From NCBI GenBank assembly GCA_020346285.1, contig CP070780.1, positions 1,113,021 through 1,177,020 of the forward strand: a DNA stretch of 64,000 nucleotides. Direction: 5' to 3'. Of this stretch, positions 1-64,000 are shown one piece after another; the stretch's first letter is position 1; each line of letters opens with the position of its first letter. The notes under the pieces are model-generated. The model saw nothing but the letters and a program-made list of their open reading frames with translations, ran no database searches and was not told where the DNA came from. The translations under genes and the position numbers were made by a program. This stretch comes from Candidatus Omnitrophota bacterium (lineage in GTDB: Bacteria; Omnitrophota; Gorgyraeia; JABMRN01; RBG-13-46-9).

Positions 1-1
1 G

Positions 2-481
2 AATAAACGTAGCTGGTTTTATGAGATTGTAACCGAAGGATATAGATACCACATGAGCAATATAAATGCAAGCATCGGTATTGCACAATTTAAAAAATTC
101 GAGAAATTTATAGAAAAGAAAAAGCGTATTGTTAAAGAGTACGACGATTTTTTTAAATATGTAAAGGGCATAGAACTTTTGCGTAGAAATTATACTGAAA
201 GCGCACCGTTTAATTATACGATAAGGGTTTCTGGTTCGAATAGAGAAAATATCAGGGATAGGTTTATAGGTTATATGGCAAAGAGGGGCATATCAATAGG
301 CATAAATTATATACCCAATCACATTCAGCCATTTTTCAGAAGATTCCGAAAAAGACTGCCTGTTACAGAAAAGGTCTGGAAAGAAATCGTATCCCTGCCG
401 CTTTATTACGATATGACGAAGGCTGAACTGAAAAAAGTGGAGTATTCTGTTAAAAGATTTATGGAAGGTAAAAGAAAATGA
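2..481 (+). CDS. DegT/DnrJ/EryC1/StrS-family PLP-dependent sugar aminotransferase, C-terminal part (5'-truncated by the window edge)
   Basis: The reading frame is open from nt 2 (NKRSWFYEIVTEGYRYHMSNINASIGIAQFKKFEKFIEKK). GYRYHMSNI..IGIAQ matches the conserved GxNYRM(T/S)(E/N)(I/L)QAA(I/L)G(L/I)AQL block of DegT enzymes, followed by the usual C-terminal domain. Confidence 0.6.
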   Translation, partial: NKRSWFYEIVTEGYRYHMSNINASIGIAQFKKFEKFIEKKKRIVKEYDDFFKYVKGIELLRRNYTESAPFNYTIRVSGSNRENIRDRFIGYMAKRGISIGINYIPNHIQPFFRRFRKRLPVTEKVWKEIVSLPLYYDMTKAELKKVEYSVKRFMEGKRK

Positions 482-1563
482 AAGTGCTTTTCATACCATA
501 CGGCACAGTAAAGGCGCCGGCGACACGTTACAGGGTTACGCAGTACCTTCCACATCTCGAGAGAGGGGGAATCGATTATTTTGTATTTTCAGCGATTTCG
601 AAGCTTTCGACTTCGTTTATGATTAAATCTCCCGATTTTGCGCCGCCCTTAAGATTTCTATATTATGTATATGTATCTATGGAAAGGGTATTTCGTTTTC
701 TGGCAATACTCTTTATTTCGAGGGGATTCGACATAATCTTTTTGCAGAGAACCACTTTTCCCCTTCGATTGGAGATGTTGCTCTCGATGGCGAATAACAA
801 TATCATCTTCGATATAGACGATGCCATATATTTACCTGATAGGGAGGGGGATGATTTTCTAACCCGCATAAAAAAATATATTAAAAAAAGCGAAGTAATA
901 AATATACTTAGGATATCCAGAATTGTCATTGTGGAAAACGAATATATAAAAAAATTTGTATCGCAATATTGTAAGGAAATCTTGAAATTACCGGGTCCTA
1001 TTGATACCGAGCGGTTTTTTATTCGCAATAAAGAAAACCTTGATGAGGTTGTTATCGGCTGGATAGGCTCTCCGGCCACAACCTTTTACCTTCACATGCT
1101 GGATAATATATTTGGAGATATTAAACAAAAATATGATTTTGTGAAGTTCAGATTTATAGGCCTGGGAAAGTATAAAAATCCTCCAGTAGAATTCGAAAGA
1201 ATAGACTGGAGCTCTGAAACAGAGGTCACGAATCTGCAGAGTTTTGATATAGGTATTATGCCGATGCCCGATAACGAATGGACAAGGGGTAAGCTCGGCT
1301 GTAAAATGCTCCAGTATATGGCGGTAGGTATACCGGCAGTTGTCTCTTTTACTCCGACTAATGCCGAAATAATAAATGACGGTGAAAATGGATTTTTTGT
1401 TACTAAAGAAGATGAATGGATGCGTATATTGTCTATGCTGATAGAGGATGCCTCTCTCAGAAGCAGAATAGGAAAGAAGGGGAGGGGTACCATCCAGGAG
1501 TTATGTTCGCTTCGGAAAAGCGTAACTCACTTGGTTAAAATATTTGAATCGTTAAAAAGGTAG
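478..1563 (+). CDS. GT-B fold glycosyltransferase, family 1 (GT4-like)
   Basis: 361 aa. The C-terminal half has a GT1 donor-binding signature (GWIGSP...FRFIGLG..., E..GKLGCKMLQYMAVGIPAVVS...NAEII.DGENGFFV resembles the EGFG..LEAMA.G.PVI motif). The start overlaps the upstream stop (ATGA). Confidence 0.7.
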   Translation: MKVLFIPYGTVKAPATRYRVTQYLPHLERGGIDYFVFSAISKLSTSFMIKSPDFAPPLRFLYYVYVSMERVFRFLAILFISRGFDIIFLQRTTFPLRLEMLLSMANNNIIFDIDDAIYLPDREGDDFLTRIKKYIKKSEVINILRISRIVIVENEYIKKFVSQYCKEILKLPGPIDTERFFIRNKENLDEVVIGWIGSPATTFYLHMLDNIFGDIKQKYDFVKFRFIGLGKYKNPPVEFERIDWSSETEVTNLQSFDIGIMPMPDNEWTRGKLGCKMLQYMAVGIPAVVSFTPTNAEIINDGENGFFVTKEDEWMRILSMLIEDASLRSRIGKKGRGTIQELCSLRKSVTHLVKIFESLKR

Positions 1564-1602
1564 GATCACAAATCGGATCATTTTTTATAATCAAATTATT
1601 TT
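1564..1602. terminator. possible weak bidirectional terminator region between convergent genes
   Basis: Convergent 3' ends. It contains a tandem direct repeat ATTTTTTATAATC x2 and T-runs, with only a weak GATC...GATC stem. This is a low-confidence call. Confidence 0.2.
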
Positions 1603-3039
1603 TTATAATCCGATTATGGCAGAAAAGCCATCTATCTGTCCTTTTAATTGATGCAACGTCCTGATAGAGAAGAGCCTCTGCAGAATATAGCCCAATCTGA
1701 AATAAAATCTCCTGGTTGCCTTATCTAAAAAGTCAGAAAATTCGTTTTGTTTCATACCGGGATTAATATAATAAATTTGTTTATGGTCAAGTATTGTACT
1801 TTTTGAAAAATCAAAAACATGCCCTTCCCGGGTTAGTATTTCGTATAATTCCGTACCTGGCAGGGGTGTGAATTTGTTGAAGTGGGCGTAATCCAGTTTC
1901 ATATCAATCGCAAAGCGTAGAGTTTTCTCTAGGCTTTCCCATGTCTCGCCGGGGGTACCGACAATAAAATCCCCCCTTACTTCAAGTCCGGCTTCTTTCG
2001 TCAGGAGGACAGCCCTTTTATTCATTGCTACAGTATTACCTTTTTTGAGAAGTTTGAGCATTCTGTCATCACCCGACTCAAAGCCGTACAAAACCTGCCA
2101 GCACCCAGCCCGTTTCATATGGTTTAGAAGGGGGCTATCTACACACGCGCATTTTGTAAGGCAGGTCCAAGAAATCTTGAGGCGCCTTTTCTCGAATTCA
2201 TCGCAGATCTCGTGCACTCTTTTTTTATTCAGTGTAAACGTGTCGTCAAAAAATCTGATTTCCCTCACCCCGTATTTCGAGACGACGTCTTCGATTTCCC
2301 GGAAGATATTAGAGACGCTTCTCATTCTGCAAAGCTTGCCGAATATTTTCCTGTCGCAAAAAGTACATTGCGACGGACAACCGCGGCTTGTCATGATGAC
2401 GACATATGGTACCCTGCGGCAGGATGCCGGGGTCGGCTTGTAAAATTTGGGATGGGGCAACAGGTGCCTTGCCGGCATCGGTATCGAATCCAAATCTTCA
2501 ATAAAAGCCCGATCTTTATTCCGGTGGATGTTATCGCCGTCTTTATAGATAATTCCGTGAACCTTGTCTAAATTCTCAAACTTTCTGTTTTTATAGTTCT
2601 TAAAAAGCTCTTCAACGGTTGACTCACCTTCGCCGGTTATTCCTATGTCAAAGAGACCGGTTTGCATCGTTTCTTTAGGCAAAGCTGTTACGTGGGCGCC
2701 CCCGATCAGGATTTTTGTTGCCGGGAGCTTTTCTCGGATAAATTTAGCCAGCTTCTCGGCTTTTATGAATGCAGGGGTAGTAGAAGTGATGCCGATGACG
2801 TCGGGAGATGTTTTCAATACCACCTTAAAAAGATCGTCGAAGGGGATTCCTATCGCGCAGTCAATAAGCCTTACTTCTATGCCGATTTTTTCTAAGATCG
2901 CCGCGATGTACGCAATTCCGAGAGGCGGCACGATATTGATAACTTTTTTTACGCTCTTTGTTTTTCCGACAGACTCTTCCTCTTGCTCAAAAGGGGGATT
3001 GATCAGCAATACCTTCGGCATGATATTTATTTTACTCAT
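1603..3039 (-). CDS. B12-binding (class B) radical SAM protein
   Basis: 478 aa. The N-terminal Rossmann-like domain carries the cobalamin-domain motif (KILIGGAHVTALP, GG.H.T). It is followed by the radical SAM motif SRGCPSQCTFCD (Cx3Cx2C). Confidence 0.8.
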   Translation of the reverse strand: MSKINIMPKVLLINPPFEQEEESVGKTKSVKKVINIVPPLGIAYIAAILEKIGIEVRLIDCAIGIPFDDLFKVVLKTSPDVIGITSTTPAFIKAEKLAKFIREKLPATKILIGGAHVTALPKETMQTGLFDIGITGEGESTVEELFKNYKNRKFENLDKVHGIIYKDGDNIHRNKDRAFIEDLDSIPMPARHLLPHPKFYKPTPASCRRVPYVVIMTSRGCPSQCTFCDRKIFGKLCRMRSVSNIFREIEDVVSKYGVREIRFFDDTFTLNKKRVHEICDEFEKRRLKISWTCLTKCACVDSPLLNHMKRAGCWQVLYGFESGDDRMLKLLKKGNTVAMNKRAVLLTKEAGLEVRGDFIVGTPGETWESLEKTLRFAIDMKLDYAHFNKFTPLPGTELYEILTREGHVFDFSKSTILDHKQIYYINPGMKQNEFSDFLDKATRRFYFRLGYILQRLFSIRTLHQLKGQIDGFSAIIGL

Positions 3040-3775
3040 TCTGCCACGATATTAACAACCGAATGGTAGTGGCGATATATTTCCATCCGCGTTTACAATA
3101 GTCGCCAAGACTGGAGCCTGTCTTTGAATAGCCACCTCTTCTCGAAGCCCAGACATATGGGATTTCAACTACCCGATAGTTTAATTTTAGGACGCGATAA
3201 ATAAAATCGATAAAGTATTCACCATAATCACCCTTCAATTCAATCCTGTCAAAAATTTCTTTACGTGCCACTACAAAACCGCTGGTGTAATCCTTAAATC
3301 TATGGTCAAGGCAGATCTGCGTGAATAAATTCATGAGTCTACTTAATGCTACTGCTAAAGGAGTATTTGCGGGATCCGTTTTTTCGCCTATCCAATTACC
3401 TCCTAAAACAAACCGGGAGCCGACAGCCACGTCATGGCCCGCATTTATAAGGGACAAAAGTACGGGAAGATATTTCGGGGGCATTGAAAAATCACAGTCC
3501 ATCCAACCTATCGCGTCCCCCGAAGCCAACTCTATGCCCCTTTTTATGCTATTTGTCAAACCATGGCTTTCTTGCCTTACTTCAAGCTTCAAAAAGGGAT
3601 ATTTACCAGTTTTAATCATATTTTCAACAATACCAGCCGTGCCGTCAGGGGAATCGTCATCGACGACTATTATTTCATGCACGTCTTGCAGGGCGTCTTT
3701 TATGGCGTCTATTAAGGGGTGAATATTTTCGGCTTCATTTAATGCAGGCAGGATGACTGATAATCGTTTTTTCAT
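3032..3775 (-). CDS. GT2 glycosyltransferase, polyprenyl-phosphate sugar transferase type (DPM1/ArnC-like)
   Basis: 247 aa. LSVILPALNEAENI...IIVVDDDSPDGT is the GT-A DxD-region signature typical of dolichyl/undecaprenyl-phosphate hexose transferases. The start overlaps the DegT stop. Confidence 0.8.
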   Translation of the reverse strand: MKKRLSVILPALNEAENIHPLIDAIKDALQDVHEIIVVDDDSPDGTAGIVENMIKTGKYPFLKLEVRQESHGLTNSIKRGIELASGDAIGWMDCDFSMPPKYLPVLLSLINAGHDVAVGSRFVLGGNWIGEKTDPANTPLAVALSRLMNLFTQICLDHRFKDYTSGFVVARKEIFDRIELKGDYGEYFIDFIYRVLKLNYRVVEIPYVWASRRGGYSKTGSSLGDYCKRGWKYIATTIRLLISWQNE

Positions 3776-4977
3776 TGGAGCAATCCTTTTAATACATGAG
3801 AGACTTCTTTTATCTCGGTGTCTTTGATTGCCTGGCCGCTGGGAAGGTAAAAACCGCTTCTGGCGATTTTTTCCGTCACAGGGTAAGACTCGCCTTTAAA
3901 ATACCCATCCTTACGGAATAGAGGCTGCTCATGAATTCCGATAAAGAAAGGCCTTGTCTGAATGCCGCGTTCCGCCAATCTTTGCATTATTTTATATGAG
4001 GGCCAATTCTTGTGTTTCTCGGGAGTTATGTGAACCCAGCCTTTTTCAAAATATGATTGGTTTTTTTTATCTTCGTGAAGAAGAACGCTATACATCCAGA
4101 TGACATTTTTAGCCCACTTATGTTCTACAGGCAGCTGAAGAGATAAACCGTTCAGGCCTTCGGAATATTTTTTTGCCATATCGAGTTTACGTTCAATTGT
4201 TCTATCGAGGTGTTCCAATTGGGCGAGTCCGATAGCAGCCTGGATATTTGTCATCCGGTAATTATGGCCTAACTCATGATGTAAAAATCTCGGGGTTTTC
4301 AGAAAACAAAGGTTTCTATGCTTACGTAGACGCCGGACAATTGCCTCGTCAGAGGTTAAAACCATGCCTCCTTCACCGGTTGTTATATTTTTGTTGGCAT
4401 AGAACGAAAAGCATGAAAGCTCGCCGAAACTGCCGCATTTCCGCCAGTAGGCGGTTGCCCCATCCTTAGAGCCCTTGCAGGCATCTTTTTTTGCGGCCTT
4501 TGACGGCCTGGTGCTCAGATATTCCCCGCCATGCGCTTCGGCGGCATCCTCAATAATGATAAGGCCGTGTTTTTCCGCGATAGCTATTATGGGGTCCATA
4601 TCGCAAGGGTGCCCGTAAATATGCACGGGCATAATCGCGACTGTGCGTTCCGTAATTTTCTCTTCTATCTGGCCAACATCCATGCAGTAGGTTTCAGGAT
4701 TACAGTCAATGGGTACGGGCACACATCCATTTTTCACTATGGCCTGCGCGCAGGAAATAATAGTAAAGCTGGGTAAAATTATTTCACTTCCCTTGGGAAA
4801 ATTGCAGACCTCAACGGCCAATTCCAGTGCCACGGTTCCGTTCGAAACACCGACACCGTATTTCTGTCCGCAATACTGCGCCCATTCCGTTTCAAAACGC
4901 TCTAGATAATTGCCGGAAGAAGAAATCCAGCTTGTTTTAACGCAATCGGATACGTATTTTAGTTCATTTCCCGACAT
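3772..4977 (-). CDS. DegT/DnrJ/EryC1/StrS-family PLP-dependent sugar aminotransferase
   Basis: 401 aa. SGNELKYV..C.....SSSG.Y...FE..WA.Y.G.KYGVGVSNGTVALELAV; ...IEDAAEAHG...; GHNYRMTNIQAAIGLAQLEHLD. It contains an approximately 30-aa Lys-rich insertion. Confidence 0.85.
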   Translation of the reverse strand: MSGNELKYVSDCVKTSWISSSGNYLERFETEWAQYCGQKYGVGVSNGTVALELAVEVCNFPKGSEIILPSFTIISCAQAIVKNGCVPVPIDCNPETYCMDVGQIEEKITERTVAIMPVHIYGHPCDMDPIIAIAEKHGLIIIEDAAEAHGGEYLSTRPSKAAKKDACKGSKDGATAYWRKCGSFGELSCFSFYANKNITTGEGGMVLTSDEAIVRRLRKHRNLCFLKTPRFLHHELGHNYRMTNIQAAIGLAQLEHLDRTIERKLDMAKKYSEGLNGLSLQLPVEHKWAKNVIWMYSVLLHEDKKNQSYFEKGWVHITPEKHKNWPSYKIMQRLAERGIQTRPFFIGIHEQPLFRKDGYFKGESYPVTEKIARSGFYLPSGQAIKDTEIKEVSHVLKGLLQ

Positions 4978-5038
4978 TAAAGGTTCGTTTACGGGGATAA
5001 TATTTAGTCTCCCTTGTCCCGTTAGACACGAATAGTGT

Positions 5039-5476
5039 CTAACGGGGCTTAATTTTCCGTTTTGTTAAAGTAGACGAAAACCTCTCTTTTTCCTGAACAC
5101 CAATATACGGGCCTTGCTTTATCTCCAAGAATATACTGCGTTCATGGAAATGGAAACCGTGGCCCCCGGAAACAAGTATAAGGACATCGCCGGGAAAAAG
5201 TTCGCGGCTTTCTGTATAGTTCTTTTTCTGCGAATAAAAGTCGACGCGGACATGCCCGTTTCTAAGAATTAAAACCTCGGAGGTGCCTTTAATGTTGCGT
5301 GGCATTTCATGATGAATATGGGGTTCGATATCCTTATTCGCGTCGTAAACAATAAAACCCACCTGCTGTTTAAACGTTTCAGGCGTAATGAATTCCGTCT
5401 TCTCCGGATTGTAATTTGCCCTGATAATAAGGGCTAAGAGCTCGCCGTTATGTTCTATTTGCTCTTTTATGCCCAT
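5039..5476 (-). CDS. cupin-fold protein, possibly a WxcM/FdtA-like sugar 3,4-ketoisomerase
   Basis: 145 aa. It has a beta-rich sequence with His-containing cupin-like motifs (EPHIHHEMP..., GGHGFHFHE). Its position in a sugar-aminotransferase unit suggests a keto-sugar isomerase. The family assignment is weak. Confidence 0.35.
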   Translation of the reverse strand: MGIKEQIEHNGELLALIIRANYNPEKTEFITPETFKQQVGFIVYDANKDIEPHIHHEMPRNIKGTSEVLILRNGHVRVDFYSQKKNYTESRELFPGDVLILVSGGHGFHFHERSIFLEIKQGPYIGVQEKERFSSTLTKRKIKPR

Positions 5477-5533
5477 TATAAACCCCTATCTCGTGAACTC
5501 TTCTTAAGAGGAGATATCATACCTAAACCTTAT

Positions 5534-5562
5534 TTAATAACATAAAATAACGATTTAATCAA
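5534..5562 (-). promoter_or_regulatory. candidate sigma70-type promoter for the minus-strand unit (cupin/DegT/GT2/rSAM)
   Basis: On the minus strand this reads TTGATT-17nt-TATTAA (plus-strand AATCAA at 5557-5562 and TTAATA at 5534-5539). There is a GGGG Shine-Dalgarno about 7 nt before the ATG at 5476. Confidence 0.25.
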
Positions 5563-5641
5563 GCGAATTTTTAAGAATTCACTTGAAAAAAACCGGGAAA
5601 AAGAAAGGAAGTAGAAGCAATATTAAAATTTGCAATAATGA

Positions 5642-5670
5642 TTGACAACAGAAACATTGTATGCTATAGT
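5642..5670 (+). promoter_or_regulatory. near-consensus sigma70 promoter with extended -10, heading the long plus-strand gene array
   Basis: TTGACA (5642-5647), a 17-nt spacer, then TGcTATAGT (extended -10, 5662-5670). It lies about 90 nt upstream of the regulator start at 5759, which has a GAGGAG RBS. Confidence 0.5.
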
Positions 5671-5758
5671 TTGTTTAGAACGTTTTAAACGATGTGAATA
5701 TCTACAAACACGTAGAAAATTATGAGTGAAAAAGTGGAAAAAGAACGAGGAGAAAGTT

Positions 5759-6313
5759 ATGAGTGAAGAATTGGAAAAAGCCCAGGATATACTTTTGGGC
5801 AAGGTGAACCAACTATGCGCTAAATTCGGGCTCAATAATGTAATGGCCCAACTTTACATCGTACTATACTTACAGGGTAAGTCCATGTCGCTTGATGCCA
5901 TGGTTGAGCGGCTTAAGATTAGCAAGGGAAGCGTAAGCGTCAATATAAGGGCCCTTGAAAGATACGGTGCTGTAAGAAAAGTATGGGTTAAAGGCTCCAG
6001 GAAAGACTTTTATGAGGTAGAGACAGATATTTCCAGGCTAATAATAGAGAGAGTCAAGTCAATGATACAGGGTCGACTATCTGAAGTGAAGGAAGCGATA
6101 GATGCTTCGCATCGAGCGCTTAACTCCATTAAACCTGTAGATAAAGAAGAAAGGGAGTCTATAAAGGTATTTAACGAAAGGTTAAATCAGCTGAATAAAG
6201 TTCAGAACAAAGCCCGGGGCCTCTTTAATCTATTTAATTCGAGTTTTCTCAACAAAGCGATAGGCCTTAAAACCAAGAGAAATAATAAAGAAGAAATGGT
6301 TGAAATTCATTGA
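5759..6313 (+). CDS. GbsR/MarR-type winged-helix transcriptional regulator
   Basis: LGKVNQLCAKFGLNNVMAQLYIVLYLQGKSMSLDAMVERLKISKGSVSVNIRALERYGAVRKVW.KGSRKDFYE matches the GbsR-family wHTH core. I prefer the ATG at 5759 (GAGGAG RBS) over the upstream GTG at 5726. Confidence 0.65.
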   Translation: MSEELEKAQDILLGKVNQLCAKFGLNNVMAQLYIVLYLQGKSMSLDAMVERLKISKGSVSVNIRALERYGAVRKVWVKGSRKDFYEVETDISRLIIERVKSMIQGRLSEVKEAIDASHRALNSIKPVDKEERESIKVFNERLNQLNKVQNKARGLFNLFNSSFLNKAIGLKTKRNNKEEMVEIH

Positions 6314-7307
6314 AAAGATAGAATTTATGAAATTTACAATAGGTTTTGAGAAAGAAGATACGAAAAAACTCCATAAAATGTGGGATGAAATCATAAAAAC
6401 GCACAAATGGTCAGAAGGAAAGTTTACTCAAATGTTTGAGGAAAGATGGAATGCCTGTAACGATGCGGATTCCGTGGCCTTTTCAAGCTGGGGAGGTGCC
6501 GCATTGGCTGTGTTGGAGTTTTTTAATGTGAAGGGAAAAACAGTGCTTTGTCCCGCCAACACATTTATGGCCACGCCTCTCAGTATCATGAAAGCAGGGG
6601 GTAAGGTTCAATTTGTGGATTGCAATAAGAATGACCTTTGTATGAGCGCGGAAGATTTAAAAGAAAAAATAAATAAATATAATCCATTTGCCGTATTTAT
6701 AGTACATATTGGAGGGCATATAGCATTCCAGATAGAGGAAATAGCAAAATTATGCAAAGAAAAAGGCATTATATTGATTGAAGATTGCGCGCATAGCCAT
6801 GGCGCTTCCTGGAGGGGTCGAAAAGCGGGCACATGGGGGAATGCCGGTATATATTCTTTTTATTCCACAAAAACCATTTCCACAGGCGAAGGCGGCATGC
6901 TGGTTACCAGAAACAAGGATCTTCTAAATTACGCCAAAAAATACAGAAATTACGGAAAATTCGAATACGAAGTAGAGGGCTTAAATTACAGAATGAATGA
7001 GTTTACCGCAGCGGTCGGCTGCGTCCAGGTCAATAGATTGGATGAAATCGTTGATTGGAAAAATGCATACGCCAGAAAATATCTGGACCCCGAATATCCC
7101 AACAGAGTCAATTTTCCTGAAGGAATGAAATCCGGCTATTATAAGTATATCGTATTCGATGAAATTGAGAAATCCACGGGAAAGGTATACGATAAACCCT
7201 GCCATCGAATATTGAAAAAGAGCGATAGTCTGCCGAATACCGATTGGATCGCAAAGAATCATTGGTGTGTTCCCATTTATTACAAGGGTTCTTCTACGCC
7301 AAAGTAG
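6300..7307 (+). CDS. DegT/DnrJ/EryC1/StrS-family PLP-dependent aminotransferase (short N-terminus)
   Basis: 335 aa. IEDCAHSHGASWRGRKAGTWGNAGIYSFYSTKTISTGEGGMLVT...; EGLNYRMNEFTAAVGCVQVNRLDEIV. The N-terminal region is shorter than in typical approximately 380-aa homologues. Confidence 0.8.
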   Translation: MKFIEKIEFMKFTIGFEKEDTKKLHKMWDEIIKTHKWSEGKFTQMFEERWNACNDADSVAFSSWGGAALAVLEFFNVKGKTVLCPANTFMATPLSIMKAGGKVQFVDCNKNDLCMSAEDLKEKINKYNPFAVFIVHIGGHIAFQIEEIAKLCKEKGIILIEDCAHSHGASWRGRKAGTWGNAGIYSFYSTKTISTGEGGMLVTRNKDLLNYAKKYRNYGKFEYEVEGLNYRMNEFTAAVGCVQVNRLDEIVDWKNAYARKYLDPEYPNRVNFPEGMKSGYYKYIVFDEIEKSTGKVYDKPCHRILKKSDSLPNTDWIAKNHWCVPIYYKGSSTPK

Positions 7308-7312
7308 AATTT

Positions 7313-7372
7313 CACAGTAGCTGTGCTTCGAAGAATTCTACGAAGCATAGCATCAATGAAATTTCTACTGTG
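7313..7372 (+). promoter_or_regulatory. nested inverted repeat (potential stem-loop) in the largest intra-array intergenic gap
   Basis: Outer arms are CACAGTAG (7313-7320) and CTACTGTG (7365-7372). The inner imperfect palindrome GCTTCGAAGAATTCTACGAAGC (7325-7346) is centred on GAATTC. It lies in the 87-nt gap between 7307 and 7395. Confidence 0.3.
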
Positions 7373-7394
7373 GCGAAGTAGAAAGGGAGGAAAA

Positions 7395-8345
7395 GTGAAA
7401 GTACTGGTTACAGGCGGAAGCGGTTTTATTGGCTCTCATGTTGTAGAAAAATTGTTGGATAGAGGGATAAGGGTAAGGATTTATGACCTTATGTACCCCG
7501 ATTTTTTAGAAAGTCTCGCGGAGGGCAAAAGAAAAATGGTGGAATATTATCAGGGAAGCCTGCTGGAAGAAGACAGAATCAGACTGGCCCTATCAGGGAT
7601 GGATGCCATTTTTCACCTGGCCGCTGTAGCGGATGTGAATGATGTAGCAAGCGAACCCCGATACGCAGAAAATATAAACATGAAAGGGACTTTTAACATA
7701 CTTGAAGCGGCGCGCTTTACAAAGGTAAAAAGGGTTATTTTTGCAAGCACGGTCTGGGTGTACCAGGATACCCCGCAAGAAGAGAAAATCTTGACGGAAG
7801 ATTCTCCTATTTCGCTTCCTTCTCATTTTTATACCGCGACAAAATTTGCAGGGGAAGCAAATTGCACTTCTTATTCAAAACTTTTTAATGTCCCTTTTAC
7901 TATTTTAAGATTCGGTATCCCCTACGGGCCAAGAGCAAGGGGTACCACCGTCGGCGCGATTTTTGTGGATAAAGCCTTAAAGGGTGAACCACTTACTATT
8001 GCAGGAGACGGGAGCCAATATCGAAAATTTGTTTATGTAGAGGATCTGGCCGAGGGTTGCATATTGGCTTTAAAAAGTATCGCCAGAAATAAAATTTATA
8101 ATTTAGAAGGCGATAAGAAAATCACGATCAAACAAATAGCAGAGACCATAAAAGAGATATTGGGCGAGGCCAAGATTGTCTATATCGCAGACAGGAAAGG
8201 TGATTTTTCCGGAAAAGAGATTTCGAACGAAAAAGCAAAAAAAGAGTTAGGCTGGTATCCGCGAGTTTCTTTTAAAGAGGGTTTAACGGAATATATCGAA
8301 TGGTATAAGAGTGTTCTGAAAGATACCGCAGAAATAGAAATATAA
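7395..8345 (+). CDS. NAD-dependent sugar epimerase/dehydratase (extended SDR)
   Basis: GTG start after an AAGGGAGG RBS. MKVLVTGGSGFIGSHVVEKLLDRGIRVRIYDL is the GxxGxxG Rossmann motif. There is a catalytic YxxxK region (YTATKFAGE). Confidence 0.85.
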   Translation: MKVLVTGGSGFIGSHVVEKLLDRGIRVRIYDLMYPDFLESLAEGKRKMVEYYQGSLLEEDRIRLALSGMDAIFHLAAVADVNDVASEPRYAENINMKGTFNILEAARFTKVKRVIFASTVWVYQDTPQEEKILTEDSPISLPSHFYTATKFAGEANCTSYSKLFNVPFTILRFGIPYGPRARGTTVGAIFVDKALKGEPLTIAGDGSQYRKFVYVEDLAEGCILALKSIARNKIYNLEGDKKITIKQIAETIKEILGEAKIVYIADRKGDFSGKEISNEKAKKELGWYPRVSFKEGLTEYIEWYKSVLKDTAEIEI

Positions 8346-8348
8346 TTA

Positions 8349-9017
8349 ATGAAAAAAATTTTAATTATTGCCCCGCACATGGACGATGAAGTTCTTGGAT
8401 GCGGCGGCACGATATTAAGGTATACCGAAGAGAAGAAGGATGTCTTTATATGTTTTATAGCCAATAGAGCGTACCGTCACCGAATTGATAAAAATAAAAA
8501 CAGAATTCAGAAAAAACATACGCTTCTCGCAAAAAGGATTTTAGGCTATAAAGAAGCGGTATTTTATGAATTAAACGACGAACGGCTCGATATATCGGTT
8601 CAGGACATAATAATTTTGCTTGAATGCTATGTGAACAAGATACAGCCTGGCGCGGTGTACATCCCCTTTATGGGCGATAACAATCAGGACCATAGGGCAG
8701 TTTTTGATGCGGCAAGGGTTGCATTGAGGCCTGCCGCGACACCTTTTGTAAATAGTGTATATATGTATGAAATCCCGTCTTCAACAGAACAGTCACCCCC
8801 CTTAAAAGAAAGCGCATTTCTTCCAAATTACTATGTAGATATAACTAAGTACATTGACAAAAAGACGAAGGCCTTTAGCTCCTATAAAGACGAAAGACGA
8901 AAATATCCCCATCCCCGTTCCGAAAGGGCTATCAGGGCCCTGGCCCAGAAACGGGGTGTTGAAATAGGATTTAAATATGCGGAGGCCTTCATGGTTTTAA
9001 GGGAGAAAGCTCGATGA
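8349..9017 (+). CDS. PIG-L/LmbE-family N-deacetylase
   Basis: ILIIAPHMDDEVLGCGGTILRY is the hallmark (A/S)PHxDDE..G.GG motif of the LmbE/PIG-L family. Confidence 0.8.
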   Translation: MKKILIIAPHMDDEVLGCGGTILRYTEEKKDVFICFIANRAYRHRIDKNKNRIQKKHTLLAKRILGYKEAVFYELNDERLDISVQDIIILLECYVNKIQPGAVYIPFMGDNNQDHRAVFDAARVALRPAATPFVNSVYMYEIPSSTEQSPPLKESAFLPNYYVDITKYIDKKTKAFSSYKDERRKYPHPRSERAIRALAQKRGVEIGFKYAEAFMVLREKAR

Positions 9018-9655
9018 TACTCGGAATAACCCCGGCTCGCGGAGGAAGTAAAGGCATACCGAGGAAAAACATTAAAGAGATCGCCGGTAAGCCTTTAATC
9101 GCATGGACGATAGAAGCGGCGAAGTCGGCAAAATTACTCGATAGATATATTGTCTCTACGGAAGATACGGAGATCGCCCGAGTCTCGCGAAAATACGGGG
9201 CTGAAATATTAAAAAGGCCGGCATGCCTTGCAACTGATAAGGCCTCAACACTTGGCGTGCTCCAACATGCGGTTCGGCAAATTCCTTGTGATATTGTAGT
9301 GCTTCTTCAGGCTACGTCTGCAATAAGAAAATCCACCCTTATCGATGAGTGCATAAGGGAATTTATAGATAATAAATATGACTCCTTATCCACTGGTTTT
9401 ATGTGCAAATATGTGGAATATGCAAAGAACGAGCTTCGAAGGCAGGATATTAAAGGATTCTTTCATGATGATGGCAATGTCTATGTACTAAAAGCTGACC
9501 TTGTCAGAAAGGGAGACCGCTACGGTAGAAAGACCGGGAGGAAAATCGTAAGCCGGTGGGAGAACGTGGAGATAGACGATGAATTCGATTTTTGGCTAAC
9601 CGAGAAAATTCTGAAGGATAGTTATAAAGAAGTAATTAGAGAGATATGCGCGTAA
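9014..9655 (+). CDS. acylneuraminate (nonulosonate) cytidylyltransferase, CMP-NulO synthetase family
   Basis: ILGITPARGGSKGIPRKNIKEIAGKPLIAWTIEAAKSAKLLDRYIVSTEDTEIA matches the N-terminal signature of the CMP-NeuAc/CMP-Pse/CMP-Leg synthetases (CTP_transf_3). Confidence 0.8.
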   Translation: MILGITPARGGSKGIPRKNIKEIAGKPLIAWTIEAAKSAKLLDRYIVSTEDTEIARVSRKYGAEILKRPACLATDKASTLGVLQHAVRQIPCDIVVLLQATSAIRKSTLIDECIREFIDNKYDSLSTGFMCKYVEYAKNELRRQDIKGFFHDDGNVYVLKADLVRKGDRYGRKTGRKIVSRWENVEIDDEFDFWLTEKILKDSYKEVIREICA

Positions 9656-10365
9656 CGATACATCAACCGGAACATATGCCGTGGCCCGGATTTTTCCACA
9701 AGATAAACATGGCGGATACATATGTGGTTCTGGATAATGTTCAATATCGAAGGCGATATTTCCAAAATAGGAATAAGATCAGGACTGCGGATGGCTGGCA
9801 GTGGGTAACAGTTCCTTTAGAAAAAGAAACAAGGGATAGACTGTTAATAAAAGATGCCAGGATCTGGAAGGAAAATTTAAAATGGAAAAGCAAGAATCTC
9901 GAAAGCATTTATCACAACTACCGAAAAGCCGAATACTTTATATATTACTGGAATGGATTCGAGTCTATTTATAATAGAGATTATTTTTACCTGGCAGATT
10001 TCAATCTCGCTCTTTTGAAATTTTTCTTTGAAAAGCTGAAAATCAGGTGCGAAGTCCGGCGGGCTTCGGAAATGGATATTTCCGGCAGGAAGGGGGATTT
10101 GATATTTAATATCTGTAGAGCCTTAAAAGCAAAAAAATATATTTCCGGCATTTCCGGAAAGGAATATTTAAATCTAAAAGATTTTAAGAAAGTGGGGATA
10201 GGGGTAGTTTTTCAGGAATTTCACCACCCGGTTTACAAACAATTACATAAACCTTTTATTGCATGCATGTCTATAATTGACCTTTTATTTAATTACGGAG
10301 ATAGAAGCCTCAATATTATCAGGGGTAAGGGTGGTGTCCCCTTGATGGAAGAGGTAATCCTTTAA
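9646..10365 (+). CDS. WbqC-like family protein (O-antigen cluster associated; function unknown)
   Basis: MRVTIHQPEHMPWPGFFHKINMADTYVVLDNVQYRRRYFQNRNKIRT.DGWQWVTVPL matches the WbqC-like family N-terminal consensus. Confidence 0.75.
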   Translation: MRVTIHQPEHMPWPGFFHKINMADTYVVLDNVQYRRRYFQNRNKIRTADGWQWVTVPLEKETRDRLLIKDARIWKENLKWKSKNLESIYHNYRKAEYFIYYWNGFESIYNRDYFYLADFNLALLKFFFEKLKIRCEVRRASEMDISGRKGDLIFNICRALKAKKYISGISGKEYLNLKDFKKVGIGVVFQEFHHPVYKQLHKPFIACMSIIDLLFNYGDRSLNIIRGKGGVPLMEEVIL

Positions 10366-11241
10366 ATGGGGAAGACTATTATAATAGCGGAAATAGGCGA
10401 GTGTTTTAACGGAGATCTGGAGGTAGCAAAAAAACTAATGTTTGCAGCGAAGAACGCGGGGTGTGATATCGCAAAATTTCAAACACTTGACTATGAGAAT
10501 ATTCAGGAAAATGATCCGGAGTCGGATTGGTTTAAAAAAATTGCGCTTACCGTCGAGAAAATTAATCTCTTGATTAAATATGCCGATGAAACAGGCATAG
10601 ATATCCTCTTTTCGCCAGAAAATTTAAAGACTGCAAAGTGGTTAATAAGGTCAGGTTTGAAAGATGTTAAAATCGCAAGCAACACCATGCAAGATAAGGA
10701 ATTAATCAAGTTTATTAATTGCCATTTTGAACATGTTTTTATGTCAACTGGCATGGCTTTGCTTGAAGAGGTTAAGGATGCTGTGGATAGCTTAAACAAA
10801 GTTAGCGAGCTATATATAATGCATTGTGTTTCCGAGTATCCGACAGGGCCCCTTTTAGAAAAGAGAGGCCTTAAGGCATTATCCCATGATGATGTGAGGC
10901 TTAATATGATGAAAATGCTTATGGAAGAGTTTCCGCGGTACAAGATAGGATATTCGGACCATACGCAAGGGATACTCGCGCCTCTAGCAGCGGTGGCCAT
11001 GGGCGCAAAGGTAATCGAAAAACATATCACCCTTGACAGAAAGACACCTATCGAAAACTTCTTAAAAGGCAAGGAATATCTCGGAACGGACCATATTCTT
11101 TCAATAGAGCCGGATGAACTGAAGGAGATGGTAAGAAGAATACGGGAGATGGAGAGGATGTTCGGCACTAATAAATGGGAACGTTCCGAAGGCGAATATA
11201 TGTTAAGGAATTTTTTGAGAGGACGGTTTGCAAGTAAATAA
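10366..11241 (+). CDS. NeuB-family nonulosonic acid synthase, TIM-barrel catalytic domain only (no SAF/antifreeze-like domain)
   Basis: TIIIAEIGECFNGDLEVAKKLMFAAKNAGCDIAKFQT is the NeuB N-terminal signature. It is only 291 aa and the next gene overlaps its 3' end, so there is no room for the approximately 70-aa C-terminal SAF domain. Confidence 0.75.
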   Translation: MGKTIIIAEIGECFNGDLEVAKKLMFAAKNAGCDIAKFQTLDYENIQENDPESDWFKKIALTVEKINLLIKYADETGIDILFSPENLKTAKWLIRSGLKDVKIASNTMQDKELIKFINCHFEHVFMSTGMALLEEVKDAVDSLNKVSELYIMHCVSEYPTGPLLEKRGLKALSHDDVRLNMMKMLMEEFPRYKIGYSDHTQGILAPLAAVAMGAKVIEKHITLDRKTPIENFLKGKEYLGTDHILSIEPDELKEMVRRIREMERMFGTNKWERSEGEYMLRNFLRGRFASK

Positions 11242-12217
11242 AGTTAAGGTTTTATTCAAAACCAAAGGCGGGCATAAAGAGGGGATGGGGGATATTACCT
11301 CTTCTTTAGCACTGGCGGAGGCATTTAGAGATCAAGGCCATGAAGCAATGTTTATTGTCAATGATAACAAGAGTGCTATAGAGTTAATTTCTCAAAAAGG
11401 TTTCAAATATAAAATGGCCGAGACTCAAACAGAATTAGCGACATCGGTCGGCAAGGAGCCAATAGATATAGCGATTTTAAATCAGTTAAATACGCCCACC
11501 GACGAAACGCAAATCTTCAAGGCTAATTCCAAGATGCTCGTTACAATTGATGATACAGGGGATAGTGCTGAATTAGCCGATATCTCTTTTAACGTTCTTT
11601 ACCCCATAGAAAGCGCTTATGTTGACTTTAAGTACATTGCACTTTTTCCAGTATTCCAGGAGAAACATAATATTTCACGGGTGATAAAAAAAGAGGTGGA
11701 AACAATACTTGTTACCCAGGGAGGAAGCGATACTTATGGTTATACGCCGAAGATCATAAAAGGGTTATACAAAGTGACTCCCGGAATAGTCATAAACGTG
11801 GTACTCGGGCCAAACTTTTCTCACCACCTGCACCTTAAACAAATTCTGGAGGATGCACCGCGGAGTTTTAATATTATAAAAGGAAAAAACGATCTGTCGA
11901 ATTTAATGCTGCAAGCCGACATGGCTATAAGCGGAGGAGGTAATATATTGTTTGAACTGGCGTGTCTTGGCGTTCCGACCATCGTTATATGCGGCGAACG
12001 TTTCGAAGAAAAAACAGCCAAGAGATTACAAGGAGAAGGTTTTGGCATAAATTTGGGTTTCGGAAAATATGTTAAGGAAAAAGATATATGCGGTGCGGTA
12101 ACCGAGCTCATGAATGACACAAAAAAACGCAGGCAAATGAGCGCGAAAGGCATGGATCTTATTGACGGATACGGCGCGACAAGGGTTGCGGAATTAATAA
12201 TAAGACAATTGTTATGA
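11228..12217 (+). CDS. PseG/SpsG-like UDP-sugar hydrolase (GT-B-like)
   Basis: The N-terminus KVLFKTKGGHKEGMGDITSSLALAE.F resembles the G.GH..R...LA motif of PseG. A central ILVTQGGSD motif and a C-terminal ISGGGNILFELACLGVPTIVI are also PseG-like. Confidence 0.55.
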   Translation: MQVNKVKVLFKTKGGHKEGMGDITSSLALAEAFRDQGHEAMFIVNDNKSAIELISQKGFKYKMAETQTELATSVGKEPIDIAILNQLNTPTDETQIFKANSKMLVTIDDTGDSAELADISFNVLYPIESAYVDFKYIALFPVFQEKHNISRVIKKEVETILVTQGGSDTYGYTPKIIKGLYKVTPGIVINVVLGPNFSHHLHLKQILEDAPRSFNIIKGKNDLSNLMLQADMAISGGGNILFELACLGVPTIVICGERFEEKTAKRLQGEGFGINLGFGKYVKEKDICGAVTELMNDTKKRRQMSAKGMDLIDGYGATRVAELIIRQLL

Positions 12218-13275
12218 GGATAAATAAGGACCAGTTTAGTTTTTCAAAACGGAAAAATCTTATTTTTTCTTATAAAAGAGGATATGGGGCAATACCGGCG
12301 TACATTGTCAATCGTTTTCAGTGGTATTTTTATCCGAAATTGCATTACGTTTCTAAGTTTCCGATTCACCTGGATGTCGAAATTTCCAATGAATGTAACA
12401 TGCAATGCCCGATGTGCTTTAGGACCACGGAATTTTTTAAAAAGAACATAGAAAAGGGTTTCATGGAATTTTCTTTATTTAAAAAAGTAGTCAACGAAGC
12501 TCGGCGTTATGGTATTTATTCGATAAGAATAAGCCACAGGGGGGAGGCTTTTATTCACCCCAATGTTATAGAGTTTATCAGATATGCCAAGCGTTCCGGG
12601 ATTAAGGAAGTCGCTGCTCTCAGCAATATCTTGGCGCTTCCGCCTTTGCTTTTTGAAGAGGCAATGAAAGCAGGCCTGGACTGGCTCACTATTTCATTTG
12701 ACGGATTGGGCCCGACTTATGAGAAGATTAGACGCCCGGCGAAATTCAAAGATTCTTACGAGAAGGTGAAAGCATATAAGCGAATAAAAGAGAAAGCCCA
12801 TTCACATAAACCCGTTATAAAGATTCAAAGTGTATGGCCAGCCGTTAGAACCTGCGCAGAAGAATTTATCGAGAGTTTTGAACCGTATGTTGACGGCATA
12901 GCTTCTAATCCGTTGATTGACTATTTGCATAAAGACCACCCCCAAGACATAGAGTACTGGGAGAATTTTGATTGCCCTACTCCATATCAAAGATTAACAA
13001 TTCTTTTTAACGGCTTGGTACCATATTGCCACAACGATGAATTTTGTACATATATTATAGGCGATATCAAAAAAGACACAATTCGTAACGTATGGCATGG
13101 TCCGGACATGACAAAAGTAAGAAAAGCTCACAGGGCGTGTCAGGGGAGGACTGTCTTAAGCGCATGTAAACATTGTTTTTTACCCCGCAAGGCCGAGCCG
13201 GTTATAGAACATATAGGCGATAGAAAATTGGTTGTGGAGAAATACACGAAAAGAACACAAAAAATCGGTGCTTGA
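12214..13275 (+). CDS. radical SAM protein with C-terminal SPASM/twitch-like Cys-rich domain
   Basis: FPIHLDVEISNECNMQCPMC is a Cx3Cx2C radical SAM motif. The C-terminus has additional Cys clusters (CPTP...YCHND...C...CQGRTVLSACKHC). Confidence 0.8.
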   Translation: MRINKDQFSFSKRKNLIFSYKRGYGAIPAYIVNRFQWYFYPKLHYVSKFPIHLDVEISNECNMQCPMCFRTTEFFKKNIEKGFMEFSLFKKVVNEARRYGIYSIRISHRGEAFIHPNVIEFIRYAKRSGIKEVAALSNILALPPLLFEEAMKAGLDWLTISFDGLGPTYEKIRRPAKFKDSYEKVKAYKRIKEKAHSHKPVIKIQSVWPAVRTCAEEFIESFEPYVDGIASNPLIDYLHKDHPQDIEYWENFDCPTPYQRLTILFNGLVPYCHNDEFCTYIIGDIKKDTIRNVWHGPDMTKVRKAHRACQGRTVLSACKHCFLPRKAEPVIEHIGDRKLVVEKYTKRTQKIGA

Positions 13276-13290
13276 TTGATAGGATATAAA

Positions 13291-14973
13291 ATGAAAAGAT
13301 TTGTGAAGACCACCGGCCAAATGGCGGAAGCGAGGGATTATTGCTGGGAGGTTTATGAGACGGTACTTGCGCAATTATCCGAAAGGCTGAATTCTATCCA
13401 CAATGTTTCCTATCCTGCCAGGTATTGGGCAATTCTTATGGGTTCCTGGCTTTTACACTTTATCGAGGTGCTCTATGATAGATACAAAAGAATAGAAAAA
13501 ACCTTAGAGCTTTTCCCGGATTTTTACACCAGCGCACTCCCGGAGGAAAAGTGTTCGCTTGTATCTTCCGATACGTATGATTTTTTAGTCAGAAAAGTAT
13601 CACGTAACAATTATTATAACCTCAAGTTATTCAGCATGGTAGTGCGCAAGTTGTGTCCCCAACATGTGAGAGATAGGGATGTTACGCCGAAAGTCGAGAC
13701 CGGACCCAAAACACTTTCCTTTAAGCATAGCCTGAAAAGAGAAATATTTTATAAACTTCTCCGACTATTCGATATCTTTATAAAGAATCCCATAGTTTTA
13801 AGCGATATGTATCATTTGGACCCTATGGATATTCTGGCGCTGAAATTTAAGAGTTTGAAGACACTGGTTTTTATGGATTTCGAGCCATTGCTGGACTATG
13901 ATGTTTCAAAGAATTGCTATTCCGACAGCATGAGAAAGAAACTGAAATTGGGGGAAAGTAGTGATAGATTTCAATCATTGCTTTATAAGGTCATTCCCGA
14001 CGCGATACCCACATGCTATCTGGAGAATTACAGAATATACAAAGACAGTATCGGCCGCGCCAAAAACACGATGCCTATAAGTGCAATAGGGTCTGCCATA
14101 GGTTGGTTTTTTAATGAAAGGTTCAAGTTTTTTGCCGCAGAAGCGTCATTAAAAGGAACTCTCCTTATAGAGTTTCAACGCGGAGGCAACTTCGGTTATG
14201 CCGCTGTTCTCTCACATGAGGCAATGACTTTACTGGAAAAAGATATTTTTTACACGTGGGGATGGACCTCGGAAATAAATAACAAAACAAAACCTCTGCC
14301 GTCTCCACACCTTTCTAAATTGAGAGATACCCATTCAACAAAACTCGATAACGTTTTATTTATAGGTGTAGTTATGTCCCGATATCACTATAGATTTCAA
14401 AGCGCGCTCCTATCCGATGATATGCCTGGCTATTTTGAAGACAAGAAGATATTTTTCCAGGCCCTGTCAGAAGAAATTAAAAATAAGGTCCTATACCGCC
14501 CTTATGTAGATGACCGTGGATGGGGGGAGTTGGATAAAGTAAAAAAAGTATGCCCTAAAGCAAAATTTATATCAAAGGGCAAAGCTATAAAATGGATGCA
14601 GAGAGTAAAGTTGGTGGTTATAGACCATCCGCACACAAGCTTTCTTGAGGCCTTGGCTATTAATGTCCCTTGCGTTTTTTATTGGAAACACGATGTTTAT
14701 TCTATACGCCCGGAAGCAGAGAGGTATTTCGAGCTGTTAAGAGATGCCGGCATTGTTTTTAAGGATCCGTTAAGCGCCGCCGAGAAGGTTAAAGAGATAT
14801 TCAATGACCCGATGAATTGGTGGCAGAGTGACGGCGTTCAAAAAGCCCGCTTCGAATTTTGTAAACGATTTGCTTACGCCGAAAAGAATTGGCTAAAGAT
14901 ATGGACAGAAGAATTAAAAAAATTTCATGTAGACATATCCAAGAAAACAAAAGATGCAAAAGCACATTGTTAA
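13291..14973 (+). CDS. large hypothetical protein, TagF-like/CMP-sugar-transferase-like C-terminal domain (putative surface-carbohydrate transferase)
   Basis: About 560 aa. The C-terminal VKLVVIDHPHTSFLEALAINVPCVFYW resembles the donor-binding segment of TagF/capsule transferases and carries an HP dipeptide, as in sialyltransferase HP motifs. It is a paralogue of the ORFs at 19363 and 51158. I prefer the ATG at 13291. Confidence 0.35.
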   Translation: MKRFVKTTGQMAEARDYCWEVYETVLAQLSERLNSIHNVSYPARYWAILMGSWLLHFIEVLYDRYKRIEKTLELFPDFYTSALPEEKCSLVSSDTYDFLVRKVSRNNYYNLKLFSMVVRKLCPQHVRDRDVTPKVETGPKTLSFKHSLKREIFYKLLRLFDIFIKNPIVLSDMYHLDPMDILALKFKSLKTLVFMDFEPLLDYDVSKNCYSDSMRKKLKLGESSDRFQSLLYKVIPDAIPTCYLENYRIYKDSIGRAKNTMPISAIGSAIGWFFNERFKFFAAEASLKGTLLIEFQRGGNFGYAAVLSHEAMTLLEKDIFYTWGWTSEINNKTKPLPSPHLSKLRDTHSTKLDNVLFIGVVMSRYHYRFQSALLSDDMPGYFEDKKIFFQALSEEIKNKVLYRPYVDDRGWGELDKVKKVCPKAKFISKGKAIKWMQRVKLVVIDHPHTSFLEALAINVPCVFYWKHDVYSIRPEAERYFELLRDAGIVFKDPLSAAEKVKEIFNDPMNWWQSDGVQKARFEFCKRFAYAEKNWLKIWTEELKKFHVDISKKTKDAKAHC

Positions 14974-15014
14974 TAATAAAAAAAACTACATTGCAATATT
15001 CGGGAATATAAACC

Positions 15015-15989
15015 ATGTTTTTTAAAAACCCTGATTCAAAAAGGGAGAATCCTTTTAGAAAGCTGTATGACAACAAAGAATTTAAGACAATTCACCAGCG
15101 CAAAGATAAATTGCCGGATTTTCCATTTTTAGTCGATGTCGAACTCACCAATCACTGCAATTTGAAATGTATTTTTTGCGGGCAGCAAGCTATGAAAAGG
15201 GACAAGGGTTTTATGTCCGAAACAACTTTAAAGAAAATTGTAGACGAATGCGCGGGACATAATACGCCTATCAGATTTATTCGGCTCGGCGAACCATTTT
15301 TGCATCCGAAGATAACGGATTTCTGTAAATATGTGAAATCCAAGGGGCTTATCCTTCATATTACAAGCAATGGCTTGGCGATAACAGGAAATCATATGAA
15401 CTACCTGATCGAACTCGGAGTTGATTCGCTTATTTTTTCATTACAGGGAGCCACAAAAGAACAATACGAGGCGATGAGGGGGGACAATACCTATGACAGA
15501 TTAAGAGGGAATGTTTTAAAAATGGTGGAACTGAGGAAAGATAGAGAAAATCCTTTTATCCATATATCCAGCACTATGACCGATGAATCAAAAAAAGAAA
15601 TAGACAATTTCGTCAATTATTGGGGGTATCTTATTGACGCAGTTAGTATCGGAAAGACAAATCTCTCGCTCTTATCAGCGGCCCAGATAAATTCTTTTAA
15701 GGCTATCGGTAAACTCGAATTGTTGAAGAAACAGGAAACGATCAAAAAAGAGTATCGGTTGTGTACGGAGGTCTACCAGAAATTGAGTATTGACTGGGAC
15801 GGAAAGGTTACCTGTTGCTGCGGGGATTTCGATAATTTTTTGACAGTCGGCGACCTGGGCCGTTCGACACTTTTTGATATTTGGAATAGTAGCAAGGAAT
15901 TAAGAATTTTCAGAGAATTACTTGAAAAAAACATGCATAAATGTCTGACATTATGCAGCACTTGTTACCACGCATATGACGAATTTTAA
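15015..15989 (+). CDS. radical SAM protein with SPASM-like Cys-rich C-terminal domain
   Basis: FPFLVDVELTNHCNLKCIFCGQ is a radical SAM motif. The C-terminus reads C...VTCCCGDF...C..LCSTCYHAY. Its N-terminal motif is a paralogue of those at 12214 and 46280. Confidence 0.8.
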   Translation: MFFKNPDSKRENPFRKLYDNKEFKTIHQRKDKLPDFPFLVDVELTNHCNLKCIFCGQQAMKRDKGFMSETTLKKIVDECAGHNTPIRFIRLGEPFLHPKITDFCKYVKSKGLILHITSNGLAITGNHMNYLIELGVDSLIFSLQGATKEQYEAMRGDNTYDRLRGNVLKMVELRKDRENPFIHISSTMTDESKKEIDNFVNYWGYLIDAVSIGKTNLSLLSAAQINSFKAIGKLELLKKQETIKKEYRLCTEVYQKLSIDWDGKVTCCCGDFDNFLTVGDLGRSTLFDIWNSSKELRIFRELLEKNMHKCLTLCSTCYHAYDEF

Positions 15990-16005
15990 TTATGGAGTTT
16001 AACCG

Positions 16006-17004
16006 ATGGACTTGAGAAAAAAGAAAGTACTTGTAACGGGTTCTGAAGGATTTATAGGAAGCCATCTTGTCGAGAAGCTTTTGGAGGCGGGATGCGATGT
16101 CAGGACGTTTGTTTATTATAATTTTTCCAATTCCTGGGGTTGGCTGGATACCTTTTCAAAGGGTAAGTTGAATAAAATCGAAATTATTACAGGGAATATA
16201 AGAGACCCCAATAATGTCCTAGAGGCCGTAAAAGGGGTAGACGTTATATTTCATCTTGCTGCGCTGATAGGGATTCCGTTTAGTTATCGCTCTCCGGAGA
16301 GTTATGTTGATACAAATATAAAAGGCACCCTTAACATAATGAAGGCAGCGGCGGATTCAGGAGTTGAAAAAATTCTGGTTGCTTCGACATCGGAAGTATA
16401 TGGAAGCGCCAGATATGTCCCCATAGACGAAGAACACCCAAGGCAGGGGCAGTCCCCTTATTCGGCTACAAAAATAGGGGCGGATTATATAGCGCAATCC
16501 TTCCATAGGAGTTTCGGTTTGCCTGTTGTAATTGCCAGGCCTTTTAATACCTACGGGCCGAGGCAGTCTGCAAGAGCGATTATACCGACAATAATAACGC
16601 AGCTTTTATCGGGAAAAAACCGGGTAAAACTCGGCGCATTGGACCCTACGAGAGATTTTATCTTTGTGAAGGATGTGGCTGGTGCAATGGTTGAAATAGC
16701 AAAATCCGACAAGACAACTGGCGAGGAAATAAACATCGCAAGCCAAACCGAGATATCAATAAGGCACCTTGCGCGCAAACTTATAAATATGATTAACCCC
16801 GAAAGTAAGCTGGTAAAAGATGCAGCAAGGTTAAGACCGGAAAATAGCGAGGTAAAGCAGCTTCTGGGCAGCAATAAAAAAATAATGAAGCTGACAAACT
16901 GGAAAACGACATATAATCTGGATGAAGGTTTGAAGGAAACGGTCGAATGGTTTAAAAACAAAGAAAATTTAAAATTGTATAAGTCGGACATTTATAATGT
17001 GTAA
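16006..17004 (+). CDS. NAD-dependent sugar epimerase/4,6-dehydratase (extended SDR)
   Basis: KVLVTGSEGFIGSHLVEKLLEAGCDVR is the Rossmann motif. YSATKIGADY is the YxxxK catalytic motif. ARPFNTYGPRQ is typical of RmlB/GalE-like enzymes. Confidence 0.85.
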   Translation: MDLRKKKVLVTGSEGFIGSHLVEKLLEAGCDVRTFVYYNFSNSWGWLDTFSKGKLNKIEIITGNIRDPNNVLEAVKGVDVIFHLAALIGIPFSYRSPESYVDTNIKGTLNIMKAAADSGVEKILVASTSEVYGSARYVPIDEEHPRQGQSPYSATKIGADYIAQSFHRSFGLPVVIARPFNTYGPRQSARAIIPTIITQLLSGKNRVKLGALDPTRDFIFVKDVAGAMVEIAKSDKTTGEEINIASQTEISIRHLARKLINMINPESKLVKDAARLRPENSEVKQLLGSNKKIMKLTNWKTTYNLDEGLKETVEWFKNKENLKLYKSDIYNV

Positions 17005-18130
17005 AGAGATATATCTGGATGCGCCGAACATCGGAAGATTAGAAAAAGATTACCTTAGCGAAACAATAGATAGCGGTTTTGTATCTACCTTCGGGCCTTA
17101 TATTTCAAAATTTGAAGAAGAAATGGCTAAATACATGGGTGCAAAAAAAGCTGTTTCTACTCAAAGCGGGACTGCCGCACTTCACGTAGCGTTATATGAA
17201 CTCGGCATAGGCAAAGGCGACGAGGTAATAGTTCCTGCATTGACGTTTATAGCCACAGTTAATCCTGTTATATATGTTGGAGCAAAGCCTGTTTTTGCAG
17301 ACGTAGATATTAAAACCTGGAATATTTCTCCGTCAGAAATTGAAAAGAGAATAACAAAAAAAACAAAAGCAGTGATACCGGTTCATTTTTACGGGAATCC
17401 GTGTGATATGAATGAAATAATGGATATTGCCAAAAGACATAACCTCTATGTAATAGAGGATGCAACCGAAAGCCTGGGGGCAAAGTATGATGAGAGGTAT
17501 GCGGGGACTTTCGGAGATTTAAGTTGTTTTAGTTTCAATGGAAATAAAACTATTACTACGGGTGGCGGAGGCATGGTAGCCGGAAATGACGAAAAGAAGC
17601 TGGAGCATATAAAATTTTTGATAAATCAAGCAAGAAATGAATCTAAGGAATATTACCATCCCGAAATAGGCTTTAATTATAGAATGACAAATTTAGAAGC
17701 GTCATTGGGATTAGCACAAATGGAAAGAATCGATGAATTTTTAATTAAAAAAAGGAGATTCCACGATATATACAAAGAAGAACTTAAAGATATTGAAAAT
17801 GTTTATTTTCAGGAAGAATATGAAGAAGCACAAAGCTCCTGGTGGCTATCGTGCGTTATTTTTGGTAACAGCATAGATATACCCCTGTTACAGAAAGAAT
17901 TAAAGAATAACGGAATTCCGACAAGGAGGATTTTTATGCCTGTAATAGAATTTCCACCGTATGAGAACTATAAAAAAAGAGATTATAAAAATTCCTATTA
18001 TATTTATGAAAGGGGCTTATGTCTTCCTAGCTCCACGCTCAATTCCGAAGAGGGCATATATAAGGTTTGCAAAATGTTGAAAAATATCTTGCTAAAAAGA
18101 GGTGAAGGAAAATGCGTAAGGTCTATATAA
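16997..18130 (+). CDS. DegT/DnrJ/EryC1/StrS-family sugar aminotransferase (PseC/LegC-like)
   Basis: IYLDAPNIG..E..YL.E.IDSGFVST.GPY..KFE...A.YMGAKKAVSTQSGTAALHVAL; VIEDATESLGA.Y; GFNYRMTNLEASLGLAQMERIDEFL. Confidence 0.85.
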   Translation: MCKEIYLDAPNIGRLEKDYLSETIDSGFVSTFGPYISKFEEEMAKYMGAKKAVSTQSGTAALHVALYELGIGKGDEVIVPALTFIATVNPVIYVGAKPVFADVDIKTWNISPSEIEKRITKKTKAVIPVHFYGNPCDMNEIMDIAKRHNLYVIEDATESLGAKYDERYAGTFGDLSCFSFNGNKTITTGGGGMVAGNDEKKLEHIKFLINQARNESKEYYHPEIGFNYRMTNLEASLGLAQMERIDEFLIKKRRFHDIYKEELKDIENVYFQEEYEEAQSSWWLSCVIFGNSIDIPLLQKELKNNGIPTRRIFMPVIEFPPYENYKKRDYKNSYYIYERGLCLPSSTLNSEEGIYKVCKMLKNILLKRGEGKCVRSI

Positions 18131-18194
18131 TAGCCGAAGCCGGCATAATCAAAAAGAGTTTTTATGATATAGATTTTAATCTTGGGAGACAGTA

Positions 18195-19271
18195 ATGCTG
18201 AAAAAAGATATTTTAATTAACGAAGGCGCGTCCATAAAGGATGCCTTGAAGAAATTAGATAAGAGTGCTGAGAAGGTATTACTGGTAGTAGATGAGAAAA
18301 GACACCTGTTGGGAACGATGACAGACGGAGATGTCAGGCGCTGTATTTTAACCGGTAAACATCTGGGAGATGGCATAGGCGAAGTCTATCACAAAAAGCC
18401 CATTCATATAAAGAAAAAAGATTTTTCACAAGAAGTAGTGAAAAAGATAATCGTTGGAAAGAGAATAGCGCTCGTGCCGATAGTAGATGAGGGTAATAAG
18501 ATAATAGATTTCGTAACAAGAGATGAGTTATTGTTAGAAGGAAAGATAGAGCCGTTAATTACAGACAAGTTAGATATACCAGTTGTTATCATGGCAGGAG
18601 GAGAGGGCACGAGATTGGACCCCTTCACCAGGATTCTCCCAAAGCCATTAATTCCTATAGATGATAAGCCCATCGTTGAGATAGTTATAGAAGAATTTAA
18701 AAGACAGGGCCTCAGCAAGTATTATTTAACATTAAACCATAAAAGCGGAATGATAGAGGCATATTTTGATGGCATAGACAAAGACTATGAGATAAAATTT
18801 ATAAGGGAAAACACCTTTTTGGGAACCGCCGGCAGCCTAAGGCTTTTAGAGAAAGAGATCGGCAGCATATTCCTTGTTTCTAATTGTGACGTTATTGTTA
18901 AAACAGATTTTGGGGAGGCATTAAATTTTCATAAAGAACAGCGCGCACTATTAACAATTCTCTCTCCCATCCAGCACTACAAGATTCCTTATGGGGTTGT
19001 AGAATTTAAACAAGGCGGAGAGGTTAAAACTATCATTGAAAAACCAGAGTATACCTTTACCGTCAATGCAGGGATTTACGTGCTGAGTAAAGAATCACTG
19101 CAATTTATGCCGGAAAGGTCACGCTTTGATATGACTGATCTGATAAGGGCCTTGATCGAACATGATAAAAAGGTTGTTATGTATCCGGTAAATGAATGTG
19201 ATTATATAGATATCGGGCAATGGGATAAATATCAGAAAACTGTCAGCAGTTTAAAAAGTCGTATGAGATGA
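18195..19271 (+). CDS. CBS-pair + sugar-phosphate nucleotidyltransferase (PtmE-like)
   Basis: The N-terminus has tandem CBS motifs (ILINEGASIKDALKKLDKSAEKVLLVVDEKRHLLGTMTDGDVRR). The C-terminal NTP-transferase domain begins PVVIMAGGEGTRLDPFTRILPKPLIPIDDKPIVE. The same architecture is known from Campylobacter PtmE of the legionaminic acid pathway. Confidence 0.7.
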   Translation: MLKKDILINEGASIKDALKKLDKSAEKVLLVVDEKRHLLGTMTDGDVRRCILTGKHLGDGIGEVYHKKPIHIKKKDFSQEVVKKIIVGKRIALVPIVDEGNKIIDFVTRDELLLEGKIEPLITDKLDIPVVIMAGGEGTRLDPFTRILPKPLIPIDDKPIVEIVIEEFKRQGLSKYYLTLNHKSGMIEAYFDGIDKDYEIKFIRENTFLGTAGSLRLLEKEIGSIFLVSNCDVIVKTDFGEALNFHKEQRALLTILSPIQHYKIPYGVVEFKQGGEVKTIIEKPEYTFTVNAGIYVLSKESLQFMPERSRFDMTDLIRALIEHDKKVVMYPVNECDYIDIGQWDKYQKTVSSLKSRMR

Positions 19272-19276
19272 TATAG

Positions 19277-19363
19277 AGGGTAAGGCATGAGTTTGATATA
19301 AGAATGTTTGCGGATACCTCAAAATATATAACAGGCCACAATCTTGTTGTAGATGGTGGTTGA
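19277..19363 (+). pseudogene. relic of the C-terminus of a short-chain dehydrogenase (SDR) gene
   Basis: The intergenic frame reads ...MFADTSKYITGHNLVVDGG* and ends at TGA 19361-19363. This is the canonical SDR C-terminal motif (YITGq.l.VDGG), with no upstream body. Confidence 0.5.
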
Positions 19364-21150
19364 TGCAGTATATGAATCTGACTAAAAATAAAATGATTAT
19401 AGCAGTTACAAACTTAAATCTATTTGCAGCTATTAAATTGCTGACTAAAAATAGCGGTTATACCGTTTTGTATTACGAAAGATGTATCCCCGATTTTTTA
19501 TATCATCTATTAGAAAAAAGGCATCACATCAGAGAGTGCAGCAAAAGAAATAACCCCGAATATCTGAAAAATGTAGAAAATGAAAAAGAAACATTTCACC
19601 TGTCATCTAATATAGCAGGCCATGATGACTTGGCAAGTTTCATGGAAGAGATAAGCGATATCTTTTGTATTAAAAAATCACATATTAAATCCACCATGAT
19701 TAAACATTTTGTCAAATTGATAAGAGACGATATAACCCTGATGGGACTGGTAAAAAATAAATATAAGGCTAATGAAAAGGCTGAATATTGGGTGAAAAAT
19801 TACGACATTTTTACCCGACTCTCTAATTTAAACGATAATTTTATTAAAGTAAGTCAACTAAGATTATTTGATATAGCGTATGCGTGTTACATATCTATTT
19901 GGCCTATCCACATTTTCCTGTTTTTTGTTAACGGTATATTTAAAAAACGTAAGAAGCAAAATATAAAAATCGTATTCCAGCAATCATACAAGAAACGTTT
20001 CGGGCATAATCCGGAATTCGAGGCTTTTTTTAGATATTTTAAGACAAGAAACGATGTGGCTTACCATTGTTTTAAAAAGAGCGATGGAATATATCAGGCC
20101 GTGGAATCCTCCGGCAAGCCGGCTTTTACTACTCGAGATTTAAGATTGCCATTATCGGAAGGTTTATTATTAGGTTCTCTTTTATTTAGATTAGTTTTAC
20201 TTTTCCCTAAATATAATCCCCCCCAGAAGACAACGTTTTGGAGGATACTCCTTTGTATTTTCAGGGAGTATGCAGTAACAAAAAGTATATTACTGGAATT
20301 TTCACCCAAATATTTCATTCGCATACGCCAGGAGCTACACGAAAACCACCCCGTAACAACAGGGGTATGCGAACTTCTCGAATGCAGCCACATTGGTTAT
20401 GAACATGGTCCGCCTGTTTATTTTGTCGCAGATTATGCATTAACGGATTTTCATTATTTAGGTGTAATGGGTAAATCATCTATGACTGACATTTATGAAA
20501 ATTGCAAATCGGATATCAAGTGGTCCGTCCTTGGCCCGATAACCGCAGATATATGTTATGACATGCCTGTCCCGAGACGCGACTTTAAAACCATTACTTT
20601 AATAGCAGATTATTATCTTTTGCCCTGGGGAATTTTTCCTTATGAAAGTTATTTCAACGAAGTATTTTTCCCGCTTATAGATTTTATGAAAAATATAAAG
20701 AACGTGAAATTAGTATATAGAATCAAAGCCGTTAAAAAAGAGGGCAAAGCGGCATATGTAAAAAATTTATGCAAACGGCATAATATAAAGTGTGATATTG
20801 AATATTCAGCATCCGGGAAGGATATCTCCGGTTTTTCCTCATATACACTAAGAAAATCTGATTTGGTTGTTGTTCGCGGTACTTCTACAATTGCCTTTGA
20901 GTCTCTTTCACTTGGGAAAAAAGTCATTGTTTTCTGTAACAATCTAATGAAACACCCGCTGGAATCCTTTGCTCCGAAGTTAGCTGTAAGAAGCGGTGAG
21001 GAATTCAACAAAACAATATCCTGGTTATGGGGTGTACCATATCCTGAATATATCAAAAGTATAGAACATATCATCAGGCAGACTTGCAAGAAAGCAAACG
21101 GGAAAATGGTTAAGGAATTTTTTGAGGATTTTGTAGGAATAGATAAATGA
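19363..21150 (+). CDS. large hypothetical protein, TagF-like C-terminal domain (putative surface-carbohydrate transferase); start uncertain
   Basis: About 590 aa. The C-terminal SDLVVVRGTSTIAFESLSLGKKVIVF...HP has the same pattern as the ORFs at 13291 and 51158. Several candidate starts exist (TTG 19360, ATG 19363, 19372, 19393). Confidence 0.35.
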   Translation: MQYMNLTKNKMIIAVTNLNLFAAIKLLTKNSGYTVLYYERCIPDFLYHLLEKRHHIRECSKRNNPEYLKNVENEKETFHLSSNIAGHDDLASFMEEISDIFCIKKSHIKSTMIKHFVKLIRDDITLMGLVKNKYKANEKAEYWVKNYDIFTRLSNLNDNFIKVSQLRLFDIAYACYISIWPIHIFLFFVNGIFKKRKKQNIKIVFQQSYKKRFGHNPEFEAFFRYFKTRNDVAYHCFKKSDGIYQAVESSGKPAFTTRDLRLPLSEGLLLGSLLFRLVLLFPKYNPPQKTTFWRILLCIFREYAVTKSILLEFSPKYFIRIRQELHENHPVTTGVCELLECSHIGYEHGPPVYFVADYALTDFHYLGVMGKSSMTDIYENCKSDIKWSVLGPITADICYDMPVPRRDFKTITLIADYYLLPWGIFPYESYFNEVFFPLIDFMKNIKNVKLVYRIKAVKKEGKAAYVKNLCKRHNIKCDIEYSASGKDISGFSSYTLRKSDLVVVRGTSTIAFESLSLGKKVIVFCNNLMKHPLESFAPKLAVRSGEEFNKTISWLWGVPYPEYIKSIEHIIRQTCKKANGKMVKEFFEDFVGIDK

Positions 21151-21160
21151 GGAAATAAGG

Positions 21161-22549
21161 ATGAGAGTTTTGCTGGTTGCGTATGACAACGCTTCCTATA
21201 CACATTGGTTTCCGCAAGGGTTGGCATATATTGCTGCGGTTCTCCTAAAGGAAGGGCACGATGTAAGAATTTATAATCAGGATAAATTTCATTACCCGGA
21301 CAGCCACCTTACGGCGTATTTGGACAAAAACAGATTTGACATTGTTGGCGTAAGCGTAATAGCGGGGTATTATCAATATAGAAAATTACTGAAAATTTCT
21401 GATGCAATAAATCAATCTAAAAATCGTCCGTTTTATATCCTAGGAGGCCATGGCCCTTCGCCCGAACCCGATTTTTTTATTAAAAGAAGCCTGGCCGATG
21501 CGGTTATTATGGGCGAAGGCGAAAATACGATCATTGATTTAATAGAAACCATAGGTGCAAAAAGGCGGCTTGCGGATGTTAAGGGAATAGCATTTCGCGA
21601 TGGAGAAAAAGTGATTATTAATGAAAAACAACCCCTGATCGAGAATATAGATAGCATACCACCTCCCGCTTATGATTTGTTCCCGATGCATTATTATGGG
21701 CTAAGAAGAGCGCCTCACGCTACAAAATTTGATTTTGTAATTGATGTTATATCAGGCAGAGGCTGCAAGTTTAAATGTACTTTTTGCTATCGCATGGACG
21801 AGGGCTTTAGACCGCGAAGTTCTGAAGCCATTATAGATGAAATTAAATTTCTGAAAGATAAATATGGCATTACCTATGTCACTTTTGCCGATGAGTTATT
21901 GATGTCGTCGGTTGAAAGGACAGAGGCCTTGTGCAAAAGTTTTATCAAAGCCGGATTAAATATTAAATGGAGTTGCAACGGGAGGCTAAATTATGCCAAA
22001 TCAGACGTTTTAAAACTTATGAAACAAGCAGGGTGCATGTTTATTAATTATGGCGTTGAGGCAATGGATGACCAGGTTCTTAAGAATATGAAGAAAGCAT
22101 TAACCGTCAAACAGATTATTGAAGGCGTTGAAGCTACATTAAAGGTGGGGGTAAGCCCCGGTTTAAACATTATTTTTGGAAATATCGGCGATAATAAGGA
22201 AACCTTGAATAAGGGGGTTGAATTTTTATTAAAATATGACGACGGGGCACAACTACGCACTATTCGACCGGTAACTCCATATCCCGGTTGCCCACTTTAT
22301 TATTCTGCTATAGAAAAGGGGCTTCTTAAGGATTGTGAAGATTTTTATGAGAACAAACACACAAATTCGGATTTAGTAGCTGTTAATTTTACAAACTTGG
22401 ACGACGAGGAGTTTCATAAGTGTCTATTAAAGGCTAATACCAAATTAATCGAGAATTATTTCAGAAAAAAATCAAGAGTTATTATTAAACAGGCTAAAAA
22501 ACTTTATCTTGAAAAAGATACTTCTTTTCGAGGTTTTCGTCAGCTCTAA
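21161..22549 (+). CDS. B12-binding (class B) radical SAM protein
   Basis: The N-terminal domain has FYILGGHGPSPEP (GG.H). The radical SAM motif is SGRGCKFKCTFCY. Confidence 0.8.
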   Translation: MRVLLVAYDNASYTHWFPQGLAYIAAVLLKEGHDVRIYNQDKFHYPDSHLTAYLDKNRFDIVGVSVIAGYYQYRKLLKISDAINQSKNRPFYILGGHGPSPEPDFFIKRSLADAVIMGEGENTIIDLIETIGAKRRLADVKGIAFRDGEKVIINEKQPLIENIDSIPPPAYDLFPMHYYGLRRAPHATKFDFVIDVISGRGCKFKCTFCYRMDEGFRPRSSEAIIDEIKFLKDKYGITYVTFADELLMSSVERTEALCKSFIKAGLNIKWSCNGRLNYAKSDVLKLMKQAGCMFINYGVEAMDDQVLKNMKKALTVKQIIEGVEATLKVGVSPGLNIIFGNIGDNKETLNKGVEFLLKYDDGAQLRTIRPVTPYPGCPLYYSAIEKGLLKDCEDFYENKHTNSDLVAVNFTNLDDEEFHKCLLKANTKLIENYFRKKSRVIIKQAKKLYLEKDTSFRGFRQL

Positions 22550-22590
22550 AAAGCAGAGATTTTTAATTGAAAAATTGGAGGGAAAAGTAT

Positions 22591-23562
22591 ATGGAACTCA
22601 AAGAAGCTGTTAAAAACAGAGTTGCTTTAGGTAAAAGGCCAAGATTGATTGAAAATGTATTGCTAATTGAGGGAATTGCCAGGGCAGGGAAATTTCTGCT
22701 TGCGAATTGCCTCTGTGCCATAAATGATGTAGAACATACCTGCTCCAACGGCCTTTTAGACAATATTCCTTTTATGGTAAAATTCAAACTGCTCACGCCA
22801 GAGGCAGCCGAAGCCCTTATTCAGAACATAATAGATAACTCGGGGTACGATATCATGATAGGGAGAAATCTCAATTTTCGATACGATGACAAGAGCTGTA
22901 TTTATAACTCCCCAAGGCTAAAAGAATATCTGGACAGGAGCCTAAACTCTGACCGAGATGTTATTGTAGAACAGATTAAAAATAAAAGGCGTTATTTTAT
23001 GCATATTGTCCACCAGGGTTTTCCGAATATCGAAATATTCCTTCGGATGTATTCTAAGATTAAGGTCATTAGAATTGAAAGACATCCCGTTGATTTAGTT
23101 TATTCATGGTTTCAGAGGGGGTTTGGCCGGCGATTGGGCCGAGATGCCCGATTATTTATTATACCGATCCAAGGAATAAAAGGGCCTATACCGTGGTTTG
23201 CACATGAATGGGCCGAGGATTATGAAAATTCATCCGAGATGGATAGAGTAATCAGATTCCTTTACTATATAAATGAAAAAAGCAAGGAAGCATATGTTAA
23301 TCTAAACATGGAAGATAAAAAAAAGATACATACCGTGTCGTACGAGCGCTTACTTACAGAGACAGACGAAGAAATGAAAAAAATAAGCATTTTTCTGGAT
23401 AAAAAAATATTGCCAGGGATCGAGCTAGTCAAGGCGCGCGAAAGAATCCCGGCACCTAATCCTGCATTGGTAAGGAATAAAAAAATGAATTTTATTAAAA
23501 AACAGACTACACCGAAAATCTTTTCCGCACTTATGGCGATGGAAAATGGATACGAGAAATAG
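22591..23562 (+). CDS. sulfotransferase-family protein (P-loop, PAPS-dependent type)
   Basis: IEGIARAGKFLL resembles the 5'-PSB P-loop (PK.G(T/S)T.L). IRIERHPVDLVYSW resembles the 3'-PB motif (R(D/N)P.D...S.Y). I prefer the ATG at 22591 (GGAGGG RBS). Confidence 0.55.
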   Translation: MELKEAVKNRVALGKRPRLIENVLLIEGIARAGKFLLANCLCAINDVEHTCSNGLLDNIPFMVKFKLLTPEAAEALIQNIIDNSGYDIMIGRNLNFRYDDKSCIYNSPRLKEYLDRSLNSDRDVIVEQIKNKRRYFMHIVHQGFPNIEIFLRMYSKIKVIRIERHPVDLVYSWFQRGFGRRLGRDARLFIIPIQGIKGPIPWFAHEWAEDYENSSEMDRVIRFLYYINEKSKEAYVNLNMEDKKKIHTVSYERLLTETDEEMKKISIFLDKKILPGIELVKARERIPAPNPALVRNKKMNFIKKQTTPKIFSALMAMENGYEK

Positions 23563-25762
23563 AAAAAAAATAAAGATAATCACGACACTAGGACCATCGA
23601 CGAACACCGAGAAGGATTTAAGAAACATAAAGGACAAAGGCGTTGATTTTGTACGAATCAATATGTCCCACTCCAATCTCAACGATTTAAAATATTTCAT
23701 AGATATTTCAAAGAAGATAGACATACCTTTTATCCTGGATACAGAGGGCTCGCAAATAAGGGCAGTTCAACTTGGCAGGGAAAAAATCGAATTTAAGGAA
23801 GGGGATATAATAAAAATTTATAATCGAACCATAGCAGAAAACAGGGAAAAGATATGCCTACAGCCGGGGTCTATTGTAGGGCAGTTGAAGAAAGGAGATC
23901 TGATATTCGTTGATTTTAATACGTTGGTCCTTAGGGTATCAGATATTTCTATGATTACCGACGGCTATATTTCCGCGATAGTTGTTACCAACGGAATGCT
24001 CGGAAACAACAAATCTGCTGTTATTGTTTCGGGAGAACAAAAACACTTTGGATTGCCCGTTTTAACCGAAAAAGACAGAAAATCTATTCAATTGGCTTTG
24101 AAAGAAGGGATAGGGCATATTGCCGTTTCTTTTGTAAGAAGGGGGAGGGACCTTGATGAGGTAAGAAAAACGACAAATAACACAATGCGTATCATCGCAA
24201 AAATAGAATCAAAAGAATCTTTGGAAAATATAGATGAAATAATTGAAAAAACAGACGCACTTTTGATTGACAGAGGAGATCTTGGTAAAGAGATTCCGAT
24301 TGAAAGAATACCCTTTATCCAGAAGGCTGTATTAAAAAAAGCGCACGAAAGACAAAAGCCGGTATTTATCGCAACAAACCTTCTCGAATCTATGGTTGAG
24401 AAGAAAAAGCCTACAAGGGCGGAAGTCAATGATGTTATAAATACCATTTTGGACGGGGCAGATGGCTTGGTTTTATCAGCCGAAACCGCTATCGGAAAAC
24501 ACCCCATGGGATGCATCAATATACTGAACAGGCTTATTAAATATTCAGATTCCGCAAGAAATCTTAACTATGTTAGTCGTTTTTCCGATTTTAGCACTGT
24601 TTCATTAATAAAACCGCATGGAGGCAGATTAATCGAAAGATTCGCCGATAAATTACCCGGCGATTCAGATAAATTGGTAAAAATAAAACTATCCGAAGAA
24701 CAGCAAATGGATGTTGAGCAGATTGCTGTCGGGGCATTTAGCCCTTTGGAAGGCTTTATGTGCAGAAATGATTTTCAGGGTGTCCTCGACAATATGCGGC
24801 TTGTAAGCGGGGTTGTATGGCCGATTCCAATCGTGCTTGATATTTCAAAAGAAGAGGCGAAAAAGATTTCTATCGATAATGAGGTAGCCTTAATCGGTGA
24901 TAAAGACGAAATTATGGCCATCCTTCATGTAAGGGATAAATACGATTTTGACAAAAAAGAGATAATAAATAAGTTATACTGCACGGACGACAAGAGGCAT
25001 CCCGGTGTAAAAATGGCAATGAAAATGAAGCCGATCTTAGTGGGCGGCGAAATTGATTTGGTAAAGAGAAGAGAGTCCGAATACAAGGAATATGAGCTTA
25101 CCCCAAGGCAGGTGCGAAAACTGTTCGAAGATCGAAATTGGATGAAGATTGCCGGTTTTCATACAAGAAACGCAATACACAGGGTGCATGAATTTATACA
25201 ATTAAAGGCGTTGGAAAAAGCGCATTGCGATGGGCTATTTATTCACCCTGTTATTGGAAAAAAGAAACAAGGCGATTTTAATATCAAATACATAATAGAG
25301 GCTTATAAAAAAATGATGAAAGATTTTTATCCAAAAGATAGCGTTGTCTTCGCAACATTTTCCACCTTTTCGCGATACGCGGGGCCTAGAGAAGCTATAT
25401 TTACTGCCTTATGCAGAAAGAATTTTGGATGCAGCCATTTTATTGTAGGAAGGGACCATACGGGTGTCGCGAATTATTATCACCCAAAGGCATCCCAACA
25501 GATTTTTGACAGATTTCCCGATTTGGAAATAAAACCCATAAAATTTGATAAAGTGTTTTATTCGAATAAACTTAACAAATATATTCATGGAAGTGACATT
25601 TGTAAAGAGGGGGATTTAGGAGAAGTGCATATAAACGCGACACAGGCAAGAAAGATGTTACAGGCCCTTGAAATGCCACCGGATTGGTTTATGAGGCCCG
25701 AAATAGCTTTAATAATTTTAAACGGACTAAAGAACAAGGAGGAAGTGTTTGTCAAAGAGTAA
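23546..25762 (+). CDS. fusion protein: pyruvate-kinase-like N-terminal domain + full ATP sulfurylase (sulfate adenylyltransferase)
   Basis: The first approximately 330 aa match pyruvate kinase blocks (IKIITTLGPST..E.L....KGVDFVRINMSHS; IAKIESKESLENIDEI...DALLIDRGDLG.EIP.ERIP..QK....K......PVFIATNLLESMV..KKPTRAEVNDV.N.ILDGADGLVLSAETA.GKHP). The remaining approximately 400 aa match ATP sulfurylase: the PUA-like segment HGGRLIER...LSEEQ..DVEQIAVGAFSPLEGFM, the HxxH motif GFHTRNAIHRVHE, and VGRDHTGV (GRDHAG). Confidence 0.8.
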   Translation: MDTRNRKKIKIITTLGPSTNTEKDLRNIKDKGVDFVRINMSHSNLNDLKYFIDISKKIDIPFILDTEGSQIRAVQLGREKIEFKEGDIIKIYNRTIAENREKICLQPGSIVGQLKKGDLIFVDFNTLVLRVSDISMITDGYISAIVVTNGMLGNNKSAVIVSGEQKHFGLPVLTEKDRKSIQLALKEGIGHIAVSFVRRGRDLDEVRKTTNNTMRIIAKIESKESLENIDEIIEKTDALLIDRGDLGKEIPIERIPFIQKAVLKKAHERQKPVFIATNLLESMVEKKKPTRAEVNDVINTILDGADGLVLSAETAIGKHPMGCINILNRLIKYSDSARNLNYVSRFSDFSTVSLIKPHGGRLIERFADKLPGDSDKLVKIKLSEEQQMDVEQIAVGAFSPLEGFMCRNDFQGVLDNMRLVSGVVWPIPIVLDISKEEAKKISIDNEVALIGDKDEIMAILHVRDKYDFDKKEIINKLYCTDDKRHPGVKMAMKMKPILVGGEIDLVKRRESEYKEYELTPRQVRKLFEDRNWMKIAGFHTRNAIHRVHEFIQLKALEKAHCDGLFIHPVIGKKKQGDFNIKYIIEAYKKMMKDFYPKDSVVFATFSTFSRYAGPREAIFTALCRKNFGCSHFIVGRDHTGVANYYHPKASQQIFDRFPDLEIKPIKFDKVFYSNKLNKYIHGSDICKEGDLGEVHINATQARKMLQALEMPPDWFMRPEIALIILNGLKNKEEVFVKE

Positions 25763-25779
25763 TAAAAAAATCGAGGGAC

Positions 25780-27519
25780 ATGAAGCTTTCTGATTATATA
25801 ACAAGATTTTTAGCAAAGCATACCAGACATGCATTTGTAGGAACCGGCGGTTGCATCGTTCATGTTCTTGATAGCCTGAATAAGAGTCCGCACATTCACT
25901 TGGTACCTTGCGAAAATGAACAGGGGGCTGCTATCGCGGCAGAGGCCTACTATAGAGTAAAGGGGAAGATAGGCGTTGCGATAGCAACAAGCGGGCCTGG
26001 AATGATTAATTTGATCCAAGGCATCGCATGCGCTTATTTTGATTCTACCCCGTCTTTATATATTTCAGGCGCACCTCCGACCTATCATTTAAAGGGTAAA
26101 CATAAAGTAAGGCAGATGGGTTTTCAAGAAATGGATGTTATAAAAATTGTTAAACCACTAACCAAATATGCTGTATTACTTACGAATCCTAAACGGATCA
26201 GATATGAATTGGAAAAATTAATTTATTCAGCCTTTGAAGGAAGGCCCGGGCCGGTATTATTAGATTTACCTGACGATATTCAGAGGGCGCATATTAATCC
26301 TCAAAAGTTAAAATCTTTTATTCCCAAAAGAAAAACTCCTACATTGAATAAAACGGCAATAAATAAAACAATGGGCCTTATCAAAAAAGCTGCCAGGCCC
26401 GTAATTATTGTCGGCGGCGGAGTAAAGACAAGAGACGTAAGAAAGGAATTAAAAACATTTTTAAACAAAAGCCGGATACCCTTCGCCACGACTTGGGCAA
26501 CCATAGATATGTTTTTGGATAATGAGCCTAATCTTATCGGCAATTTCGGCATATCTGCAAACAGGGCCGGAAATTTTGCCATCCAGAATTGCGATTTGCT
26601 TATTAGCCTGGGTTCTAGGCTGGATACGCATGGAGCAGGAAGCGATGTGGCCCGATTTGCGCCAAAAGCCAAAAAAATAGTTGTTGACATTGACAGAGCA
26701 GAATTAGATAAACATACTAGAATGAAAACAGATTTGAAAATTCATTGCGATTTAAAGACATTTTTAAAAGGCCTCATTAACTCTTCCGAGATAGAAACGA
26801 GGGACCTAAATCAATGGAAAAGAAAAATACAAGAATGGAAAGATAGGTACCCCATATACCTTGAGAAATATTATAAGCAGAAAAACAAAGTTAATCCTTA
26901 TGTTTTTATGAATGAACTGTCTAAGGAAACAAAAGAGGGGGATATCGTTGTTACAGAGACAGGAGCGACTTTGACCTGGACTATGCAGGCTTATAAAATA
27001 AGAACCCGGCAAGCTTTGTTCAGTGCATTCAACCATGCTTCGATGGGATATGCATTGCCCGCTGCTATCGGCGCTCAATATGCCGCGCCCGAAAACCGGG
27101 TAATATGCATCACAGGGGACGGCGGCATACAGATGAATATTCAGGAACTGGAGACAATCGCTTATAATAAGTTACCCATAAAGATTTTCTTAATTAATAA
27201 CAGGGGTTACGGAATGATCAAGCAGACCCAGGATACCTGGCTCGATTCCGTGTATGTGGCCTCGGACCCAAGTTGCGGGTTAGGCTTTCCGGATTTTCAA
27301 AAGGTCGCGAAGGCCTATAAAATAAAAACACTGCAAATCGCAAATCACGGTGAATTAAAAAAGATGATAAGGAAGGTTTTGTCCTATAAGGGGCCGGTTC
27401 TTTGCGACGTTAAATTAAGGCCCGGAGAGAAAATAATCCCTAAATTGGAATTCGGAAGGCCTTTAGAAGATATGTCCCCGTTATTACCGAGAAGCGAGCT
27501 AAAGGCAAATAGGCTTTGA
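25780..27519 (+). CDS. thiamine-diphosphate enzyme, acetolactate-synthase large-subunit-like (YerE-like carboligase candidate)
   Basis: The N-terminal Pyr domain reads GAAIAAEAYYRVKGKIGVAIATSGPGMINLIQGIACAYFDSTPSLYISG. There is a central domain and a C-terminal PP domain (ITGDGGIQMNIQELET). No small subunit is present. I prefer the ATG at 25780. Confidence 0.85.
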   Translation: MKLSDYITRFLAKHTRHAFVGTGGCIVHVLDSLNKSPHIHLVPCENEQGAAIAAEAYYRVKGKIGVAIATSGPGMINLIQGIACAYFDSTPSLYISGAPPTYHLKGKHKVRQMGFQEMDVIKIVKPLTKYAVLLTNPKRIRYELEKLIYSAFEGRPGPVLLDLPDDIQRAHINPQKLKSFIPKRKTPTLNKTAINKTMGLIKKAARPVIIVGGGVKTRDVRKELKTFLNKSRIPFATTWATIDMFLDNEPNLIGNFGISANRAGNFAIQNCDLLISLGSRLDTHGAGSDVARFAPKAKKIVVDIDRAELDKHTRMKTDLKIHCDLKTFLKGLINSSEIETRDLNQWKRKIQEWKDRYPIYLEKYYKQKNKVNPYVFMNELSKETKEGDIVVTETGATLTWTMQAYKIRTRQALFSAFNHASMGYALPAAIGAQYAAPENRVICITGDGGIQMNIQELETIAYNKLPIKIFLINNRGYGMIKQTQDTWLDSVYVASDPSCGLGFPDFQKVAKAYKIKTLQIANHGELKKMIRKVLSYKGPVLCDVKLRPGEKIIPKLEFGRPLEDMSPLLPRSELKANRL

Positions 27520-27542
27520 TTGAGTAAAAAATAGGCTTTGAT
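27507..27542 (+). repeat. short tandem duplication (AAATAGGCTTTGAT x2, 22-nt period) spanning the stop codon and next start
   Basis: Copy 1 is at 27507-27520 and contains the ALS-like TGA. Copy 2 is at 27529-27542 and places TGA immediately before the ATG at 27543. Confidence 0.4.
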
Positions 27543-28214
27543 ATGAGTAGAGATTTAATTATAGCGGCTAAATGCGCCCCCCGGGAAGGGCATTTACGGG
27601 ATATTAAAAAAGCAGGATTGCAAGCAGTAGAGCTATATCTCTCGGAAGAGATTATGGAAAATCTGCCTAAGGTCATTGGACTGTGTAAAAAATTTCCATT
27701 TAGATATGCCGTTCACGCCCCTAATGCCGTATATAATCCGCGTAAATTAAGAAAATTGACAGAAGCGATCAATGCCGAAATAGCCGTTTTTCATAATGTT
27801 TATTGGGAGGATGAATGGAAGAGGGTCGCTAAAGCTTTTAAAGGCGTCAAGACTAAACTTTGCGTTGAAAATACATCTTCCACCCATGACTCGGTGAAAT
27901 TTATGAGAAGATATGGGTGGGGTAGGGCCCTGGATTTGGAACACGCGCAAATGGGATCTGCCGGTGTCTATGAAGAAGAGTTTATTACTGTTATGAAAGA
28001 GGCTGCCCATATCCACTTAACCGGTTACACCCATGGTTCGCAATTATGGCACACGCATATCCATCATTCACCGAGGCATAATTCATATTTATTGGATTTA
28101 TTAAGAAAAGCAAGATATTCAGGTTTTGTTGTCTCCGAAGCAAAAAAGTCACTCCAGACTTACGCAGAGTTTAAAAAGTTGAAAGAGTTTTATCAAAAAT
28201 GGAGAAATAAGTGA
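27543..28214 (+). CDS. xylose-isomerase-like TIM-barrel protein (sugar phosphate isomerase/epimerase family)
   Basis: 223 aa. The AVHAPN, ALDLEHAQ and HIHLTGY...HTHIHH segments resemble the metal-binding His/Glu/Asp pattern of the AP_endonuc_2/xylose-isomerase-like fold. This is a moderate-confidence call. Confidence 0.4.
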   Translation: MSRDLIIAAKCAPREGHLRDIKKAGLQAVELYLSEEIMENLPKVIGLCKKFPFRYAVHAPNAVYNPRKLRKLTEAINAEIAVFHNVYWEDEWKRVAKAFKGVKTKLCVENTSSTHDSVKFMRRYGWGRALDLEHAQMGSAGVYEEEFITVMKEAAHIHLTGYTHGSQLWHTHIHHSPRHNSYLLDLLRKARYSGFVVSEAKKSLQTYAEFKKLKEFYQKWRNK

Positions 28215-29059
28215 AGGTTCTCCTTACGGGGGTCACGGGCTTTATCGGCAGTTATTTTGTTTCTCAATGGAAAAATAACCCTTATGAGATAATTGGCATT
28301 GCCAGGCGTAATGTAAATCCTGATTTGCAGATACCGGTTGTGTATGCTGACCTGGCAGAGGGCGTTTCGTTAAAAGAGCCGGTAGATGTTATTGTCCATG
28401 CAGCAACTCAAGCATACGGACCAGACGTTCCGGCAGAGGCTTACATTCACAGTAATGTCGAAGGAATGCAGAAGCTTATTCAATATGCGCGGGATTTTAA
28501 TGTGCGAAAGTTCATCTATCTATCCAGCATGTCAATCTACGGAAAAATATCCGGTAATGTCGCAGACGAAAATACCCCCATTGTAAATCCCGGTATATAC
28601 GGTTTGAGCAAATATATGGGAGAATTGCTTCTTCGTGATGAAGCAGGGTGGCTAAATTCTGTGGTCTTACGTTTACCGGGCATTTTGGGTAAAAGCGCTA
28701 AAATTTGCTGGCTGGCCAAGGCGGCTAAAAAAATCAAGAGTGGCCAAGAGGTGTGGATATACAATCCGCAGTCGCCTTTTAACGCCACGATTCACGTCGC
28801 AGACCTCGAACGCTTTATTTCTCAGCTTATCGTTACAGAATTTAGCGGTTTTGAGATTGTTACGCTTGGATGCCGCCAGCCTATTACAATACGAGAGACG
28901 GCGGATTCTTTAAAAAAATATTTAAATTCAACCTCCAGGATACGGGTGAAAGACGCCAAGAAGAAGTGTTTCATTATTTCCACGGACAAGGCACGCAGAA
29001 TGAAATATAATCCCAGAACTGTTCGGGAAACTTTACGTGCTTATAGTAAGGAATGTTAA
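28211..29059 (+). CDS. NAD-dependent epimerase/dehydratase (extended SDR)
   Basis: MKVLLTGVTGFIGSYFVSQW is the Rossmann motif. YGLSKYMGE is the YxxxK motif. Confidence 0.8.
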   Translation: MKVLLTGVTGFIGSYFVSQWKNNPYEIIGIARRNVNPDLQIPVVYADLAEGVSLKEPVDVIVHAATQAYGPDVPAEAYIHSNVEGMQKLIQYARDFNVRKFIYLSSMSIYGKISGNVADENTPIVNPGIYGLSKYMGELLLRDEAGWLNSVVLRLPGILGKSAKICWLAKAAKKIKSGQEVWIYNPQSPFNATIHVADLERFISQLIVTEFSGFEIVTLGCRQPITIRETADSLKKYLNSTSRIRVKDAKKKCFIISTDKARRMKYNPRTVRETLRAYSKEC

Positions 29060-29072
29060 GAGGGGGTTTAAT

Positions 29073-29759
29073 ATGCGAGAATTTAATGCGTTAAAGGGTT
29101 ATCCGCAACCGAAAGGGCCGCGTTATGTCGGAGCTGACATCAGAACAATTAAGAGCAGAATTATAGCTTCGTATCGCGATGAACGGTATTATGACGGAGA
29201 CCGCAACCACGGTTATGGAGGGTTTAAATATGACGGCCGATGGAAGAAAATAGCACAATCAATGTTTAAGGATTATGGGTTAACCGAGAACTCGGCCTTA
29301 CTCCAGATAGGGTGTGAAAAAGGGTTTCTCCTGCATGATTTTCATGAGCATTTCCCGAATATGAAAATTAGAGGAGCCGAAATGTCCGATTACGCTATTT
29401 CGCATTCCATGCCGTCGGTAAAAAAATGGATTGTAAAGATGGACAATTATACCAAGCTTCCCTTCGAAAGCGGAGAATTTGATTTTGTCATTGCTATAGG
29501 GGTAGTTTATGCCTTAACCTTAAGGGATGCTATATCTTGTCTTCGCGAAATTCAGAGAGTAGGAAAGGGCAAAAGCTTTATAACCCTGGGCGCTTATAAA
29601 GACGAACGGGGAGAAAAGCTTTTTAAGAGTTGGACGGTATTAGGTGCCACCATACTTCATGTAAATGAGTGGCCCGAGGTTTTAAAGGAAGCCCGTTACA
29701 CGGGCGATTATCACTTTATGACCGACGAATATCTAAATTTGGCAGAGAAAAACGGATGA
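29073..29759 (+). CDS. class I SAM-dependent methyltransferase
   Basis: Motif I is LLQIGCEKGFLLHDF. Motif II-like is EFDFVIAIGVVYAL. I prefer the ATG at 29073 after a GAGGGGG RBS. Confidence 0.7.
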   Translation: MREFNALKGYPQPKGPRYVGADIRTIKSRIIASYRDERYYDGDRNHGYGGFKYDGRWKKIAQSMFKDYGLTENSALLQIGCEKGFLLHDFHEHFPNMKIRGAEMSDYAISHSMPSVKKWIVKMDNYTKLPFESGEFDFVIAIGVVYALTLRDAISCLREIQRVGKGKSFITLGAYKDERGEKLFKSWTVLGATILHVNEWPEVLKEARYTGDYHFMTDEYLNLAEKNG

Positions 29760-30769
29760 AAAATCAGGATTTTTTAATAAAAATATTGGATAATAATAAA
29801 ATATTAAACCTAGAGTTTTATAAGAAATTATTTTTAATCAGAAGGAGTGAAGAGAAGATTATCGAGCTTTATCCTGAAAATGAAATGAGAATGCCAATGC
29901 ATATGTCTATGGGAGGAGAGGCAATAGCAGTTGGGGTTTGTCATGCTTTAGGAATAAAAGGCCAGGTTTTTGGAAGCTACAGATCCCATGCTATATATTT
30001 AGCTAAGACGCAAGATACGAATAATTTTTTTGCTGAGATATATGGAAAAACCACATCTTCATTAAAAGGAAAATGCGGCTCTATGCATTTGTGCGCACCT
30101 GATTTTGGGTTTATGGGAGCTTCAGCAATTGTAGCAAGTATAATTCCTGTAGCCTGTGGAACAGCTTTTGCAAATAAGAGAAAAAATAATGGTAAAATTG
30201 TTAGCGTATTTTTTGGAGATGGGGCCGTTGATGAGGGTAATTTTTGGGAGAGCTTGAATGTTGCCTCTCTTATGAAACTGCCGATTTTATTTGTCTGTGA
30301 AGATAACGCTCTTGCGGTTCATACTCCAAGGCACCAAAGGCAGGGTTATGATTCTATCGTTAGTATTGTCTCTAAGTTTAACTGTAATGTTCTTGAAGAG
30401 AGCACTACCGATACAGAAGTTATTTATAGAAAAACTTGCCAGGCTATTGAGTTAATTAGAACAACCCAGATGCCCTGTTTTTTGTATTTAAGATATTATA
30501 GGTACTTGGAGCATGTTGGTACTAAGGAAGATTTTGATGCCGGCTACCGCTCAAAAGAAGAATTTGAAAAATGGCATAAAAAAGACCCTGTAAATTTACA
30601 GAGGAAAAAGCTTTTAAGATTTGGGATAGAAGAAGAACAGATAAGAAAACTTGAAGTAGAGATAGAAGGTCGCATTGAGAACAGTATAAGGTTAGCCCAA
30701 AAAGCACCCTTCACTGAAATTAGCGAATTACACAGAGATGTCTTTTATGAAGAAAATAAGAAAGATTAG
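29756..30769 (+). CDS. thiamine-diphosphate-dependent dehydrogenase E1 component alpha-subunit homologue
   Basis: MHMSMGGEAIAVGVCHALGIKGQVFGSYRSHAIYLAK...; FFGDGAVDEGNFWESLNVASLMKLPILFVCEDNALAV is the TPP-binding GDG...N motif. The start overlaps the methyltransferase stop (ATGA). Confidence 0.8.
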   Translation: MKNQDFLIKILDNNKILNLEFYKKLFLIRRSEEKIIELYPENEMRMPMHMSMGGEAIAVGVCHALGIKGQVFGSYRSHAIYLAKTQDTNNFFAEIYGKTTSSLKGKCGSMHLCAPDFGFMGASAIVASIIPVACGTAFANKRKNNGKIVSVFFGDGAVDEGNFWESLNVASLMKLPILFVCEDNALAVHTPRHQRQGYDSIVSIVSKFNCNVLEESTTDTEVIYRKTCQAIELIRTTQMPCFLYLRYYRYLEHVGTKEDFDAGYRSKEEFEKWHKKDPVNLQRKKLLRFGIEEEQIRKLEVEIEGRIENSIRLAQKAPFTEISELHRDVFYEENKKD

Positions 30770-31799
30770 TTATTGTCAGGCATTGAATGAAGCAATGCGG
30801 CAGGAAATGGAAAGAGATCCAAATATATTTGTATATGGACTAGGTGTGCCTGACCATAAAAGAGTATTCACAACTACTGCGGGGTTGGTGGAGAAATTTG
30901 GTAAGGAAAGATGTTTTGATACCCCACTGTCTGAAGATACTATGACCGGGTTCGGATTGGGCGCGGCCATTAGCGGAATGAGGCCTATTCATATCCATAT
31001 GCGAGTTGATTTTCTTCTTCTAGCAGTAAATCAGCTTGCTAATATGGTTTCTAATTACAGATATGCAACAGCGGGGAAATTAAGAGTCCCTTTGCTAATA
31101 AGGGCTGTTGTGGGCAGGGGACGGGGACAATCTTTTCAGCATAGTAAGACTATGCATTCTATCTTTGCGCACATCCCTGGATTAAAAGTTGTTTTGCCCA
31201 CTACTCCCAGGGATGCCAAAGGGCTACTTATAGCAGCTATCAGGGATGAGAATCCAGTAATTTTTATAGAACATAGATGGTTATATTTTGCGGTTGACGA
31301 AGTTCCAGAACTACCATATACCATCCCTTTGGAAGAAGCTAATATTCTGCGTTCAGGCAGAGATGTTACAGTGGTGGCAACTTCGTGGATGAATGTAGAG
31401 GCCTTAAAAGCTGCACAGGTTCTTGAACGAAAGCACAAGATAAGCGTAGAAGTGATCGACGCCAGAATAGTAGCTCCCTTCAATGATAAGCTTATTGTTC
31501 ACTCCGTCAATAAGACAGGACATTGTATTGTGGCGGACAATGATTGGCTTGATTGCGGATTTAGTGCAGAAGTAGCTGCTCGAGTTTCAGAGAAGTGTTT
31601 CAGTCAATTAAAATCCCCTGTGCAGCGAATAGGATTTGCTCCCACTCCCTGCCCTTGCACAAAGTCTTTGGAGAATTGTTTTTATCCAAACGCAATTGAC
31701 ATTATAAAAACTATAGAATCAAAGTTAAACTTGGAAGAGGCAGATTTGTCTAATGAAGACTTTTATGGCTTTGAAAATAAGTTCAACGGTCCTTTTTAA
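30738..31799 (+). CDS. thiamine-diphosphate-dependent dehydrogenase E1 component beta-subunit homologue
   Basis: Transketolase-like Pyr domain (GFGLGAAISGMRPIHIHMRVDFLLLAVNQLANMVSNYRYATAGKLRVPLLIRAVVGRGRGQSFQHSKTMHSIFAHIPGLKVVLPTTPRDAKGLLIAAIRDENPVIFIEH) plus a C-terminal domain. Confidence 0.8.
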   Translation: MSFMKKIRKISYCQALNEAMRQEMERDPNIFVYGLGVPDHKRVFTTTAGLVEKFGKERCFDTPLSEDTMTGFGLGAAISGMRPIHIHMRVDFLLLAVNQLANMVSNYRYATAGKLRVPLLIRAVVGRGRGQSFQHSKTMHSIFAHIPGLKVVLPTTPRDAKGLLIAAIRDENPVIFIEHRWLYFAVDEVPELPYTIPLEEANILRSGRDVTVVATSWMNVEALKAAQVLERKHKISVEVIDARIVAPFNDKLIVHSVNKTGHCIVADNDWLDCGFSAEVAARVSEKCFSQLKSPVQRIGFAPTPCPCTKSLENCFYPNAIDIIKTIESKLNLEEADLSNEDFYGFENKFNGPF

Positions 31800-31832
31800 G
31801 TGGTAGTTGCGTTATAAAATTTTGAGGTGGTT

Positions 31833-32612
31833 ATGAATTTTGGTATTAGCGATAAAAGGGTTTTAGTCGTAGGAACCGGCAAGGGCATCGGGGGGGCTGT
31901 TGCAAGGGCTTTTGCGGCTGAAGGTTGCAGGGTGTCAATGGTAGCCCGTAATCCAGACACGCTAAAACAGCTTCTTGAGGAGATGGGTGGTCTTGAGAAA
32001 GGCCACAGGTTCCTGACGGCAGATTTGCTGGAAGCTGGTGCACCGACAAGAGTTGTAAAAGAGTTTTCGAGCGCGGATGGCCCATTTGATATAGTCGTCC
32101 ATAATGTAGGGGGCGCAATAACGCTTAAAGATCCTCTTGGTCCGGTTGAAGACTGGATGCGCGTATGGCGGTTTAATGTTGGCATCGCCATTGAGATGAA
32201 TGCCCTTTTGGTGCCACCCATGCGGAAACAAGGCTGGGGGCGGGTCATTCACATTTCGTCAATTTCCGCAGAGTTAGGAGAGCCGCGGCTGCATCCTTAT
32301 GGGGGTGCGCTTTCCTATGCGGCGGCAAAAGCATATCTCAACGTATATGTAAGGGGATTAGGCCGCGAAGTAGCAAAGGAAAATGTTATAGTTACTGCAT
32401 TGATGCCCGGACCGATTCTTTCCGAAGGAAAATACGTGGATAAGCTCCGTAAGACGAATCCTGAACTTATGAATAACTTCTTACGTCAACACTGCCCGAT
32501 CGGACGTTTCGGGATGCCTGAAGAGATTGCACCTTTCGCAGTCTTCATGGCCTCGGAGCAAGCCTCTTATGCCAGTGGTTCCATTGTACCGATCGACGGT
32601 GGAAGAATATGA
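31833..32612 (+). CDS. short-chain dehydrogenase/reductase (classical SDR)
   Basis: KRVLVVGTGKGIGGAVARAFAAEGCRVSMVARN is the TGxxxGxG motif. YGGALSYAAAKAY is the YxxxK motif. The C-terminus is YASGSIVPIDGG. Local GC is higher than in the flanks. I prefer the ATG at 31833 (GAGGTGG RBS). Confidence 0.85.
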   Translation: MNFGISDKRVLVVGTGKGIGGAVARAFAAEGCRVSMVARNPDTLKQLLEEMGGLEKGHRFLTADLLEAGAPTRVVKEFSSADGPFDIVVHNVGGAITLKDPLGPVEDWMRVWRFNVGIAIEMNALLVPPMRKQGWGRVIHISSISAELGEPRLHPYGGALSYAAAKAYLNVYVRGLGREVAKENVIVTALMPGPILSEGKYVDKLRKTNPELMNNFLRQHCPIGRFGMPEEIAPFAVFMASEQASYASGSIVPIDGGRI

Positions 32613-32630
32613 TAGTGTGGAAGAAAAAGC

Positions 32631-33848
32631 ATGGGAATATTGTCAAAAATCACTGATCTACTTTTAGGACAGCCGATGTTCAATCTTCTCCAGAAAGCTC
32701 AAAAAATGGAGATATCCGGAAGAAGAATCATTCACTATGAGATAGGCGATCCGAGCTTTGACTCTCCTCCCCATGCTATTGAAGCGGCAAAAGAAGCTCT
32801 CGACGCAAACTTAACGCATTATACAAGTTCCATGGGGCTTTTCGAATATAGAGAAGCGATTAGAGAATACACAAAGGCCAACTCTGGTTTTAAACCCTCC
32901 ATAGATCAGGTTCTGGCCTGCCCTGCTAATGCTGTGATTGATTTTGTTATACGCTGCACAGCTAATCCTGGCGAGGAGGTTATTTATCCCGACCCAGGTT
33001 TTCCTACTTATTATTCTGCTATTACTTATAATAAGGCGATACCAGTAGGTATTTTATTAAAGGAAGAGAATATGTTTCGGATGAGCCCTCGAGATGTCCA
33101 CGATAAAATAACCGATAAGACTAGATTAATTATCATTAACAGCCCCCAAAATCCTACAGGTGCTGTTTTGAAAGAAGAGGAGATTCTTGAATTTGCCAGA
33201 ATCGCGGAGGAACATGATATTTACCTCTTAAGCGATGAGGTCTATGCAAAGCTTACTTATGATAAAGCTCATTATTCGCCGAGCGTAAGAGATCAATGTA
33301 AGGCAAGAACCATTATTTTAAACAGTCTTTCGAAACAATATTCGATGGCGGGCTGGCGCTTGGGTTATGCTATCGGCCCTGAGAAACTAATAGAAAAAAT
33401 GGGATTACTTCTGCAAACAATAATCTCGTGTCTACCGGCCTTTACACAACTTGGAGGCAGGGCTGCGCTTCTGGGCAATCAAGAGTTTATGGATGCCAGG
33501 ATTGCCATGTTGAGAGAAAGGCGCGATATATTAACCGAAGGGCTTAATAAACTTCCCGGGGTCTCATGCGTTGTACCGGATGGGGCATTTTATGTTTTCG
33601 CCAATATAAGTAAAACTGGGATAACTTCAGAGGAATATTCAGAGAAACTTTTGCAAGAGACCGGTGTCTGTGTACTAGCCGGTAATTATTTTGGAAAAGG
33701 CGGAAGTGGATACATTAGATTATGTTATGCCAGTTCGCCGATCAGCCTTATTGAAGAAACGCTTGAGAAGATGAAAGAATTCCATGAAAAAATTGTTTGT
33801 AATTCTGGATTAGTTTGTTCTGGAGGGGAAAATGCAAAGACTTACTGA
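32631..33848 (+). CDS. class I/II (aspartate-aminotransferase-fold) PLP-dependent aminotransferase
   Basis: IIHYEIGDPSFDSPPHAIEAAKEALDANLTHYTSSMGLFEYREAI...; SLSKQYSMAGWRLGYAIGP is the Lys-containing SxSK..(A/G)..G.R.G motif. Confidence 0.8.
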   Translation: MGILSKITDLLLGQPMFNLLQKAQKMEISGRRIIHYEIGDPSFDSPPHAIEAAKEALDANLTHYTSSMGLFEYREAIREYTKANSGFKPSIDQVLACPANAVIDFVIRCTANPGEEVIYPDPGFPTYYSAITYNKAIPVGILLKEENMFRMSPRDVHDKITDKTRLIIINSPQNPTGAVLKEEEILEFARIAEEHDIYLLSDEVYAKLTYDKAHYSPSVRDQCKARTIILNSLSKQYSMAGWRLGYAIGPEKLIEKMGLLLQTIISCLPAFTQLGGRAALLGNQEFMDARIAMLRERRDILTEGLNKLPGVSCVVPDGAFYVFANISKTGITSEEYSEKLLQETGVCVLAGNYFGKGGSGYIRLCYASSPISLIEETLEKMKEFHEKIVCNSGLVCSGGENAKTY

Positions 33849-35520
33849 TTATATCGCTCAATTTCTTATCGGTCAAGGCGTTAGAGATATTTTTATGCTT
33901 ACGGGCTATGGTGCAATGTATCTCAACGATGCTATTGCCCTATCGGGTATTAACTATTATGCTTCTCGAAATGAAGCAGCAGCCCCTATGATGGCTGAGG
34001 CCTATGCTCGTGTGAAACAATCGTTGGGGGCAGTATGCGTAACAGCAGGCCCGGGAGCAACAAATGCGGTATCAGGCTTAGCGGAGGCTTGGGTTGATTC
34101 AGCTCCGATAATAGTATTTTCAGGACAAGTTACAAGGAGGCACACTACCCATAACGCCAATGTTCCAGGCCTTAGGACTTTTGGAACGGCTGAGATTAAT
34201 ATTGTACCGATTGTAAAAAACCTAACCAAATATGCCGCTGTCATCGACGAACCCACGTCGGTGCGTTATCATCTCGAAAAAGCCGTTTATTATGCTACCA
34301 CAGGTCGTCCCGGCCCGGTATGGCTGGATATTCCATTAGATGTCCAACAGGCATTAATTGATCCAAGCAGTTTAGATGGTTTTATACCGCCTAAAGAACG
34401 ATGGTTTAATACGAATCTGACCGCTGCTACTAATTCTGTTATTAAGTTGCTTTTACGCGCTAAACGCCCTGTCCTTGTATGTGGTCATGGTATTCGCCAG
34501 GGGGGTGCAATTTCTGAGTGGCGGAACTTAGTTGATTTGCTCAATATGCCAGTTATATTTTCACGCTTGGGCCTGGATTTGATGCCACATTCTCACCCGA
34601 ACGTATTTGGAATGGCGGGAATTAAGGGTTCACGTTACTGTAAGTTCCTCATGAATGAGGCGGACTTGGTGATTTCGTTAGGGTCTCGCCTTGCTGTACC
34701 CTTTGTAGGTCATGACTTAGAGGCTTTTGCGCCCGGCGCAAAGATAGTGATGGTAGATATTGATAAAGCTGAGTTAAGCAAGCCAGGCGTCCATATTGAT
34801 TTACCTATTCATGCGGACATAAAACCATTTACCCAGGAATTACTCAAGGCCATTGATAACGAAAAACTACCAGACTGGGGAGGGTGGATTGAGTCTTGTC
34901 GAGAACTCACTCGGAAGTGCCCCATATTATCAGCATCTCAAAAACGAAATCCAATCGACTTATACTATTTTATGTCACGGATTGATGCGCTTTCCCAAAA
35001 ACATCACATTCTGGTGACAGATGCCGGTTCCAATTATTATGTAGGAGGCCAGGTATGGCGATTCGAGAATGCTCGGCGTGAGATTACTTCATCTGCTTAT
35101 GCCGCCATGGGCTTGAGTATTCCACTTGCGATAGGTGCAAGCATCGCAGATAAAAAAAGCCAAGTCCTGGCTATTACAGGAGATGGTTCGTTAGAGTTAA
35201 ATATCCAAGAGCTTAAGACCCTATCCCATTATAATTTGAACATCAAACTGTTTGTTATTAATAACGGCGGCTATGTCTCAATGAGAAATTGGCAGGATAC
35301 TGTCTTTGAGGGGCGCCGTATCGACACGGAAGCAACGACCGGCGCCGGAACTTTAAATCTTAGGAAAGTAGCCGAGGCCTTCAATCTCGATTATTTAAAA
35401 ATTGAGAAACATGAAGAGATCGATGAAAAGTTGAAACAAGTGATGAGCAATGATTCTCCTATATTTGTAGAAGTAATTACTGATTATAACCAGAAAATAT
35501 TAGAGCCTTTCGATAGATAA
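33832..35520 (+). CDS. thiamine-diphosphate enzyme, acetolactate-synthase large-subunit-like (second copy)
   Basis: AAPMMAEAYARVKQSLGAVCVTAGPGATNAVSGLAEAWVDSAPIIVFSGQV; the C-terminal PP domain reads ITGDGSLELNIQELKT. It overlaps the upstream aminotransferase by 17 nt. Confidence 0.85.
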   Translation: MQRLTDYIAQFLIGQGVRDIFMLTGYGAMYLNDAIALSGINYYASRNEAAAPMMAEAYARVKQSLGAVCVTAGPGATNAVSGLAEAWVDSAPIIVFSGQVTRRHTTHNANVPGLRTFGTAEINIVPIVKNLTKYAAVIDEPTSVRYHLEKAVYYATTGRPGPVWLDIPLDVQQALIDPSSLDGFIPPKERWFNTNLTAATNSVIKLLLRAKRPVLVCGHGIRQGGAISEWRNLVDLLNMPVIFSRLGLDLMPHSHPNVFGMAGIKGSRYCKFLMNEADLVISLGSRLAVPFVGHDLEAFAPGAKIVMVDIDKAELSKPGVHIDLPIHADIKPFTQELLKAIDNEKLPDWGGWIESCRELTRKCPILSASQKRNPIDLYYFMSRIDALSQKHHILVTDAGSNYYVGGQVWRFENARREITSSAYAAMGLSIPLAIGASIADKKSQVLAITGDGSLELNIQELKTLSHYNLNIKLFVINNGGYVSMRNWQDTVFEGRRIDTEATTGAGTLNLRKVAEAFNLDYLKIEKHEEIDEKLKQVMSNDSPIFVEVITDYNQKILEPFDR

Positions 35521-35540
35521 CAAAATAGAGGAATTTCCCG

Positions 35541-36368
35541 ATGCAAGAAAAAGTGCAAATGCTAAAGAAAAAAGCAAGGTGGGTGCGAACCAAGGTTCTA
35601 AATACCATAGCCAGACTAAGAAAGGGTCATCTCGGAGGTACCTTATCCTGTACGGACCTTTTGGTGGCCTTATATTACGGGAAAATCATGAGATTCGATG
35701 CTGCTAATCCAAATTGGAGCGAAAGAGACAGATTTCTTATAGGGAAAGGGCATGCCCATCTTGCCTTATATTATATATGGACTGACCTCGGATTTTTTGA
35801 TGTTCGCAAATTAGAAGAATATGGAACCGACGGTAGCTCATTAGGTTTTCAACTCGATCGTAACATTCCGGGTTCAGAATATAATACAGGTTCATTAGGA
35901 CATGTGATTGGAATCGGAGCTGGAATGGCATTAGCCGCAAAGATGGATCGCAAGGCCTATAAGACCATTGTTCTTGTCGGTGATGGGGAATGTGATGAAG
36001 GTTCTATCTGGGAAGCGGTCATGTTTGCGAGCCGATATCGATTGAATAATTTAATGACCATTGTTGATAGAAATCAGGCAACAGTCATTGAAAATAGAGT
36101 GGAAGACGATGGTTCCGGGAGATTAGAGGAAAAGTTCAAAATGTGCGGTTGGGAGTCTATAACTATCAACGGGCACTCCTTTGAGCAGATACTGTCCGCT
36201 TTCACTGGATTGGAAAAATTCAATAGGCCCCTGGCGATAATTGCCGATACGGTGAAGGGTAAAGGGGCCTCTTTTTTGGAGCAAGGGGCTAAATGGCACC
36301 ATTTGGTTCCTTCTGCAGAAGAATTTGATAGGGTAATTAGGGAGTTTGAATTGGAGGCTGAAACGTGA
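35541..36368 (+). CDS. transketolase, N-terminal (TPP-binding) subunit of a split transketolase
   Basis: HLGGTLSCTDLLVALYY...; GSLGHVIGIGAGMALAAKMDRKAYKTIVLVGDGECDEGSIWEA is the GDG...E TPP motif. It is 275 aa. Confidence 0.85.
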   Translation: MQEKVQMLKKKARWVRTKVLNTIARLRKGHLGGTLSCTDLLVALYYGKIMRFDAANPNWSERDRFLIGKGHAHLALYYIWTDLGFFDVRKLEEYGTDGSSLGFQLDRNIPGSEYNTGSLGHVIGIGAGMALAAKMDRKAYKTIVLVGDGECDEGSIWEAVMFASRYRLNNLMTIVDRNQATVIENRVEDDGSGRLEEKFKMCGWESITINGHSFEQILSAFTGLEKFNRPLAIIADTVKGKGASFLEQGAKWHHLVPSAEEFDRVIREFELEAET

Positions 36369-37300
36369 AAAATGCAATTGATTTTAGAAATGCTTTTTTT
36401 GATAACTTATATGACATAGCTATAAAAAATAAGGAGGTTGTTTTCATAACATCTGATATGCCTGCAGAAAGCCTCGTCAAATACAATAAGGATTTCCCTG
36501 ACCGATTCATTAATAGCAGGGTTGCTGAACAGAACACGGTGAGTGTAGCAGCGGGGCTTGCACTAAGCGGAAAAAAAGTTTTCATTTATGGTATGTTACC
36601 TTTTGTAACAATGCGTTGTTATGAACAGATTAAGGTTGATATTTGTAGTATGAATTTACCCGTTACTCTTATAGGGCTGGGAGCAGGATTATCCTTTGAT
36701 GTGGATGGGCCAACCGCCCATGGAGTTATTGACATTGCTATTATGCGCTCACTACCTGAAATGACCATTCTCAATCCTTCCGACCCTATTACGGCATCTG
36801 CCTTTGCAGAAACTGCATACAGTAGTTGCACTCCCACCTATATTCGGCTGCACAAAGGTAGAACCCCATCTATTTATGATAATGCTACAGATTTCTCAGA
36901 TGGATTCTCTATACTTAAAAATGGCGATGATCTTTGTATTATTACAACAGGGGTCATGCTGCATACTGCTCTTCGCATAAGAGATGAACTAAAAAGGTAT
37001 TCTCTTGATGCGGGTGTTATTGATTTATATCAATTGAAACCAATTAAAGAAGACTTGTTCCTTAAAGCGTTAACTAACCATAAAAAAATAGTGACCATTG
37101 AAGAGCATTCACTTATTGGGGGACTTGGCAGTATCATCAGTGAAATCATAACCGACAATCAGCGGCCGATTTCACTCAAGCGCATTGCACTTAAAGATGA
37201 ACAGTGTTTTCATTATGGTAAGAGAGAGTGGCTACGCGAGGTGTATAAAGTTGATGCAGATAGTATTGTTAAGCAAATTATAGCATGGGAGAAGAAGTAG
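36365..37300 (+). CDS. transketolase, C-terminal (Pyr + C-terminal domain) subunit
   Basis: FITSDMPAESLVKYNKDFPDRFINSRVAEQNTVSVAAGLALSGKKVFIYGM... It is 311 aa and overlaps the N-terminal subunit by 4 nt. Confidence 0.85.
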   Translation: MKNAIDFRNAFFDNLYDIAIKNKEVVFITSDMPAESLVKYNKDFPDRFINSRVAEQNTVSVAAGLALSGKKVFIYGMLPFVTMRCYEQIKVDICSMNLPVTLIGLGAGLSFDVDGPTAHGVIDIAIMRSLPEMTILNPSDPITASAFAETAYSSCTPTYIRLHKGRTPSIYDNATDFSDGFSILKNGDDLCIITTGVMLHTALRIRDELKRYSLDAGVIDLYQLKPIKEDLFLKALTNHKKIVTIEEHSLIGGLGSIISEIITDNQRPISLKRIALKDEQCFHYGKREWLREVYKVDADSIVKQIIAWEKK

Positions 37301-37301
37301 C

Positions 37302-38372
37302 ATGGGCCTTGTATATGCAAAAATGAAAATATTCCATTTTAAAGACAAAGTAGATTCTCTGTCAATAACAAAAGATGAAATATTGCCTCCCATACAGATA
37401 AGAATCAAACCGACGAATGTCTGCAATCATAACTGTTCCTATTGCTCATACAAGATAGATAACGTACAGATCGGTAAGGACATAGTGGCGAAGGACCGAA
37501 TCCCCAGGGAAAAGATGATGGAAATAATGGATGATATTATTGACATGCAGGTTGAGTGCGTTACCTTTAGCGGGGGAGGGGAGCCGTTCTGCTATCCTTA
37601 TTTGCTTGAGGCCGTTAAGAGGTTGTCCAGTACGCCTGTCAAATTCGCGACCCTGACGAACGGCTCAAAATTAGACGGAGAACTGGCAGAGGTCTTTGCC
37701 CACAAGGCCACATGGCTTAGGGTTTCCATAGATGGGTGGGATGACGAAAGCTATTCTGCCTACAGGGGCGTACCCAAGGGGGAATTCACAAAGGTAATCA
37801 GAAACATAGAGAATTTCAAGAAATATAGAGGAAAATGTTATTTGGGAGCCTGTATAGTTATCGATAAGAAAAACGCCTCTCATGTGTATGAATTGATAGC
37901 GCGGTTAAAAGATAGCGGTATTGACAGCGTCAAGATTGCGCCGTCTATTCTGAGTAATAGCAGTACGGAAATCAATCTATATCACAAACCCATATTTGAA
38001 CAAGTTAAAAGAGAAATTGCTAAAGCATCAGATGAACTTTCAGAGGAAGTGTTTGAGATATTCGACTCATATCATAGCCAGCTCGAAGGCTTTGAAAAAG
38101 GATATACCTGGTGCCCATATCTTCAGATATTGCCTGTTATCGGCGCAGACCTTAATGTATATTCCTGCCACGACAAGGCATATAATCTCGATGAAGGGCT
38201 TATGGGTTCCATTAAAAATCGCCGATTCAAAGATTTTTGGCTTTCGGACAAGAATAAATTTTTTAAAATAGACCCCTCTCGCCATTGCAACCACCATTGT
38301 GTGGTAGATATGAAAAATAGACTTATCCTGGACTATTTGGATGCAGATAAAGGACATTTAGGGTTTGTTTAA
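37302..38372 (+). CDS. radical SAM protein with SPASM/twitch-like C-terminal Cys cluster
   Basis: IRIKPTNVCNHNCSYCSY is a Cx3Cx2C motif. The C-terminus reads C.YLQ....YSCHD...RHCNHHC. Confidence 0.75.
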   Translation: MGLVYAKMKIFHFKDKVDSLSITKDEILPPIQIRIKPTNVCNHNCSYCSYKIDNVQIGKDIVAKDRIPREKMMEIMDDIIDMQVECVTFSGGGEPFCYPYLLEAVKRLSSTPVKFATLTNGSKLDGELAEVFAHKATWLRVSIDGWDDESYSAYRGVPKGEFTKVIRNIENFKKYRGKCYLGACIVIDKKNASHVYELIARLKDSGIDSVKIAPSILSNSSTEINLYHKPIFEQVKREIAKASDELSEEVFEIFDSYHSQLEGFEKGYTWCPYLQILPVIGADLNVYSCHDKAYNLDEGLMGSIKNRRFKDFWLSDKNKFFKIDPSRHCNHHCVVDMKNRLILDYLDADKGHLGFV

Positions 38373-38375
38373 TCG

Positions 38376-40013
38376 ATGAAAAATAATATCAGAGTTCTTC
38401 TAATGACCTCTAAAAGCGATACCCGGGATTTCTATGTAGCCTCGGCGCCGCCACTGGGTTTGTATCGGTTGCAGCATTACATAGCCGGACGGGGAATTAA
38501 GTGTGATGTGTTGGATTTAGGCGTGCAGCGCGAATTAGAGGAAAAATATCTACGCATGGTTGAAGAAGGATTATACGATATCGTGGGCATGAGCGTTACG
38601 CACCGTAACATGATTCCGGAGCTCGAAACCATATGGAAGTTCCGTGTTGCCAGTGAAAAGAGTAAAAAAAGATGTCTATTTATAGCGGGAGGACAAGACG
38701 CGACACTTAACTACAAGCAGTGGCTAAATTCCGGAATTGACCTGATTTTATTAGGTTTTGCCGAAAAAAGTCTATACGAGCTTTGCCTACGGCTTTCAAA
38801 AGGGCAGCATATCGAAACAGGTAAAATGGTCGAAGGGATGGCCGGGTGCGCCGTTCGCAATAGTAATAACCAGATTATTTATCAGCCAAGCGAAATTCTT
38901 ACAGATTCAGAATTCAAGGAGTTTTCGTTTTCTCAGATTATGGAACTGGATATACCCTATGAAATTTACTGGAAAGATTTGGGCAAATTGGACACTGTTG
39001 CCAATTTTCATGAAAACAAATTTGTTGCAAAAACAGTCAGGCTTTATACAGCGAGCCATTGCCCCATGAATTGCGGTTACTGCAGTTCGCGCTCCTTTAT
39101 CCCCGAATCACAAAAGAGAAAGTCTCCGGTTTTTATGCTCTCGGCTTCCGAGGTTCATCAATTAATCGTGCATCACGTAAAAAAATACGGCGCCATGGGC
39201 TTTCTTTTCTGCGAAGACGATTTTATGATTGGGAGCCCGAAGGGAATACAGCGTGTAGTTGATGTATGCCGCCTAATTGCGAGGTCAAAGGAAGACGGCA
39301 CTATTCCAGAAGATACCCTTTTTAACTGTCAAGCGCGAATCGATGATTTTTTGATTAGGAAAGGCCCGAATAAAAAGGTTGTAAATTTGGAAGTTATGGA
39401 CGTTCTGAAGCGTGCGGGATTTCGTGGGTTCGGAATCGGCGTTGAGACATTTTCCGACAGATTGCTTAAGTGTAAGTCGGTTAACAAGTTTGCATACTCT
39501 TACCAGGACTCCCGTTTAGTGCTTGACAGTATGTTAGAAAAGGGACTAAACCCAACGATCAACCTCATATTGGCGATCCCTGAGTCCACGGTAGAAGATA
39601 TGGTTCACTCGATGGAGGTAGCCGTAGAGTATTTCGAGAAGGGATGTCAGATGGCGGTTAGTGCGTTAATGGATTCATTTCCAGGCTCGACGATTCACGG
39701 TACAAAGGATTATCCGGCAACGACGAAAGAATGGAAAAACCCTTATACCAAAGAGATTGTTTCTATCGATGATTACTTTATTCCTAAAAACGATAGGATA
39801 GCCAGTATTACGAGCCGGTTTAGAGAGGTATCCTCTGATGAGCTGGAGAAATTGAAAATTGATGCCTCATGGACGAATTCAGCCGTTCCTAAACCGATTA
39901 CCGGGCTATCTAATTTTATAGGCATTTCAAAATTGCTAGGGAAGCATGATCTGGCTAAGCGCTTCAGGGATGTAACCTACGAGGCATTATGCAAAGAGAC
40001 AATCTTTTCTTAA
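38376..40013 (+). CDS. B12-binding (class B) radical SAM protein
   Basis: The N-terminal domain has LFIAGGQDATLN (GG..T). The radical SAM motif is TASHCPMNCGYCSS. Confidence 0.8.
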   Translation: MKNNIRVLLMTSKSDTRDFYVASAPPLGLYRLQHYIAGRGIKCDVLDLGVQRELEEKYLRMVEEGLYDIVGMSVTHRNMIPELETIWKFRVASEKSKKRCLFIAGGQDATLNYKQWLNSGIDLILLGFAEKSLYELCLRLSKGQHIETGKMVEGMAGCAVRNSNNQIIYQPSEILTDSEFKEFSFSQIMELDIPYEIYWKDLGKLDTVANFHENKFVAKTVRLYTASHCPMNCGYCSSRSFIPESQKRKSPVFMLSASEVHQLIVHHVKKYGAMGFLFCEDDFMIGSPKGIQRVVDVCRLIARSKEDGTIPEDTLFNCQARIDDFLIRKGPNKKVVNLEVMDVLKRAGFRGFGIGVETFSDRLLKCKSVNKFAYSYQDSRLVLDSMLEKGLNPTINLILAIPESTVEDMVHSMEVAVEYFEKGCQMAVSALMDSFPGSTIHGTKDYPATTKEWKNPYTKEIVSIDDYFIPKNDRIASITSRFREVSSDELEKLKIDASWTNSAVPKPITGLSNFIGISKLLGKHDLAKRFRDVTYEALCKETIFS

Positions 40014-40028
40014 AAGGGGGGCTATTAT

Positions 40029-41243
40029 ATGAACAATGGTAAATTAGCTATCTATGGCGGGCCAAAGATAAGAAAAAAACCCTTGCCATATCGGAAGCTT
40101 TTTGACGAAGAGGAATTGGAAAACGTGAAGAGGGTTTTTAAGGACAGTTGGCGGGAGGGGGTTGATTTCGGCTATCAGGGTAAATACGAGAAACTGTATA
40201 CAGACAAATTTTGCGATTTTCAAGGCGGCGGATTCGCTGATGCGGTATCTTCAGGAACAGCAGCCGTCTATCTTGCGTTAAAGGCTTTCGATATTGAACC
40301 CGGAAACGATGTCATTGTCTCTCCTGTTACCAATCCCGGTAGTGTTACTCCTGCTGTAATCCAGGGCATGAACATCGTCATTGCGGATTCCGCGCCGGAT
40401 AGTTTTAACATCGGGCCGGATGAATTTGAAAAAGCGTTAACTTCCGATACCCGCGCCGCAATTTTAACCCATCTGGGCGGGCAACCTATTGATATAGAGC
40501 CGATAATAGAAATAGCAAAGTCAAGGGGCATCAAGGTAATCGAAGATTGCTCACAGGCTCACGGCGCGTTATACAAGGGAGAAAGAGTTGGGCGTTTTGG
40601 GGATATCGCTGCTTCTTCGACCATGTTTTCGAAAACCCTTGCCACCGGAGGATGCGGGGGCCTTGTCTATATGCAGAACGAAGATTACTATTGGTTAATC
40701 CGTTCCCTGGCCGACAGGGGTAAGCATTTTCGCCTTCCCGACTTTGATTTTAGGGATACCGGCCAATGCCTGTTCCCGGCCTTGAATTTTAATCTCGATG
40801 AGCTATCCTGCGCCATCGGCCTTTCGATTCTTTCCCGATTACAGAGCATTATAGATAAGCGCCTTGAAATAACAGCTAAGATAGATACTTCCCTTGAGGC
40901 GTCGTCAGTGGTATTTCCCTGCCGAAGCCGGGACGATTGCAAACCGTCCCCCTTCTTTCATACTGTTGGGGTTGCCGTTGACAAGCTGAAGGTATCAAAA
41001 AAGGAGTTCGCAAAAGCTGTCGCCGCGGAGGGCATTTGGATTAATCCTCACTATAGCCAACTTGTCTCCGAGTGGAAGTGGTTGCATAAATACGTGAAAA
41101 ATGGCTTGAAGACACCCAACGCCAGACGCTTCAGGGATAGGACATTTAATCTCCTATTTAATGAGAAGTTTTCAGATGGCGAAGTCGAAGATATAATTTC
41201 GAGCGTAGTTAAAGTTGAATCGTTTTTTAAAAAAGATCGATGA
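40029..41243 (+). CDS. DegT/DnrJ/EryC1/StrS-family PLP-dependent sugar aminotransferase
   Basis: GKLAIYGGPKIRKKPLP...; ADAVSSGTAAVYLALKAF; IEDCSQAHGALYKGERVGRFGDIAASSTMFSKTLATGGCGGLV. Confidence 0.8.
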   Translation: MNNGKLAIYGGPKIRKKPLPYRKLFDEEELENVKRVFKDSWREGVDFGYQGKYEKLYTDKFCDFQGGGFADAVSSGTAAVYLALKAFDIEPGNDVIVSPVTNPGSVTPAVIQGMNIVIADSAPDSFNIGPDEFEKALTSDTRAAILTHLGGQPIDIEPIIEIAKSRGIKVIEDCSQAHGALYKGERVGRFGDIAASSTMFSKTLATGGCGGLVYMQNEDYYWLIRSLADRGKHFRLPDFDFRDTGQCLFPALNFNLDELSCAIGLSILSRLQSIIDKRLEITAKIDTSLEASSVVFPCRSRDDCKPSPFFHTVGVAVDKLKVSKKEFAKAVAAEGIWINPHYSQLVSEWKWLHKYVKNGLKTPNARRFRDRTFNLLFNEKFSDGEVEDIISSVVKVESFFKKDR

Positions 41244-41264
41244 CAGAGAGCGAAGAAGTATTAG

Positions 41265-42374
41265 ATGATATCAGATAAAGATTTATATAGCCAGAATAAA
41301 TTGCTACAACATTTAGAGAGATTACTTATGTGGAAGAGGGAAGGATTCGCGCACCCTATTTTTATAGACCTTGATCTTACGAATAGATGCAACAATAGAT
41401 GCCCTTTATGCGTTACTTCTCAAAATAGAGATCAAACAACAATGCCTTTCGGGCTTGCGAAAGATGTTATTTCACAACTTAAAAGTATGAATGTAAAGGC
41501 CATTCTGTTAGTCGGAGGCGGTGACCCTACCTGTCACCCTAATCTGGGGGAGGTAATAAGATTCATAAAACGAAAAGGTTTAGAAGTCGCGATCAATACC
41601 AACGCATATAAGATATCAAAAGATACTATAAAGACTATAGTTCGCTGTTGCGCATGGGTAAGAATAAGTTTAGACGCTGGCACCCCGGCAATTTATAAAA
41701 AAACACACGCTATGAATAAAAAAGCATTTTATCAGGTTGTGGACAACATATCTAATTTAGTTGACGAAAAACGAAAGCGTAAACGTAATATAGTTCTCGG
41801 AGCTACGTATCTAATCGGCCCCCATACTATAGAGGGGATATATGATGCAGCGCGGTTATGCAAAAAAATAGGCCTTGATAAGTTAAGATACAGGTTGTTT
41901 GAGCCGGAGATTGACGGTACAGAAATCAGCCTATCCAAGGACGAAAGAAAAAAAGCCGCGCCTGTAAGGCCGTGGAGCTTCACAAAAAAAGAAAAAGAAA
42001 ACATGTTTAACGAGCTGAAGAGGTGTAAAGAATTTGAAGATGAATATTTTTCATTCTCCTATTCCGAAGATAGATTTGAAGCAGTAATAAAAGGAAAATC
42101 ACGTAGTTGTAAAAGGTGCCATATCACCCACTTTATTACGTCCATAACCCCTGACCTCAAAGTATACCCTTGTCCTTATCTAAAAAACATTGAAAAATAT
42201 TGTTTAGGAGATCTGACAAAAGAGAATTTTAAAGAAATATGGTTTTCTGATAAACGGAAGAAAACTTCTGAAAAAATAAATGTCGAAAGGTGTTTCCACT
42301 CTTGCAAATATGAAAAACAAAACGAATTATTGCACAATATAAAAAAAGCAATGTTTCATCCGAATTTTTTATAA
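41265..42374 (+). CDS. radical SAM protein with SPASM-like C-terminal Cys-rich domain
   Basis: IDLDLTNRCNNRCPLCV is the radical SAM motif. The C-terminus reads CKRCHITHF...YPCPY...YC...C.HSCKY. Confidence 0.75.
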   Translation: MISDKDLYSQNKLLQHLERLLMWKREGFAHPIFIDLDLTNRCNNRCPLCVTSQNRDQTTMPFGLAKDVISQLKSMNVKAILLVGGGDPTCHPNLGEVIRFIKRKGLEVAINTNAYKISKDTIKTIVRCCAWVRISLDAGTPAIYKKTHAMNKKAFYQVVDNISNLVDEKRKRKRNIVLGATYLIGPHTIEGIYDAARLCKKIGLDKLRYRLFEPEIDGTEISLSKDERKKAAPVRPWSFTKKEKENMFNELKRCKEFEDEYFSFSYSEDRFEAVIKGKSRSCKRCHITHFITSITPDLKVYPCPYLKNIEKYCLGDLTKENFKEIWFSDKRKKTSEKINVERCFHSCKYEKQNELLHNIKKAMFHPNFL

Positions 42375-42392
42375 AAGGTGTATAAGAGGTGC

Positions 42393-42443
42393 ATGAAAAC
42401 CCGGGATTTTTTACGAAAAATTTTGGCAATGTTAACCGTTCCC
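42393..42443 (+). repeat. 51-nt direct repeat (left copy): a duplicated 5' gene fragment
   Basis: ATGAAAACCCGGGATTTTTTACGAAAAATTTTGGCAATGTTAACCGTTCCC has 47 of 51 identities to 43333-43383, the true start of the gene at 43333. It sits in an intergenic spacer and forms a 30-codon dead-end ORF. Confidence 0.7.
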
Positions 42444-42474
42444 ACAACCGAAATGTTACCAAACAGGAGAAATT

Positions 42475-43230
42475 ATGAAAGACAAAATGAGTGATTTTAG
42501 GAGCAGCAGCCCACAGGAGCTTGCTATCAGAAGAAAATTCTTGGAACATTATAAAAAAAGTCCCATTCCTGATGATCAGCTCTTTGTAAACCTCGGGCTT
42601 TTTCTGAACACCAAAAATTTATCTCGAATCTTATTTATGAATGATATATACAAACAAATTATTGATGTTCAAGGGATTATTGTTGAATTTGGTACAAGAT
42701 GGGGTCCAAACCTGTCACTTTTTGCTGCTTTGCGAGGAATTTATGAGCCATATAACATACAGAGAAAAATAGTTGGATTTGATACGTTTGAAGGATTTCC
42801 AGGCCTATCAGAAAAAGACAGCTCTAGTGATATGATGAAAATAGGTAATCTTTCCTGTTCAGAAGGATATGTTGATTATCTTACAAAGGTGATGGAATTC
42901 CAAGAAGCTGATAATCCTGTCTCACACATCAAGAAATTTGAGATAAGAAAGGGAGATGCAAACATTGAAGTGGTGAAATATCTTGAAGAAAACCCGGAAA
43001 CGATTATTGCTTTGGCTTTTTTTGATTTCGACATTTACGAACCGACTAAAAATTGTTTGCAAGCTATAAAACCCCACTTGGTAAAAGGGAGTTTATTGTG
43101 TTTTGATGAATTGAATGCCCATAGTGCCCCGGGAGAAACTATAGCATTGAAAGAGGTATACGGACTTAATAATATAAAGTTACGACGGCCCCGCTACACC
43201 ACGAGAGTATCGTACTTTATTATAGAATAA
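42475..43230 (+). CDS. TylF/MycF-family (macrocin-O-methyltransferase-like) SAM-dependent sugar O-methyltransferase
   Basis: QGIIVEFGTRWGPNLSLFAAL...KIVGFDTFEGFPG matches the TylF family core (G.(I/V)VE.G(V/T).(R/W)G.S......GRtvw.yDsFeGlP). Confidence 0.75.
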   Translation: MKDKMSDFRSSSPQELAIRRKFLEHYKKSPIPDDQLFVNLGLFLNTKNLSRILFMNDIYKQIIDVQGIIVEFGTRWGPNLSLFAALRGIYEPYNIQRKIVGFDTFEGFPGLSEKDSSSDMMKIGNLSCSEGYVDYLTKVMEFQEADNPVSHIKKFEIRKGDANIEVVKYLEENPETIIALAFFDFDIYEPTKNCLQAIKPHLVKGSLLCFDELNAHSAPGETIALKEVYGLNNIKLRRPRYTTRVSYFIIE

Positions 43231-43238
43231 AGCGTTAC

Positions 43239-43332
43239 TATAACCCTGGGCGCTTACAGGGACGAACGGAGAGAAAGGAAACGATTGTCACTTTATGACC
43301 GCCGAATATCTAAATTTGAAGGAGAAAAACAG
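43239..43332 (+). pseudogene. relic of a methyltransferase 3' end (homologous to the end of the gene at 29073-29759), internally deleted
   Basis: 43239-43278 matches 29579-29618, and 43288-43332 matches 29711-29755, both at high identity. About 90 nt of intervening sequence is missing and no upstream gene body is present. Confidence 0.6.
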
Positions 43333-43383
43333 ATGAAAAGCCGGGATTTTTTACGAAAAATATTGGCAATGTTGACCATTCCC
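43333..43383 (+). repeat. 51-nt direct repeat (right copy), part of the functional gene start
   Basis: ATGAAAAGCCGGGATTTTTTACGAAAAATATTGGCAATGTTGACCATTCCC is the partner of 42393-42443. A related start (ATGAAAAATCAGGATTTTTTAATAAAAATATTGG) occurs at 29756. Confidence 0.7.
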
Positions 43384-44505
43384 GCAGTACTTGTAATACG
43401 GATATTGCGGCCGTTCGTGCTAATCCGTTTTGGAAAACTCCTTAGCGATAGAATAGGTCATTTTGCCATCAATACAGAAGAATATCTGTGCGAGAAGGAT
43501 GCGGGCATGTACGGCCGGCGAATCTTTGATATTTTTTATACCGTTAAACCAATTTGCAATCAACAGTTGAAAAAGATGTGGAGCCGCATACTGCACATTT
43601 CCAAGATTGCGCATTTTTTTGATATTGCCAATAGATGCTTACCGGGATATGAGGACCATTCGGTTTCCTTGCTAGGGCTTATGGATGTTCATGGTCTCTT
43701 TGTGCGTACCGCGCCGCATCTTTCTTTTACCCCAAAAGAGGAACGTATGGGGCTTGATGGGCTCCGGAAGATGGGCATACCTGAAGGCGTTCCTTTTGTC
43801 TGTTTTCATGCACGCAATCAGGCTTACCTGGAAACCGTGTATCCGAAAGCGGATTGGCACAGTCACAGCCACCGTAATTCGGACATTTATAATTATATCC
43901 CGGCAGTAGAAAAATTAGTAAATAGGGGGTATTTTGCTATTAGGATGGGTGCTGTTGTAAAAAAGAAATTGAATAACAATAACCCAAGGATTATCGATTA
44001 TGCCGTAAATCACAGGACAGATTTTCTTGACATATACCTCTTGGCTAAATGCAAATTTCTTATTAATAACGAGGCAGGTATTCATGGCGTATCCGTGATT
44101 TTCAGGAGACCGGTGGTTGAGGCAAATATCGTCCACATTGACCCCCCAAATCTCATCAAAGGGGAAAATAGTTTATTTATCTTAAAAAAATTATGGTCGC
44201 GAAGAAAAGGTCGCTTTTTGACTTTTAAAGAAATACTCAACACCGGCATAGGAAAATTTTCTACAGCCCAACAATATGAAAAGTCCCAAATAGAGTTAAT
44301 AGAGAACACACCGGAAGAAATCAGCGCTGTTTCCATGGAGATGGATGAGCGATTGAAGAATACATGGCAGACGACCGAAAAAGATGAGCAGTTGCAGCAG
44401 CAATTTTGGGCAATACTTAAGCCAATCTGCCCTAATGAAAATGGAATAATTTTTCCACGACTTGGCGCAGAATTTTTGCGCCAGAATAAAGAATTGTTAA
44501 AGTAG
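43333..44505 (+). CDS. hypothetical protein (about 390 aa), possibly a glycosyl/sugar-modifying transferase; no recognisable motif
   Basis: The ORF has a consistent reading frame. I prefer the ATG at 43333 (AAGGAG RBS) over the caller's TTG at 43285. Function cannot be assigned from sequence alone. Confidence 0.4.
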   Translation: MKSRDFLRKILAMLTIPAVLVIRILRPFVLIRFGKLLSDRIGHFAINTEEYLCEKDAGMYGRRIFDIFYTVKPICNQQLKKMWSRILHISKIAHFFDIANRCLPGYEDHSVSLLGLMDVHGLFVRTAPHLSFTPKEERMGLDGLRKMGIPEGVPFVCFHARNQAYLETVYPKADWHSHSHRNSDIYNYIPAVEKLVNRGYFAIRMGAVVKKKLNNNNPRIIDYAVNHRTDFLDIYLLAKCKFLINNEAGIHGVSVIFRRPVVEANIVHIDPPNLIKGENSLFILKKLWSRRKGRFLTFKEILNTGIGKFSTAQQYEKSQIELIENTPEEISAVSMEMDERLKNTWQTTEKDEQLQQQFWAILKPICPNENGIIFPRLGAEFLRQNKELLK

Positions 44506-44519
44506 GAAGGAATATAAGA

Positions 44520-46280
44520 TTGAAGGCTTTAACTTTTATTCGTGATATCTTCAGAAAATATCCCACATTAGTTACAGTTACAACGGTACTGGTAGTTTTT
44601 GTTAGTGTAGTTGAGGCGGCTTGTCTTTTTACCGTTGGCCCGCTTGTTGATGTTTTAATTCATCCTGCTCTCGAGAACATCAGCCCTCTTACCCAAAAGG
44701 TAATGAACGTTATGCAATTTTTTGATATTCCACTGGTATTAAAAAGCTGCTTAATTGTTTTTATTGTATTTGTCATTTTAAGCAGCGCTTTGCGTATCTT
44801 GGTGCGGTATTCTATTTTGAGTATTAAATATATCGTGCTTCGCGATCTTACGGTTGGAACATTTAGTGATTTTTTCCACGCGAGGTGGTATTTTTTTAGC
44901 AGCAGTGGACAGGGCAAACTTTTAAATACTTTCCTGCGCGAACTTAATATTGTAGCCGAGGCCTTCAGGGCAGTAGCATATTTTTTTGCGGGGACCTTGC
45001 AATTAATTTTTTATCTGGCAATTCCGTTTTATATCTCCTGGCAAGTGACGAGCATTAGCCTTATGAGCGCAATTTTACTTTCCTGCCCCTTTATTTTACT
45101 CGGGAAAATCTGCTATTGGTTAGGTAAATTGAATACCGAGACAAGCAATCGGCTAGCCGCCCTCATACAGGAGAACTTTACATTAGCCAAAGTTGTTCTG
45201 GGCTTTGGCAAGCAAGAAAAAAGCATTGATAATCTTGCTTCTACTTTTGATGTTCATCGCAAAATAACCGTTAAGAGCCAGACAATTAACTTAGCCATAC
45301 CAATTCTTTATCGCCCGCTTGGCGTGGCGGTATTAGCTGCGGCCATTATTTCGGCGCAATGGTTCAAAATTCCCATTTCAGAAATGGCAGTATTGCTATT
45401 GGCATTGCTGCAGGTTGTTGTCTCTATAGGTAATTTGATAATGCGAAAAAATTCACTGGATAACTCCCTTCCCAGCTATGAACAGGTCAATGATTTACAA
45501 CGTAAAGCAAAAGAATGGAAGCAAGCCACGGGCGGTAAAATATTTTCGGGGTTTAATAAAGAAATAATTATTGAAGGTGTTTCGTTTGCCTACCCGGGGC
45601 ATGAGCCGGTGTTAAAGGACATTAATGTTAAAATTCCGAAGGGAAAAATGATTGCCTTTGTTGGTAAATCAGGCGCGGGAAAATCAACGCTGATTGACAT
45701 GATTATGGGATTTAACGAATTTATAACCGGGCGAATTACATTTGATGGCGTGAATATCGAAGAATTTAACGTCAGTTCATATCGTAAGCGCATCGGTTAC
45801 GTACCTCAGGACAGCATTCTTTTTAATATGACTATTAGAGATAACTTGCTCTGGGCCAAGGAAGATGCTACCCAAGAGGAGATCAAGTATGCTTGCCGCC
45901 AGGCAAACGCAGATGAGTTTATAGAAGCATTTTCGCATGGGTACGATACATTAGTGGGGGACCGTGGTATTCGCCTGTCAGGTGGCCAGTGCCAAAGGGT
46001 AGCATTGGCCAGAGCGATATTAAGGAGACCCGAGCTTCTTATTCTGGATGAAGCTACCAGTTCTCTGGATAGCCGTTCCGAACGATTGATCCAAGAGGCC
46101 ACTGAAAATATTGCCAAGGAAACCACGGTTATTGTCATTGCGCATCGCCTTTCCACGATTGTAAATGCGGATTATATGTATGTAATGGAAAAAGGAAGGA
46201 TAGTCGAACAAGGGATATATTCTGACCTGGTTAAAATGAACGGCCATTTTAACCGTATGGTAAAACTTCAGGTATTGTAA
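44520..46280 (+). CDS. ABC transporter, fused permease/ATPase exporter (MsbA/PglK-like)
   Basis: The N-terminal half has six predicted TM segments. The ATPase has Walker A (GKSGAGKST), the ABC signature (LSGGQCQRVALARA) and Walker B (ILILDEATSSLD). Confidence 0.85.
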   Translation: MKALTFIRDIFRKYPTLVTVTTVLVVFVSVVEAACLFTVGPLVDVLIHPALENISPLTQKVMNVMQFFDIPLVLKSCLIVFIVFVILSSALRILVRYSILSIKYIVLRDLTVGTFSDFFHARWYFFSSSGQGKLLNTFLRELNIVAEAFRAVAYFFAGTLQLIFYLAIPFYISWQVTSISLMSAILLSCPFILLGKICYWLGKLNTETSNRLAALIQENFTLAKVVLGFGKQEKSIDNLASTFDVHRKITVKSQTINLAIPILYRPLGVAVLAAAIISAQWFKIPISEMAVLLLALLQVVVSIGNLIMRKNSLDNSLPSYEQVNDLQRKAKEWKQATGGKIFSGFNKEIIIEGVSFAYPGHEPVLKDINVKIPKGKMIAFVGKSGAGKSTLIDMIMGFNEFITGRITFDGVNIEEFNVSSYRKRIGYVPQDSILFNMTIRDNLLWAKEDATQEEIKYACRQANADEFIEAFSHGYDTLVGDRGIRLSGGQCQRVALARAILRRPELLILDEATSSLDSRSERLIQEATENIAKETTVIVIAHRLSTIVNADYMYVMEKGRIVEQGIYSDLVKMNGHFNRMVKLQVL

Positions 46281-47272
46281 TGAGAAACATAATAATCGAG
46301 GTAAATTCAAATTTCCACCATATTGCCGGCGAGGATCTTTCCGATAAGGCGGACAATCGCTTCAGGGAATACAGGAAAAAGTGGGAAGAGTGGCCGAAAA
46401 ATTTCCATACGGGGGAATTTCCTCTTTTTATTGATGTTGAGGCAACAAGTGCTTGTAATCTGAAATGCCCTTTTTGTGCCACCACGTTCATGGAGAAGAG
46501 AATAAAAAAAGGATTTATATCATTTGATATCGTAAAGGGGATAATTGACGAAGGTGCCGAGAACGGCTTATACGGAATAAAACTTAACATTAGAGGAGAG
46601 CCGTTATTACATCCCCAGATTCACGATTTTGTAGAATATGCTAAAAAGAGAGGCCTTATAGATGTTTATTTCAATACCAATGCCATGCTACTTACGGAAG
46701 AGATTTCAAGGAAGTTGGTTGATGCGGGACTCGATAGGATCTCGATTTCTTTTGAAGGTTTCACGAAAGATGTTTATGAAGAATGCAGACCGGGCGCAAG
46801 CTATGAAAAGGTTTTGGCAAATATCGAAAATTTACAGACGTTAAAAAGAAAACTCGGTGTTGACCACCCAAAAGTGAGAGTTCAGGCAGTAATGATGAAA
46901 GATTTGTGGCCCACCTTTGATGAATATAAAAAATTCTGGTCAGAGCGAGCGGATGAGGCAGGCTTTCTGGACTTTAAAGAAATGAAGCGCAAAAGAACGG
47001 GTATTCGGTATCCATGGGCCTGCCCGCAAATTTGGCAGAGGATGGCTGTTTGGTGGGATGGCACCGTATTACCCTGTAACCATGATGACGACGGTCTCCT
47101 TGCGCTTGGAAACATACAAAAGGTGTCAATAAAAAAAGCATGGAATTCGCGAAAGTTGCAAGAGATAAGAAATAGCCATAAAAATGGAATCGCGCACGAA
47201 CTTAGTGCATGCAACGGGTGCTATTTACGGGATAGCGAGATACTCAAGCTTGTCGATAAGGATAAGTTGTAA
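46280..47272 (+). CDS. radical SAM protein with SPASM-like C-terminal domain
   Basis: FPLFIDVEATSACNLKCPFC is the radical SAM motif. The C-terminus reads CPQ....WDGTVLPCNHDD...SACNGCY. Confidence 0.8.
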   Translation: MRNIIIEVNSNFHHIAGEDLSDKADNRFREYRKKWEEWPKNFHTGEFPLFIDVEATSACNLKCPFCATTFMEKRIKKGFISFDIVKGIIDEGAENGLYGIKLNIRGEPLLHPQIHDFVEYAKKRGLIDVYFNTNAMLLTEEISRKLVDAGLDRISISFEGFTKDVYEECRPGASYEKVLANIENLQTLKRKLGVDHPKVRVQAVMMKDLWPTFDEYKKFWSERADEAGFLDFKEMKRKRTGIRYPWACPQIWQRMAVWWDGTVLPCNHDDDGLLALGNIQKVSIKKAWNSRKLQEIRNSHKNGIAHELSACNGCYLRDSEILKLVDKDKL

Positions 47273-48018
47273 TGATTATAGCCATTTTAATGGGAAGAAA
47301 AGGAAGTGTGGGATTTCCCGGTAAGAATGTGTACAGTGTTCTGGGAAGGCCCCTTGCGCATTACCCGATGAGAGCCGCGAAGAATTGCCCTGAGATTGAT
47401 AGGATATACCTTTCTACGGATGACAGACAACTTGCAAAACTCGCAAAAGCAAGTGGCGTGGAGGTTATTAAGCGGCCGCCCAAATTGTGCACTGATAAAG
47501 CCCTCGGCGAAGATGTGTACCTTCATGCATATAATTACGCAAAGAAGAAGAACAAGGTTCAAAAGATCGACCAGGTTATTTTGTTAATGTGTAACGCTGC
47601 TACTATTATGTCCGCAACAATTTCAAAAGGAATAAAAATTTTAAAGAAACACCCGAATTATGATTCCTGCGTTACTGTATCAAAGTATAATATGTGGAGC
47701 CCATTAAGGGCAAGAAAGATTGACAGTGACAATCTTTTAAAACCTTTTATTCCCCTTGAATTGTTTGCTGGCTCAAAGAAATTAAATTGCGACAGGGATT
47801 CACAGGGTGATGTATGGTTTGCCGATATGGGCGTTTCGATAGTCCGGCCCCGGTGTTTAGAAAATATAAAAGCGGGGCTACTTCCGCAAAAATGGATGGG
47901 GCAAAGAATATACCCACTTAAGCAAGATGGCGGCCTTGATGTCGATTACGAATGGCAGATACCGCAAATCGAATACTGGCTGAGAGAACATGGTATTTCC
48001 GGCATAAATAAGGAGTAA
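47272..48018 (+). CDS. cytidylyltransferase of the CMP-NulO/CMP-Kdo synthetase family (second copy)
   Basis: MIIAILMGRKGSVGFPGKNVYSVLGRPLAHYPMRAAKNCPEIDRIYLSTDD matches the N-terminal signature of CMP-sugar synthetases. Confidence 0.7.
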   Translation: MIIAILMGRKGSVGFPGKNVYSVLGRPLAHYPMRAAKNCPEIDRIYLSTDDRQLAKLAKASGVEVIKRPPKLCTDKALGEDVYLHAYNYAKKKNKVQKIDQVILLMCNAATIMSATISKGIKILKKHPNYDSCVTVSKYNMWSPLRARKIDSDNLLKPFIPLELFAGSKKLNCDRDSQGDVWFADMGVSIVRPRCLENIKAGLLPQKWMGQRIYPLKQDGGLDVDYEWQIPQIEYWLREHGISGINKE

Positions 48019-48022
48019 ACTG

Positions 48023-48763
48023 ATGGGTAACAAGGGCTCAAAAGGGACTGTTTTGATAACCGGCGCAACCGGCGACATAGGACGAGCAATAGCAACCAGA
48101 TTCGCCGGAGGGGGTTGGAATATAATATGCCACTATTTTTCCTCAAAAGAAAGGGCCGTGGCACTGAAGAGCATAATCGAAAAATACAAGGTCAATTGCG
48201 CTTTATTTAGGGCTAATTTGTTGTCGGAGAGGCAATTATCGGTTTTTATTAGCAGGCTTAAGAAAATTAATATTGATAGCCTTATTAATAACGCCGGCAC
48301 TTGTGTTGGGCACAAGCATTTCGATAGATTAACAGTCCGTGATATCACGAGTACATTTATGGTAAATACCTTCGCGCCCACATTACTTGCCGCGGCCGTA
48401 TTTAAGCGCATGAAGGCCAGGCGGTTCGGAAGGGTCGTTAATATAAGCTCGATTGCCGCCAAATACGGCAGTTCGAGCCATTCCATACATTATGGCACTT
48501 CTAAACTTGCATTAGAGGGGTTGACAAAAACCCTTGCCAGAGAAGGCGCCAAACACAATGTGCTTGTAAATACAATCAGGCCGGGCGTGATAAATACAAA
48601 ATTTCATAAAAAATTTCCGAAAGACATGAAAAAAAGAGTTAAACTTATTCCATTAAGAAAGATAGGCACACCGGCTGATATAGCGGATATGGCGTATTGT
48701 CTCGGTAGCGAAAAAAATAATTTTATAACGAATGAAATTATAACAATATCCGGCGGAGAATAA
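48023..48763 (+). CDS. short-chain dehydrogenase/reductase (classical SDR)
   Basis: TVLITGATGDIGRAIATRFAGGGWNI..., YGTSKLALEG, ITNEIITISGGE. There is an AAGGAG RBS. Confidence 0.85.
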   Translation: MGNKGSKGTVLITGATGDIGRAIATRFAGGGWNIICHYFSSKERAVALKSIIEKYKVNCALFRANLLSERQLSVFISRLKKINIDSLINNAGTCVGHKHFDRLTVRDITSTFMVNTFAPTLLAAAVFKRMKARRFGRVVNISSIAAKYGSSSHSIHYGTSKLALEGLTKTLAREGAKHNVLVNTIRPGVINTKFHKKFPKDMKKRVKLIPLRKIGTPADIADMAYCLGSEKNNFITNEIITISGGE

Positions 48764-48786
48764 CTTTAAAGACTGGAGGAACAAAA

Positions 48787-49665
48787 ATGAAGATAATAGT
48801 ATTCGGAGGTTCGGGATTTTTGGGCAGCCACGTTGCCGATGTACTTTCAGAAAGAGGCCATGATGTTACTATATTTGATTTAAAGCCGTCCTCGCATTTA
48901 AAAGGCAATCAAGAAATAGTAATCGGGGATATCTTGGATAAAAAAGCTGTGGAAGACATGGTAAAAGCAAAAGATTATGTCTATAATTTTGCAGGTATCG
49001 CGGATATTGACATAGCAAAGATTAATCCTACCGAAACAATCAGGCAGAATATACTGGGTAATTCCATAATCCTTGAGGCCTGCCACAAGCAGAGAATCAA
49101 GCGAATTCTCTATGCCTCTTCCGTATATGTCTATAGCAATTCCGGCTCTTTTTACCGTACCAGCAAACAGGCCTGCGAACTTCTCATAGAAGACTACCAG
49201 AAAGCTTATGGGCTCAATTTCACTGTAATGCGTTACGGCTCGCTTTATGGCCCACGCGCCGACGAAAAAAACTGGGTATACTGCATATTGAAGGATGCGC
49301 TTACGAAGGGTAAGATAACAAGAAAAGGTGATGGAGAGGAAATCAGGGAGTATATCCATGTCCATGACGCAGCCAGAATAAGCGCGGACCTTCTGGATGA
49401 GCGGTACGTTAACGAGTTCGCCATTATATCGGGAAATCAGACGATTAAGATAAAGGATCTTCTAGTGATGATTAAAGAAATAATGAATAATAAAATCGAA
49501 ATCGAATATGTTCCTGCAGGATATGAGGAGCATTACGAGGTTACGCCGTATTCATTCAACCCGAGAATCGCGAAAAAAATAATTAGTAATTCATACCTCG
49601 ATCTTGGCCAGGGAATCCTCGACATCATAGAGCGAATTTATAAGGAAACCCCGCAATGCGCATAA
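48787..49665 (+). CDS. NAD-dependent epimerase/dehydratase (extended SDR)
   Basis: MKIIVFGGSGFLGSHVADVLSERGHDVTIFDL; YRTSKQACE (YxxxK). Confidence 0.8.
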   Translation: MKIIVFGGSGFLGSHVADVLSERGHDVTIFDLKPSSHLKGNQEIVIGDILDKKAVEDMVKAKDYVYNFAGIADIDIAKINPTETIRQNILGNSIILEACHKQRIKRILYASSVYVYSNSGSFYRTSKQACELLIEDYQKAYGLNFTVMRYGSLYGPRADEKNWVYCILKDALTKGKITRKGDGEEIREYIHVHDAARISADLLDERYVNEFAIISGNQTIKIKDLLVMIKEIMNNKIEIEYVPAGYEEHYEVTPYSFNPRIAKKIISNSYLDLGQGILDIIERIYKETPQCA

Positions 49666-51158
49666 GGGATAAATTCAGAGTTTTGTTTATATACCCGAAT
49701 CTTATGATGAGCACATTGGTACCTATACATATATCGCTTTTATCCTCTTGCCTGAAACAAGAGGGTTTTCAAACAGATTTATTCGATACCACTTATTATA
49801 AAACAGAAGAGATAAGTTTTGATGAAAAAAAGGTCGAATTATTGCAGGTAAAAAAATTCAACTTGGAAGAACAAGGAGTAAAATATAAAGAAACTGATAT
49901 GTATGAAGATCTGATAAAGAAAGTAAAGGACTATAAACCGGACCTTATTGCTATAACCCTGGTCGAGGATACTTACGAGTTGGGTTTATCGTTGTTAAAC
50001 GCTATTAAAGATTTTGATATTCCGGTAATTGCAGGAGGGGTTTTTGTTACATTTTCTCCGGAGAAAACAATTACCAACGAAAATATTGATATGATATGCA
50101 TAGGCGAAGGCGAAGAAACCCTGGTAGAATTATGCGACAAGATGCGTAAAGGGCAAGATTATCCCATGGTCAAAAACTTGTGGATAAAACAAAACGGCAA
50201 AATTATAAAAAACGAACTAAGAAAAATAACAGACATAAATAATCTTCCTTTCATCGATTATGATATATTTGAGCCAAAGAGATTATATAGGCCTATGTAT
50301 GGCAGGATTTATACGATGATACATATTGAGCTGGACAGAGGCTGCCCCTATGAATGCTCTTACTGCGAATCGCCCCAGCTCAGGCGGCTTTACAGGGAGA
50401 AAGGTTGCGGTGTCTATTACAGAAAGAAAAGTGTCGCGAGAATTACCGAAGAATTAAAATGGTTGCTTAAAAAGTATAACCCCGATTATATCTATTTCAA
50501 TTCCGAATCATTTCTCGCAAAATCTCCAGCGGAACTCGGGAAATTCGCTAATCTGTATAAGCGGGAAATAGGCCTTCCTTTCTGGTGCCAATCGAGGCCA
50601 GAAACGGTTACAGAAGAGAAAATAAAAATTCTTAAAGATACGGATTGTCAGAACCTGCAATTTGGCATTGAGCAAGGGAATGAAAACTTTAGGGCAAAGA
50701 TTCTGAAGCGCAGGTGCTCTAATAAACAGATAATAGATGCCATGAAGCTGGTAGAGAAATATAAGATAGCTTATACGGTTAACAATATAATAGGCTTTCC
50801 TGATGAAACAAGAGAGCTAATCTTCGATACAATAAATATAAATCACCAGATTAATCCCACGACGCTTAATTGTTATATATTTGCGCCTTACAGAGGTACA
50901 TATCTTTATAACTACTGTTTAGAAAAGGGTTATCTTACCGAAGATTACAAGATACACCAATTGCTGGATGGTGCGAGATTAAGAATGAATAGCATTACAT
51001 ACGAAGAGTTAAAAGGATTGCAAAGGACATTTCCGCTTTACGCAAAAATGCCGGAGGAGAAGTGGCCGAAAATCAGGATTGCCGAGAGATTTGACGAAGA
51101 AGGAAATCGTATGTTTGAAAAATTACGAAAAGTGTATTATGAAAGATATTTCAAATAA
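49656..51158 (+). CDS. B12-binding (class B) radical SAM protein
   Basis: The N-terminal domain has VIAGGVFVTFSP. The radical SAM motif is ELDRGCPYECSYCES. Confidence 0.8.
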   Translation: MRIRDKFRVLFIYPNLMMSTLVPIHISLLSSCLKQEGFQTDLFDTTYYKTEEISFDEKKVELLQVKKFNLEEQGVKYKETDMYEDLIKKVKDYKPDLIAITLVEDTYELGLSLLNAIKDFDIPVIAGGVFVTFSPEKTITNENIDMICIGEGEETLVELCDKMRKGQDYPMVKNLWIKQNGKIIKNELRKITDINNLPFIDYDIFEPKRLYRPMYGRIYTMIHIELDRGCPYECSYCESPQLRRLYREKGCGVYYRKKSVARITEELKWLLKKYNPDYIYFNSESFLAKSPAELGKFANLYKREIGLPFWCQSRPETVTEEKIKILKDTDCQNLQFGIEQGNENFRAKILKRRCSNKQIIDAMKLVEKYKIAYTVNNIIGFPDETRELIFDTININHQINPTTLNCYIFAPYRGTYLYNYCLEKGYLTEDYKIHQLLDGARLRMNSITYEELKGLQRTFPLYAKMPEEKWPKIRIAERFDEEGNRMFEKLRKVYYERYFK

Positions 51159-53128
51159 TGAAAAGCATACTCTTTGTATTTGATTCCGGGATAAAAATGA
51201 AAAAGAACCTTAAATTACCGATTACATCCGGAGATTCGATATATTTGTTCCCCCTGACCTCAAAGATTTCCGTAACAGGGGCAATCTTGGAAAAAATCAA
51301 ATCTTTAAATGCCGTTTGCGTTACAATCCCCACCGGAAACGCGGTTAATTCCGCAGCCGAGAGAATAAGGGAAAGGTATATACGGTTTATAGCAGAAATC
51401 ACAAATCAGGTTAAATGCGACAACAGAAACTTAAGAGAAATTTTTGCCGTTGACCGGTACGCCAGCCTGTGGTGGCTTGGCCTTGTCTCCGAGAAGAATA
51501 CAATTAAATCCGACGTTTTTAATATTCTTGCGCAGCTCGACTCGATTGTCGAAACAATAAAAAATAAAAAGATTAGGAAAGTTATATTTGGTTGCGACAA
51601 CGAGAAATTAAAAAGTGTATTACGCGAATACGCCTCCAAAAATAGCATGGCATTTAAAGTTTTGCCTGTCAAGAAGGAAAAGGACATAAAAAAACGTTTT
51701 CGGAAGAGTCAAAGGTTATTTTACCTGCGCCATATTCTATCTTTGTTAAATACCGCATTAAAATTCTTTTTTAGGGCCAAAAAAATCAAGCGCAAACTCA
51801 AGGGCCTGCATTTACCTCCGCCCGGGCGAAGGGAATTTGCGACGATTACATATTATCCGAACATTGATGTTTCTCTTGCGCGTAAGGACATCTTTAAGAA
51901 CAGGTACTACAATAAATTACAGGAAGCGCTGGAAAATGAGAAGAAGAATATCGTATGGGTTGCCCTGTATGCAGAGAATAATTCCATATCGTTTAAGGAA
52001 TCCTTAGAGTACCTGGAACAGTTTGTAAAAGCAGGCTACGATATATTCTTTCTGGAAGAGTTTAACTCAATAAACGCAGGGATAAAAAACCTCCTCTATA
52101 TGCTTCGAAGCGGATTAAAGTTTATCAGGCTTGAGGAAAACATTCGCCGCGAACATGTTTTTGACGGTTACAATTTTTATTCACTCCTCAGAAATGACTG
52201 GTTTGCGTCATTTGTGGGAAGCGTGGGTTATTCGGGCCTTTTATTTTACAGCATGTTTAAGGCGTTTTTCAATAAAATTAAGGCTGAAAAATGCTTGTAT
52301 TTCTGCGAAATGCACGCATGGGAAAAGGCGCTCATATATGCAAGGGATGCCGTGGGTTCGAAAACGGCATTATTCGGTTACCAGCATAGTACGGTGTCGA
52401 AAATGCTTTTGAACTACTTTAATAAACCGGACGAAATAAGGAAACTTCAAAATTATATGTTTCCGCAACCGGACAGAATTATCTGTGACGGCCCACTTCC
52501 CCTGAGGTACCTGAAAGAGTCAGGCTGGCCCGAAGATAAACTTACGATTGCGGAGGCCGTACGTTATGACCATTTGAGAAAACAAATATGCAAGAGCCGG
52601 GAAAAAAAGAAAAATACGGTACTCCTGGCGCTTTCCATTAGCACAGAAGAAAGCAGCTCGATTCTTAACATTACTTACCAGGCGCTCAATCAGTTAAAAG
52701 AAATGGAAGTTTGGATTAGGCCGCATCCATTCGCATCCGTGGAAGATATATTTAAGACCTCCGGCATATCCAAAAAAAATCTTACGTTTTCAATCAGAAA
52801 CGAACCCATCGAAAAATTGTTATCCGAAGCCCATATAGTTATTGTCGGATTCTCGGGAGTTTCTGTAGAGGCCGTAGCGTTTGGTTGCAGGATTGTGACA
52901 GTTAATGTCCCCGAATGGATTAATATGTCGGCTTTAAAAGATATAAAGAGCGAGATTGTAAAAACCGCCGGTTCGCCCGCGGAATTACGGGAAATTGTTA
53001 TTAAAATCACCAAAGAGAAATACGACTTTCAAATGATTAAATCCGAATCCAAAAAGATAATAGACGCTTTCTTTTACCTAGATCGGAAATCTGACGTTCC
53101 GGAGCGGTTTATCGAATTACTCAAGTAA
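51158..53128 (+). CDS. large hypothetical protein, TagF-like C-terminal domain (putative surface-carbohydrate/CMP-sugar transferase)
   Basis: 656 aa. The C-terminus reads VWIRPHPFASVED...AHIVIVGFSGVSVEAVAFGCRIVTVNV, with an HP motif and the TagF/sialyltransferase-like segment. It is a paralogue of the ORFs at 13291 and 19363. Confidence 0.35.
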   Translation: MKSILFVFDSGIKMKKNLKLPITSGDSIYLFPLTSKISVTGAILEKIKSLNAVCVTIPTGNAVNSAAERIRERYIRFIAEITNQVKCDNRNLREIFAVDRYASLWWLGLVSEKNTIKSDVFNILAQLDSIVETIKNKKIRKVIFGCDNEKLKSVLREYASKNSMAFKVLPVKKEKDIKKRFRKSQRLFYLRHILSLLNTALKFFFRAKKIKRKLKGLHLPPPGRREFATITYYPNIDVSLARKDIFKNRYYNKLQEALENEKKNIVWVALYAENNSISFKESLEYLEQFVKAGYDIFFLEEFNSINAGIKNLLYMLRSGLKFIRLEENIRREHVFDGYNFYSLLRNDWFASFVGSVGYSGLLFYSMFKAFFNKIKAEKCLYFCEMHAWEKALIYARDAVGSKTALFGYQHSTVSKMLLNYFNKPDEIRKLQNYMFPQPDRIICDGPLPLRYLKESGWPEDKLTIAEAVRYDHLRKQICKSREKKKNTVLLALSISTEESSSILNITYQALNQLKEMEVWIRPHPFASVEDIFKTSGISKKNLTFSIRNEPIEKLLSEAHIVIVGFSGVSVEAVAFGCRIVTVNVPEWINMSALKDIKSEIVKTAGSPAELREIVIKITKEKYDFQMIKSESKKIIDAFFYLDRKSDVPERFIELLK

Positions 53129-53145
53129 AAAGGAGCATTACCAGG

Positions 53146-54054
53146 ATGAATACATTGTTGACCGGTGCAACGGGTTTACTCGGAAGTTATATAGTGAAGG
53201 CGTGGCGGCGAAGAGGAAACCTTATCGGGTTATATTCCGGTAACTATAAAATAGAAGATAAAGAGATCCCGTATTATATCTGCGATGTGCGCGATAATAA
53301 GCTGGAATCTATATTTCGGAAACACAAGATAGATTCCGTGATACACACAGCAGGAGAGAGCAGGGTAGATTTTTGCGAAAGAAATTATGAACATGCTTAT
53401 TCCACAAATGTGACAGGCACCAAAAACATAATTGAGCTGTGCAAGCGGCATAAATCACGCCTCGTTTATGTATCAACCAATGCTGTTTTTGACGGCACAA
53501 AACCGCCTTACAGAGAAACAGACACCCCCAATCCGATAAATACTTACGGCCGCATTAAATTAGAATGCGAAAAATTGGTCCGCGAGGCATCGGACAACTT
53601 TCTTATCATAAGACCCATCTTGATGTACGGATGGAATAATCCTAAGGAGCGCGAAAACATCGCGACATGGCTTTTAAGAAAACTTAAAAACAATGAGCAA
53701 ATTTTACTTGTGGATGACATATACGATAATATGCTTTACGCGCTCGAATGCGCGGACTCTTTGCTTAAACTTGCAGAAGAATCAAAGGGCAACGTGTATC
53801 ACATTGCGGGGAAGGATATTTTAAACCGTTATCAGTTCGGGTTGAAACTTGCCGAGATTTTCGGTTACGATAAAAATTTAATCAAACCCGTAAAGAATAG
53901 TTTCTTTAAGGAAATAGCGCCAAGGCCGAAAAATACCTCATACGATACGGCTAAACTGGAGAAAGAACTTAAGGCAAGGCTTATGGGCGTGGAAGCGGGC
54001 CTTTCGGCGATGTTCAAGGAGAAAAATTGTGCCAGACAAGAAGCCGTTATTTAG
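53146..54054 (+). CDS. RmlD-like NAD(P)-dependent 4-keto-sugar reductase (dTDP-4-dehydrorhamnose reductase family)
   Basis: MNTLLTGATGLLGSYIV...VIHTAGESRVDFCE.NYEHAYSTNVTGTKNIIELCKRHKSRLVYVSTNAVFDGTKPPYRETDTPNPINTYGRIKLECEK is the RmlD substrate-binding pattern (STD.VFDG....Y.E.D...P...YG.SK). There is an AAAGGAG RBS. Confidence 0.7.
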   Translation: MNTLLTGATGLLGSYIVKAWRRRGNLIGLYSGNYKIEDKEIPYYICDVRDNKLESIFRKHKIDSVIHTAGESRVDFCERNYEHAYSTNVTGTKNIIELCKRHKSRLVYVSTNAVFDGTKPPYRETDTPNPINTYGRIKLECEKLVREASDNFLIIRPILMYGWNNPKERENIATWLLRKLKNNEQILLVDDIYDNMLYALECADSLLKLAEESKGNVYHIAGKDILNRYQFGLKLAEIFGYDKNLIKPVKNSFFKEIAPRPKNTSYDTAKLEKELKARLMGVEAGLSAMFKEKNCARQEAVI

Positions 54055-54955
54055 TATAGCAGCAACGACTTATAATCACGGCGATTATATAAAGGCGACG
54101 TTGAAATCAGTGCTAGAGCAGACAATACAGGATTTTGAACTAATTCTTGTCGACGACGGCTCAACCGACAATACCAAAGAGGAGGTTTTGAGCATTAAGG
54201 ACGAGAGAATAAAGTATTTTTATCAAGCCCCCACCGGCCTACCTGCCTGCGCAAGGAATAGGTCTATCGAACGTACCTGCGGCAGGTATATCGCCCTTCT
54301 CGACGGAGACGATATATGGTCGCAGGAGAAGCTGGAGAGGTCGCTCGGGGTTTTTAAAGAGAATCCCGAAACAGATATCCTATGCCACGACGTAAATGTA
54401 ACCAATGAAAAGGCAAACAGCAAAAGGCGAGTACGCTTCGGGCCGTATCCGAAAGACCTGTATAGCAAGCTATTATGGGAAGGTTATTGCTTCGGAATAA
54501 GCATGTCCGTATTAAAAAAAGAAGTATTTTTCAAATATAACTTTTGGTTTGATGAGGATAAAAGACTTTTTGCGGTAGAGGATTACGAGTTTTTTTTGAG
54601 GCTCGCTAAATCACAAAAGTTTAACTTCTATTATCTTCCCGAGGCCTTAGCAGAACACGTTGTTTCAGAAAAGGGTGCGATATTGAATAATGTCGATAGA
54701 AATGCAAAAAACCTTCTGTATCTCTTTGATACGCACATAAAGAAGCATAATTATGATACCCCCGATAAAAAGGAACGTATCGCAAAAAGGCGTTCATCTC
54801 TTATAAGGAGTATAGCCCTTTTATATAACTATCGAAGAAATTATTCGAAAAGCCGGCTTTGGTTTATAAAAGCAATAAAGGAATATCCTTTTAACATAAA
54901 TAACTATCTAGGTGCTATACTATCTTCTTTGAAGATACGGGTAGGTACTATATGA
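54029..54955 (+). CDS. GT2 (GT-A fold) glycosyltransferase
   Basis: LFSIAATTYNHGDYIKATLKSVLEQTIQDFELILVDDGSTDNT, then ALLDGDD (DxD). Confidence 0.8.
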   Translation: MPDKKPLFSIAATTYNHGDYIKATLKSVLEQTIQDFELILVDDGSTDNTKEEVLSIKDERIKYFYQAPTGLPACARNRSIERTCGRYIALLDGDDIWSQEKLERSLGVFKENPETDILCHDVNVTNEKANSKRRVRFGPYPKDLYSKLLWEGYCFGISMSVLKKEVFFKYNFWFDEDKRLFAVEDYEFFLRLAKSQKFNFYYLPEALAEHVVSEKGAILNNVDRNAKNLLYLFDTHIKKHNYDTPDKKERIAKRRSSLIRSIALLYNYRRNYSKSRLWFIKAIKEYPFNINNYLGAILSSLKIRVGTI

Positions 54956-56397
54956 GAGTATGCCTTGTAAGAACCCCGTTTTTTAAACTTTTAGGCATAA
55001 AAAAGGTGCATTTTCCTTTAAGCATAGGTTACCTCGCCTCCTATCTTGAGAAAGGCGGCCATAACGTTAGCTTTGTAGACGGCGAAGCCATAGATTATAA
55101 CCTATACAGAGGATTATTATACAGAAGCCCTATAAATGAGATAGTTGTTTACGCAGACCCGTACTTTATACAGAGAAAAATTAATGTAGTCACGAAGATT
55201 ATGCAGGATAGAAACGCCAACGTATGGAATATATTAATCAAAAAAATATCGGAGACAAAACCCGACGTCGTAGGCATAAGCTGTTATACGGTAGATATGA
55301 CCGCTGCCAGTGTCCTGGCCGGCAGAATCAAAAAAGACTTGGGCAATATCCCGGTTGTTTTGGGAGGCATACATCCCACCTCTGACCCCCAGGGGACTTT
55401 AGAAGGGATTGAAGGTGCGGATTATGTCGTTGTTGGAGAAGGCGAGGAGAGTTTCTTAGCATTAATAAATAATATAGACAAAAAAGGCCGTTTGGATTTT
55501 CCTGTAAAGGGGATTCTTGCCAGAGGCAGAAATTATTTTGAACCGAGGCCGCTTATTGAAGATTTGGATTCAATCCCTTTCCCAAGAAGGGATTTTTACG
55601 ACAAATCAAATTATATTTTCGGCGCTGCACTTTTGACATCGAGAGGATGCGTATTCGAGTGCACATTTTGCGCTTCACATTTAACATGGACCCGAAAGGT
55701 AAGATATAGAAGCGTTGCTAACGTTATCGAAGAGTTAAAGGTTTTGAAAGCAAAATTTGACGTCAAGAGAATAAGGATACTTGACGATACGTTTGTCCTG
55801 AATAAAAAGTGGATTCTGGAATTCTGCGATGCCCTCAAGAAGAATAATCTGAAGTTCACCTTTAACTGCAGCGGCAGGATCAATACAGTAGATGAAGAGT
55901 TGCTGAGGGTTTTATCCGGAAGCGGGTTTGACTCGATAGCCTTCGGCGTAGAAAGCGGTAGCCCGCGCATCATACATAGCATAAAGAAAAATATAGATGT
56001 ATCCAGAGTCACTGATATTATAAAAATGGCTAATAGATTCAAGTTTGACACGACATCCTTTTATATGACGGGGCACCCCGGCGAGACATTGGAAGATATC
56101 AGAATGTCCGAAGAATTGTTTAAAAAATCAATGTCAAAACGCGGCGAATTGAGCATGCTGATTCCCTATCTGAAGACAGGGGTGGGCAATGAGGCCGAGA
56201 AAAAAGGGTTTAAATTTAAAATCAAAGATTGTTACAAGTTTTTTCACGCGCGAAACAGAGTGTTATTTAATATGACCAAATTGTCTGATAGGGAATTCTT
56301 GGCCGAACATAGGAGATTTGAAAAAATTATTAAGCGAAGAAATTATAAGACAGCATTTAAAAAGCTTTTGAAATTGGCTCTAAAATATTGTTTGTAA
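54952..56397 (+). CDS. B12-binding (class B) radical SAM protein
   Basis: The N-terminal domain has VVLGGIHPTSDP (GG.H.T). The radical SAM motif is TSRGCVFECTFCAS. Confidence 0.8.
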   Translation: MRVCLVRTPFFKLLGIKKVHFPLSIGYLASYLEKGGHNVSFVDGEAIDYNLYRGLLYRSPINEIVVYADPYFIQRKINVVTKIMQDRNANVWNILIKKISETKPDVVGISCYTVDMTAASVLAGRIKKDLGNIPVVLGGIHPTSDPQGTLEGIEGADYVVVGEGEESFLALINNIDKKGRLDFPVKGILARGRNYFEPRPLIEDLDSIPFPRRDFYDKSNYIFGAALLTSRGCVFECTFCASHLTWTRKVRYRSVANVIEELKVLKAKFDVKRIRILDDTFVLNKKWILEFCDALKKNNLKFTFNCSGRINTVDEELLRVLSGSGFDSIAFGVESGSPRIIHSIKKNIDVSRVTDIIKMANRFKFDTTSFYMTGHPGETLEDIRMSEELFKKSMSKRGELSMLIPYLKTGVGNEAEKKGFKFKIKDCYKFFHARNRVLFNMTKLSDREFLAEHRRFEKIIKRRNYKTAFKKLLKLALKYCL

Positions 56398-56421
56398 AGC
56401 CATAAAGGATTTACTAAAGAA

Positions 56422-57423
56422 ATGAATGGTCAGTTTTTTTGGTTAAATTGTTCTCAGAAGGATATCTGGAAAAAGTGGCTCTTAAAACTACCGCATGAGA
56501 AAAGAGACATTTATTATGAGCCGGACTATGTCGGGCTCTATGCAGAAGGCACGAGGAGCAGTGCGGACTGTTATATATATGCAAGAAAAGATAATATTTA
56601 TATTTATCCTTTTATAGTGCGCCCTATTCCTCAAATTGTCGGATATTTCGATATCTCCACCTCCTACGGATACGGTGGGCCTATCTTTAATACCGAAGAT
56701 CCTGTTTTTTTGAATCAAGCGTATCAATGTTTTTACCAGGAGGCTTTAAGACGAAACATAATAGCCGAAATAGTTAAGTTCCACCCTTTATTATGTAATC
56801 ATCCGCCGCTTGCAAATATTTTCAAAGGTAATATTATGAAAATGTGTTCTACTGTTTATGTGGATATAAATGTCGATGAAGGCTGCAGATGGAGAAATAT
56901 ATATACCCATGCAAATAGGAAAAATATAAATAAAGCTAAACGAAATAATATTGAGGTTAAGATCGATCAGAGCGAAGAAGCTTGGCAGGCTTTTAAATTT
57001 CTGTATGAGGCTACTCTGAGCGTAAATAAAGCCGATAAATTTTACTTTTTTTCACCTAAATATTTTGAAGGTATACAAGAACATCTTGCCGATAATTATC
57101 TCTTAGTTTCATGCGCAATTGAGGGAAAGATAATATCAGTGATGCTGGTGCTTCTTGGCACAGTTTATGCCCATTGCCACTTAATCGGCACCCAGAGGGA
57201 GCTTATGACTATGGGGGTTAATAATTTACTTCATCATGAACTTATTTTATGGTGTAAAAAGAATGGATATAAAGAGCTTCATATTGGCGGAGGGCGAAGC
57301 GACAGCGACGATGATTCGCTGCTCAGGTTTAAGAAGAATTTTTCAGATAAGACTTCTGCTTTATATGTAGGAGAATCTGTTTTGAATTACGAAATATACA
57401 ATAAGTTATACAGGAAACGATAG
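56422..57423 (+). CDS. FemAB-like / GNAT-fold acyl- or aminoacyl-transferase family protein
   Basis: 333 aa with a two-lobed architecture. The N-terminal lobe has YGYGGPIF, and the C-terminal lobe has a GNAT-like core (LVSCAIEGKIISVMLVLLGTVYAHCHLIGT..). The assignment is moderate. Confidence 0.45.
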   Translation: MNGQFFWLNCSQKDIWKKWLLKLPHEKRDIYYEPDYVGLYAEGTRSSADCYIYARKDNIYIYPFIVRPIPQIVGYFDISTSYGYGGPIFNTEDPVFLNQAYQCFYQEALRRNIIAEIVKFHPLLCNHPPLANIFKGNIMKMCSTVYVDINVDEGCRWRNIYTHANRKNINKAKRNNIEVKIDQSEEAWQAFKFLYEATLSVNKADKFYFFSPKYFEGIQEHLADNYLLVSCAIEGKIISVMLVLLGTVYAHCHLIGTQRELMTMGVNNLLHHELILWCKKNGYKELHIGGGRSDSDDDSLLRFKKNFSDKTSALYVGESVLNYEIYNKLYRKR

Positions 57424-57426
57424 GCC

Positions 57427-58359
57427 TTGATGATGATTGTTGAAAAAAAACAAAAAGATATAGAACGGTATGTTTTTAATTGGTCTTATTTTAACTCAGC
57501 AAGAGAAGGCTTTAGGCATATACTGGAAACCGAGGGACTAAACGGCAGGAAAATATTAGTTCCTCTTTACGTAGGATATAGTACGAAGGAAGGGTCTGGT
57601 GTTTTTGAACCGATAAGAGAAGCTAAAATGCAGTATGTTTTTTATAATCTGGATGGATGCCTCAATATTAATCTGGAAGATTTGAAGAGAAAAATTAAGG
57701 AAAATCAAAACAATGTTTTATTAATAATACACTATTTCGGATTTACAGATGGAAACCTAAAGAAAATAAAACAATATGCCAAGGAACACGGTATGATAAT
57801 TATTGAAGATTTTGCCCAGGCTTTTTTTACATTTTGGTTAAATCCCATAATTGATTTTGATTATGGTATATTCTCTATACATAAATTGTTTCCTGTAGAT
57901 TCAGGAGGCATGGTAATCGGTAGAAAAAAAATAAAGAGCAGCATTAATAACGGCAATATTAAGTATAATTTATTTAACTATAACATTAAAGAGATAATAC
58001 AAAGACGTATAGAAAATTATAAGTATATCTTGTACAGGATTAAAAAAATGACCGGCTTATATAAAATCACTGTTCTCAAAGAAAAATTGCAGGGGGTTGT
58101 CCCCCATAGTTTTCCGATTTTACTTCCCGACCGTAATATTAGGGATCAGTTGTATTTTCAAATGAATGAAGAAGGTTATGGAGTGATAAGCTTATATCAT
58201 ACATTAATAGATGAAATAGAGAGTCCTTTTACCATTGAGCATAAAATTTCAAGCAGGATATTAAACCTTCCTGTTCATCAGGATGCTGAAAAAGAGGACT
58301 TGGGCAATATGATCGATAGGATGTTTACGATTATCAATGACTATAATAAAAATGTATAG
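57427..58359 (+). CDS. DegT-like PLP-dependent enzyme (aminotransferase/dehydratase fold), N-terminally short
   Basis: GRKILVPLYVGYS...; LIIHYFGFTDGNLKKIKQYAKEHGMIIIEDFAQA...IDFDYGIFSIHKLFPVDSGGMVI follows the DegT core order, including the candidate PLP lysine (SIHK). It lacks the first approximately 50 aa of typical members. Confidence 0.45.
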   Translation: MMMIVEKKQKDIERYVFNWSYFNSAREGFRHILETEGLNGRKILVPLYVGYSTKEGSGVFEPIREAKMQYVFYNLDGCLNINLEDLKRKIKENQNNVLLIIHYFGFTDGNLKKIKQYAKEHGMIIIEDFAQAFFTFWLNPIIDFDYGIFSIHKLFPVDSGGMVIGRKKIKSSINNGNIKYNLFNYNIKEIIQRRIENYKYILYRIKKMTGLYKITVLKEKLQGVVPHSFPILLPDRNIRDQLYFQMNEEGYGVISLYHTLIDEIESPFTIEHKISSRILNLPVHQDAEKEDLGNMIDRMFTIINDYNKNV

Positions 58360-58380
58360 AGAGGGCTTAGAGAATAAAAT

Positions 58381-59061
58381 ATGACCTGGGATGATATCTG
58401 GGAAAAGGTATTTCAAGAGAATGAATGGGGCAGATATCCGGATGAGGGTCTTATCAGGTTTATCGCGAGAAATTTTTTCCAGAGAACAGATAGAGGAAAT
58501 ATCAATATATTGGAAGTTGGATGCGGTCCGGGACCTAATATCTGGTATCTTTCGAGAGAAGGCTTTGACGCTTATGGAATTGACGGCTCTACCAGTGCTA
58601 TTGAAAAGGCAAAAGGGAGGTTGGGCGAAGAGGGTTTAAAAGCATATCTAAGGATAGGGGATATAATAAGCTTACCATATAAAGATAATTTTTTTGACGC
58701 GGTTATAGATATTGAGTGTCTATACAGTAATTCGAGGGAGGATACAAAAACCATTCTCGGAGAGATAAAACGCGTATTAAAGAAAGACGGTTTATTCTAT
58801 AGCAGAACCCTTACGGATGAGATGTATTTAGGAAAAACGCAGACTAAAGTAGGTCATCTGGAGTACAAAAACATATCTGACGGGCCGATAGCTGGAAAAG
58901 GATTTGCAAGACTTATGGATAAGGTAGAAATATCGAATTTATATGGATCTTTTTTCGATATAATATCAGTTGATAAACTCGAATATACCAAAAATAACGG
59001 TTCAATGAAGATTAACGAGTGGATTATTGTTTGCCAAAATAGTCGAAAAAATAGAAAATGA
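58381..59061 (+). CDS. class I SAM-dependent methyltransferase
   Basis: Motif I is NILEVGCGPGPNIWYLSREGFDAYGIDGS. Motif II is FDAVIDIECL. Motif III is LKKDGLFY. Confidence 0.8.
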   Translation: MTWDDIWEKVFQENEWGRYPDEGLIRFIARNFFQRTDRGNINILEVGCGPGPNIWYLSREGFDAYGIDGSTSAIEKAKGRLGEEGLKAYLRIGDIISLPYKDNFFDAVIDIECLYSNSREDTKTILGEIKRVLKKDGLFYSRTLTDEMYLGKTQTKVGHLEYKNISDGPIAGKGFARLMDKVEISNLYGSFFDIISVDKLEYTKNNGSMKINEWIIVCQNSRKNRK

Positions 59062-60062
59062 ATAGAATTTTTATAATAGCGGAAGCGGGTATTAATCATA
59101 ACGGAAGCATTGTAAATGCAAAGAAAATGATAGATGGGGCGTCCGAGGCCGGCGTAGATGCAGTAAAATTTCAGACCTTTAAGGCGGAGAAGGAGATAAG
59201 TAAATATGCGCCCAAGGTTGAATACCAGAAAAGAACTACTGGCGCTGAAGAATCTCAGCTTGATATGGCTAAGAGATTTGAATTAAAGCAGAGCCAGTTT
59301 AAAGAGCTTTATAATTACTGTAAAGAGAAAAGAATTATTTTTTTATCCTCCCCATCCGATTTAGAGAGTATAGATTTTTTAATAGAACTTGAGCTCGATA
59401 CTTTAAAAATTCCTTCAGGAGAAATAACCAATCTGCCCTTTTTAAGGAAGATAGGAAGTTTAGGAAAGAAAGTTATAATGTCAACTGGGATGGCAGATTT
59501 AGAAGAGATAAAAGATGCTTTAGATATTTTAACCGAGGCAGGAACTCCCAAAAAAAATATAACTATTTTACATTGCAATACAGAGTATCCCACTTCTATG
59601 GAGGACGTAAATCTCTTAGCTATGCTTACAATTAGAGATACTTTTAAAGTAGAAGTTGGATATTCTGACCATACACTTGGAATAGAAGTTCCAATTGCAG
59701 CCGTGGCTTTGGGGGCAGCTATTATAGAAAAGCATTTTACACTCGATAGAAACATGGAAGGACCCGATCATAAAGCATCTTTAGAACTCGATGAACTAAA
59801 AGCTATGGTGAAGGCAATAAGAAATATAGAGAAAACTCTCGGCAATGGGATTAAAAAGCCTTCACCTTCAGAGATTAAAAACATAATACTAGTTCGTAAA
59901 AGCATAGTAGCAACAAGACCTATCAAAGAAGGAGAGATTTTTACAGTGAAAAACATTACAACTAAAAGACCGGCAACAGGAATAAGTCCAATGGAGTGGG
60001 ATAAACTACTTGGGACAACTGCCAAAAGAGATTTTAAGAAAGATGAGGTAGTGGAGTTATGA
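59058..60062 (+). CDS. NeuB-family nonulosonic acid synthase with C-terminal SAF domain (NeuB/LegI/PseI-like)
   Basis: IFIIAEAGINHNGSIVNAKKMIDGASEAGVDAVKFQTF; YSDHTLGIEVPIAAVALGAAIIEKHFTLDR; the C-terminal SAF domain begins KSIVATRPIKEGEIFTVKNITTKRP. Confidence 0.85.
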   Translation: MNRIFIIAEAGINHNGSIVNAKKMIDGASEAGVDAVKFQTFKAEKEISKYAPKVEYQKRTTGAEESQLDMAKRFELKQSQFKELYNYCKEKRIIFLSSPSDLESIDFLIELELDTLKIPSGEITNLPFLRKIGSLGKKVIMSTGMADLEEIKDALDILTEAGTPKKNITILHCNTEYPTSMEDVNLLAMLTIRDTFKVEVGYSDHTLGIEVPIAAVALGAAIIEKHFTLDRNMEGPDHKASLELDELKAMVKAIRNIEKTLGNGIKKPSPSEIKNIILVRKSIVATRPIKEGEIFTVKNITTKRPATGISPMEWDKLLGTTAKRDFKKDEVVEL

Positions 60063-61234
60063 AAAGAAAGGTTTGTATTGTTACAAGCTCAAGAGCAGAA
60101 TATGGTCTTTTAAGACCATTACTTGAAGAAATCGCAAATGATAAAAATTTAACTTTACAACTAATAGTTACCGGGATGCATTTATCACCTGAATTTGGAT
60201 TAACTTATAGAGAAATAGAAAAAGATGGTTTTGCCGTTGATGAAAAAATAGAAATTTTATTAAGTTCGGATACCCCCGCCAGTATTTCAAAATCTATGGG
60301 TCTGGCAATGATAAGTTTTTCCGAAGCTTATGGAAGGCTGAAATCAGATATTATTGTTGTACTCGGTGATAGATTCGAATTCCTTAGTGCGGTTGCAGCA
60401 GCTCTTATAAGCAGGATTCCTGTTGCCCATATTGCTGGTGGCGAAGTTACCGAGGCTGCTTTTGACGATTCTATCCGCCATTCTATAACCAAAATGAGTC
60501 ATTTGCATTTTACTATTATAGAAGATTATAGAAAAAGAGTTATTCAATTAGGAGAAGATCCCCAAAGGGTTTTTAATGTAGGTGCACTGGGAATAGATAA
60601 TATAAAAAAATTAAAGCTCTTTTCTAGAGAAGCTTTGGAAAAGGAGTTAAATTTTAAATTCAATAAACACAATTTGTTAGTTACTTTTCATCCTGTGACA
60701 TTGGAAAATAATACTTCCCCGCAGCAGTTCAAAGATTTACTTAGTGCATTAGAAAACCTGGAGGATACATTTATCATTTTTACTAAAGCAAATGCGGATC
60801 CAGGGGGAAGAATAATTAATAAAATGATCGATACCTATGTATCAAAAAATTGTAGTAAATCTGCGGCCTTTACTTCCTTGGGACATTTAAAATATTTATC
60901 AATACTGCAATTTGTCGATGCTGTAGTCGGGAATTCATCAAGTGGGATTGTAGAAGCTCCTAGCTTTAAGATGGGTACTATCAACATTGGTGGCAGACAG
61001 AAGGGAAGAGTAGAGCCTAAAAGTATAATTGATTGCCAACCCACAAAAGAATCAATTATCAAAGCCTTTGAAAAATTGTATTCTAAGGAATTTCAGAGAA
61101 GTCTCAAGAAGGTTGTCAATCCTTACGGCGATGGTAATGCTGCAAAAAGAATTAAAAATATACTAAAAAACTATGACATCAATAATATCTTAAAAAAGCC
61201 CTTCTTTGATATAGATTTTGGGTATAGGAGATAG
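60059..61234 (+). CDS. hydrolysing UDP/GDP-N-acetylhexosamine 2-epimerase (NeuC/LegG family)
   Basis: KVCIVTSSRAEYGLLRPLLEEI; VVLGDRFEFLSAVAAALISRIPVAHIAGGEVTEAAFDDSIRHSITKMSHLHF is the conserved NeuC core. Confidence 0.85.
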   Translation: MKRKVCIVTSSRAEYGLLRPLLEEIANDKNLTLQLIVTGMHLSPEFGLTYREIEKDGFAVDEKIEILLSSDTPASISKSMGLAMISFSEAYGRLKSDIIVVLGDRFEFLSAVAAALISRIPVAHIAGGEVTEAAFDDSIRHSITKMSHLHFTIIEDYRKRVIQLGEDPQRVFNVGALGIDNIKKLKLFSREALEKELNFKFNKHNLLVTFHPVTLENNTSPQQFKDLLSALENLEDTFIIFTKANADPGGRIINKMIDTYVSKNCSKSAAFTSLGHLKYLSILQFVDAVVGNSSSGIVEAPSFKMGTINIGGRQKGRVEPKSIIDCQPTKESIIKAFEKLYSKEFQRSLKKVVNPYGDGNAAKRIKNILKNYDINNILKKPFFDIDFGYRR

Positions 61235-61255
61235 ACATGTTGCAGAAAATGAAAA

Positions 61256-62494
61256 ATGATAGATCGTTTAAAGAGGGTTTGTTTGAAAGAAATTGATATA
61301 GATTATAATGGGCTGTTTAGACACCTCGAAGATTTAAGGAAAGTTTTGCTTGTTACGACTGGCAGGACTGGCTCAGATTTTTTTCAAAGTCTTTTAGACG
61401 GTCATTCGGAAATTTTGCAGTTTACAGGTATGTGGAAGCATCATTGGTGGTGGAAGCAAGCGAAATGCAAAGAAAATTTACCAGACTTAATTAATGAATT
61501 TATCTGGTATACATGTAGTTTTACTTTTTGTAATCATATTGCAAAATTTAAGTCTTGCTATAATAAGCAGGAACGCTGGGGTCAACTGGGAGCTAATAAA
61601 AACGAATCTTTCGAAGTAGATATGGACACCTTTAAGAATCATATGTTGAACATCTTAACCGATAAGGAGTCGAATAGTAAAAATTTCTTTTTAGCAGTTA
61701 ATTTGGCTTACGGTCTTACTACAGGAGTTGACATTAAGAAAACAAAAATAATTTTTTATCACATTCACCATTTCGAGAGATTGAAAGATTTTAAGGAAGA
61801 TTTCCCAGATTTTGACATAATTTGCACAGTAAGAGAACCACGGAATACTTTGGTCTCAGGCATAGAGCATTGGAAAAAATATGATATTAACACATATAAT
61901 TCCAGGTTTTTCTATCAGCTTTTAAAGAGAATTTTTGAAGAGTCTGAACCAATACTGCAAGATACGGGAAACATCAAGACCTTAAAATTGGAAGACTTAC
62001 ATTTATTCTCTAAAGAAACGCTAAGTGAATTTTGTCAGATGTATAATTTGGAGCTTGAGAACTGCATGTTCGAATCTTCTTATCACGGCAAAAAATGGTG
62101 GGGTGATGTTTTATCCGGCAAATATTTAGATGGCTTTAACAAAGATATTAATGAGCGGAAATGGAGAGATAAATTATTTTTTTATGACAATCTTCTAATA
62201 GAATTTATTTTGGAAGATAGATTAAGACATTATGGATATTTTATTGAGAATAAAATATCAAGAATATATTTAATCCTCATTTGGTTTTTAGTCTTTTTGC
62301 CAATGAAATATGAATTAAAGATTTTGGCTTACAATTTCAGAAGTAATAGAACCGCAAACGCCAAACTTTTAGTATTATGCAAGGGCTGGGGGTTTTATAT
62401 ACTGAGAATTCTGCTATATTTTAAATTTATTTTGAAAAAAGTTACTAAAAAAATTTTCTTGGCAGATTTTTTTATTCAAGAAAAATATCGTTAA
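61256..62494 (+). CDS. hypothetical protein with sulfotransferase-like P-loop and hydrophobic C-terminus
   Basis: VLLVTTGRTGSDFF resembles the 5'-PSB P-loop. TVREPRNTLVSGIEHW resembles the 3'-PB motif. The C-terminal approximately 60 aa are hydrophobic (ISRIYLILIWFLVFLPM...ILRILLYF). This is a weak assignment. Confidence 0.35.
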   Translation: MIDRLKRVCLKEIDIDYNGLFRHLEDLRKVLLVTTGRTGSDFFQSLLDGHSEILQFTGMWKHHWWWKQAKCKENLPDLINEFIWYTCSFTFCNHIAKFKSCYNKQERWGQLGANKNESFEVDMDTFKNHMLNILTDKESNSKNFFLAVNLAYGLTTGVDIKKTKIIFYHIHHFERLKDFKEDFPDFDIICTVREPRNTLVSGIEHWKKYDINTYNSRFFYQLLKRIFEESEPILQDTGNIKTLKLEDLHLFSKETLSEFCQMYNLELENCMFESSYHGKKWWGDVLSGKYLDGFNKDINERKWRDKLFFYDNLLIEFILEDRLRHYGYFIENKISRIYLILIWFLVFLPMKYELKILAYNFRSNRTANAKLLVLCKGWGFYILRILLYFKFILKKVTKKIFLADFFIQEKYR

Positions 62495-62530
62495 TAAAGA
62501 TAGGTTGACTAACTTTTAGAGAAGGTAGAT

Positions 62531-63316
62531 ATGAAAGCAATTATTATTGCTGCGGGAATGGGTTCGCGACTGGATCCTTTAACCAATGATGCGCCTAAAT
62601 GTATGTTAGAATTAAACGGCAAGACTTTACTCCAGCATCAGATTGAGGCATTGAGGGGTGCTGGCATAAATAGAATATCTGTAATTAAAGGATATAAAAA
62701 AGAGATGATAGACTATCCTGATTTGGTTTATTATTTCAATGACGATTATCAAGATAATAATATACTGCACTCCTTATTTTATGCAAAAGAAGAAATGAAT
62801 GATGAATTTATAGCCGCTTATTCAGATATCCTTTATAGTAGAGAGATAGTAGAGAGATTGCTTGATAGTAAAGAAGATATCTCAATAGTAGTCGACATAG
62901 ACTGGCGTGGATATTATGAAGGTAGAACAGATCATCCAATTGAAGAAGCAGAAAACGTCATTTTTGATGCTGATAATAATGTGGTTAAGATTGGTAAAAT
63001 TTTACCCGATAAAGATGCTGTTCACGGTGAATTCATTGGTATGATGAAGTGTTCAAAGAAAGGCGCGCTTATTTTTAGGAAATATTTTAACCAGCTAAAA
63101 AAGCGTTATGCCGGAAAGCCTTTTCAGAGGGCTTCTGTATTTAAAAGGGCATATTTGACCGATATTTTTCAGGATATGGCTGATTCCGGTATTAAAATCG
63201 GCTGTGTAATTATTGAAAGGGGCTGGATAGAGATAGATACTATTCAAGATTTTAAGAGGGCCGAAAAGGAATTTTCCAAGAAAGAAGAGGTATTTTTTAA
63301 AAATGAAAAACAATAA
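62531..63316 (+). CDS. LicC-family nucleotidyltransferase (CTP:phosphocholine-type cytidylyltransferase fold)
   Basis: MKAIIIAAGMGSRLDPLTNDAPKCMLELNGKTLLQHQIEALRGAGINRISVIKGYKKEMIDYPDLVYYFNDDYQDNNILHSLFYAKEEM is co-linear with S. pneumoniae LicC (MKAIILAAGLGTRLRPMTENTPKALVQVN.KPLIEYQIEFLKEKGI.DIIIIVGYLKEQFDYL...VFNDKYADYNNFYSLYLVKEEL). Confidence 0.65.
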   Translation: MKAIIIAAGMGSRLDPLTNDAPKCMLELNGKTLLQHQIEALRGAGINRISVIKGYKKEMIDYPDLVYYFNDDYQDNNILHSLFYAKEEMNDEFIAAYSDILYSREIVERLLDSKEDISIVVDIDWRGYYEGRTDHPIEEAENVIFDADNNVVKIGKILPDKDAVHGEFIGMMKCSKKGALIFRKYFNQLKKRYAGKPFQRASVFKRAYLTDIFQDMADSGIKIGCVIIERGWIEIDTIQDFKRAEKEFSKKEEVFFKNEKQ

Positions 63317-64000
63317 GACATTTTGGAATATTTGGACATCATATGCCACATATTACTTTGGAAAAGTAAATTTAAGTATAGTTGTTCCTGCGCTATTGGC
63401 TACATATAAAGACTTGAATTTATATAGTGTTGGGCTGGTGTCGAGCGGATTTTTCTTTGCCTACGCACTGGGCCAGTTCTTGCACGGTCAAATTTCAGAG
63501 CGATACAATCCATTTGTGTATATTTCGTTGGGGCTTATTAGCTCAGCGATTATGAACCTGATCCTTGGGTTTTCTGCTGGTTTTTTCATAATATTATTTA
63601 TAGGAGAGACTCTTGATGGTTTTTTTCAATCAATGGGATGGTCATCTTGCGTAAGAGCAAATGCCTTGATACAAAAGGCTGAAGATAGGGAAAGGTCATC
63701 CACAGTATTGGGAACATCATATCAGGTAGGTAATTCTGTGGCTTGGTTGATATCTGCTTTTGCTGTGGGTCATTGGGGTTGGCAAGCAGGTTTCTGGGTG
63801 GCAAGCATTTTCCTGTTGGCAAGAGGGATATTGTTGTTATTGACAAAACCAAAGATAGAAATAGCGCCCCCTCAAAAAGTGAAAGCGCAAGTAAGAAATA
63901 CTTTATCCTTTCCGATTGTATTGAGCGGTGTATCATTATGCTTACTAAATATGGTCAGGTTCGGAGTTATTACATGGATACCGTTATATTTATTTCAGAA
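63303..64000 (+). CDS. MFS transporter, organophosphate:phosphate antiporter (GlpT/UhpC-like) family, 3'-truncated by the window end
   Basis: The ATG at 63303 overlaps the upstream stop. LGQFLHGQISERYNPFVYISLGL parallels GlpT (G.VSDRSNPRVFL). GFFQSMGWSSCVRA parallels GWFQGMGWPPCGRT. Multiple TM segments follow, and the frame is open to nt 64000. Confidence 0.6.
   Translation, partial: MKNNKTFWNIWTSYATYYFGKVNLSIVVPALLATYKDLNLYSVGLVSSGFFFAYALGQFLHGQISERYNPFVYISLGLISSAIMNLILGFSAGFFIILFIGETLDGFFQSMGWSSCVRANALIQKAEDRERSSTVLGTSYQVGNSVAWLISAFAVGHWGWQAGFWVASIFLLARGILLLLTKPKIEIAPPQKVKAQVRNTLSFPIVLSGVSLCLLNMVRFGVITWIPLYLFQ

Follow-up and report, generated by a model that had tools for sequence, protein, structure and literature searches.

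A probable sugar-branching ThDP enzyme of the E1 α/β type in a cell-envelope glycan locus of Candidatus Omnitrophota

Two overlapping genes in a Candidatus Omnitrophota MAG encode the α and β subunits of an E1-type ThDP enzyme. Its most likely role is to equip an activated keto-sugar with a C2 branch in the making of a cell-surface glycan. We consider it probable that the pair constitutes an E2-independent α2β2 enzyme of the α-KADH2 sugar-branching kind, to which it is likened by architecture and gene context. The kind of enzyme is already known; what is new here is the setting of an E1-type pair, a cell-envelope glycan context that is widespread but has not been described before. The stretch of DNA that was analyzed (the window) comprises 64 kb of a 1.43-Mb contig, and the locus is a run of ∼58 kb of glycan and nonulosonic-acid genes on a single strand. 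The two genes are as follows.

29756..30769, + strand: E1α (ThDP/Mg-binding), 337 aa; Pfam E1_dh 3.2e-48, residues 24–322
30747..31799, + strand: E1β, 350 aa (353 aa when counted from ATG 30738); Transket_pyr 2.4e-32, Transketolase_C 3.8e-30

E1α starts at ATG 29756, stops at 30769, and has a database counterpart of the same length (337 aa) and identical sequence. Its ThDP motif consists of GDG at residues 154–156, followed after 27 residues by N184; sequence comparison indicates that both this motif and His253 are kept. In E1β, Glu66 and His135 are invariant among 68 family members. The initial annotation had described an E1 α/β pair with a GDG...N motif and a 32-nt overlap. The domain matches and the motif bear out the first part, while the overlap of that length arises only with ATG 30738, the longest-ORF start of E1β. 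The start at ATG 30747, which gives an overlap of 23 nt and a protein of 350 aa, is favoured both by the public gene call and by the N-termini of the 68 family members.

The catalytic set of β Glu66, α His253 and β His135 is thus kept in full, but it is common to PDH E1 and non-discriminating. PDH E1 uses the α/β histidine pair for reductive acetylation, so that the catalytic site, taken alone, is compatible with a lipoyl partner. The fold and subunit organization of the PDH-complex E1 α2β2 enzymes (Geobacillus stearothermophilus, 1W85/3DUF; human, 1NI4) also appear to be shared, as judged by sequence, together with the ThDP-binding GDG...N and the catalytic residues above. The pair differs from these enzymes in three signature motifs of the α subunit, which are altered (PMHMSMGEEA, CEDNGxAVHT and YYRYLEHVG), and in the C-terminus of E1β. 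Here, a conserved tail of 18–22 aa (DLSxExFYxxExKFxGPF) runs past the end of PDH E1β; this tail, with its invariant terminal FxGPF, is not present in E2-dependent E1β proteins.

A further difference from the PDH complex is the lack of E2 and E3 partners. The initial annotation had reported neither a lipoyl-E2 nor an E3 around the pair, and this held throughout the 64-kb window. A Pfam scan covered every main ORF in the window with a length of 150 aa or more (56 in total) and gave no match to the lipoyl, 2-oxoacid_dh, E3_binding or Pyr_redox families. When genuine E2 and LpdA sequences from a canonical E1α-E1β-E2-E3 operon were used as tblastn queries (E≤1e-3), no matches were obtained in 1.5 Mb comprising the window and 86 orthologue loci, while E1α and E1β of the same operon, used as positive controls, gave 95 and 110 matches in these sequences. 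A relaxed motif scan detected no lipoyl-lysine motif in any plausible ORF of the window. The flanks of the orthologues examined, out to ∼10 kb, likewise contained neither E2 nor E3.

The neighbourhood of the pair in the window includes the following genes.

16006..17004, + strand: LegB-like NDP-sugar 4,6-dehydratase (TIGR04180 LegB, 471.9 bits against a cut-off of 475; TSE and YxxxK)
28211..29059, + strand: extended-SDR protein of the NAD epimerase/reductase type, 282 aa (Pfam Epimerase 3.6e-30)
29037..29759, + strand: class I SAM methyltransferase of putative role, coupled to E1α by an ATGA overlap with its start (Methyltransf_11/25/31)
31827 (or 31833)..32612, + strand: classical SDR, candidate ketoreductase for an acetyl branch (adh_short_C2 5.7e-36)
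32631..33848, + strand: class I/II aminotransferase, overlapping the ALS-like gene (Aminotran_1_2 2.2e-64)
33832..35520, + strand: ALS/YerE-type ThDP enzyme (TPP_enzyme_N/M/C; below the acetolactate synthase cut-offs)
35541..37300, + strand: split transketolase, N half 35541–36368 and C half 36365–37300 (NCBIfam transketolase halves)
42475..43230, + strand: TylF-like methyltransferase-fold protein (weak TylF/Methyltransf_24 matches)

The placement of the pair between a methyltransferase and an SDR, as first annotated, is confirmed by Pfam. The SDR is 31–33% identical to a FabG-like SDR that follows E1αβ in 21 family loci. Several other neighbours have counterparts at the orthologous loci: the ALS-like enzyme has orthologues (49–60% identical) adjoining E1αβ in 7 loci, the split transketolase in 14–15 loci at an identity of at least 45%, and the TylF-like protein has orthologues of 60–67% identity in 20 family loci. 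A homologue of the aminotransferase (68% identical) adjoins an ALS-like gene in a Nealsonbacteria locus (L038). The window contains a second gene of ALS-type architecture (25684–27519) and two NeuB-family synthases.

No dehydratase adjoins the pair in the window. The extended-SDR protein upstream (28211..29059) contains SMSIYG and YxxxK, yet the acid residue of dehydratases is missing, and the protein is not orthologous to the dehydratase found upstream of E1αβ in the family. Among four extended-SDR genes inspected for the motif, the LegB-like gene is the sole one of the dehydratase type. It could provide a 4-keto-6-deoxy acceptor, although it lies 13 kb upstream of the pair and has its own aminotransferase partner.

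Orthologues of E1αβ, 53–74% identical, are located in sugar-nucleotide clusters of 80 species-representative genomes. The family is spread over Dehalococcoidia, Planctomycetota, Omnitrophota, CPR bacteria, Proteobacteria, Heliobacterium and archaea, including Nanoarchaeota. A GMD/RmlB-like 4,6-dehydratase is encoded at most five genes upstream in 47 of the 66 loci where ORF calling recovered E1β. The gene directly 5′ of E1α is 4,6-dehydratase-like in 38 of 64 loci, usually with translational coupling to E1α, and the two genes overlap in one locus (L002). Such a dehydratase would supply 4-keto-6-deoxy sugars, and its tight coupling to E1α in the orthologues points to a keto-sugar substrate. Downstream, the family cassettes carry SDR/aldo-keto reductases, methyltransferases, split transketolase and GDP-heptose pathway genes. 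An AKR or a FabG-like SDR is present no more than six genes 3′ of E1β in 33 of 59 loci, and a transketolase half within the same distance in 22 of 59. This sugar-nucleotide context supports a reading of the AviB1/AviB2 type.

The α-KADH2 members implicated in sugar branching, AviB1/B2 (avilamycin), Pau11/12 (paulomycin), AlmDI/DII (aldgamycin) and KbDH-α/β (kibdelomycin), all come from actinomycete antibiotic clusters (PMC12247030). Paulomycins are abolished by a pau11 knockout (PMC4425429), and the acetyl branch installed by Pau11/12 is reduced by the AKR Pau7 (PMC4753412). KbDH-α/β joins pyruvate to keto-sugar analogues in vitro, according to the part of PMC12247030 that cites Krug 2024. The initial annotation had called the precedent established for AviB1/AviB2, whose role is "proposed", the in vitro proof belonging to KbDH-α/β; it had also assigned a 4-keto substrate in aldgamycin biosynthesis, where the branch is at C-3, not C-4 (review PMC12247030). 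The known branching members are only ∼37% identical to one another (PMC4425429), so that no family signature is defined.

The window pair resembles these systems in having adjacent E1α and E1β genes, with intact ThDP motifs, located among deoxysugar and nucleotide-sugar genes without E2/E3. The SDR or AKR of the family likewise parallels Pau7 as a reductase at hand for an acetyl branch, and the methyltransferase and aminotransferase near the window pair are further putative tailoring enzymes. It differs in its setting, an Omnitrophota cell-envelope glycan locus, and in belonging to a family of 53–74% identity that extends over many phyla and archaea, usually beside GDP-heptose-type genes. The C2-branching interpretation proposed in the initial annotation is thus supported by the lack of E2/E3 in the window and around the orthologues, scores below the PDH-E1 thresholds (see below), the nucleotide-sugar locus, and the dehydratase and SDR/AKR genes of the orthologues; the likeness to AviB1/AviB2 is one of architecture and gene context. 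E1 pairs in heptose or polysaccharide clusters were also sought in the literature, with no relevant result.

Two other ThDP systems are relevant to the comparison. YerE-like enzymes (yersiniose, erwiniose, caryophyllose) share with the proposed activity the addition of a ThDP-bound acyl anion and a surface-polysaccharide setting: the substrate of YerE, in LPS biosynthesis, is an NDP-4-keto-3,6-dideoxy sugar, and the NAD(P)H reductase YerF acts next. However, YerE is a single-chain, ALS-type flavoprotein, whereas the window enzyme is an E1 α/β heteromer; the TPP_enzyme_N/M/C architecture is not in the pair, but in its neighbours at 25684–27519 and 33832–35520. Split-gene transketolases have been proposed to carry out hydroxyacetyl branching in miharamycin and amipurimycin biosynthesis, in Streptomyces only, and are uncharacterized in vitro (PMC12247030). 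These are different enzymes from the E1 pair, but a split transketolase adjoins the pair in the window and in about a third of the family loci, an arrangement suggesting that the pathway has another branching activity of the C2 type.

In the proposed mechanism, pyruvate, the presumed donor, would be decarboxylated on ThDP at the α/β interface to give the hydroxyethyl-ThDP carbanion, a step expected to involve the GDG...N motif of α, Glu66 of β, and His253 of α with His135 of β. Instead of passing to a lipoyl arm, the carbanion would add to the keto group of a nucleotide-activated sugar. A 4-keto-6-deoxy sugar is the most likely acceptor; donor, acceptor and branch position are all inferred. 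The product would be a tertiary alcohol bearing an acetyl branch, with a net gain of C2H4O. The SDR (31827–32612) would then most likely reduce the branch ketone to a 1-hydroxyethyl group, if tailoring proceeds in this order, and the methyltransferase may further modify the branched sugar. The final sugar would be incorporated into the cell-surface glycan made by the locus.

The pair could instead be an ordinary E1 of a pyruvate, acetoin or branched-chain 2-oxoacid dehydrogenase, with E2 and E3 encoded elsewhere in the genome, which we judge very improbable. Its top PDB matches are E1 subunits of PDH and BCKDH (6e-35 for α, 6.5e-71 for β), the catalytic histidine pair is kept, some homologues are named "pyruvate/acetoin dehydrogenase alpha" in databases, and the search for E2/E3 covered the 64-kb window of the source genome. 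However, both subunits score below the curated equivalog/subfamily cut-offs: 249.4 bits against 393.85 for TIGR03182 on E1α, and 295.5 bits against 321 for NF006667 on E1β. Their identity to the E1 of one canonical E1α-E1β-E2-E3 operon is 35% (α) and 39% (β). E2 and E3 were not found in the window and 86 loci, where the context is glycan biosynthesis throughout, and the E1β tail is a conserved feature that E2-dependent proteins lack. The family is, moreover, present in CPR bacteria and Nanoarchaeota, which to our knowledge are generally without 2-oxoacid dehydrogenase complexes. The acetoin:DCPIP oxidoreductase AcoA/AcoB is a related case, as it is an E1 α/β enzyme that carboligates onto ketones in vitro (PMC12247030), and databases give its name to some family members. 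AcoAB, however, has lipoyl E2 and E3 as physiological partners and serves acetoin catabolism, and neither the partners nor a catabolic context is seen at the window pair.

Other alternatives accept a role in the glycan pathway but change the chemistry. The pair could be a ThDP carboligase or decarboxylase that does something other than C2 branching of a ring ketone, for example supplying an acyloin or 2-oxo-acid-derived substituent on a nonulosonic acid together with the ALS-like enzyme, transketolase and aminotransferase, or lengthening a sugar aldehyde by a C2 unit in a DXS-like reaction. A 12-kb stretch holds four ThDP systems together with a class I/II aminotransferase, and the ALS-like enzymes, split transketolase and aminotransferase nearby mean that the pair could serve side-chain chemistry rather than ring branching. 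The co-conservation of the ALS-like enzyme, transketolase and TylF-like protein with E1αβ and the lack of an adjoining dehydratase in the window are in line with such a role. Leg/Pse-type pathways are also encoded in the locus, and their products often bear unusual N-acyl groups. We nevertheless regard this possibility as unlikely, given that nearly all genes of the family cassette encode nucleotide-sugar enzymes and none an acyl carrier or ligase, that the dehydratase and E1α are tightly coupled, and that a change of substrate class is not expected among orthologues of ∼70% identity. A different substrate could also be considered, namely a sugar 2-keto acid made by the locus (nonulosonic or ulosonic, NeuB-type) rather than pyruvate, since the two NeuB-family synthases yield 2-keto-3-deoxy acids and E1 enzymes act on 2-oxo acids. 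We judge decarboxylation of such an acid very improbable: NeuB is rare in the orthologous cassettes, with a homologue in only 4 loci at 30–36% identity, nonulosonic acids exist mainly in the pyranose hemiketal form, and we know of no precedent. Sugar branching by C2 transfer from pyruvate remains our preferred interpretation of the pair.

More tentatively, the pair may be the core of a horizontally spread and undescribed cassette. This would contain a 4,6-dehydratase, E1 α/β, a split transketolase and/or an ALS-type enzyme with its aminotransferase, followed by reductases, methyltransferases and GDP-heptose genes, such that up to three ThDP carboligases would branch nucleotide sugars for cell-envelope glycans. 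Its carriers would be CPR bacteria, DPANN and Thermoplasmata archaea, Omnitrophota, Planctomycetota and Chloroflexota. If so, the cassette would point to an unknown class of C-branched higher sugars common in uncultured microbes, and the invariant FxGPF C-terminus of E1β would be a marker of E2-independent E1 enzymes.

Sugar branching in surface polysaccharides has so far been ascribed to YerE-type enzymes (PMC12247030). If the E1αβ family performs the same chemistry, C-acetyl- or hydroxyethyl-branched sugars would be common, yet unseen, in the envelopes and N-glycans of many uncultured lineages. The labels "pyruvate/acetoin dehydrogenase E1" in carrier genomes would then mislead metabolic reconstructions, and the family would offer a large conserved set of ketone-accepting ThDP carboligases for chiral tertiary alcohols.

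The 579 plasmid-borne homologues are all at no more than 40% identity, and no AviB1/B2, AlmDI/DII, Pau11/12 or KbDH cluster was found in the plasmid collection. In a 50%-representative search, relatives grade continuously from 56% to 32% identity. A homologue on the Streptomyces plasmid pSGRIFU1 was considered as an example of sugar branching and rejected; it lies beside genes for a condensation-domain protein and an ACP, not among sugar genes. The annotation "transketolase C-terminal domain-containing protein" gave mixed results as a marker of E2-less pairs: of the proteins so annotated, two occur with stand-alone lipoyl proteins, another has a TRAP transporter as its neighbour, and a further one is an α-β fusion.

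The proposed activity is testable in cultured carriers. Heliobacterium mobile DSM 6151 carries a member of the family itself (locus L063). The next-closest cultured homologue (40%/47% identity) is on an Azospirillum plasmid, within an LPS cluster, where the gene order is NAD oxidoreductase-E1α-E1β-DegT.

The E1 alpha and E1 beta genes lie in a window of about 40% GC, in which plus-strand genes run almost unbroken from 5726 to 63316. The initial annotation had described a real pair: the ThDP motif GDG...N is present in E1 alpha (GDG at residues 154–156, then 27 residues, then N184), and the two genes stand, as proposed, between a methyltransferase and an SDR.

28211-29059, plus strand: SDR of the epimerase/reductase type, lacking the dehydratase acid residue; second gene upstream of E1 alpha
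29037-29759, plus strand: class I methyltransferase, directly 5' of the pair
29756-30769, plus strand: E1 alpha from ATG, 337 aa, Pfam E1_dh (3.2e-48)
30747 (or 30738)-31799, plus strand: E1 beta, Transket_pyr (2.4e-32) and Transketolase_C (3.8e-30)
31746-31799, plus strand: E1 beta tail, residues 336–353, almost invariant in the fetched family loci L004–L086
31827/31833-32612, plus strand: classical SDR, directly 3' of the pair

The start of E1 alpha overlaps the stop of the methyltransferase (ATGA), and its product matches, at full identity, an NCBI protein encoded on a 1.43-Mb contig of a Candidatus Omnitrophota MAG. The 32-nt overlap reported for the two E1 genes holds for the longest E1 beta ORF (from 30738). 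A public gene prediction for a metagenomic contig of identical sequence, together with the N-termini of 68 family members, favours ATG 30747, which shortens the overlap to 23 nt.

Judged by curated models, the pair does not qualify as a standard PDH E1: the TIGR03182 score of E1 alpha is 249 bits (cut-off 394) and the NF006667 score of E1 beta 295 bits (cut-off 321). Identities to a canonical Rhizobium E1 are 35% (alpha) and 39% (beta). Among proteins of known structure, the best match of the alpha subunit is human PDH E1 alpha (6e-35), and that of the beta subunit is G. stearothermophilus PDH E1 beta (6.5e-71). Catalytic residues alpha His253, beta His135 and beta Glu66 are kept; alpha His253 aligns with the histidine preceding phospho-site 1 of human PDH E1 alpha, and beta His135 with His128 of the G. 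stearothermophilus beta subunit. Thus, the active site alone does not tell whether a lipoyl arm is used.

The reported lack of E2 and E3 was borne out within the 64-kb window. In Pfam scans of every main ORF of 150 aa or more (56 in total), no lipoyl, 2-oxoacid dehydrogenase acyltransferase, E3-binding or pyridine-nucleotide disulfide oxidoreductase family was detected, and a relaxed motif scan of the window gave no plausible lipoyl-lysine motif. As a positive control, a Rhizobium plasmid operon with the canonical order E1a-E1b-E2-LpdA supplied four protein queries for tblastn over 1.5 Mb, comprising the window plus 86 fetched loci. The E1 alpha and E1 beta queries gave 95 and 110 matches, respectively, and the E2 and LpdA queries none at E≤1e-3.

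Among 5.8 billion proteins searched, 2441 are homologues at E≤1e-20, and the top 120 of these are all 67–74% identical. In a second scan, with a single genome for each GTDB species, there were 130 relatives, of which the top 80 (53–71% identical) come from Dehalococcoidia, Omnitrophota, Planctomycetota, many CPR/Patescibacteria, Nitrospira, Elusimicrobia, Desulfobacterota, Beta- and Gammaproteobacteria, Bacteroidetes, a Magnetococcales isolate and Heliobacterium mobile DSM 6151, as well as from the archaeal Nanoarchaeota and Thermoplasmata. Plasmid-borne homologues, 579 in all, reach no more than 40% identity. The proteins from Nanoarchaeota and Thermoplasmata (L048, L067, L085) and many CPR (for example L021, L022, L030 and L038) are 55–63% identical to the Omnitrophota protein and interleave with those of other phyla in a quick NJ tree, indicating horizontal spread of the cassette. 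One Saganbacteria locus, L032, carries two E1 pairs in a single sugar cluster, one of the conserved family and one divergent, whose beta subunit is 42% identical to that of the window and ends in FKGPF.

The gene context of the family was derived from precomputed annotations of six contigs and, for 82 loci, from ORFs that we called and clustered ourselves. The cassette begins with an NDP-sugar 4,6-dehydratase-like gene, E1 alpha and E1 beta, in that order. One of three modules follows: a class I methyltransferase with a FabG-like SDR, a split transketolase, or an aldo-keto reductase (AKR) with a TylF-like protein. Next come an Fcl-like reductase, an RmlC-like epimerase and a second Fcl-like reductase, and finally a GHMP kinase, nucleotidyltransferase, HAD phosphatase and SIS isomerase, which are the four steps of the established GDP-D-glycero-D-manno-heptose pathway. 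AglB/STT3 oligosaccharyltransferases, Wzm/Wzt transporters and glycosyltransferases are found nearby. Counts refer to the 66 loci in which the ORF caller recovered E1 beta; in some others, E1 genes were cut off by contig ends or masked by overlapping ORFs. In 47/66 loci, one of the five genes preceding E1 beta is dehydratase-like. A separate count places such a gene directly before E1 alpha in 38/64 loci, and in L002 the two genes overlap. Within six genes downstream, an AKR or SDR is present in 33/59 loci and a transketolase half in 22/59; heptose-pathway genes occur in 39 of the 66. The dehydratase representative scores best against GDP-mannose (181 bits) and dTDP-glucose (177 bits) 4,6-dehydratases, with the dehydratase-type motifs SSSEVYG and YxxxK.

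The products of 4,6-dehydratases are NDP-4-keto-6-deoxy sugars. A translationally coupled dehydratase, E1 alpha and E1 beta, with a ketoreductase after them, is the layout one would expect if the dehydratase makes a keto-sugar, the E1 pair adds an acetyl branch from pyruvate, and the ketoreductase turns this branch into a 1-hydroxyethyl group. Known ThDP branching enzymes take such NDP-4-keto-6-deoxy sugars as acceptors (PMC9306805, PMC12247030). Pau11/Pau12 are homologues of AviB1/AviB2, and a pau11 knockout abolishes paulomycins (PMC4425429); the acetyl branch that they install is reduced by the AKR Pau7 (PMC4753412). In vitro coupling of pyruvate to keto-sugar analogues has been described for KbDH-alpha/beta (PMC12247030). 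About 120 clusters contain such E2-independent E1 enzymes (alpha-KADH2), all for C2 branches, placed at C-3 in aldgamycin and kibdelomycin and at C-4 in paulomycin and trioxacarcin (PMC12247030). The AviB1/AviB2-type branching proposed for the pair is thus supported by independent comparative evidence, the family cassette context, but is not proven, and the pair would be best filed as a further example of an already known kind of enzyme. What makes the finding interesting is chiefly how widespread and well conserved the family is, together with its co-occurrence with two other ThDP carboligase classes in the surface-glycan clusters of mostly uncultured organisms. Alpha-KADH2 and transketolase branching has been assigned to secondary metabolites and YerE-type enzymes to LPS, and split transketolases proposed for sugar branching were earlier reported from Streptomyces only (PMC12247030). 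In contrast to the alpha-KADH2 precedents, the present family sits in cell-envelope glycan clusters and would extend E1-type branching to primary cell-envelope glycans.

The locus in the window is, by its predicted gene content, a glycan and nonulosonic-acid factory, with three further ThDP systems within 12 kb of the pair (the two ALS/YerE-type enzymes and the split transketolase).

16006-17004, plus strand: LegB-like protein, 471.9 bits (cut-off 475)
25684-27519 and 33832-35520: acetolactate-synthase (ALS)/YerE-type ThDP enzymes
35541-37300: split transketolase
in the locus: LegC, 431 bits (above the cut-off of 420)
in the locus: CBS-nucleotidyltransferase
in the locus: PseG-like and PseF-like proteins
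in the locus: two NeuB synthases and a NeuC-type epimerase
in the locus: several DegT aminotransferases, and glycosyltransferases
in the locus: ABC exporter and two sulfotransferases

Orthologues shared with other family loci were counted at an identity of at least 45%. E1 alpha has orthologues in 63 loci and E1 beta in 67, the transketolase halves in 15 and 14, and the ALS-type enzyme at 33832-35520 in seven; the latter and the split transketolase are co-conserved with the pair in other phyla, as in L080 (dehydratase-E1a-E1b-ALS-TKn-TKc-AKR). The TylF-like protein at 42475-43230 (251 aa, weak TylF/Methyltransf_24 similarity) has orthologues in 20 loci across phyla (60–67% identity) and, on this distribution, appears to be a highly conserved partner of the pair. 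A class I/II aminotransferase gene (32631-33848) overlaps the second ALS-type gene by 17 nt, and the two are again adjacent in Nealsonbacteria (L038, 11032-13952; 68% and 54% identical). Since this pairing is conserved, the aminotransferase more likely supplies a 2-oxo acid donor to the ALS/YerE-type enzyme than tailors the E1 product. No orthologue of the family dehydratase, Fcl-like, RmlC-like or heptose genes was found in the window. The LegB-like protein, which in the legionaminic acid pathway yields a GDP-linked 4-keto-6-deoxy-HexNAc, is the only dehydratase-type member of the four extended-SDR genes inspected for the motif. The acceptor in the Omnitrophota host is therefore uncertain, which lowers our confidence.

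The pair may instead make another product, by side-chain chemistry with the neighbouring ThDP enzymes or by chain extension rather than ring branching, which we regard as unlikely but deserving some weight, especially for this atypical window. Decarboxylation of a nonulosonic acid has co-location as its one point in favour and is very improbable. Equally improbable is a conventional dehydrogenase E1 served by a distantly encoded E2 and E3, given the glycan context, the failed curated thresholds and the presence of the family in CPR and DPANN lineages. Ring branching remains our preferred reading.

E1 beta extends about 20 residues past the PDH E1 beta C-terminus (DLSxExFYxxExKFxGPF). Of its last residues, F349 and P352 occur in all 68 sequences compared, G351 in 67 and F353 in 66. 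The FxGP[FY] end recurs in an Azospirillum LPS-cluster E1 beta, the divergent Saganbacteria pair, a Streptomyces plasmid BGC pair and 7/15 fused alpha-beta relatives in a representative library. It is absent from G. stearothermophilus E1 beta, the canonical-operon Rhizobium E1 beta, a Sulfitobacter fused E1 with adjacent E2 and two pairs with stand-alone lipoyl proteins, and also from an Azospirillum brasilense pair adjoining a TRAP transporter and a Streptomyces chartreusis fused protein. Thus, all examined E1 beta proteins with E2 or lipoyl partners lack it, but so do two E2-less ones; in this small sample, the tail may mark an E2-independent clade. Croceicoccus and Sphingobium plasmids (L093, 3977-6253; L094, 4037-6220) carry a stand-alone E1 pair of a different kind, followed by a small free-standing lipoyl-domain protein and with an AMP-binding enzyme adjacent; no E2 catalytic domain or E3 was found near these pairs.

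About ten radical-SAM genes occur in the glycan locus (1603-3039 on the minus strand, and at 12214, 15015, 21161, 37302, 38376, 41265, 46280, 49656 and 54952; four SPASM, five B12-binding, one plain), which would imply extensive C-methylation, epimerisation or other radical tailoring. A 738-aa protein (23546-25762, plus strand) fuses a pyruvate-kinase barrel, PUA_2 and ATP-sulfurylase; one sulfotransferase adjoins it (22567-23562) and a second lies near the 3' end of the window (61256-62494). With no APS-kinase domain in any scanned window ORF, this fusion suggests an unusual sulfate-activation module. Five ORFs of 223–656 aa have no Pfam match (13276-14973, 19360-21150, 27543-28214, 43285-44505 and 51158-53128); the 223-aa ORF, directly upstream of the E1 block, resembles, by eye only, a sugar isomerase/epimerase-type TIM barrel.

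Follow-up and report, generated by a model that had tools for sequence, protein, structure and literature searches.

An aminotransferase and a YerE-like ThDP lyase encoded side by side in an Omnitrophota glycan locus: a candidate sugar-branching cassette

In the 64,000-nucleotide stretch of Candidatus Omnitrophota DNA analysed here (the window), a class-I aminotransferase (AT) gene is followed directly by the gene for a YerE/JanthE-like, ThDP-dependent lyase of the ALS fold, the two genes overlapping by 17 bp at the AT stop codon. Relatives of the two genes are neighbours in most loci that encode a close homologue of the AT, across several phyla and beside genes of NDP-sugar metabolism. The earlier note on this DNA had marked out a block of SDR, AT and ALS-like genes. 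This trio is present, but the functional block is larger and also takes in E1 alpha/beta genes, a split transketolase (TK) and a radical SAM gene (Table 1). Judged from gene content, the whole of it, from 29.7 to 38.4 kb, may be a modular glycan-tailoring cassette in which an amino acid would be turned into a 2-oxo acid and the latter into a C-acyl branch on an NDP-keto-sugar, a proposal to which we give about an even chance. A wider proposal is held more tentatively and is slightly more apt to fail than to hold: that a cassette widespread among uncultivated phyla links sugar C-branching to the pool of free amino acids, with a dedicated AT clade making the donor for the YerE-like lyase and with E1 alpha/beta and split TK alongside. 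It predicts tertiary-alcohol sugars whose branches, possibly more than one per sugar, come from amino acids; no structure reported so far shows such a sugar.

Table 1. Genes of the candidate cassette and related genes elsewhere in the window.
Feature	Position	Strand	Length; accession	Domains and remarks
4,6-dehydratase-like gene	16006			Not adjacent to the AT–lyase pair
Nucleotidyltransferase	18195			Not adjacent to the AT–lyase pair
Second YerE/JanthE-like ThDP lyase	25684..27519	+		N, M and C domains from residue 33; no adjacent aminotransferase
Epimerase	28211			Not adjacent to the AT–lyase pair
Stand-alone 2-oxo-acid dehydrogenase E1 alpha (alpha-KADH2 type)	29669..30769	+		E1_dh, match from residue 53
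E1 beta subunit	30738..31799	+		Transket_pyr, Transketolase_C
Classical SDR	31833..32612	+	259 aa; UCD54964.1	adh_short, adh_short_C2
Class-I (AspAT-fold) PLP aminotransferase (AT)	32631..33848	+	405 aa; UCD54965.1	PF00155
YerE/JanthE-like ThDP-dependent lyase (ALS fold)	33832..35520	+	562 aa	TPP_enzyme_N, M, C
Split TK, N-terminal (ThDP-binding) subunit	35541..36368	+		Transketolase_N
Split TK, C-terminal (pyrimidine-binding plus C) subunit	36365..37300	+		Transket_pyr, Transketolase_C
Radical SAM enzyme after TK	37302..38372	+		Radical_SAM

The aminotransferase and the ThDP-dependent enzymes

The AT scores 218.4 bits against PF00155 (cutoff 19.7; residues 37–380) and only 24 bits against the DegT profile, which bears out the earlier view that this ORF encodes a class I/II enzyme and not a DegT sugar aminotransferase. 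Its best solved relatives in a PDB search are structures of the Pyrococcus horikoshii aromatic aminotransferase (ArAT; 1DJU and 1GD9, E=1e-73), and it has the same fold and catalytic residues as this enzyme and the Thermus-type aspartate aminotransferases. Lys235 (in an SLSK motif), Asp202, Tyr205, Asn174, Arg243 and Arg363 are invariant in 34 homologues and align to 1DJU and 1J32. By this alignment the AT keeps every residue needed for alpha-amino/alpha-oxo-acid transamination, including Arg363 for the alpha-carboxylate. The Pyrococcus and Thermus-type enzymes are housekeeping aminotransferases, whereas the window AT belongs to a separate, ThDP-lyase-linked clade and lies below every NCBIfam equivalog cutoff (25 of 25 listed families; the best, PRK08361, gave 288.6 bits against a cutoff of 624). 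Two other identities for the AT were rejected. The NCBIfam score for a GntC-like cyclodehydratase was 287 against a cutoff of 415, and 8FFT, which we take to be GntC, gave 84 bits against 251 for ArAT; the C–S lyases PatB, MalY and cystalysin scored only 80–95 bits.

The gene after the AT carries the three ThDP domains of the ALS family, so that the label ALS-like in the earlier note was apt as to family, but the protein is closer to JanthE than to AHAS. Among solved structures, JanthE from Janthinobacterium sp. HH01 (8RPH/8RPI/8RPJ) is closest to both ALS-like proteins of the window. The AT-linked lyase gave 339.8 bits with 8RPH, which is JanthE (PMC12188165), at most 235.6 bits with AHAS structures and about 109–116 bits with KdcA-type decarboxylases; its identity is 32.7% to JanthE and 28.7% to AHAS. 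It scores 369.5 in the AHAS model TIGR00118 against a cutoff of 538.35, below equivalog level. An LRxxG insertion common to JanthE and the window lyases is missing from E. coli IlvB. The catalytic Glu (NEAAA) and the ThDP motif GDGSLELNIQEL...NNGGY are retained, the motif in JanthE being CDG and that in the window lyases the canonical GDG. The second lyase, whose true start is probably near 25.77 kb, gave 348 bits with 8RPH against at most 272 for unambiguous AHAS entries. Between JanthE and AHAS stands 5AHK at 312 bits, which is deposited as 'acetolactate synthase II' and is presumably PpYerE.

The JanthE-type insertion, the Glu and the GDG...NN motifs are found in 13 of 13 aligned ThDP enzymes (11 AT-linked enzymes from other loci plus both window genes). 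The second lyase is a closer relative of the AT-linked lyases in four other loci (L007, L011, L032 and L093). By these comparisons with JanthE, the AT-linked lyase would group with the ketone-accepting YerE-like lyases. JanthE accepts C3–C6 2-oxo acids, including 4-methyl-2-oxovalerate, and ketone acceptors. YerE-like enzymes in vitro take 2-oxo acids of the amino-acid type, namely 4-methylthio-2-oxobutanoate, 4-methyl-2-oxopentanoate and 2-oxobutanoate.

The pair is flanked by two further ThDP systems, of the types that make up the two remaining known classes of keto-sugar-branching ThDP enzymes. E1 alpha, which probably starts downstream of the listed GTG codon, has a best PDB match of only 124 bits, and both E1 subunits fall below the NCBIfam PDH equivalog cutoffs. 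E1 alpha is 58–59% and E1 beta 64–66% identical to counterparts in L005 and L006, where E1 beta adjoins the AT. No E2, E3 or lipoyl family was found among the scanned window ORFs. With no E2/E3 and a sugar-tailoring setting, E1 alpha/beta has the gene content of the alpha-KADH2 sugar-branching enzymes and is a candidate for that group. The N- and C-terminal TK subunits are 57–61% and 50–55% identical, respectively, to those of L003–L006 and L091, the former to the subunit encoded after the lyase; by gene content they too resemble split TKs proposed for sugar branching and may be of that kind. The radical SAM gene is 62% identical (489 bits) to one downstream of the TKs in L088. Known sugar-branching alpha-KADH2 E1 alpha/beta systems are those of aldgamycin, avilamycin and kibdelomycin (KbDH), and split-gene TKs have been proposed for miharamycin and amipurimycin (PMC12247030). 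The likeness to the window lies in E1 alpha/beta without E2/E3, and a split TK, beside sugar-modifying genes. The known examples, however, come from actinomycete antibiotic clusters, with all 13 predicted TKs from Streptomycetes (PMC12247030), whereas here the loci are those of surface glycans, in Omnitrophota and other phyla, and both E1 alpha/beta and split TK have a YerE-like lyase as neighbour.

The aminotransferase–lyase pair in other genomes

AT homologues at 46% identity or more form one clade. In 12 of 14 such loci a YerE-like gene lies within 160 bp of the AT, whereas the figure for class-I ATs of lower identity is 2 of 63; the control set consists of generic ATs from a metagenome scan with universal class-I motifs, and as the loci were not sampled independently the Fisher p-value overstates the significance. 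A genome-contig scan with idiosyncratic peptides of the AT alone recovered only two relatives, about 25% identical. The clade pairs with two different lyase subclades, and the pair is carried by Omnitrophota, Margulisiibacteriota, Patescibacteria, Syntrophobacteraceae and a Sterolibacterium-like bacterium. Of the 14 nearest AT homologues (46–68% identity), 12 are encoded in glycan loci. AT and lyase most plausibly work together to supply 2-oxo-acid chemistry for an unusual glycan side chain, and not in housekeeping metabolism. The clade members without a lyase neighbour are L010 and L092; in the latter the AT gene adjoins that of an amino-acid permease, in surroundings unrelated to glycans.

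NDP-sugar genes accompany the pair in L003–L006, L009, L012, L088, L091 and L093. The minimal locus, L009, encodes in order a flippase, a nucleotidyltransferase, a 4,6-dehydratase, the AT, the lyase and an epimerase/reductase; in L012 the order is 4,6-dehydratase, DegT, AT, lyase. An aldolase is listed in none of the eight AT–lyase loci with gene tables. TK or E1 genes flank the AT in the window, L003–L006, L088 and L091, and the pair occurs with neither in L007, L009, L011, L012, L032 and L093.

A reductase is present in every cassette, yet these enzymes (SDR or aldo-keto reductase) are not homologous to one another, as expected for a required ketoreduction step. The window's own SDR is a classical one, as the earlier note had recognised: it matches adh_short (113 bits) and adh_short_C2 (125 bits), its translation contains the motifs VGTGKGIG, HNVG and YAAAK, and an AGGTGG ribosome-binding site precedes its ATG. 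It belongs to a 259-aa family of its own, with members 55–75% identical, and shares only about 30% identity with the SDRs in L003, L006 and L007. Family members are followed by AT, lyase and TK in L088, and by the split TK only, with neither AT nor lyase, in L089 and L090. As a unit, then, the trio holds up in its AT–lyase half, which is tight, but the SDR is not a constant partner, its place being taken elsewhere by an unrelated SDR or an aldo-keto reductase. A probable role for the window SDR is that of ketoreductase for the branch ketone, or of an oxidase making the acceptor ketone.

Proposed route and competing explanations

In the proposed route the class-I aminotransferase would convert an alpha-amino acid to a 2-oxo acid and so act as supplier of the donor. 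The translationally coupled lyase would decarboxylate this 2-oxo acid, and the ThDP-bound acyl-anion equivalent would add to the carbonyl of an NDP-keto-sugar to give a tertiary-alcohol C-acyl branch. An NAD(P)H reductase, as with YerF and ErwF, would then reduce the branch ketone, this step falling to the SDR in the window and to other SDRs or aldo-keto reductases in sister cassettes. For the flanking E1 alpha/beta and split TK, the probable role would be the transfer of acetyl or hydroxyacetyl units, either to that sugar or to one related to it. The family assignments, the catalytic residues and the recurrent AT–lyase adjacency in NDP-sugar loci are direct observations; from these we infer the ketone acceptor, the role of the SDR and the direction of transamination, on which adjacency is silent. 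Several points count against this explanation: the window's obvious 4,6-dehydratase and nucleotidyltransferase lie about 15 kb upstream, the lyase shares only about 33% identity with JanthE, two clade members have no lyase neighbour, and the SDR family is found apart from AT and lyase as well.

The closest known parallel is the 'unifying scheme' for acyl-branched sugars, which covers yersiniose A (YerE/YerF), erwiniose (ErwE/ErwF/ErwI/ErwJ) and caryophyllose (MMAR_2331/2332) and in which the YerE-type clusters have an aldolase of their own to make the donor (PMC9306805). These systems and the window cassette alike place an ALS-fold ThDP lyase in an NDP-deoxy-keto-sugar locus, and the proposed route shares with them a cluster-encoded, non-central 2-oxo-acid donor and an NAD(P)H branch-ketone reductase. 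The donor-making enzyme, however, is a pyruvate aldolase in that scheme and would be a class-I aminotransferase here; since the AT stands in place of the aldolase, an amino acid would be the source of the branch, and the cassette would be a variant of the yersiniose/erwiniose scheme. It differs further in that its lyase and the closest characterised enzyme share only about 33% of their residues, in its extra ThDP enzymes and in its hosts, which are uncultivated phyla. The literature search, whose scope did not extend to the survey of sugar-branching ThDP clusters by Krug et al. (2024), found nothing on a YerE-like lyase with an aminotransferase or on a split TK with a polysaccharide.

The earlier note had suggested that the trio builds an unusual side chain and not the sugar itself. 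The side chain fits both the glycan setting of the nearest AT homologues and the non-DegT nature of the AT, but because the lyase is YerE/JanthE-like, a C-linked acyl branch on a keto-sugar would be expected rather than an N-acyl group on a nonulosonic acid. For an N-acyl group, the three enzymes of the trio would have to produce an unusual amino or hydroxy acid in free form, to be ligated onto an amino sugar or nonulosonic acid. The window does encode two NeuB proteins, two CMP-transferases, several DegT enzymes and a FemAB/GNAT-like transferase, and an ATP-grasp ligase directly follows the trio in L007. The window's block, however, encodes no acyl-activating enzyme, the ThDP enzyme groups with ketone-accepting lyases, and in L003–L006, L009, L091 and L093 there is neither NeuB nor a ligase near the pair, which always comes with NDP-sugar dehydratases or epimerases; we regard this outcome as unlikely. 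It is quite unlikely that the AT acts after branching, aminating the acyl-branch ketone to a 1-aminoalkyl branch (compare the transaminated branch of the kibdelomycin sugar). Its gene is located amid branching enzymes, and the known fates of branch ketones include reduction, methylation, oxidation and transamination (PMC12247030). Yet a branch ketone is not an alpha-oxo acid, while Arg363 is invariant and the closest relatives are amino-acid transaminases. Sugar and ketone transamination is normally carried out by DegT or class-III enzymes, and separate DegT genes are present in the window. The cassettes, moreover, already carry a reductase for the same ketone, and the clade member next to the amino-acid permease has a non-glycan context.

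The AT might instead feed another ThDP enzyme, for example by converting serine to hydroxypyruvate, an irreversible donor for the split TK, or by supplying E1 alpha/beta. The flanking TK and E1 genes would accord with this, as would a few distant ATs found beside TK-like genes (L020, L046 and L078); the six loci that carry the pair with neither TK nor E1 make it improbable, the lyase being the constant neighbour. The Ehrlich pathway runs from transaminase to 2-oxo-acid decarboxylase to reductase, an order that AT, ThDP enzyme and SDR formally match, and it shares its first two steps, transamination and ThDP-dependent 2-oxo-acid decarboxylation, with the proposed route. There the intermediate is protonated to a free aldehyde, whereas here the ThDP-bound intermediate would be captured by a keto-sugar. 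That the genes yield an aldehyde or alcohol as a non-sugar substituent, with no carboligation to sugar, is decidedly improbable, given that carboligases score far higher against the lyase (JanthE 340, AHAS about 235 bits) than the KdcA type and that the SDR is not a constant partner. Least probable by far is a housekeeping aspartate aminotransferase and acetolactate synthase that lie in a glycan locus by chance. These are the best NCBIfam names for the two proteins, and L092 shows a clade member outside glycan loci, but both scores are far below their cutoffs, the glycan-locus adjacency recurs in 12 of 14 cases across phyla, and a profile scan found no KARI or DHAD family among window ORFs of 150 aa or more.

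Yersiniose, erwiniose and caryophyllose are acyl-branched sugars, a class that is rare and chemically hard to detect, and at present such sugars are predicted from clusters of a YerE-like lyase with an aldolase. If the AT clade is an alternative donor supplier, as in the proposed route, this sequence-based rule would widen and amino-acid-derived branches would become predictable. AT–lyase pairs would then be two-enzyme cascades from amino acids to chiral tertiary alcohols, and the split-TK and E1 alpha/beta branching candidates would extend to the surface glycans of Omnitrophota, Patescibacteria and Margulisiibacteriota, phyla about whose cell envelopes almost nothing is known.

Composition and further gene content of the window

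The GC content of the 31800–36400 block is 0.438, with 0.396 for the window and 0.409 and 0.428 for the flanks, so that the contrast of about 50% with about 35% claimed in the earlier note reduces to 43.8% against a window value of 39.6%, an excess of only about 4 points. The richest 4.6-kb stretch in the window, starting at 30801, reaches 0.440, and the block is within 0.002 of it. The sole outlier is the SDR, at 0.503 (z=3.0), with 0.60 and 0.44 at codon positions 1 and 2 and a GC3 of 0.466 (z=1.3). At 0.362 for the AT and 0.385 for the ALS-like gene, GC3 does not exceed the window mean of 0.398. The summed fraction of Gly, Ala, Arg and Pro is 0.34 in the SDR and 0.216 in its neighbours, and SDR homologues in three other genomes are likewise 4–6 GC points richer than their own loci. 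The first and second codon positions of the SDR, a protein rich in Gly, Ala and Arg, thus account for most of the excess. A foreign origin of the block was rejected on GC and GC3, and the separate acquisition suggested earlier finds no support in composition.

Five DegT-type aminotransferases were found in the window, two of them short or partial, where six had been counted before. ATP sulfurylase and sulfotransferase genes lie near the cassette. Because of these, a route from cysteate through sulfopyruvate to sulfoacetaldehyde was considered; it was rejected as a general route, the other AT–lyase loci having no sulfur genes and the Xsc models scoring far below cutoff. Phosphonate biosynthesis (PEP mutase, decarboxylase, AT) was likewise set aside, with no PEP-mutase family among the scanned window ORFs. 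An Rfam scan of the DNA and a promoter/terminator scan gave nothing informative, and the latter showed no enrichment of terminator-like sites in the block. Within the block, genes either overlap or are separated by gaps of 1–33 bp.

The aminotransferase and its ThDP-enzyme neighbours

The window is a single very long glycan-biosynthesis locus, with nearly all of its genes on the plus strand. The earlier note had read a classical short-chain dehydrogenase (SDR), a class-I/II aminotransferase (AT) and an acetolactate-synthase (ALS)-like gene in it, and profile matches, motifs and catalytic residues bear out all three. The SDR scores 113 bits against adh_short and 125 bits against adh_short_C2, contains VGTGKGIG, HNVG and YAAAK motifs, and has an AGGTGG ribosome-binding site preceding its start ATG at 31833. 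The AT matches PF00155 with 218 bits and the DegT profile with only 24 bits. Its closest solved structures are the Pyrococcus horikoshii aromatic/aspartate aminotransferases 1DJU and 1GD9 (E=1e-73), the closest solved enzyme being an aromatic aminotransferase of broad specificity; bacterial AspATs rank next. Alignment to these relatives places N174, D202, Y205, K235, R243 and R363 at PLP- and alpha-carboxylate-binding positions, and all six are invariant among 34 homologues. The SDR and AT accessions derive from a Candidatus Omnitrophota MAG (contig of 1,432,423 bp). By inspection, the final ~17 residues of the AT (33795-33848; …IVCNSGLVCSGGENAKTY), which overlap the start of the lyase gene, are not common to its homologues; these are mostly 371-400 aa long and span 91-96 % of the query.

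Features of the window bearing on the AT, its neighbours and glycan tailoring
Feature	Position	Strand	Accession	Remarks
Radical SAM 1	1603-3039	-
CMP-transferase-type gene	at 9014
NeuB-family	10366-11241			short (291 aa), without SAF domain
Radical SAM 2	12214-13275
Radical SAM 3	15015-15989
Radical SAM 4	21161-22549
Sulfotransferase	22567-23562			adjoins PK-barrel fusion
Pyruvate-kinase (PK) barrel + PUA-like + ATP-sulfurylase fusion	23546-25762			738 aa
Second YerE/JanthE-like ThDP lyase	25684-27519			no AT adjoining; 8RPH 348 bits
2-oxo-acid dehydrogenase E1 alpha + E1 beta	29669-31799			immediately upstream of SDR
Classical SDR	31833-32612	+	UCD54964.1	259 aa
Class-I/II aminotransferase (AT)	32631-33848	+	UCD54965.1	405 aa
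ALS-like ThDP enzyme (lyase)	33832-35520	+		three acetolactate-synthase-type domains; 17-bp overlap with AT
Split transketolase (TK)	35541-37300			two halves; immediately downstream of lyase
Radical SAM 5	37302-38372
Radical SAM 6	38376-40013
Radical SAM 7	41265-42374
Radical SAM 8	46280-47272
CMP-transferase-type gene	at 47272
Radical SAM 9	49656-51158
Radical SAM 10	54952-56397
FemAB-like/GNAT (Acetyltransf_6) protein	56422-57423
NeuB-family	59058-60062			334 aa, with SAF domain; then UDP-GlcNAc 2-epimerase
Second sulfotransferase-like gene	61256-62494			near 3' end

Among solved structures the lyase is closest to 8RPH (339.8 bits), which is JanthE, a YerE-like ThDP lyase joining 2-oxo-acid donors to ketones (PMC12188165, PMC12247030). 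True acetohydroxyacid synthase (AHAS) structures do not exceed 235.6 bits, keto-acid decarboxylases score about 109-116 bits, and the AHAS equivalog TIGR00118 gives 369.5, under its cutoff of 538. An alignment of JanthE, E. coli IlvB, both ALS-like genes of the window and eleven ThDP enzymes linked to ATs in other loci shows that, where IlvB has 'GTDAFQE', JanthE and every aligned enzyme from a glycan locus contain an inserted '...(L/V/x)R-x-[FWMYV]-G' segment. The Glu that activates the cofactor and the GDG...NN motif are likewise retained in every one of these glycan-locus enzymes. The lyase thus probably belongs to the YerE-like group, and only probably because its identity to JanthE is modest (32.7 %, versus 28.7 % to IlvB). 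For the second lyase, unambiguous AHAS entries reach at most 272 bits, and 5AHK, deposited as 'acetolactate synthase II', is intermediate at 312 bits. It is a nearer relative of the AT-linked lyases of four loci in other genomes or metagenomes (L007, L011, L032 and L093).

Keto-sugar-branching ThDP enzymes fall into exactly three classes according to a 2025 review: YerE-like enzymes; alpha-KADH2, a stand-alone E1 alpha/beta with pyruvate as the source of the C2 units it adds; and split-gene transketolases, which are uncharacterised and confined there to 13 Streptomycete clusters (PMC12247030). The window carries all three side by side, its split transketolase, unlike those of the review, lying in an Omnitrophota glycan locus; within the literature searched, split transketolases in polysaccharide loci are not described. 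No E2 or E3 gene was found among the scanned window ORFs. From E1 to TK the genes overlap or are separated by 1-33 bp, and promoter-like and terminator-like matches show no enrichment over shuffled sequence. Downstream of the TK come a radical SAM gene, one of the B12-radical SAM type and a DegT gene.

Pairing of aminotransferase and lyase in other genomes

Relatives of the AT are numerous at 55-72 % identity in several phyla. Gene tables were compiled for eight of their loci and for L088, found via the SDR family, and a common core occurs in eight of these nine. Its order is E1 alpha/beta or TK-N/TK-C (the transketolase halves) in some loci, AT, YerE-like lyase, in some a B12-radical SAM gene, TK-N, TK-C and an SDR or aldo-keto reductase; NDP-sugar dehydratases/epimerases, RmlC-like isomerases, GHMP kinases and nucleotidyltransferases surround it. 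The carriers comprise another Omnitrophota MAG, one MAG each of Margulisiibacteriota, Syntrophobacteraceae and Patescibacteria, and a Sterolibacterium-like contig. L088 keeps the exact order of the window (SDR, AT, lyase, TK (twice), methyltransferase, radical SAM), with identities of 64 % (SDR), 64 % (AT), 54 % (lyase) and 62 % (radical SAM). In L004 and L005, a conserved gene of ~251-252 aa without a Pfam match lies 3' of the aldo-keto reductase.

Adjacency was counted in loci with sufficient flank as a YerE/ALS-like gene within 160 bp of the AT, with generic class-I aminotransferases, the bulk of the metagenome scan matches, as the control set. Such a neighbour is present in 12 of 14 loci at AT identities of at least 46 % versus 2 of 63 below (Fisher's test, p=2e-10, the loci not being independently sampled). 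In a neighbour-joining tree, the window AT and 13 of the 14 other lyase-linked ATs form one clade. Two members lack a lyase, L010 and L092, the latter in a Phycisphaerae MAG beside an amino-acid permease, a non-glycan context. The clade pairs with two separate lyase subclades, the 33832 and the 25684 type of the window, which suggests selection for the AT-lyase pairing as such.

The SDR is a module partner and the AT and lyase are the constant pair, since the SDR family also occurs without them, directly 5' of a split transketolase in L089 and L090, and since E1 beta lies directly against the AT in L005 and L006, without an intervening SDR. In L089 and L090 the SDR-TK unit lies within a heptose-type activation module (SIS/GmhA-like gene, PfkB-cytidylyltransferase fusion and Zn-ADH). 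Across L088-L090 (about 1-10 kb in each locus) the SDR family is accompanied by SIS/GmhA-like, HldE-like PfkB-cytidylyltransferase fusion, ArgZ-like_C and Zn-ADH genes, a module that the window lacks. Overall, the window resembles a mosaic whose modules are found separately elsewhere.

A predicted sugar-branching pathway and its alternatives

In yersiniose and erwiniose synthesis, a 4,6-dehydratase, plus 3-deoxygenation, yields an NDP-4-keto-sugar, YerE/ErwE attach an acyl unit donated by a 2-oxo acid, and YerF/ErwF then reduce the branch ketone (PMC9306805). Donors other than central 2-oxo acids are made, in characterised and predicted clusters, by a pyruvate aldolase that the cluster itself encodes (ErwI, MMAR_2331, MygI), and Steitz et al. 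mention amino-acid transamination solely as a synthetic donor route (PMC9306805). Two minimal loci follow the same logic: L009 (Wzx-type flippase, nucleotidyltransferase, NDP-sugar 4,6-dehydratase, AT, lyase, epimerase/reductase) and L012 (4,6-dehydratase, 439-aa DegT-family protein, AT, lyase as two ORFs). The L012 lyase ORFs (4727-6480; near-duplicate L013) encode the N+M domains (336 aa) and the C domain (248 aa). In contrast to erwiniose-type clusters, the AT-lyase loci have an aminotransferase as the candidate donor maker; an aldolase is listed in none of the eight with gene tables, the AT standing in its place.

We propose that the AT would deaminate an amino acid to a 2-oxo acid, which the lyase, judging from its family and context, would decarboxylate on ThDP, passing the acyl-anion equivalent to an NDP-keto-sugar to give a tertiary-alcohol C-acyl branch. 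A reductase would then reduce the branch ketone, because the cassettes always carry one, though of varying family: the 259-aa SDR (window, L088), another 260-aa SDR (L003, L006, L091) or an aldo-keto reductase (L004, L005). The SDR may reduce the branch ketone or generate the acceptor ketone by oxidising a hydroxyl. More speculatively, E1 alpha/beta and the split TK would probably extend the same sugar, or a related one, by C2 or hydroxyacetyl units. JanthE accepts 2-oxobutanoate, 2-oxovalerate and 4-methyl-2-oxovalerate; ErwE and MyGE accept 4-methylthio-2-oxobutanoate (Steitz et al., PMC9306805). In the literature searched, a scope outside which the 2024 survey (Krug et al.) falls, no paper describes YerE-like enzymes with an aminotransferase. 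On sequence evidence, the putative scheme would vary the known YerE-type branching route, with an AT as donor supplier within a cassette of several ThDP enzymes in uncultivated phyla; the AT-lyase finding should be of moderate interest to glycobiologists and ThDP enzymologists.

The earlier note suggested that the SDR, AT and ThDP enzyme may build an acyl or aminoacyl side chain, for example an N-acyl group on a nonulosonic acid. An ATP-grasp ligase after the trio in L007 and the nonulosonic-acid genes of the window agree with this, but most AT-lyase loci have neither, and we consider it unlikely. Slightly less likely still is amination of the branch ketone by the AT after branching, which has a chemical precedent in kibdelomycin (PMC12247030) but is a poor match for an enzyme that has retained the Arg binding the alpha-carboxylate and groups with amino-acid transaminases. 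That the AT supplies its donor to the transketolase or E1 instead of the lyase is weakened by AT-lyase pairs without any TK or E1 gene, and appears improbable. Ehrlich-type decarboxylation is disfavoured a little more strongly, given that the ThDP enzyme is nearer to carboligases (8RPH far above the decarboxylases), and a housekeeping AspAT with AHAS, contradicted by both the sub-cutoff scores and the conserved glycan context, is very improbable.

Base composition and other genes of the window

The earlier note's block of 50 against 35 % GC dissolved on calculation: 31800-36400 has 43.8 % GC, only ~4 points above the window (39.6 %), and its flanks have 40.9 % and 42.8 %. The highest-GC 4.6-kb stretch in the window (0.440) starts at 30801, and the block is within 0.002 of it. 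The sole outlier is the SDR (50.3 %, z=3.0), whose excess sits at codon positions 1 (0.60) and 2 (0.44). Its GC3 is 0.466 (z=1.3), and those of the AT (0.362) and ALS-like gene (0.385) do not exceed the window mean (0.398). The bump is largely an effect of protein composition, because G+A+R+P make up a fraction of 0.34 in the SDR (neighbouring genes, mean 0.216, maximum 0.267) and SDR homologues in three other genomes likewise lie 4-6 GC points above their own loci. Composition therefore offers no evidence for the separate acquisition that had been suggested. The true shifts in composition lie elsewhere: at the 3' end, which is richer in A+T (genes within 56400-64000 have GC contents of 31-37 %, with z as low as -2.5), and at 1603-4977, where the three genes on the minus strand have 42-45 % GC.

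The 64 kb encode ten radical SAM enzymes (five B12-binding, four SPASM and one plain); this density is unusually high for a glycan locus and suggests sugars extensively C-methylated or otherwise radical-tailored. Likewise, the ATP-sulfurylase fusion and the sulfotransferases suggest a sulfated glycan; we know of no description of the PK-barrel/ATP-sulfurylase fusion. Five DegT-type genes were found, not six as previously counted, and two of them seem to be truncated: the match of 6300-7307 covers just profile positions 4-251 of 360, and that of 57427-58359 reaches no more than 56 bits, over about 100 residues. Five ORFs of 223-656 aa have no Pfam match (13276-14973, 19360-21150, 27543-28214, 43285-44505 and 51158-53128). 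The FemAB-like/GNAT protein is a candidate aminoacyl-transferring enzyme that could place amino-acid substituents onto the glycan.

Follow-up and report, generated by a model that had tools for sequence, protein, structure and literature searches.

A split transketolase in an Omnitrophota glycan locus belongs to an uncharacterised clade linked to YerE-like lyases and is a candidate for sugar tailoring

A transketolase encoded by two genes in a glycan locus that exceeds 55 kb is probably an intact, cofactor-competent accessory enzyme that forms C-C bonds on the carbonyl of a nucleotide sugar during glycan tailoring, rather than an enzyme of the pentose phosphate pathway. The locus lies in a 64 kb stretch of DNA (the whole of which is termed the window below) from a 1.43 Mb contig of a Candidatus Omnitrophota metagenome-assembled genome (MAG), the genome with protein UCD54967.1. 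As judged from sequence comparison, the transketolase is a member of an uncharacterised monophyletic lineage, distinct from the ordinary pentose-phosphate type and marked by a glutamine at position 104 of the N-terminal subunit (the Gln104 clade). The gene orders compared below indicate that this clade and a YerE/JanthE-like ThDP lyase are inherited as a unit in NDP-sugar clusters of the 6-deoxyhexose/heptose or nonulosonate kind. The building of an unusual sugar, not central metabolism, appears the most likely role because a sugar-branching enzyme nearly always adjoins the transketolase and the pocket for sugar phosphates is mostly lost.

The two halves of the transketolase, TK-N and TK-C, are encoded by separate, adjacent and co-oriented genes (Table 1), and the same arrangement recurs in related loci. 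The junction between them reads ...gaaacGTGAaaa, in which the GTG start of TK-C lies on the TGA stop of TK-N to give a 4-nt overlap (GTGA, 36365-36368), and GGAGG is found 7 nt 5' of this GTG. GenBank places the start of TK-N (P0001) 6 codons downstream of 35541; the start at 35541 finds support in the alignment with the N chain of the Carboxydothermus split transketolase, which begins at residue 1. Scanning 28-44.6 kb for promoters and terminators yielded sites no commoner than in shuffled sequence, and hence no evidence for where an operon containing the pair would begin or end.

Table 1. Genes of the transketolase pair and its neighborhood in the window.
Feature	Position	Strand	Details
YerE/JanthE-like ThDP lyase (first ALS-like gene of the earlier note)	25684-27519	+	PDB 8rph (JanthE) 347.6 bits, 5ahk 312.2 bits
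E1 alpha, 2-oxo acid dehydrogenase-type ThDP enzyme	29669-30769	+	Pfam E1_dh 3.9e-48
E1 beta	30738-31799	+	Pfam Transket_pyr 2.4e-32, Transketolase_C 3.8e-30
SDR	31827-32612	+	Pfam adh_short_C2 5.7e-36
Class I/II (aspartate-type) aminotransferase	32631-33848	+	Pfam Aminotran_1_2 2.2e-64
YerE/JanthE-like ThDP lyase (second ALS-like gene of the earlier note)	33832-35520	+	Pfam TPP_enzyme_N/M/C; directly upstream of TK-N
TK-N (PP, ThDP diphosphate-binding subunit, Gln104 clade)	35541-36368	+	ATG start, 275 aa
TK-C (Pyr and C domain subunit)	36365-37300	+	GTG start, 311 aa
Radical SAM gene	37302-38372	+	Pfam Radical_SAM 1e-20; begins 2 nt after the end of TK-C
B12-binding radical SAM gene	38376-40013	+	Pfam Radical_SAM 7.8e-12, B12-binding 7.1e-7
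TylF-like methyltransferase (weak)	42475-43230	+	Pfam TylF 3.1e-4, Methyltransf_24 9.6e-4, both sub-cut-off; 5 kb downstream of the TK pair

All three domains of the transketolase superfamily (PP, Pyr and C) were found across the two ORFs, with Transketolase_N matching TK-N (1.7e-29) and Transket_pyr (1.2e-27) and Transketolase_C (1.6e-22) matching TK-C in Pfam. The NCBIfam transketolase model NF004559 matched TK-N with 224.7 bits over profile positions 12-281 and TK-C with 195.5 bits over positions 317-621. Matches of this strength far exceed what chance would give, and together with the GTGA junction they bear out the earlier note, which had read the pair as separate N-terminal (TPP) and C-terminal (Pyr) subunits overlapping by 4 nt. 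The pair missed the NCBIfam equivalog level for transketolase, both for NF004559 (cut-off, 488) and for TIGR00232 (117 and 33.8 bits; cut-off, 682), two models of full-length chains for which even the summed scores of the halves are too low. An identity as DXS was rejected, as TIGR00204 scored below its cut-off of 465.95 (50.3 bits for TK-N and 168.3 bits for TK-C) and the gene is split, and so was an identity of TK-N as a phosphoketolase or PDH-E1, for which there were weak secondary Pfam matches only. The closest solved relatives of TK-N and TK-C are 6yak, the N chain of the split transketolase of C. hydrogenoformans (4.5e-56), and 6yaj (1.3e-43), respectively.

Residues were mapped by direct alignment to Escherichia coli TktA. 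The cofactor-binding and core catalytic residues (E. coli H26, H66, D155, N185, H261, E411, F437 and D469) are all retained, with His30, His71, Asp148, Asn178 and His253 present in TK-N and Glu55, Phe80 and Asp114 in TK-C. Thus, the GDG...N motif (Asp148 and Asn178 for D155 and N185), the cofactor histidines (His71 for H66 and His253 for H261) and the ThDP-activating glutamate (Glu55 for E411) are present, as is Phe80 for F437. The residues that contact the substrate are a different matter. In the canonical enzyme, the substrate phosphate is held by R358, S385, H461 and R520 and the sugar hydroxyls by H26, H100, H261, D469 and H473 (PMC11387542). The window enzyme retains only one of the four phosphate ligands, the equivalent of Arg358 (Arg8). 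Ser385 is replaced by Glu35 (Phe in most members of the clade), His461 by Gly106 and Arg520 by Lys164 of TK-C, and these three sites are altered throughout the clade. Among the hydroxyl ligands, H26, H261 and D469 are kept, whereas H100 is replaced by Gln104 of TK-N across the clade and H473 by Ala118 of TK-C in a subclade of about 13 loci. The Gln104 clade also has GSLGH in place of GSLGQ. The signature of the window enzyme, REEGDAHK (with Gln104, Glu35 and Ala118; RSEHDHQR in the canonical form), was found in no other locus compared. The canonical split transketolases of Omnitrophota, on the other hand, retain the HHHQHG signature, all of the substrate-phosphate ligands and His100. The window enzyme may still bind an anionic group, be it phosphate, diphosphate or carboxylate, because Arg8 and a basic residue at position 164 remain. 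Likewise, the transferred unit may not be the classical glycolaldehyde ketol, because both ligands of the donor C1-OH (H100 and H473) are replaced.

In the neighbor-joining tree, 84 of the 86 sequences with Gln104 formed a single pure clade. The window protein shares about 54% identity with the members of this clade and about 40% with canonical split transketolases, while the canonical split transketolases of Omnitrophota show 70-90% identity among themselves. Members of the Gln104 clade have so far come only from uncultured bacteria.

We compared the gene directly upstream of TK-N between 55 clade loci and a control of 74 other split-transketolase loci, which show at most 47% identity and contain none of the Gln104 clade, among the matches listed. 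A YerE/JanthE-like lyase gene occupied this position in 42 of the 55 clade loci and in none of the 74 control loci, and a B12-radical-SAM gene did so in five further clade loci. The latter type of gene lies between the YerE-like gene and TK-N in L005, L124, L134, L137 and L150, and the stop of the YerE-like gene overlaps the start of TK-N in L004 and L006. Frequencies of the other neighbors were taken from the 35 clade loci of at least 12 kb, in which those of metagenome loci were assigned mostly by tblastn to the window proteins. Homologues of the aminotransferase (52-68% identity) were found in 14 of these 35 loci, often directly upstream of the YerE-like gene, those of the SDR in 18, and those of the TylF-like methyltransferase (50-70% identity) in 16, mostly right after TK-C. 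Epimerase-like and dehydratase-like NDP-sugar genes accompany the pair in 27 and 20 of the 35 loci, respectively. E1 alpha (58-71% identity; L001, L004, L005 and other cassette loci) and E1 beta (65-74% identity) also have homologues in the cassette loci, and the order E1 alpha, E1 beta, aminotransferase, YerE-like lyase, TK-N and TK-C recurs in MAGs of Omnitrophota, Syntrophobacteraceae and Sterolibacterium. The carriers of the cassette include the assemblies GCA_025453395.1 and GCA_054813425.1. The cassette is surrounded by genes for an NDP-sugar dehydratase, an epimerase, a GHMP kinase and a nucleotidyltransferase, with no pentose-phosphate genes nearby. In the Ala118 subclade, genes for NeuB and a CMP-synthetase directly follow the transketolase in L122, L133 and L135.

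In the window itself, the pair follows an ALS-like gene and precedes a radical SAM gene, as the earlier note had stated, and the window contains two NeuB genes and a gene for a hydrolysing 2-epimerase type; neither pentose-phosphate genes nor an SIS/GmhA gene was found in its 64 kb. With two ALS-like enzymes, E1 alpha/beta and the transketolase, the locus encodes four ThDP enzymes of three types. The earlier count of three ThDP systems is therefore right, but the ALS-like genes were assigned differently here. By their PDB matches, both encode YerE/JanthE-like ketone-accepting lyases and an identity as acetolactate synthase was rejected: the top match of the lyase adjoining TK-N is JanthE (8rph) at 339.8 bits, whereas true acetolactate synthases score about 235 bits. 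The other lyase, with just 32-35% identity to the cassette lyases of other loci, lies outside the conserved cassette. E1 beta scored 295.5 bits, under the cut-off of 321, against the NCBIfam model of PDH E1 beta, and no family match to a lipoyl/E2 or E3 partner was obtained among the window ORFs of at least 150 aa. The aminotransferase is a candidate supplier of 2-oxo acid donors and the SDR a candidate reductase of a branch ketone.

On these grounds we infer a donor, an acceptor, a regiochemistry and a preference for branching over chain extension. The ThDP ylide would take a two-carbon ketol unit from beta-hydroxypyruvate, another 2-oxo acid or a ketose, and a 2-oxo acid donor could be made by the adjacent aminotransferase. 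A nucleotide-linked sugar would act as the acceptor through one of its carbonyls, in the simplest case the 4-keto group that a 4,6-dehydratase produces, and a C-branched sugar bearing a tertiary alcohol would result. The branch might be reduced by the SDR and then modified by the methyltransferase or the radical SAM enzymes, and the YerE-like and E1 enzymes might attach additional acyl branches to that sugar or to its neighbor. We suggest tentatively that the split transketolases with Gln104 could be the first natural transketolases with a nucleotide-activated keto sugar as the acceptor and that, together with the YerE-like lyase and in many cases an E1 that lacks E2, they could give rise to multiply C-branched or higher-carbon sugars on the surface of uncultured bacteria such as Omnitrophota.

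That the pair is an ordinary transketolase, the sole one or an extra copy, providing sugar phosphates such as sedoheptulose-7-phosphate for heptose, might be argued from the normal housekeeping transketolase of Omnitrophota, which is usually split as well, and from the GDP-heptose-type genes (SIS, GHMP kinase, HAD and nucleotidyltransferase) of related loci, a route that starts from sedoheptulose-7-phosphate. Nevertheless, the supply of sedoheptulose-7-phosphate was rejected for the window in the light of the missing SIS/GmhA gene, and the linkage is to the YerE-like lyase instead. The replacement of three phosphate ligands and His100 across the clade, when the canonical Omnitrophota enzymes retain all of them, and the low identity to those enzymes speak against the housekeeping role as well. 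Furthermore, the clade is spread patchily over unrelated phyla with conserved synteny, a distribution typical of a mobile accessory cassette. We consider such a role very unlikely, and the preference of the earlier note for a dedicated sugar role over housekeeping finds indirect support in the distinct clade, the altered pocket, the YerE-like linkage and the lack of pentose-phosphate genes nearby. It is more improbable still, to the point of being negligible, that the pair is a decaying or non-catalytic copy that serves as a scaffold or pseudo-enzyme. The combination of Gln104, Glu35 and Ala118 in the window enzyme alone could be taken as a sign of decay, yet neither ORF is truncated, no cofactor ligand is lost, and the activating glutamate and translational coupling persist. 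Ala118 is common to a subclade of about 13 loci, and the remaining changes are conserved across the clade, so that they appear to be under selection.

The remaining two readings concern the chemistry. The earlier note had proposed that the transketolase extends the chain of an aldose by a glycolaldehyde (C2) unit. On this reading, the ketol would join the aldehyde group of an aldose that is free or has been released from a nucleotide, such as the 2,4-diamino-2,4,6-trideoxyhexose used by NeuB, and the product would be a ketose of greater length or an ulosonic acid with more carbons. Aldehydes are the natural acceptors of transketolases, the Ala118 subclade, to which TK-C of the window belongs by its signature, directly precedes NeuB and CMP-synthetase genes in the three loci named above, and the 2-epimerase-type gene of the window, beside its two NeuB genes, would free an aldose. 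However, most of the clade loci have no NeuB gene within 10 kb and resemble GDP-heptose or 6-deoxyhexose pathways, and a ketol added at C1 would abolish the very aldehyde that NeuB requires. The obligate partner is YerE-like, and the characterised members of the YerE family attack ring ketones. The proposal found no support, and we regard chain extension as quite unlikely. It is also unlikely, in our judgment, that the transketolase never acts on a nucleotide sugar and instead builds, with the lyase, E1 and the aminotransferase, a small acyloin, deoxy-ketose or hydroxy-keto acid, which the lyase would use as its 2-oxo acid donor or which would become an N-acyl group, and which would reach the sugar only at a later stage. 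The aminotransferase belongs to class I/II, the amino-acid type, rather than to the sugar type (DegT), YerE-like enzymes of the ErwE type require functionalised C4-C6 2-oxo acid donors, AniP provides the example of a transketolase-family enzyme that lacks the phosphate site and acts on 2-oxo acids and small aldehydes, and TK-C scores nearly equally against DXS (168 bits) and transketolase (195 bits). Against such side-chain synthesis, no carrier protein, CoA ligase or acyltransferase is conserved with the pair, of which the constant companions are the NDP-sugar dehydratase, epimerase and reductase genes. Tailoring of a nucleotide-sugar carbonyl remains the reading that we prefer.

Whatever the product, the residues Gln104, Gly106 and Lys164 distinguish the clade from housekeeping split transketolases of the identical database name, and metabolic reconstructions of MAGs with small genomes could wrongly assign to the clade enzymes a pentose-phosphate step that they may not perform. 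The clade offers dozens of natural candidates for transketolase chemistry on ketones or nucleotide sugars, recognisable by a defined signature of the active site and accompanied by a fixed enzymatic partner. If the proposed role is true, the three ThDP types would make up a toolkit that edits the carbon skeletons of cell-surface sugars, for which no product has been described, and such editing would join the known routes of surface-glycan diversification. New branched or extended sugars would then be predicted in lineages represented by metagenomes only, and a C-branched nonulosonic acid would be a possible product in the window, L122, L133 and L135.

The split transketolase of Carboxydothermus hydrogenoformans (6YAK/6YAJ) shares with the window enzyme the two-gene architecture, the split between domains and identical cofactor-binding residues. 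It differs in having the canonical His100, Ser385, His461, His473 and Arg520, which correspond to Gln, Glu, Gly, Ala and Lys in the window enzyme, and the window pair sits in a glycan cassette. Two of the phosphate ligands changed in the clade, naturally to Gly and Lys, are the same that were engineered in E. coli TktA (H461S and R520V) with a gain of activity on non-phosphorylated aldehydes (PMC3657141), albeit in laboratory variants of a housekeeping enzyme that retain His100 and Ser385. AniP/siAniP of anisomycin biosynthesis is a transketolase that incorporates a 2-oxo acid and has no phosphate-binding residues (PMC11387542). It resembles the clade enzymes in belonging to the transketolase family, in its non-canonical donor, in the loss of the phosphate ligands and in a pathway that includes an aminotransferase, but it is a single DXS-like chain of 603 aa that uses an aromatic 2-oxo acid in secondary metabolism, outside glycan loci.

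The conserved neighbors of the transketolase are homologues of YerE, ErwE and JanthE and of the E2-less E1 alpha/beta enzymes (alphaKADH2, e.g., KbDH), which transfer acyl anions to keto sugars to form branched sugars. Unlike transketolase, both belong to other ThDP superfamilies and draw on 2-oxo acid donors via decarboxylation. The branching of keto sugars is the work of three ThDP superfamilies, namely YerE-like enzymes, E2-less E1 and, by proposal, split transketolases (PMC12247030). In the literature searched, we found no published cluster combining the three and, the review PMC12247030 apart, no relevant precedent for a transketolase in O-antigen, polysaccharide, nonulosonic acid, legionaminic acid, pseudaminic acid or radical SAM contexts. 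The acceptance of a ketone or nucleotide sugar by a transketolase has been proposed but never demonstrated, the proposal being that the split transketolases of miharamycin and amipurimycin biosynthesis, with 13 predicted relatives in Streptomyces, pass a hydroxyacetyl unit on to a keto sugar (PMC12247030). By their description, these enzymes are alike to the clade in that the split genes lie within sugar-tailoring clusters, and the window pair has the context that marks such sugar-branching enzymes, a split gene beside keto-sugar-generating enzymes in a sugar-tailoring cluster. The difference is in the setting: the Streptomyces enzymes belong to antibiotic clusters, whereas the clade is found in uncultured Gram-negative and candidate-phylum bacteria, in loci for cell-surface glycans and coupled to a YerE-like lyase.

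The two genes of the split transketolase, ORF A (the N-terminal subunit, TK-N) and ORF B (the Pyr plus C-domain subunit, TK-C), share four bases at the junction gaaacGTGAaaa, where the GTG start of ORF B overlaps the TGA stop of ORF A and GGAGG lies 7 nt 5' of the GTG, a classic arrangement for translational coupling. An ALS-like gene stops 20 nt upstream of ORF A, and a radical SAM gene begins 2 nt downstream of ORF B. The ORFs, the Pfam matches and the flanks all agree with the gene order and the 4-nt overlap described in the earlier note. From its residue 7 onwards, ORF A matches GenBank entry UCD54967.1, from a Candidatus Omnitrophota MAG (1,432,423-bp contig), at 100% identity.

Both ALS-like proteins scored higher against JanthE (PDB 8rph; 340 and 348 bits), a YerE-like ketone-accepting lyase (PMC12188165), than against true acetolactate synthases (approximately 235-272 bits). 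Three ThDP superfamilies are named for the branching of keto-sugars, namely YerE-like decarboxylase-type lyases acting on LPS sugars, E2-less E1alpha/beta enzymes (alphaKADH2) acting on antibiotic sugars and, by proposal only, split-gene transketolases (PMC12247030). All three types lie side by side in the window as four enzymes (the earlier note had counted three ThDP-dependent systems in the locus), and neither lipoyl E2 nor E3 genes were found in the window. The longest ORFs of E1alpha (GTG start) and the first YerE-like gene (TTG start) extend 91 and 79 nt into the genes before them, with Pfam matches from residues 53 and 33, respectively; the real starts are probably further downstream.

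The ORF A and ORF B proteins were aligned with E. coli TktA, the numbering of which was checked. The residues H26 (His30), H66 (His71), D155 (Asp148), N185 (Asn178) and H261 (His253) are retained in the N subunit, as are R358 (Arg8), E411 (Glu55), F437 (Phe80) and D469 (Asp114) in the C subunit; the enzyme is intact and should bind ThDP and Mg. The substrate pocket is rebuilt by H100 to Gln104, S385 to Glu35, H461 to Gly106, H473 to Ala118 and R520 to Lys164, and a rebuilt pocket of this kind is conserved across the clade of split transketolases with Gln at the His100 position (the Gln104 clade). The substrate phosphate is bound by R358, S385, H461 and R520, and the sugar hydroxyls are hydrogen-bonded by H26, H100, H261, D469 and H473 (PMC11387542). 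The E. coli variants H461S and R520V are more active on non-phosphorylated aldehydes (PMC3657141).

The canonical N-subunit signature (HHHQHG) and C-subunit signature (RSEHDHQR) are both carried by Carboxydothermus hydrogenoformans, while human transketolase has the former and departs from the latter at two positions. The Gln104 clade bears HHQHH[H/S], combined with RFEGDHHK (38 loci), RDEGYGHK (12) or R[H/Y]EGDA[Q/H]K (approximately 11); the window enzyme (REEGDAHK) is of the Ala118 type and nearest to the main group in overall identity. In the NJ tree, 84 of the 86 Gln104 sequences formed one pure clade, to which the window protein is approximately 54% identical, compared with approximately 40% to canonical split transketolases. 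Gln104 occurred in 16 of the best 150 clusters from a library of 1.84 billion representatives, and the nearest neighbours of these clusters are not canonical enzymes but a non-canonical HHHHH[Y/H] class, which also occurs in glycan loci of cultured bacteria. Pseudoalteromonas umbrosa B95 (locus L021) and Sphingobium agri MAH-33 (L043) possess such a third class (HHHHHY), with Gly and Lys at the His461 and Arg520 positions, respectively. The heptose-type locus of the former includes SIS, a GDP-mannose-dehydratase-like gene, a methyltransferase, Zn-ADH and a SPASM radical SAM gene. Both strains would offer tractable systems in which to study glycan-associated transketolases.

Homologues of ORF A (52-65% identity) were found in metagenomes and in MAGs of Omnitrophota, Nealsonbacteria, Margulisiibacteriota, Phycisphaerales, Syntrophobacteraceae and Sterolibacterium. 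Four independent contigs share the order dehydratase/epimerase, E1alpha, E1beta, class I/II aminotransferase (absent only from L001), YerE-like lyase, TK-N and TK-C, followed in most by SDR, epimerases, cupin isomerase, GHMP kinase and nucleotidyltransferase; the stop codon of the lyase gene overlaps the start codon of TK-N in L004 and L006. Scanning metagenomes with a fragment specific to the clade yielded 80 further loci, onto which all window proteins were mapped by tblastn. Among the 55 loci with enough upstream sequence, the gene directly 5' of TK-N was YerE-like in 42 and B12-radical-SAM in five more. In the 35 longer loci (12 kb or more), the frequent companions were epimerase-like (27), 4,6-dehydratase-like (20), SDR (18), TylF-like methyltransferase homologous to that of the window (16), E1beta (15), aminotransferase (14) and E1alpha (13). 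As a control, we used 80 other split-transketolase loci of reference genomes (at most 47% identity, among the matches listed); among these matches, none of the 80 had a YerE-like gene within 10 kb, and upstream of the transketolase, where 74 loci offered sufficient sequence, none had one either.

The TylF-like homologue (50-70% identity) elsewhere lies one or two genes 3' of TK-C. In the window, the two are parted by radical SAM, B12-radical SAM, DegT and SPASM-radical SAM genes (37302-42374), a block that looks like an insertion into the ancestral cassette. In eight metagenome contigs (L112, L116, L123, L126, L127, L131, L141 and L150), two pairs of split-transketolase genes occur within 10 kb: one of the Gln104 clade and a second that is 38-48% identical to the window enzyme. 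For every one of these contigs except L141, seven in total, the second pair was confirmed to have non-canonical, non-Gln104 signatures.

From the clade-wide conservation of the rebuilt pocket and the co-inheritance with a ketone-accepting lyase in nucleotide-sugar pathways, we conclude that the window transketolase is predicted to form C-C bonds in glycan tailoring, rather than to serve the pentose-phosphate pathway. A housekeeping role or sedoheptulose-7-phosphate supply is very improbable, given the substrate-site changes, the linkage pattern and the low identity to Omnitrophota housekeeping enzymes, which are 70-90% identical to one another among the matches listed. HHHQHG was present in 47 of the 80 control loci, including four Omnitrophota MAGs, among the matches listed, and no pentose-phosphate genes were found in the window. 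That the pair is a decaying copy is scarcely credible.

The most economical route for the glycan-tailoring enzyme would be to add a two-carbon ketol at the 4-keto group that the 4,6-dehydratase leaves on a nucleotide sugar. The donor may be beta-hydroxypyruvate, derived from serine via the adjacent amino-acid-type aminotransferase, or alternatively a ketose; the former is a recognised transketolase donor that renders the reaction irreversible (PMC12247030, PMC3657141). The branch would afterwards be modified by SDR, methyltransferase and radical SAM enzymes. As the two residues that bind the C1-hydroxyl of the donor, H100 and H473, are replaced in the window enzyme, the transferred unit may differ, and the remaining basic pair, Arg8 and Lys164, could hold a diphosphate or carboxylate. 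A rather unlikely alternative is that the enzyme helps to make a substituent (a small acyloin or 2-oxo acid), and we regard the extension of a free aldose, put forward in the earlier note, as unlikely too, slightly more so. In three Ala118-type loci (L122, L133 and L135), NeuB and CMP-synthetase genes lie directly 3' of TK-C; together with the nonulosonate genes of the window, this makes action on a nonulosonate precursor possible.

The surrounding locus comprises approximately 55 near-gapless plus-strand genes from approximately 5.7 kb to the window end. Two NeuB-type synthases and two CMP-sugar synthetases, accompanied by the PtmE-like CBS-nucleotidyltransferase, a 4,6-dehydratase, PIG-L deacetylase and a WbqC-like protein, seem to represent two separate nonulosonate pathways. 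The locus also encodes a UDP-GlcNAc 2-epimerase-type enzyme, an ABC exporter, several DegT aminotransferases, glycosyltransferases, methyltransferases and many dehydratases, epimerases and reductases of the SDR type. Two sulfotransferases and a pyruvate-kinase-barrel/ATP-sulfurylase fusion, which sits between the first of them and the first YerE-like gene, suggest a sulfated glycan. The ten radical SAM genes (five B12-binding, four with SPASM) are unusually dense for one glycan locus and suggest that sugars are extensively C-methylated or otherwise edited by radical chemistry. Four large ORFs matched nothing in Pfam, even with the E-value cut-off relaxed to 0.01; homologues of the one starting at 43285 (26-36% identity) adjoin the transketolase in several loci of the Ala118 subclade, among them L087, L089, L119 and L144. 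The G+C content is 0.436-0.441 at 32001-36000, where the transketolase genes lie with those of the aminotransferase and the lyase, against 0.35-0.41 in the bulk of the locus and 0.34 at its 3' end, a pattern that fits a mosaic of acquired modules.

Coordinates of the transketolase genes and other features in the window
Feature	Position	Strand	Details
ORF A (TK-N)	35541-36368	+	ATG, 275 aa; Transketolase_N 1.7e-29
ORF B (TK-C)	36365-37300	+	GTG, 311 aa; Transket_pyr 1.2e-27, Transketolase_C 1.6e-22
First YerE-like lyase	25684-27519		
Second YerE-like lyase	33832-35520		
E1alpha	29669-30769		
E1beta	30738-31799		
TylF-like methyltransferase	42475-43230		
4,6-dehydratase	16006-17004		
NeuB genes	10366-11241; 59058-60062		
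CMP-sugar synthetases	9014-9655; 47272-48018		CTP_transf_3
CBS-nucleotidyltransferase	18195-19271		PtmE-like
Sulfotransferases	22567-23562; 61256-62494		
Kinase-barrel/ATP-sulfurylase fusion	23546-25762	+	738 aa; pyruvate-kinase barrel (1e-73), PUA_2, ATP-sulfurylase
Radical SAM gene 1	1603-3039	-	
Radical SAM genes 2-5	12214-13275; 15015-15989; 21161-22549; 37302-38372		
Radical SAM genes 6-10	38376-40013; 41265-42374; 46280-47272; 49656-51158; 54952-56397		
ORFs without Pfam match	13276-14973; 19360-21150; 43285-44505; 51158-53128		565; 596; 406; 656 aa

In our literature search, we found no paper tying transketolases to LPS-type or nonulosonate loci and no description of a cassette with all three ThDP branching types; the Gln104 clade, its signature and the YerE-like lyase as its obligate partner appear so far undescribed. 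The closest solved structures come from the split transketolase of C. hydrogenoformans: its N chain, 6yak, for ORF A (4.5e-56) and its C chain, 6yaj, for ORF B (1.3e-43). Prior proposals of split transketolases in sugar clusters cover Streptomyces antibiotics only, namely miharamycin, amipurimycin and 13 predicted sequences, none of which has been characterised in vitro (PMC12247030). Like these enzymes, which were placed in sugar branching ahead of biochemical proof, the window transketolase is encoded in a sugar locus.
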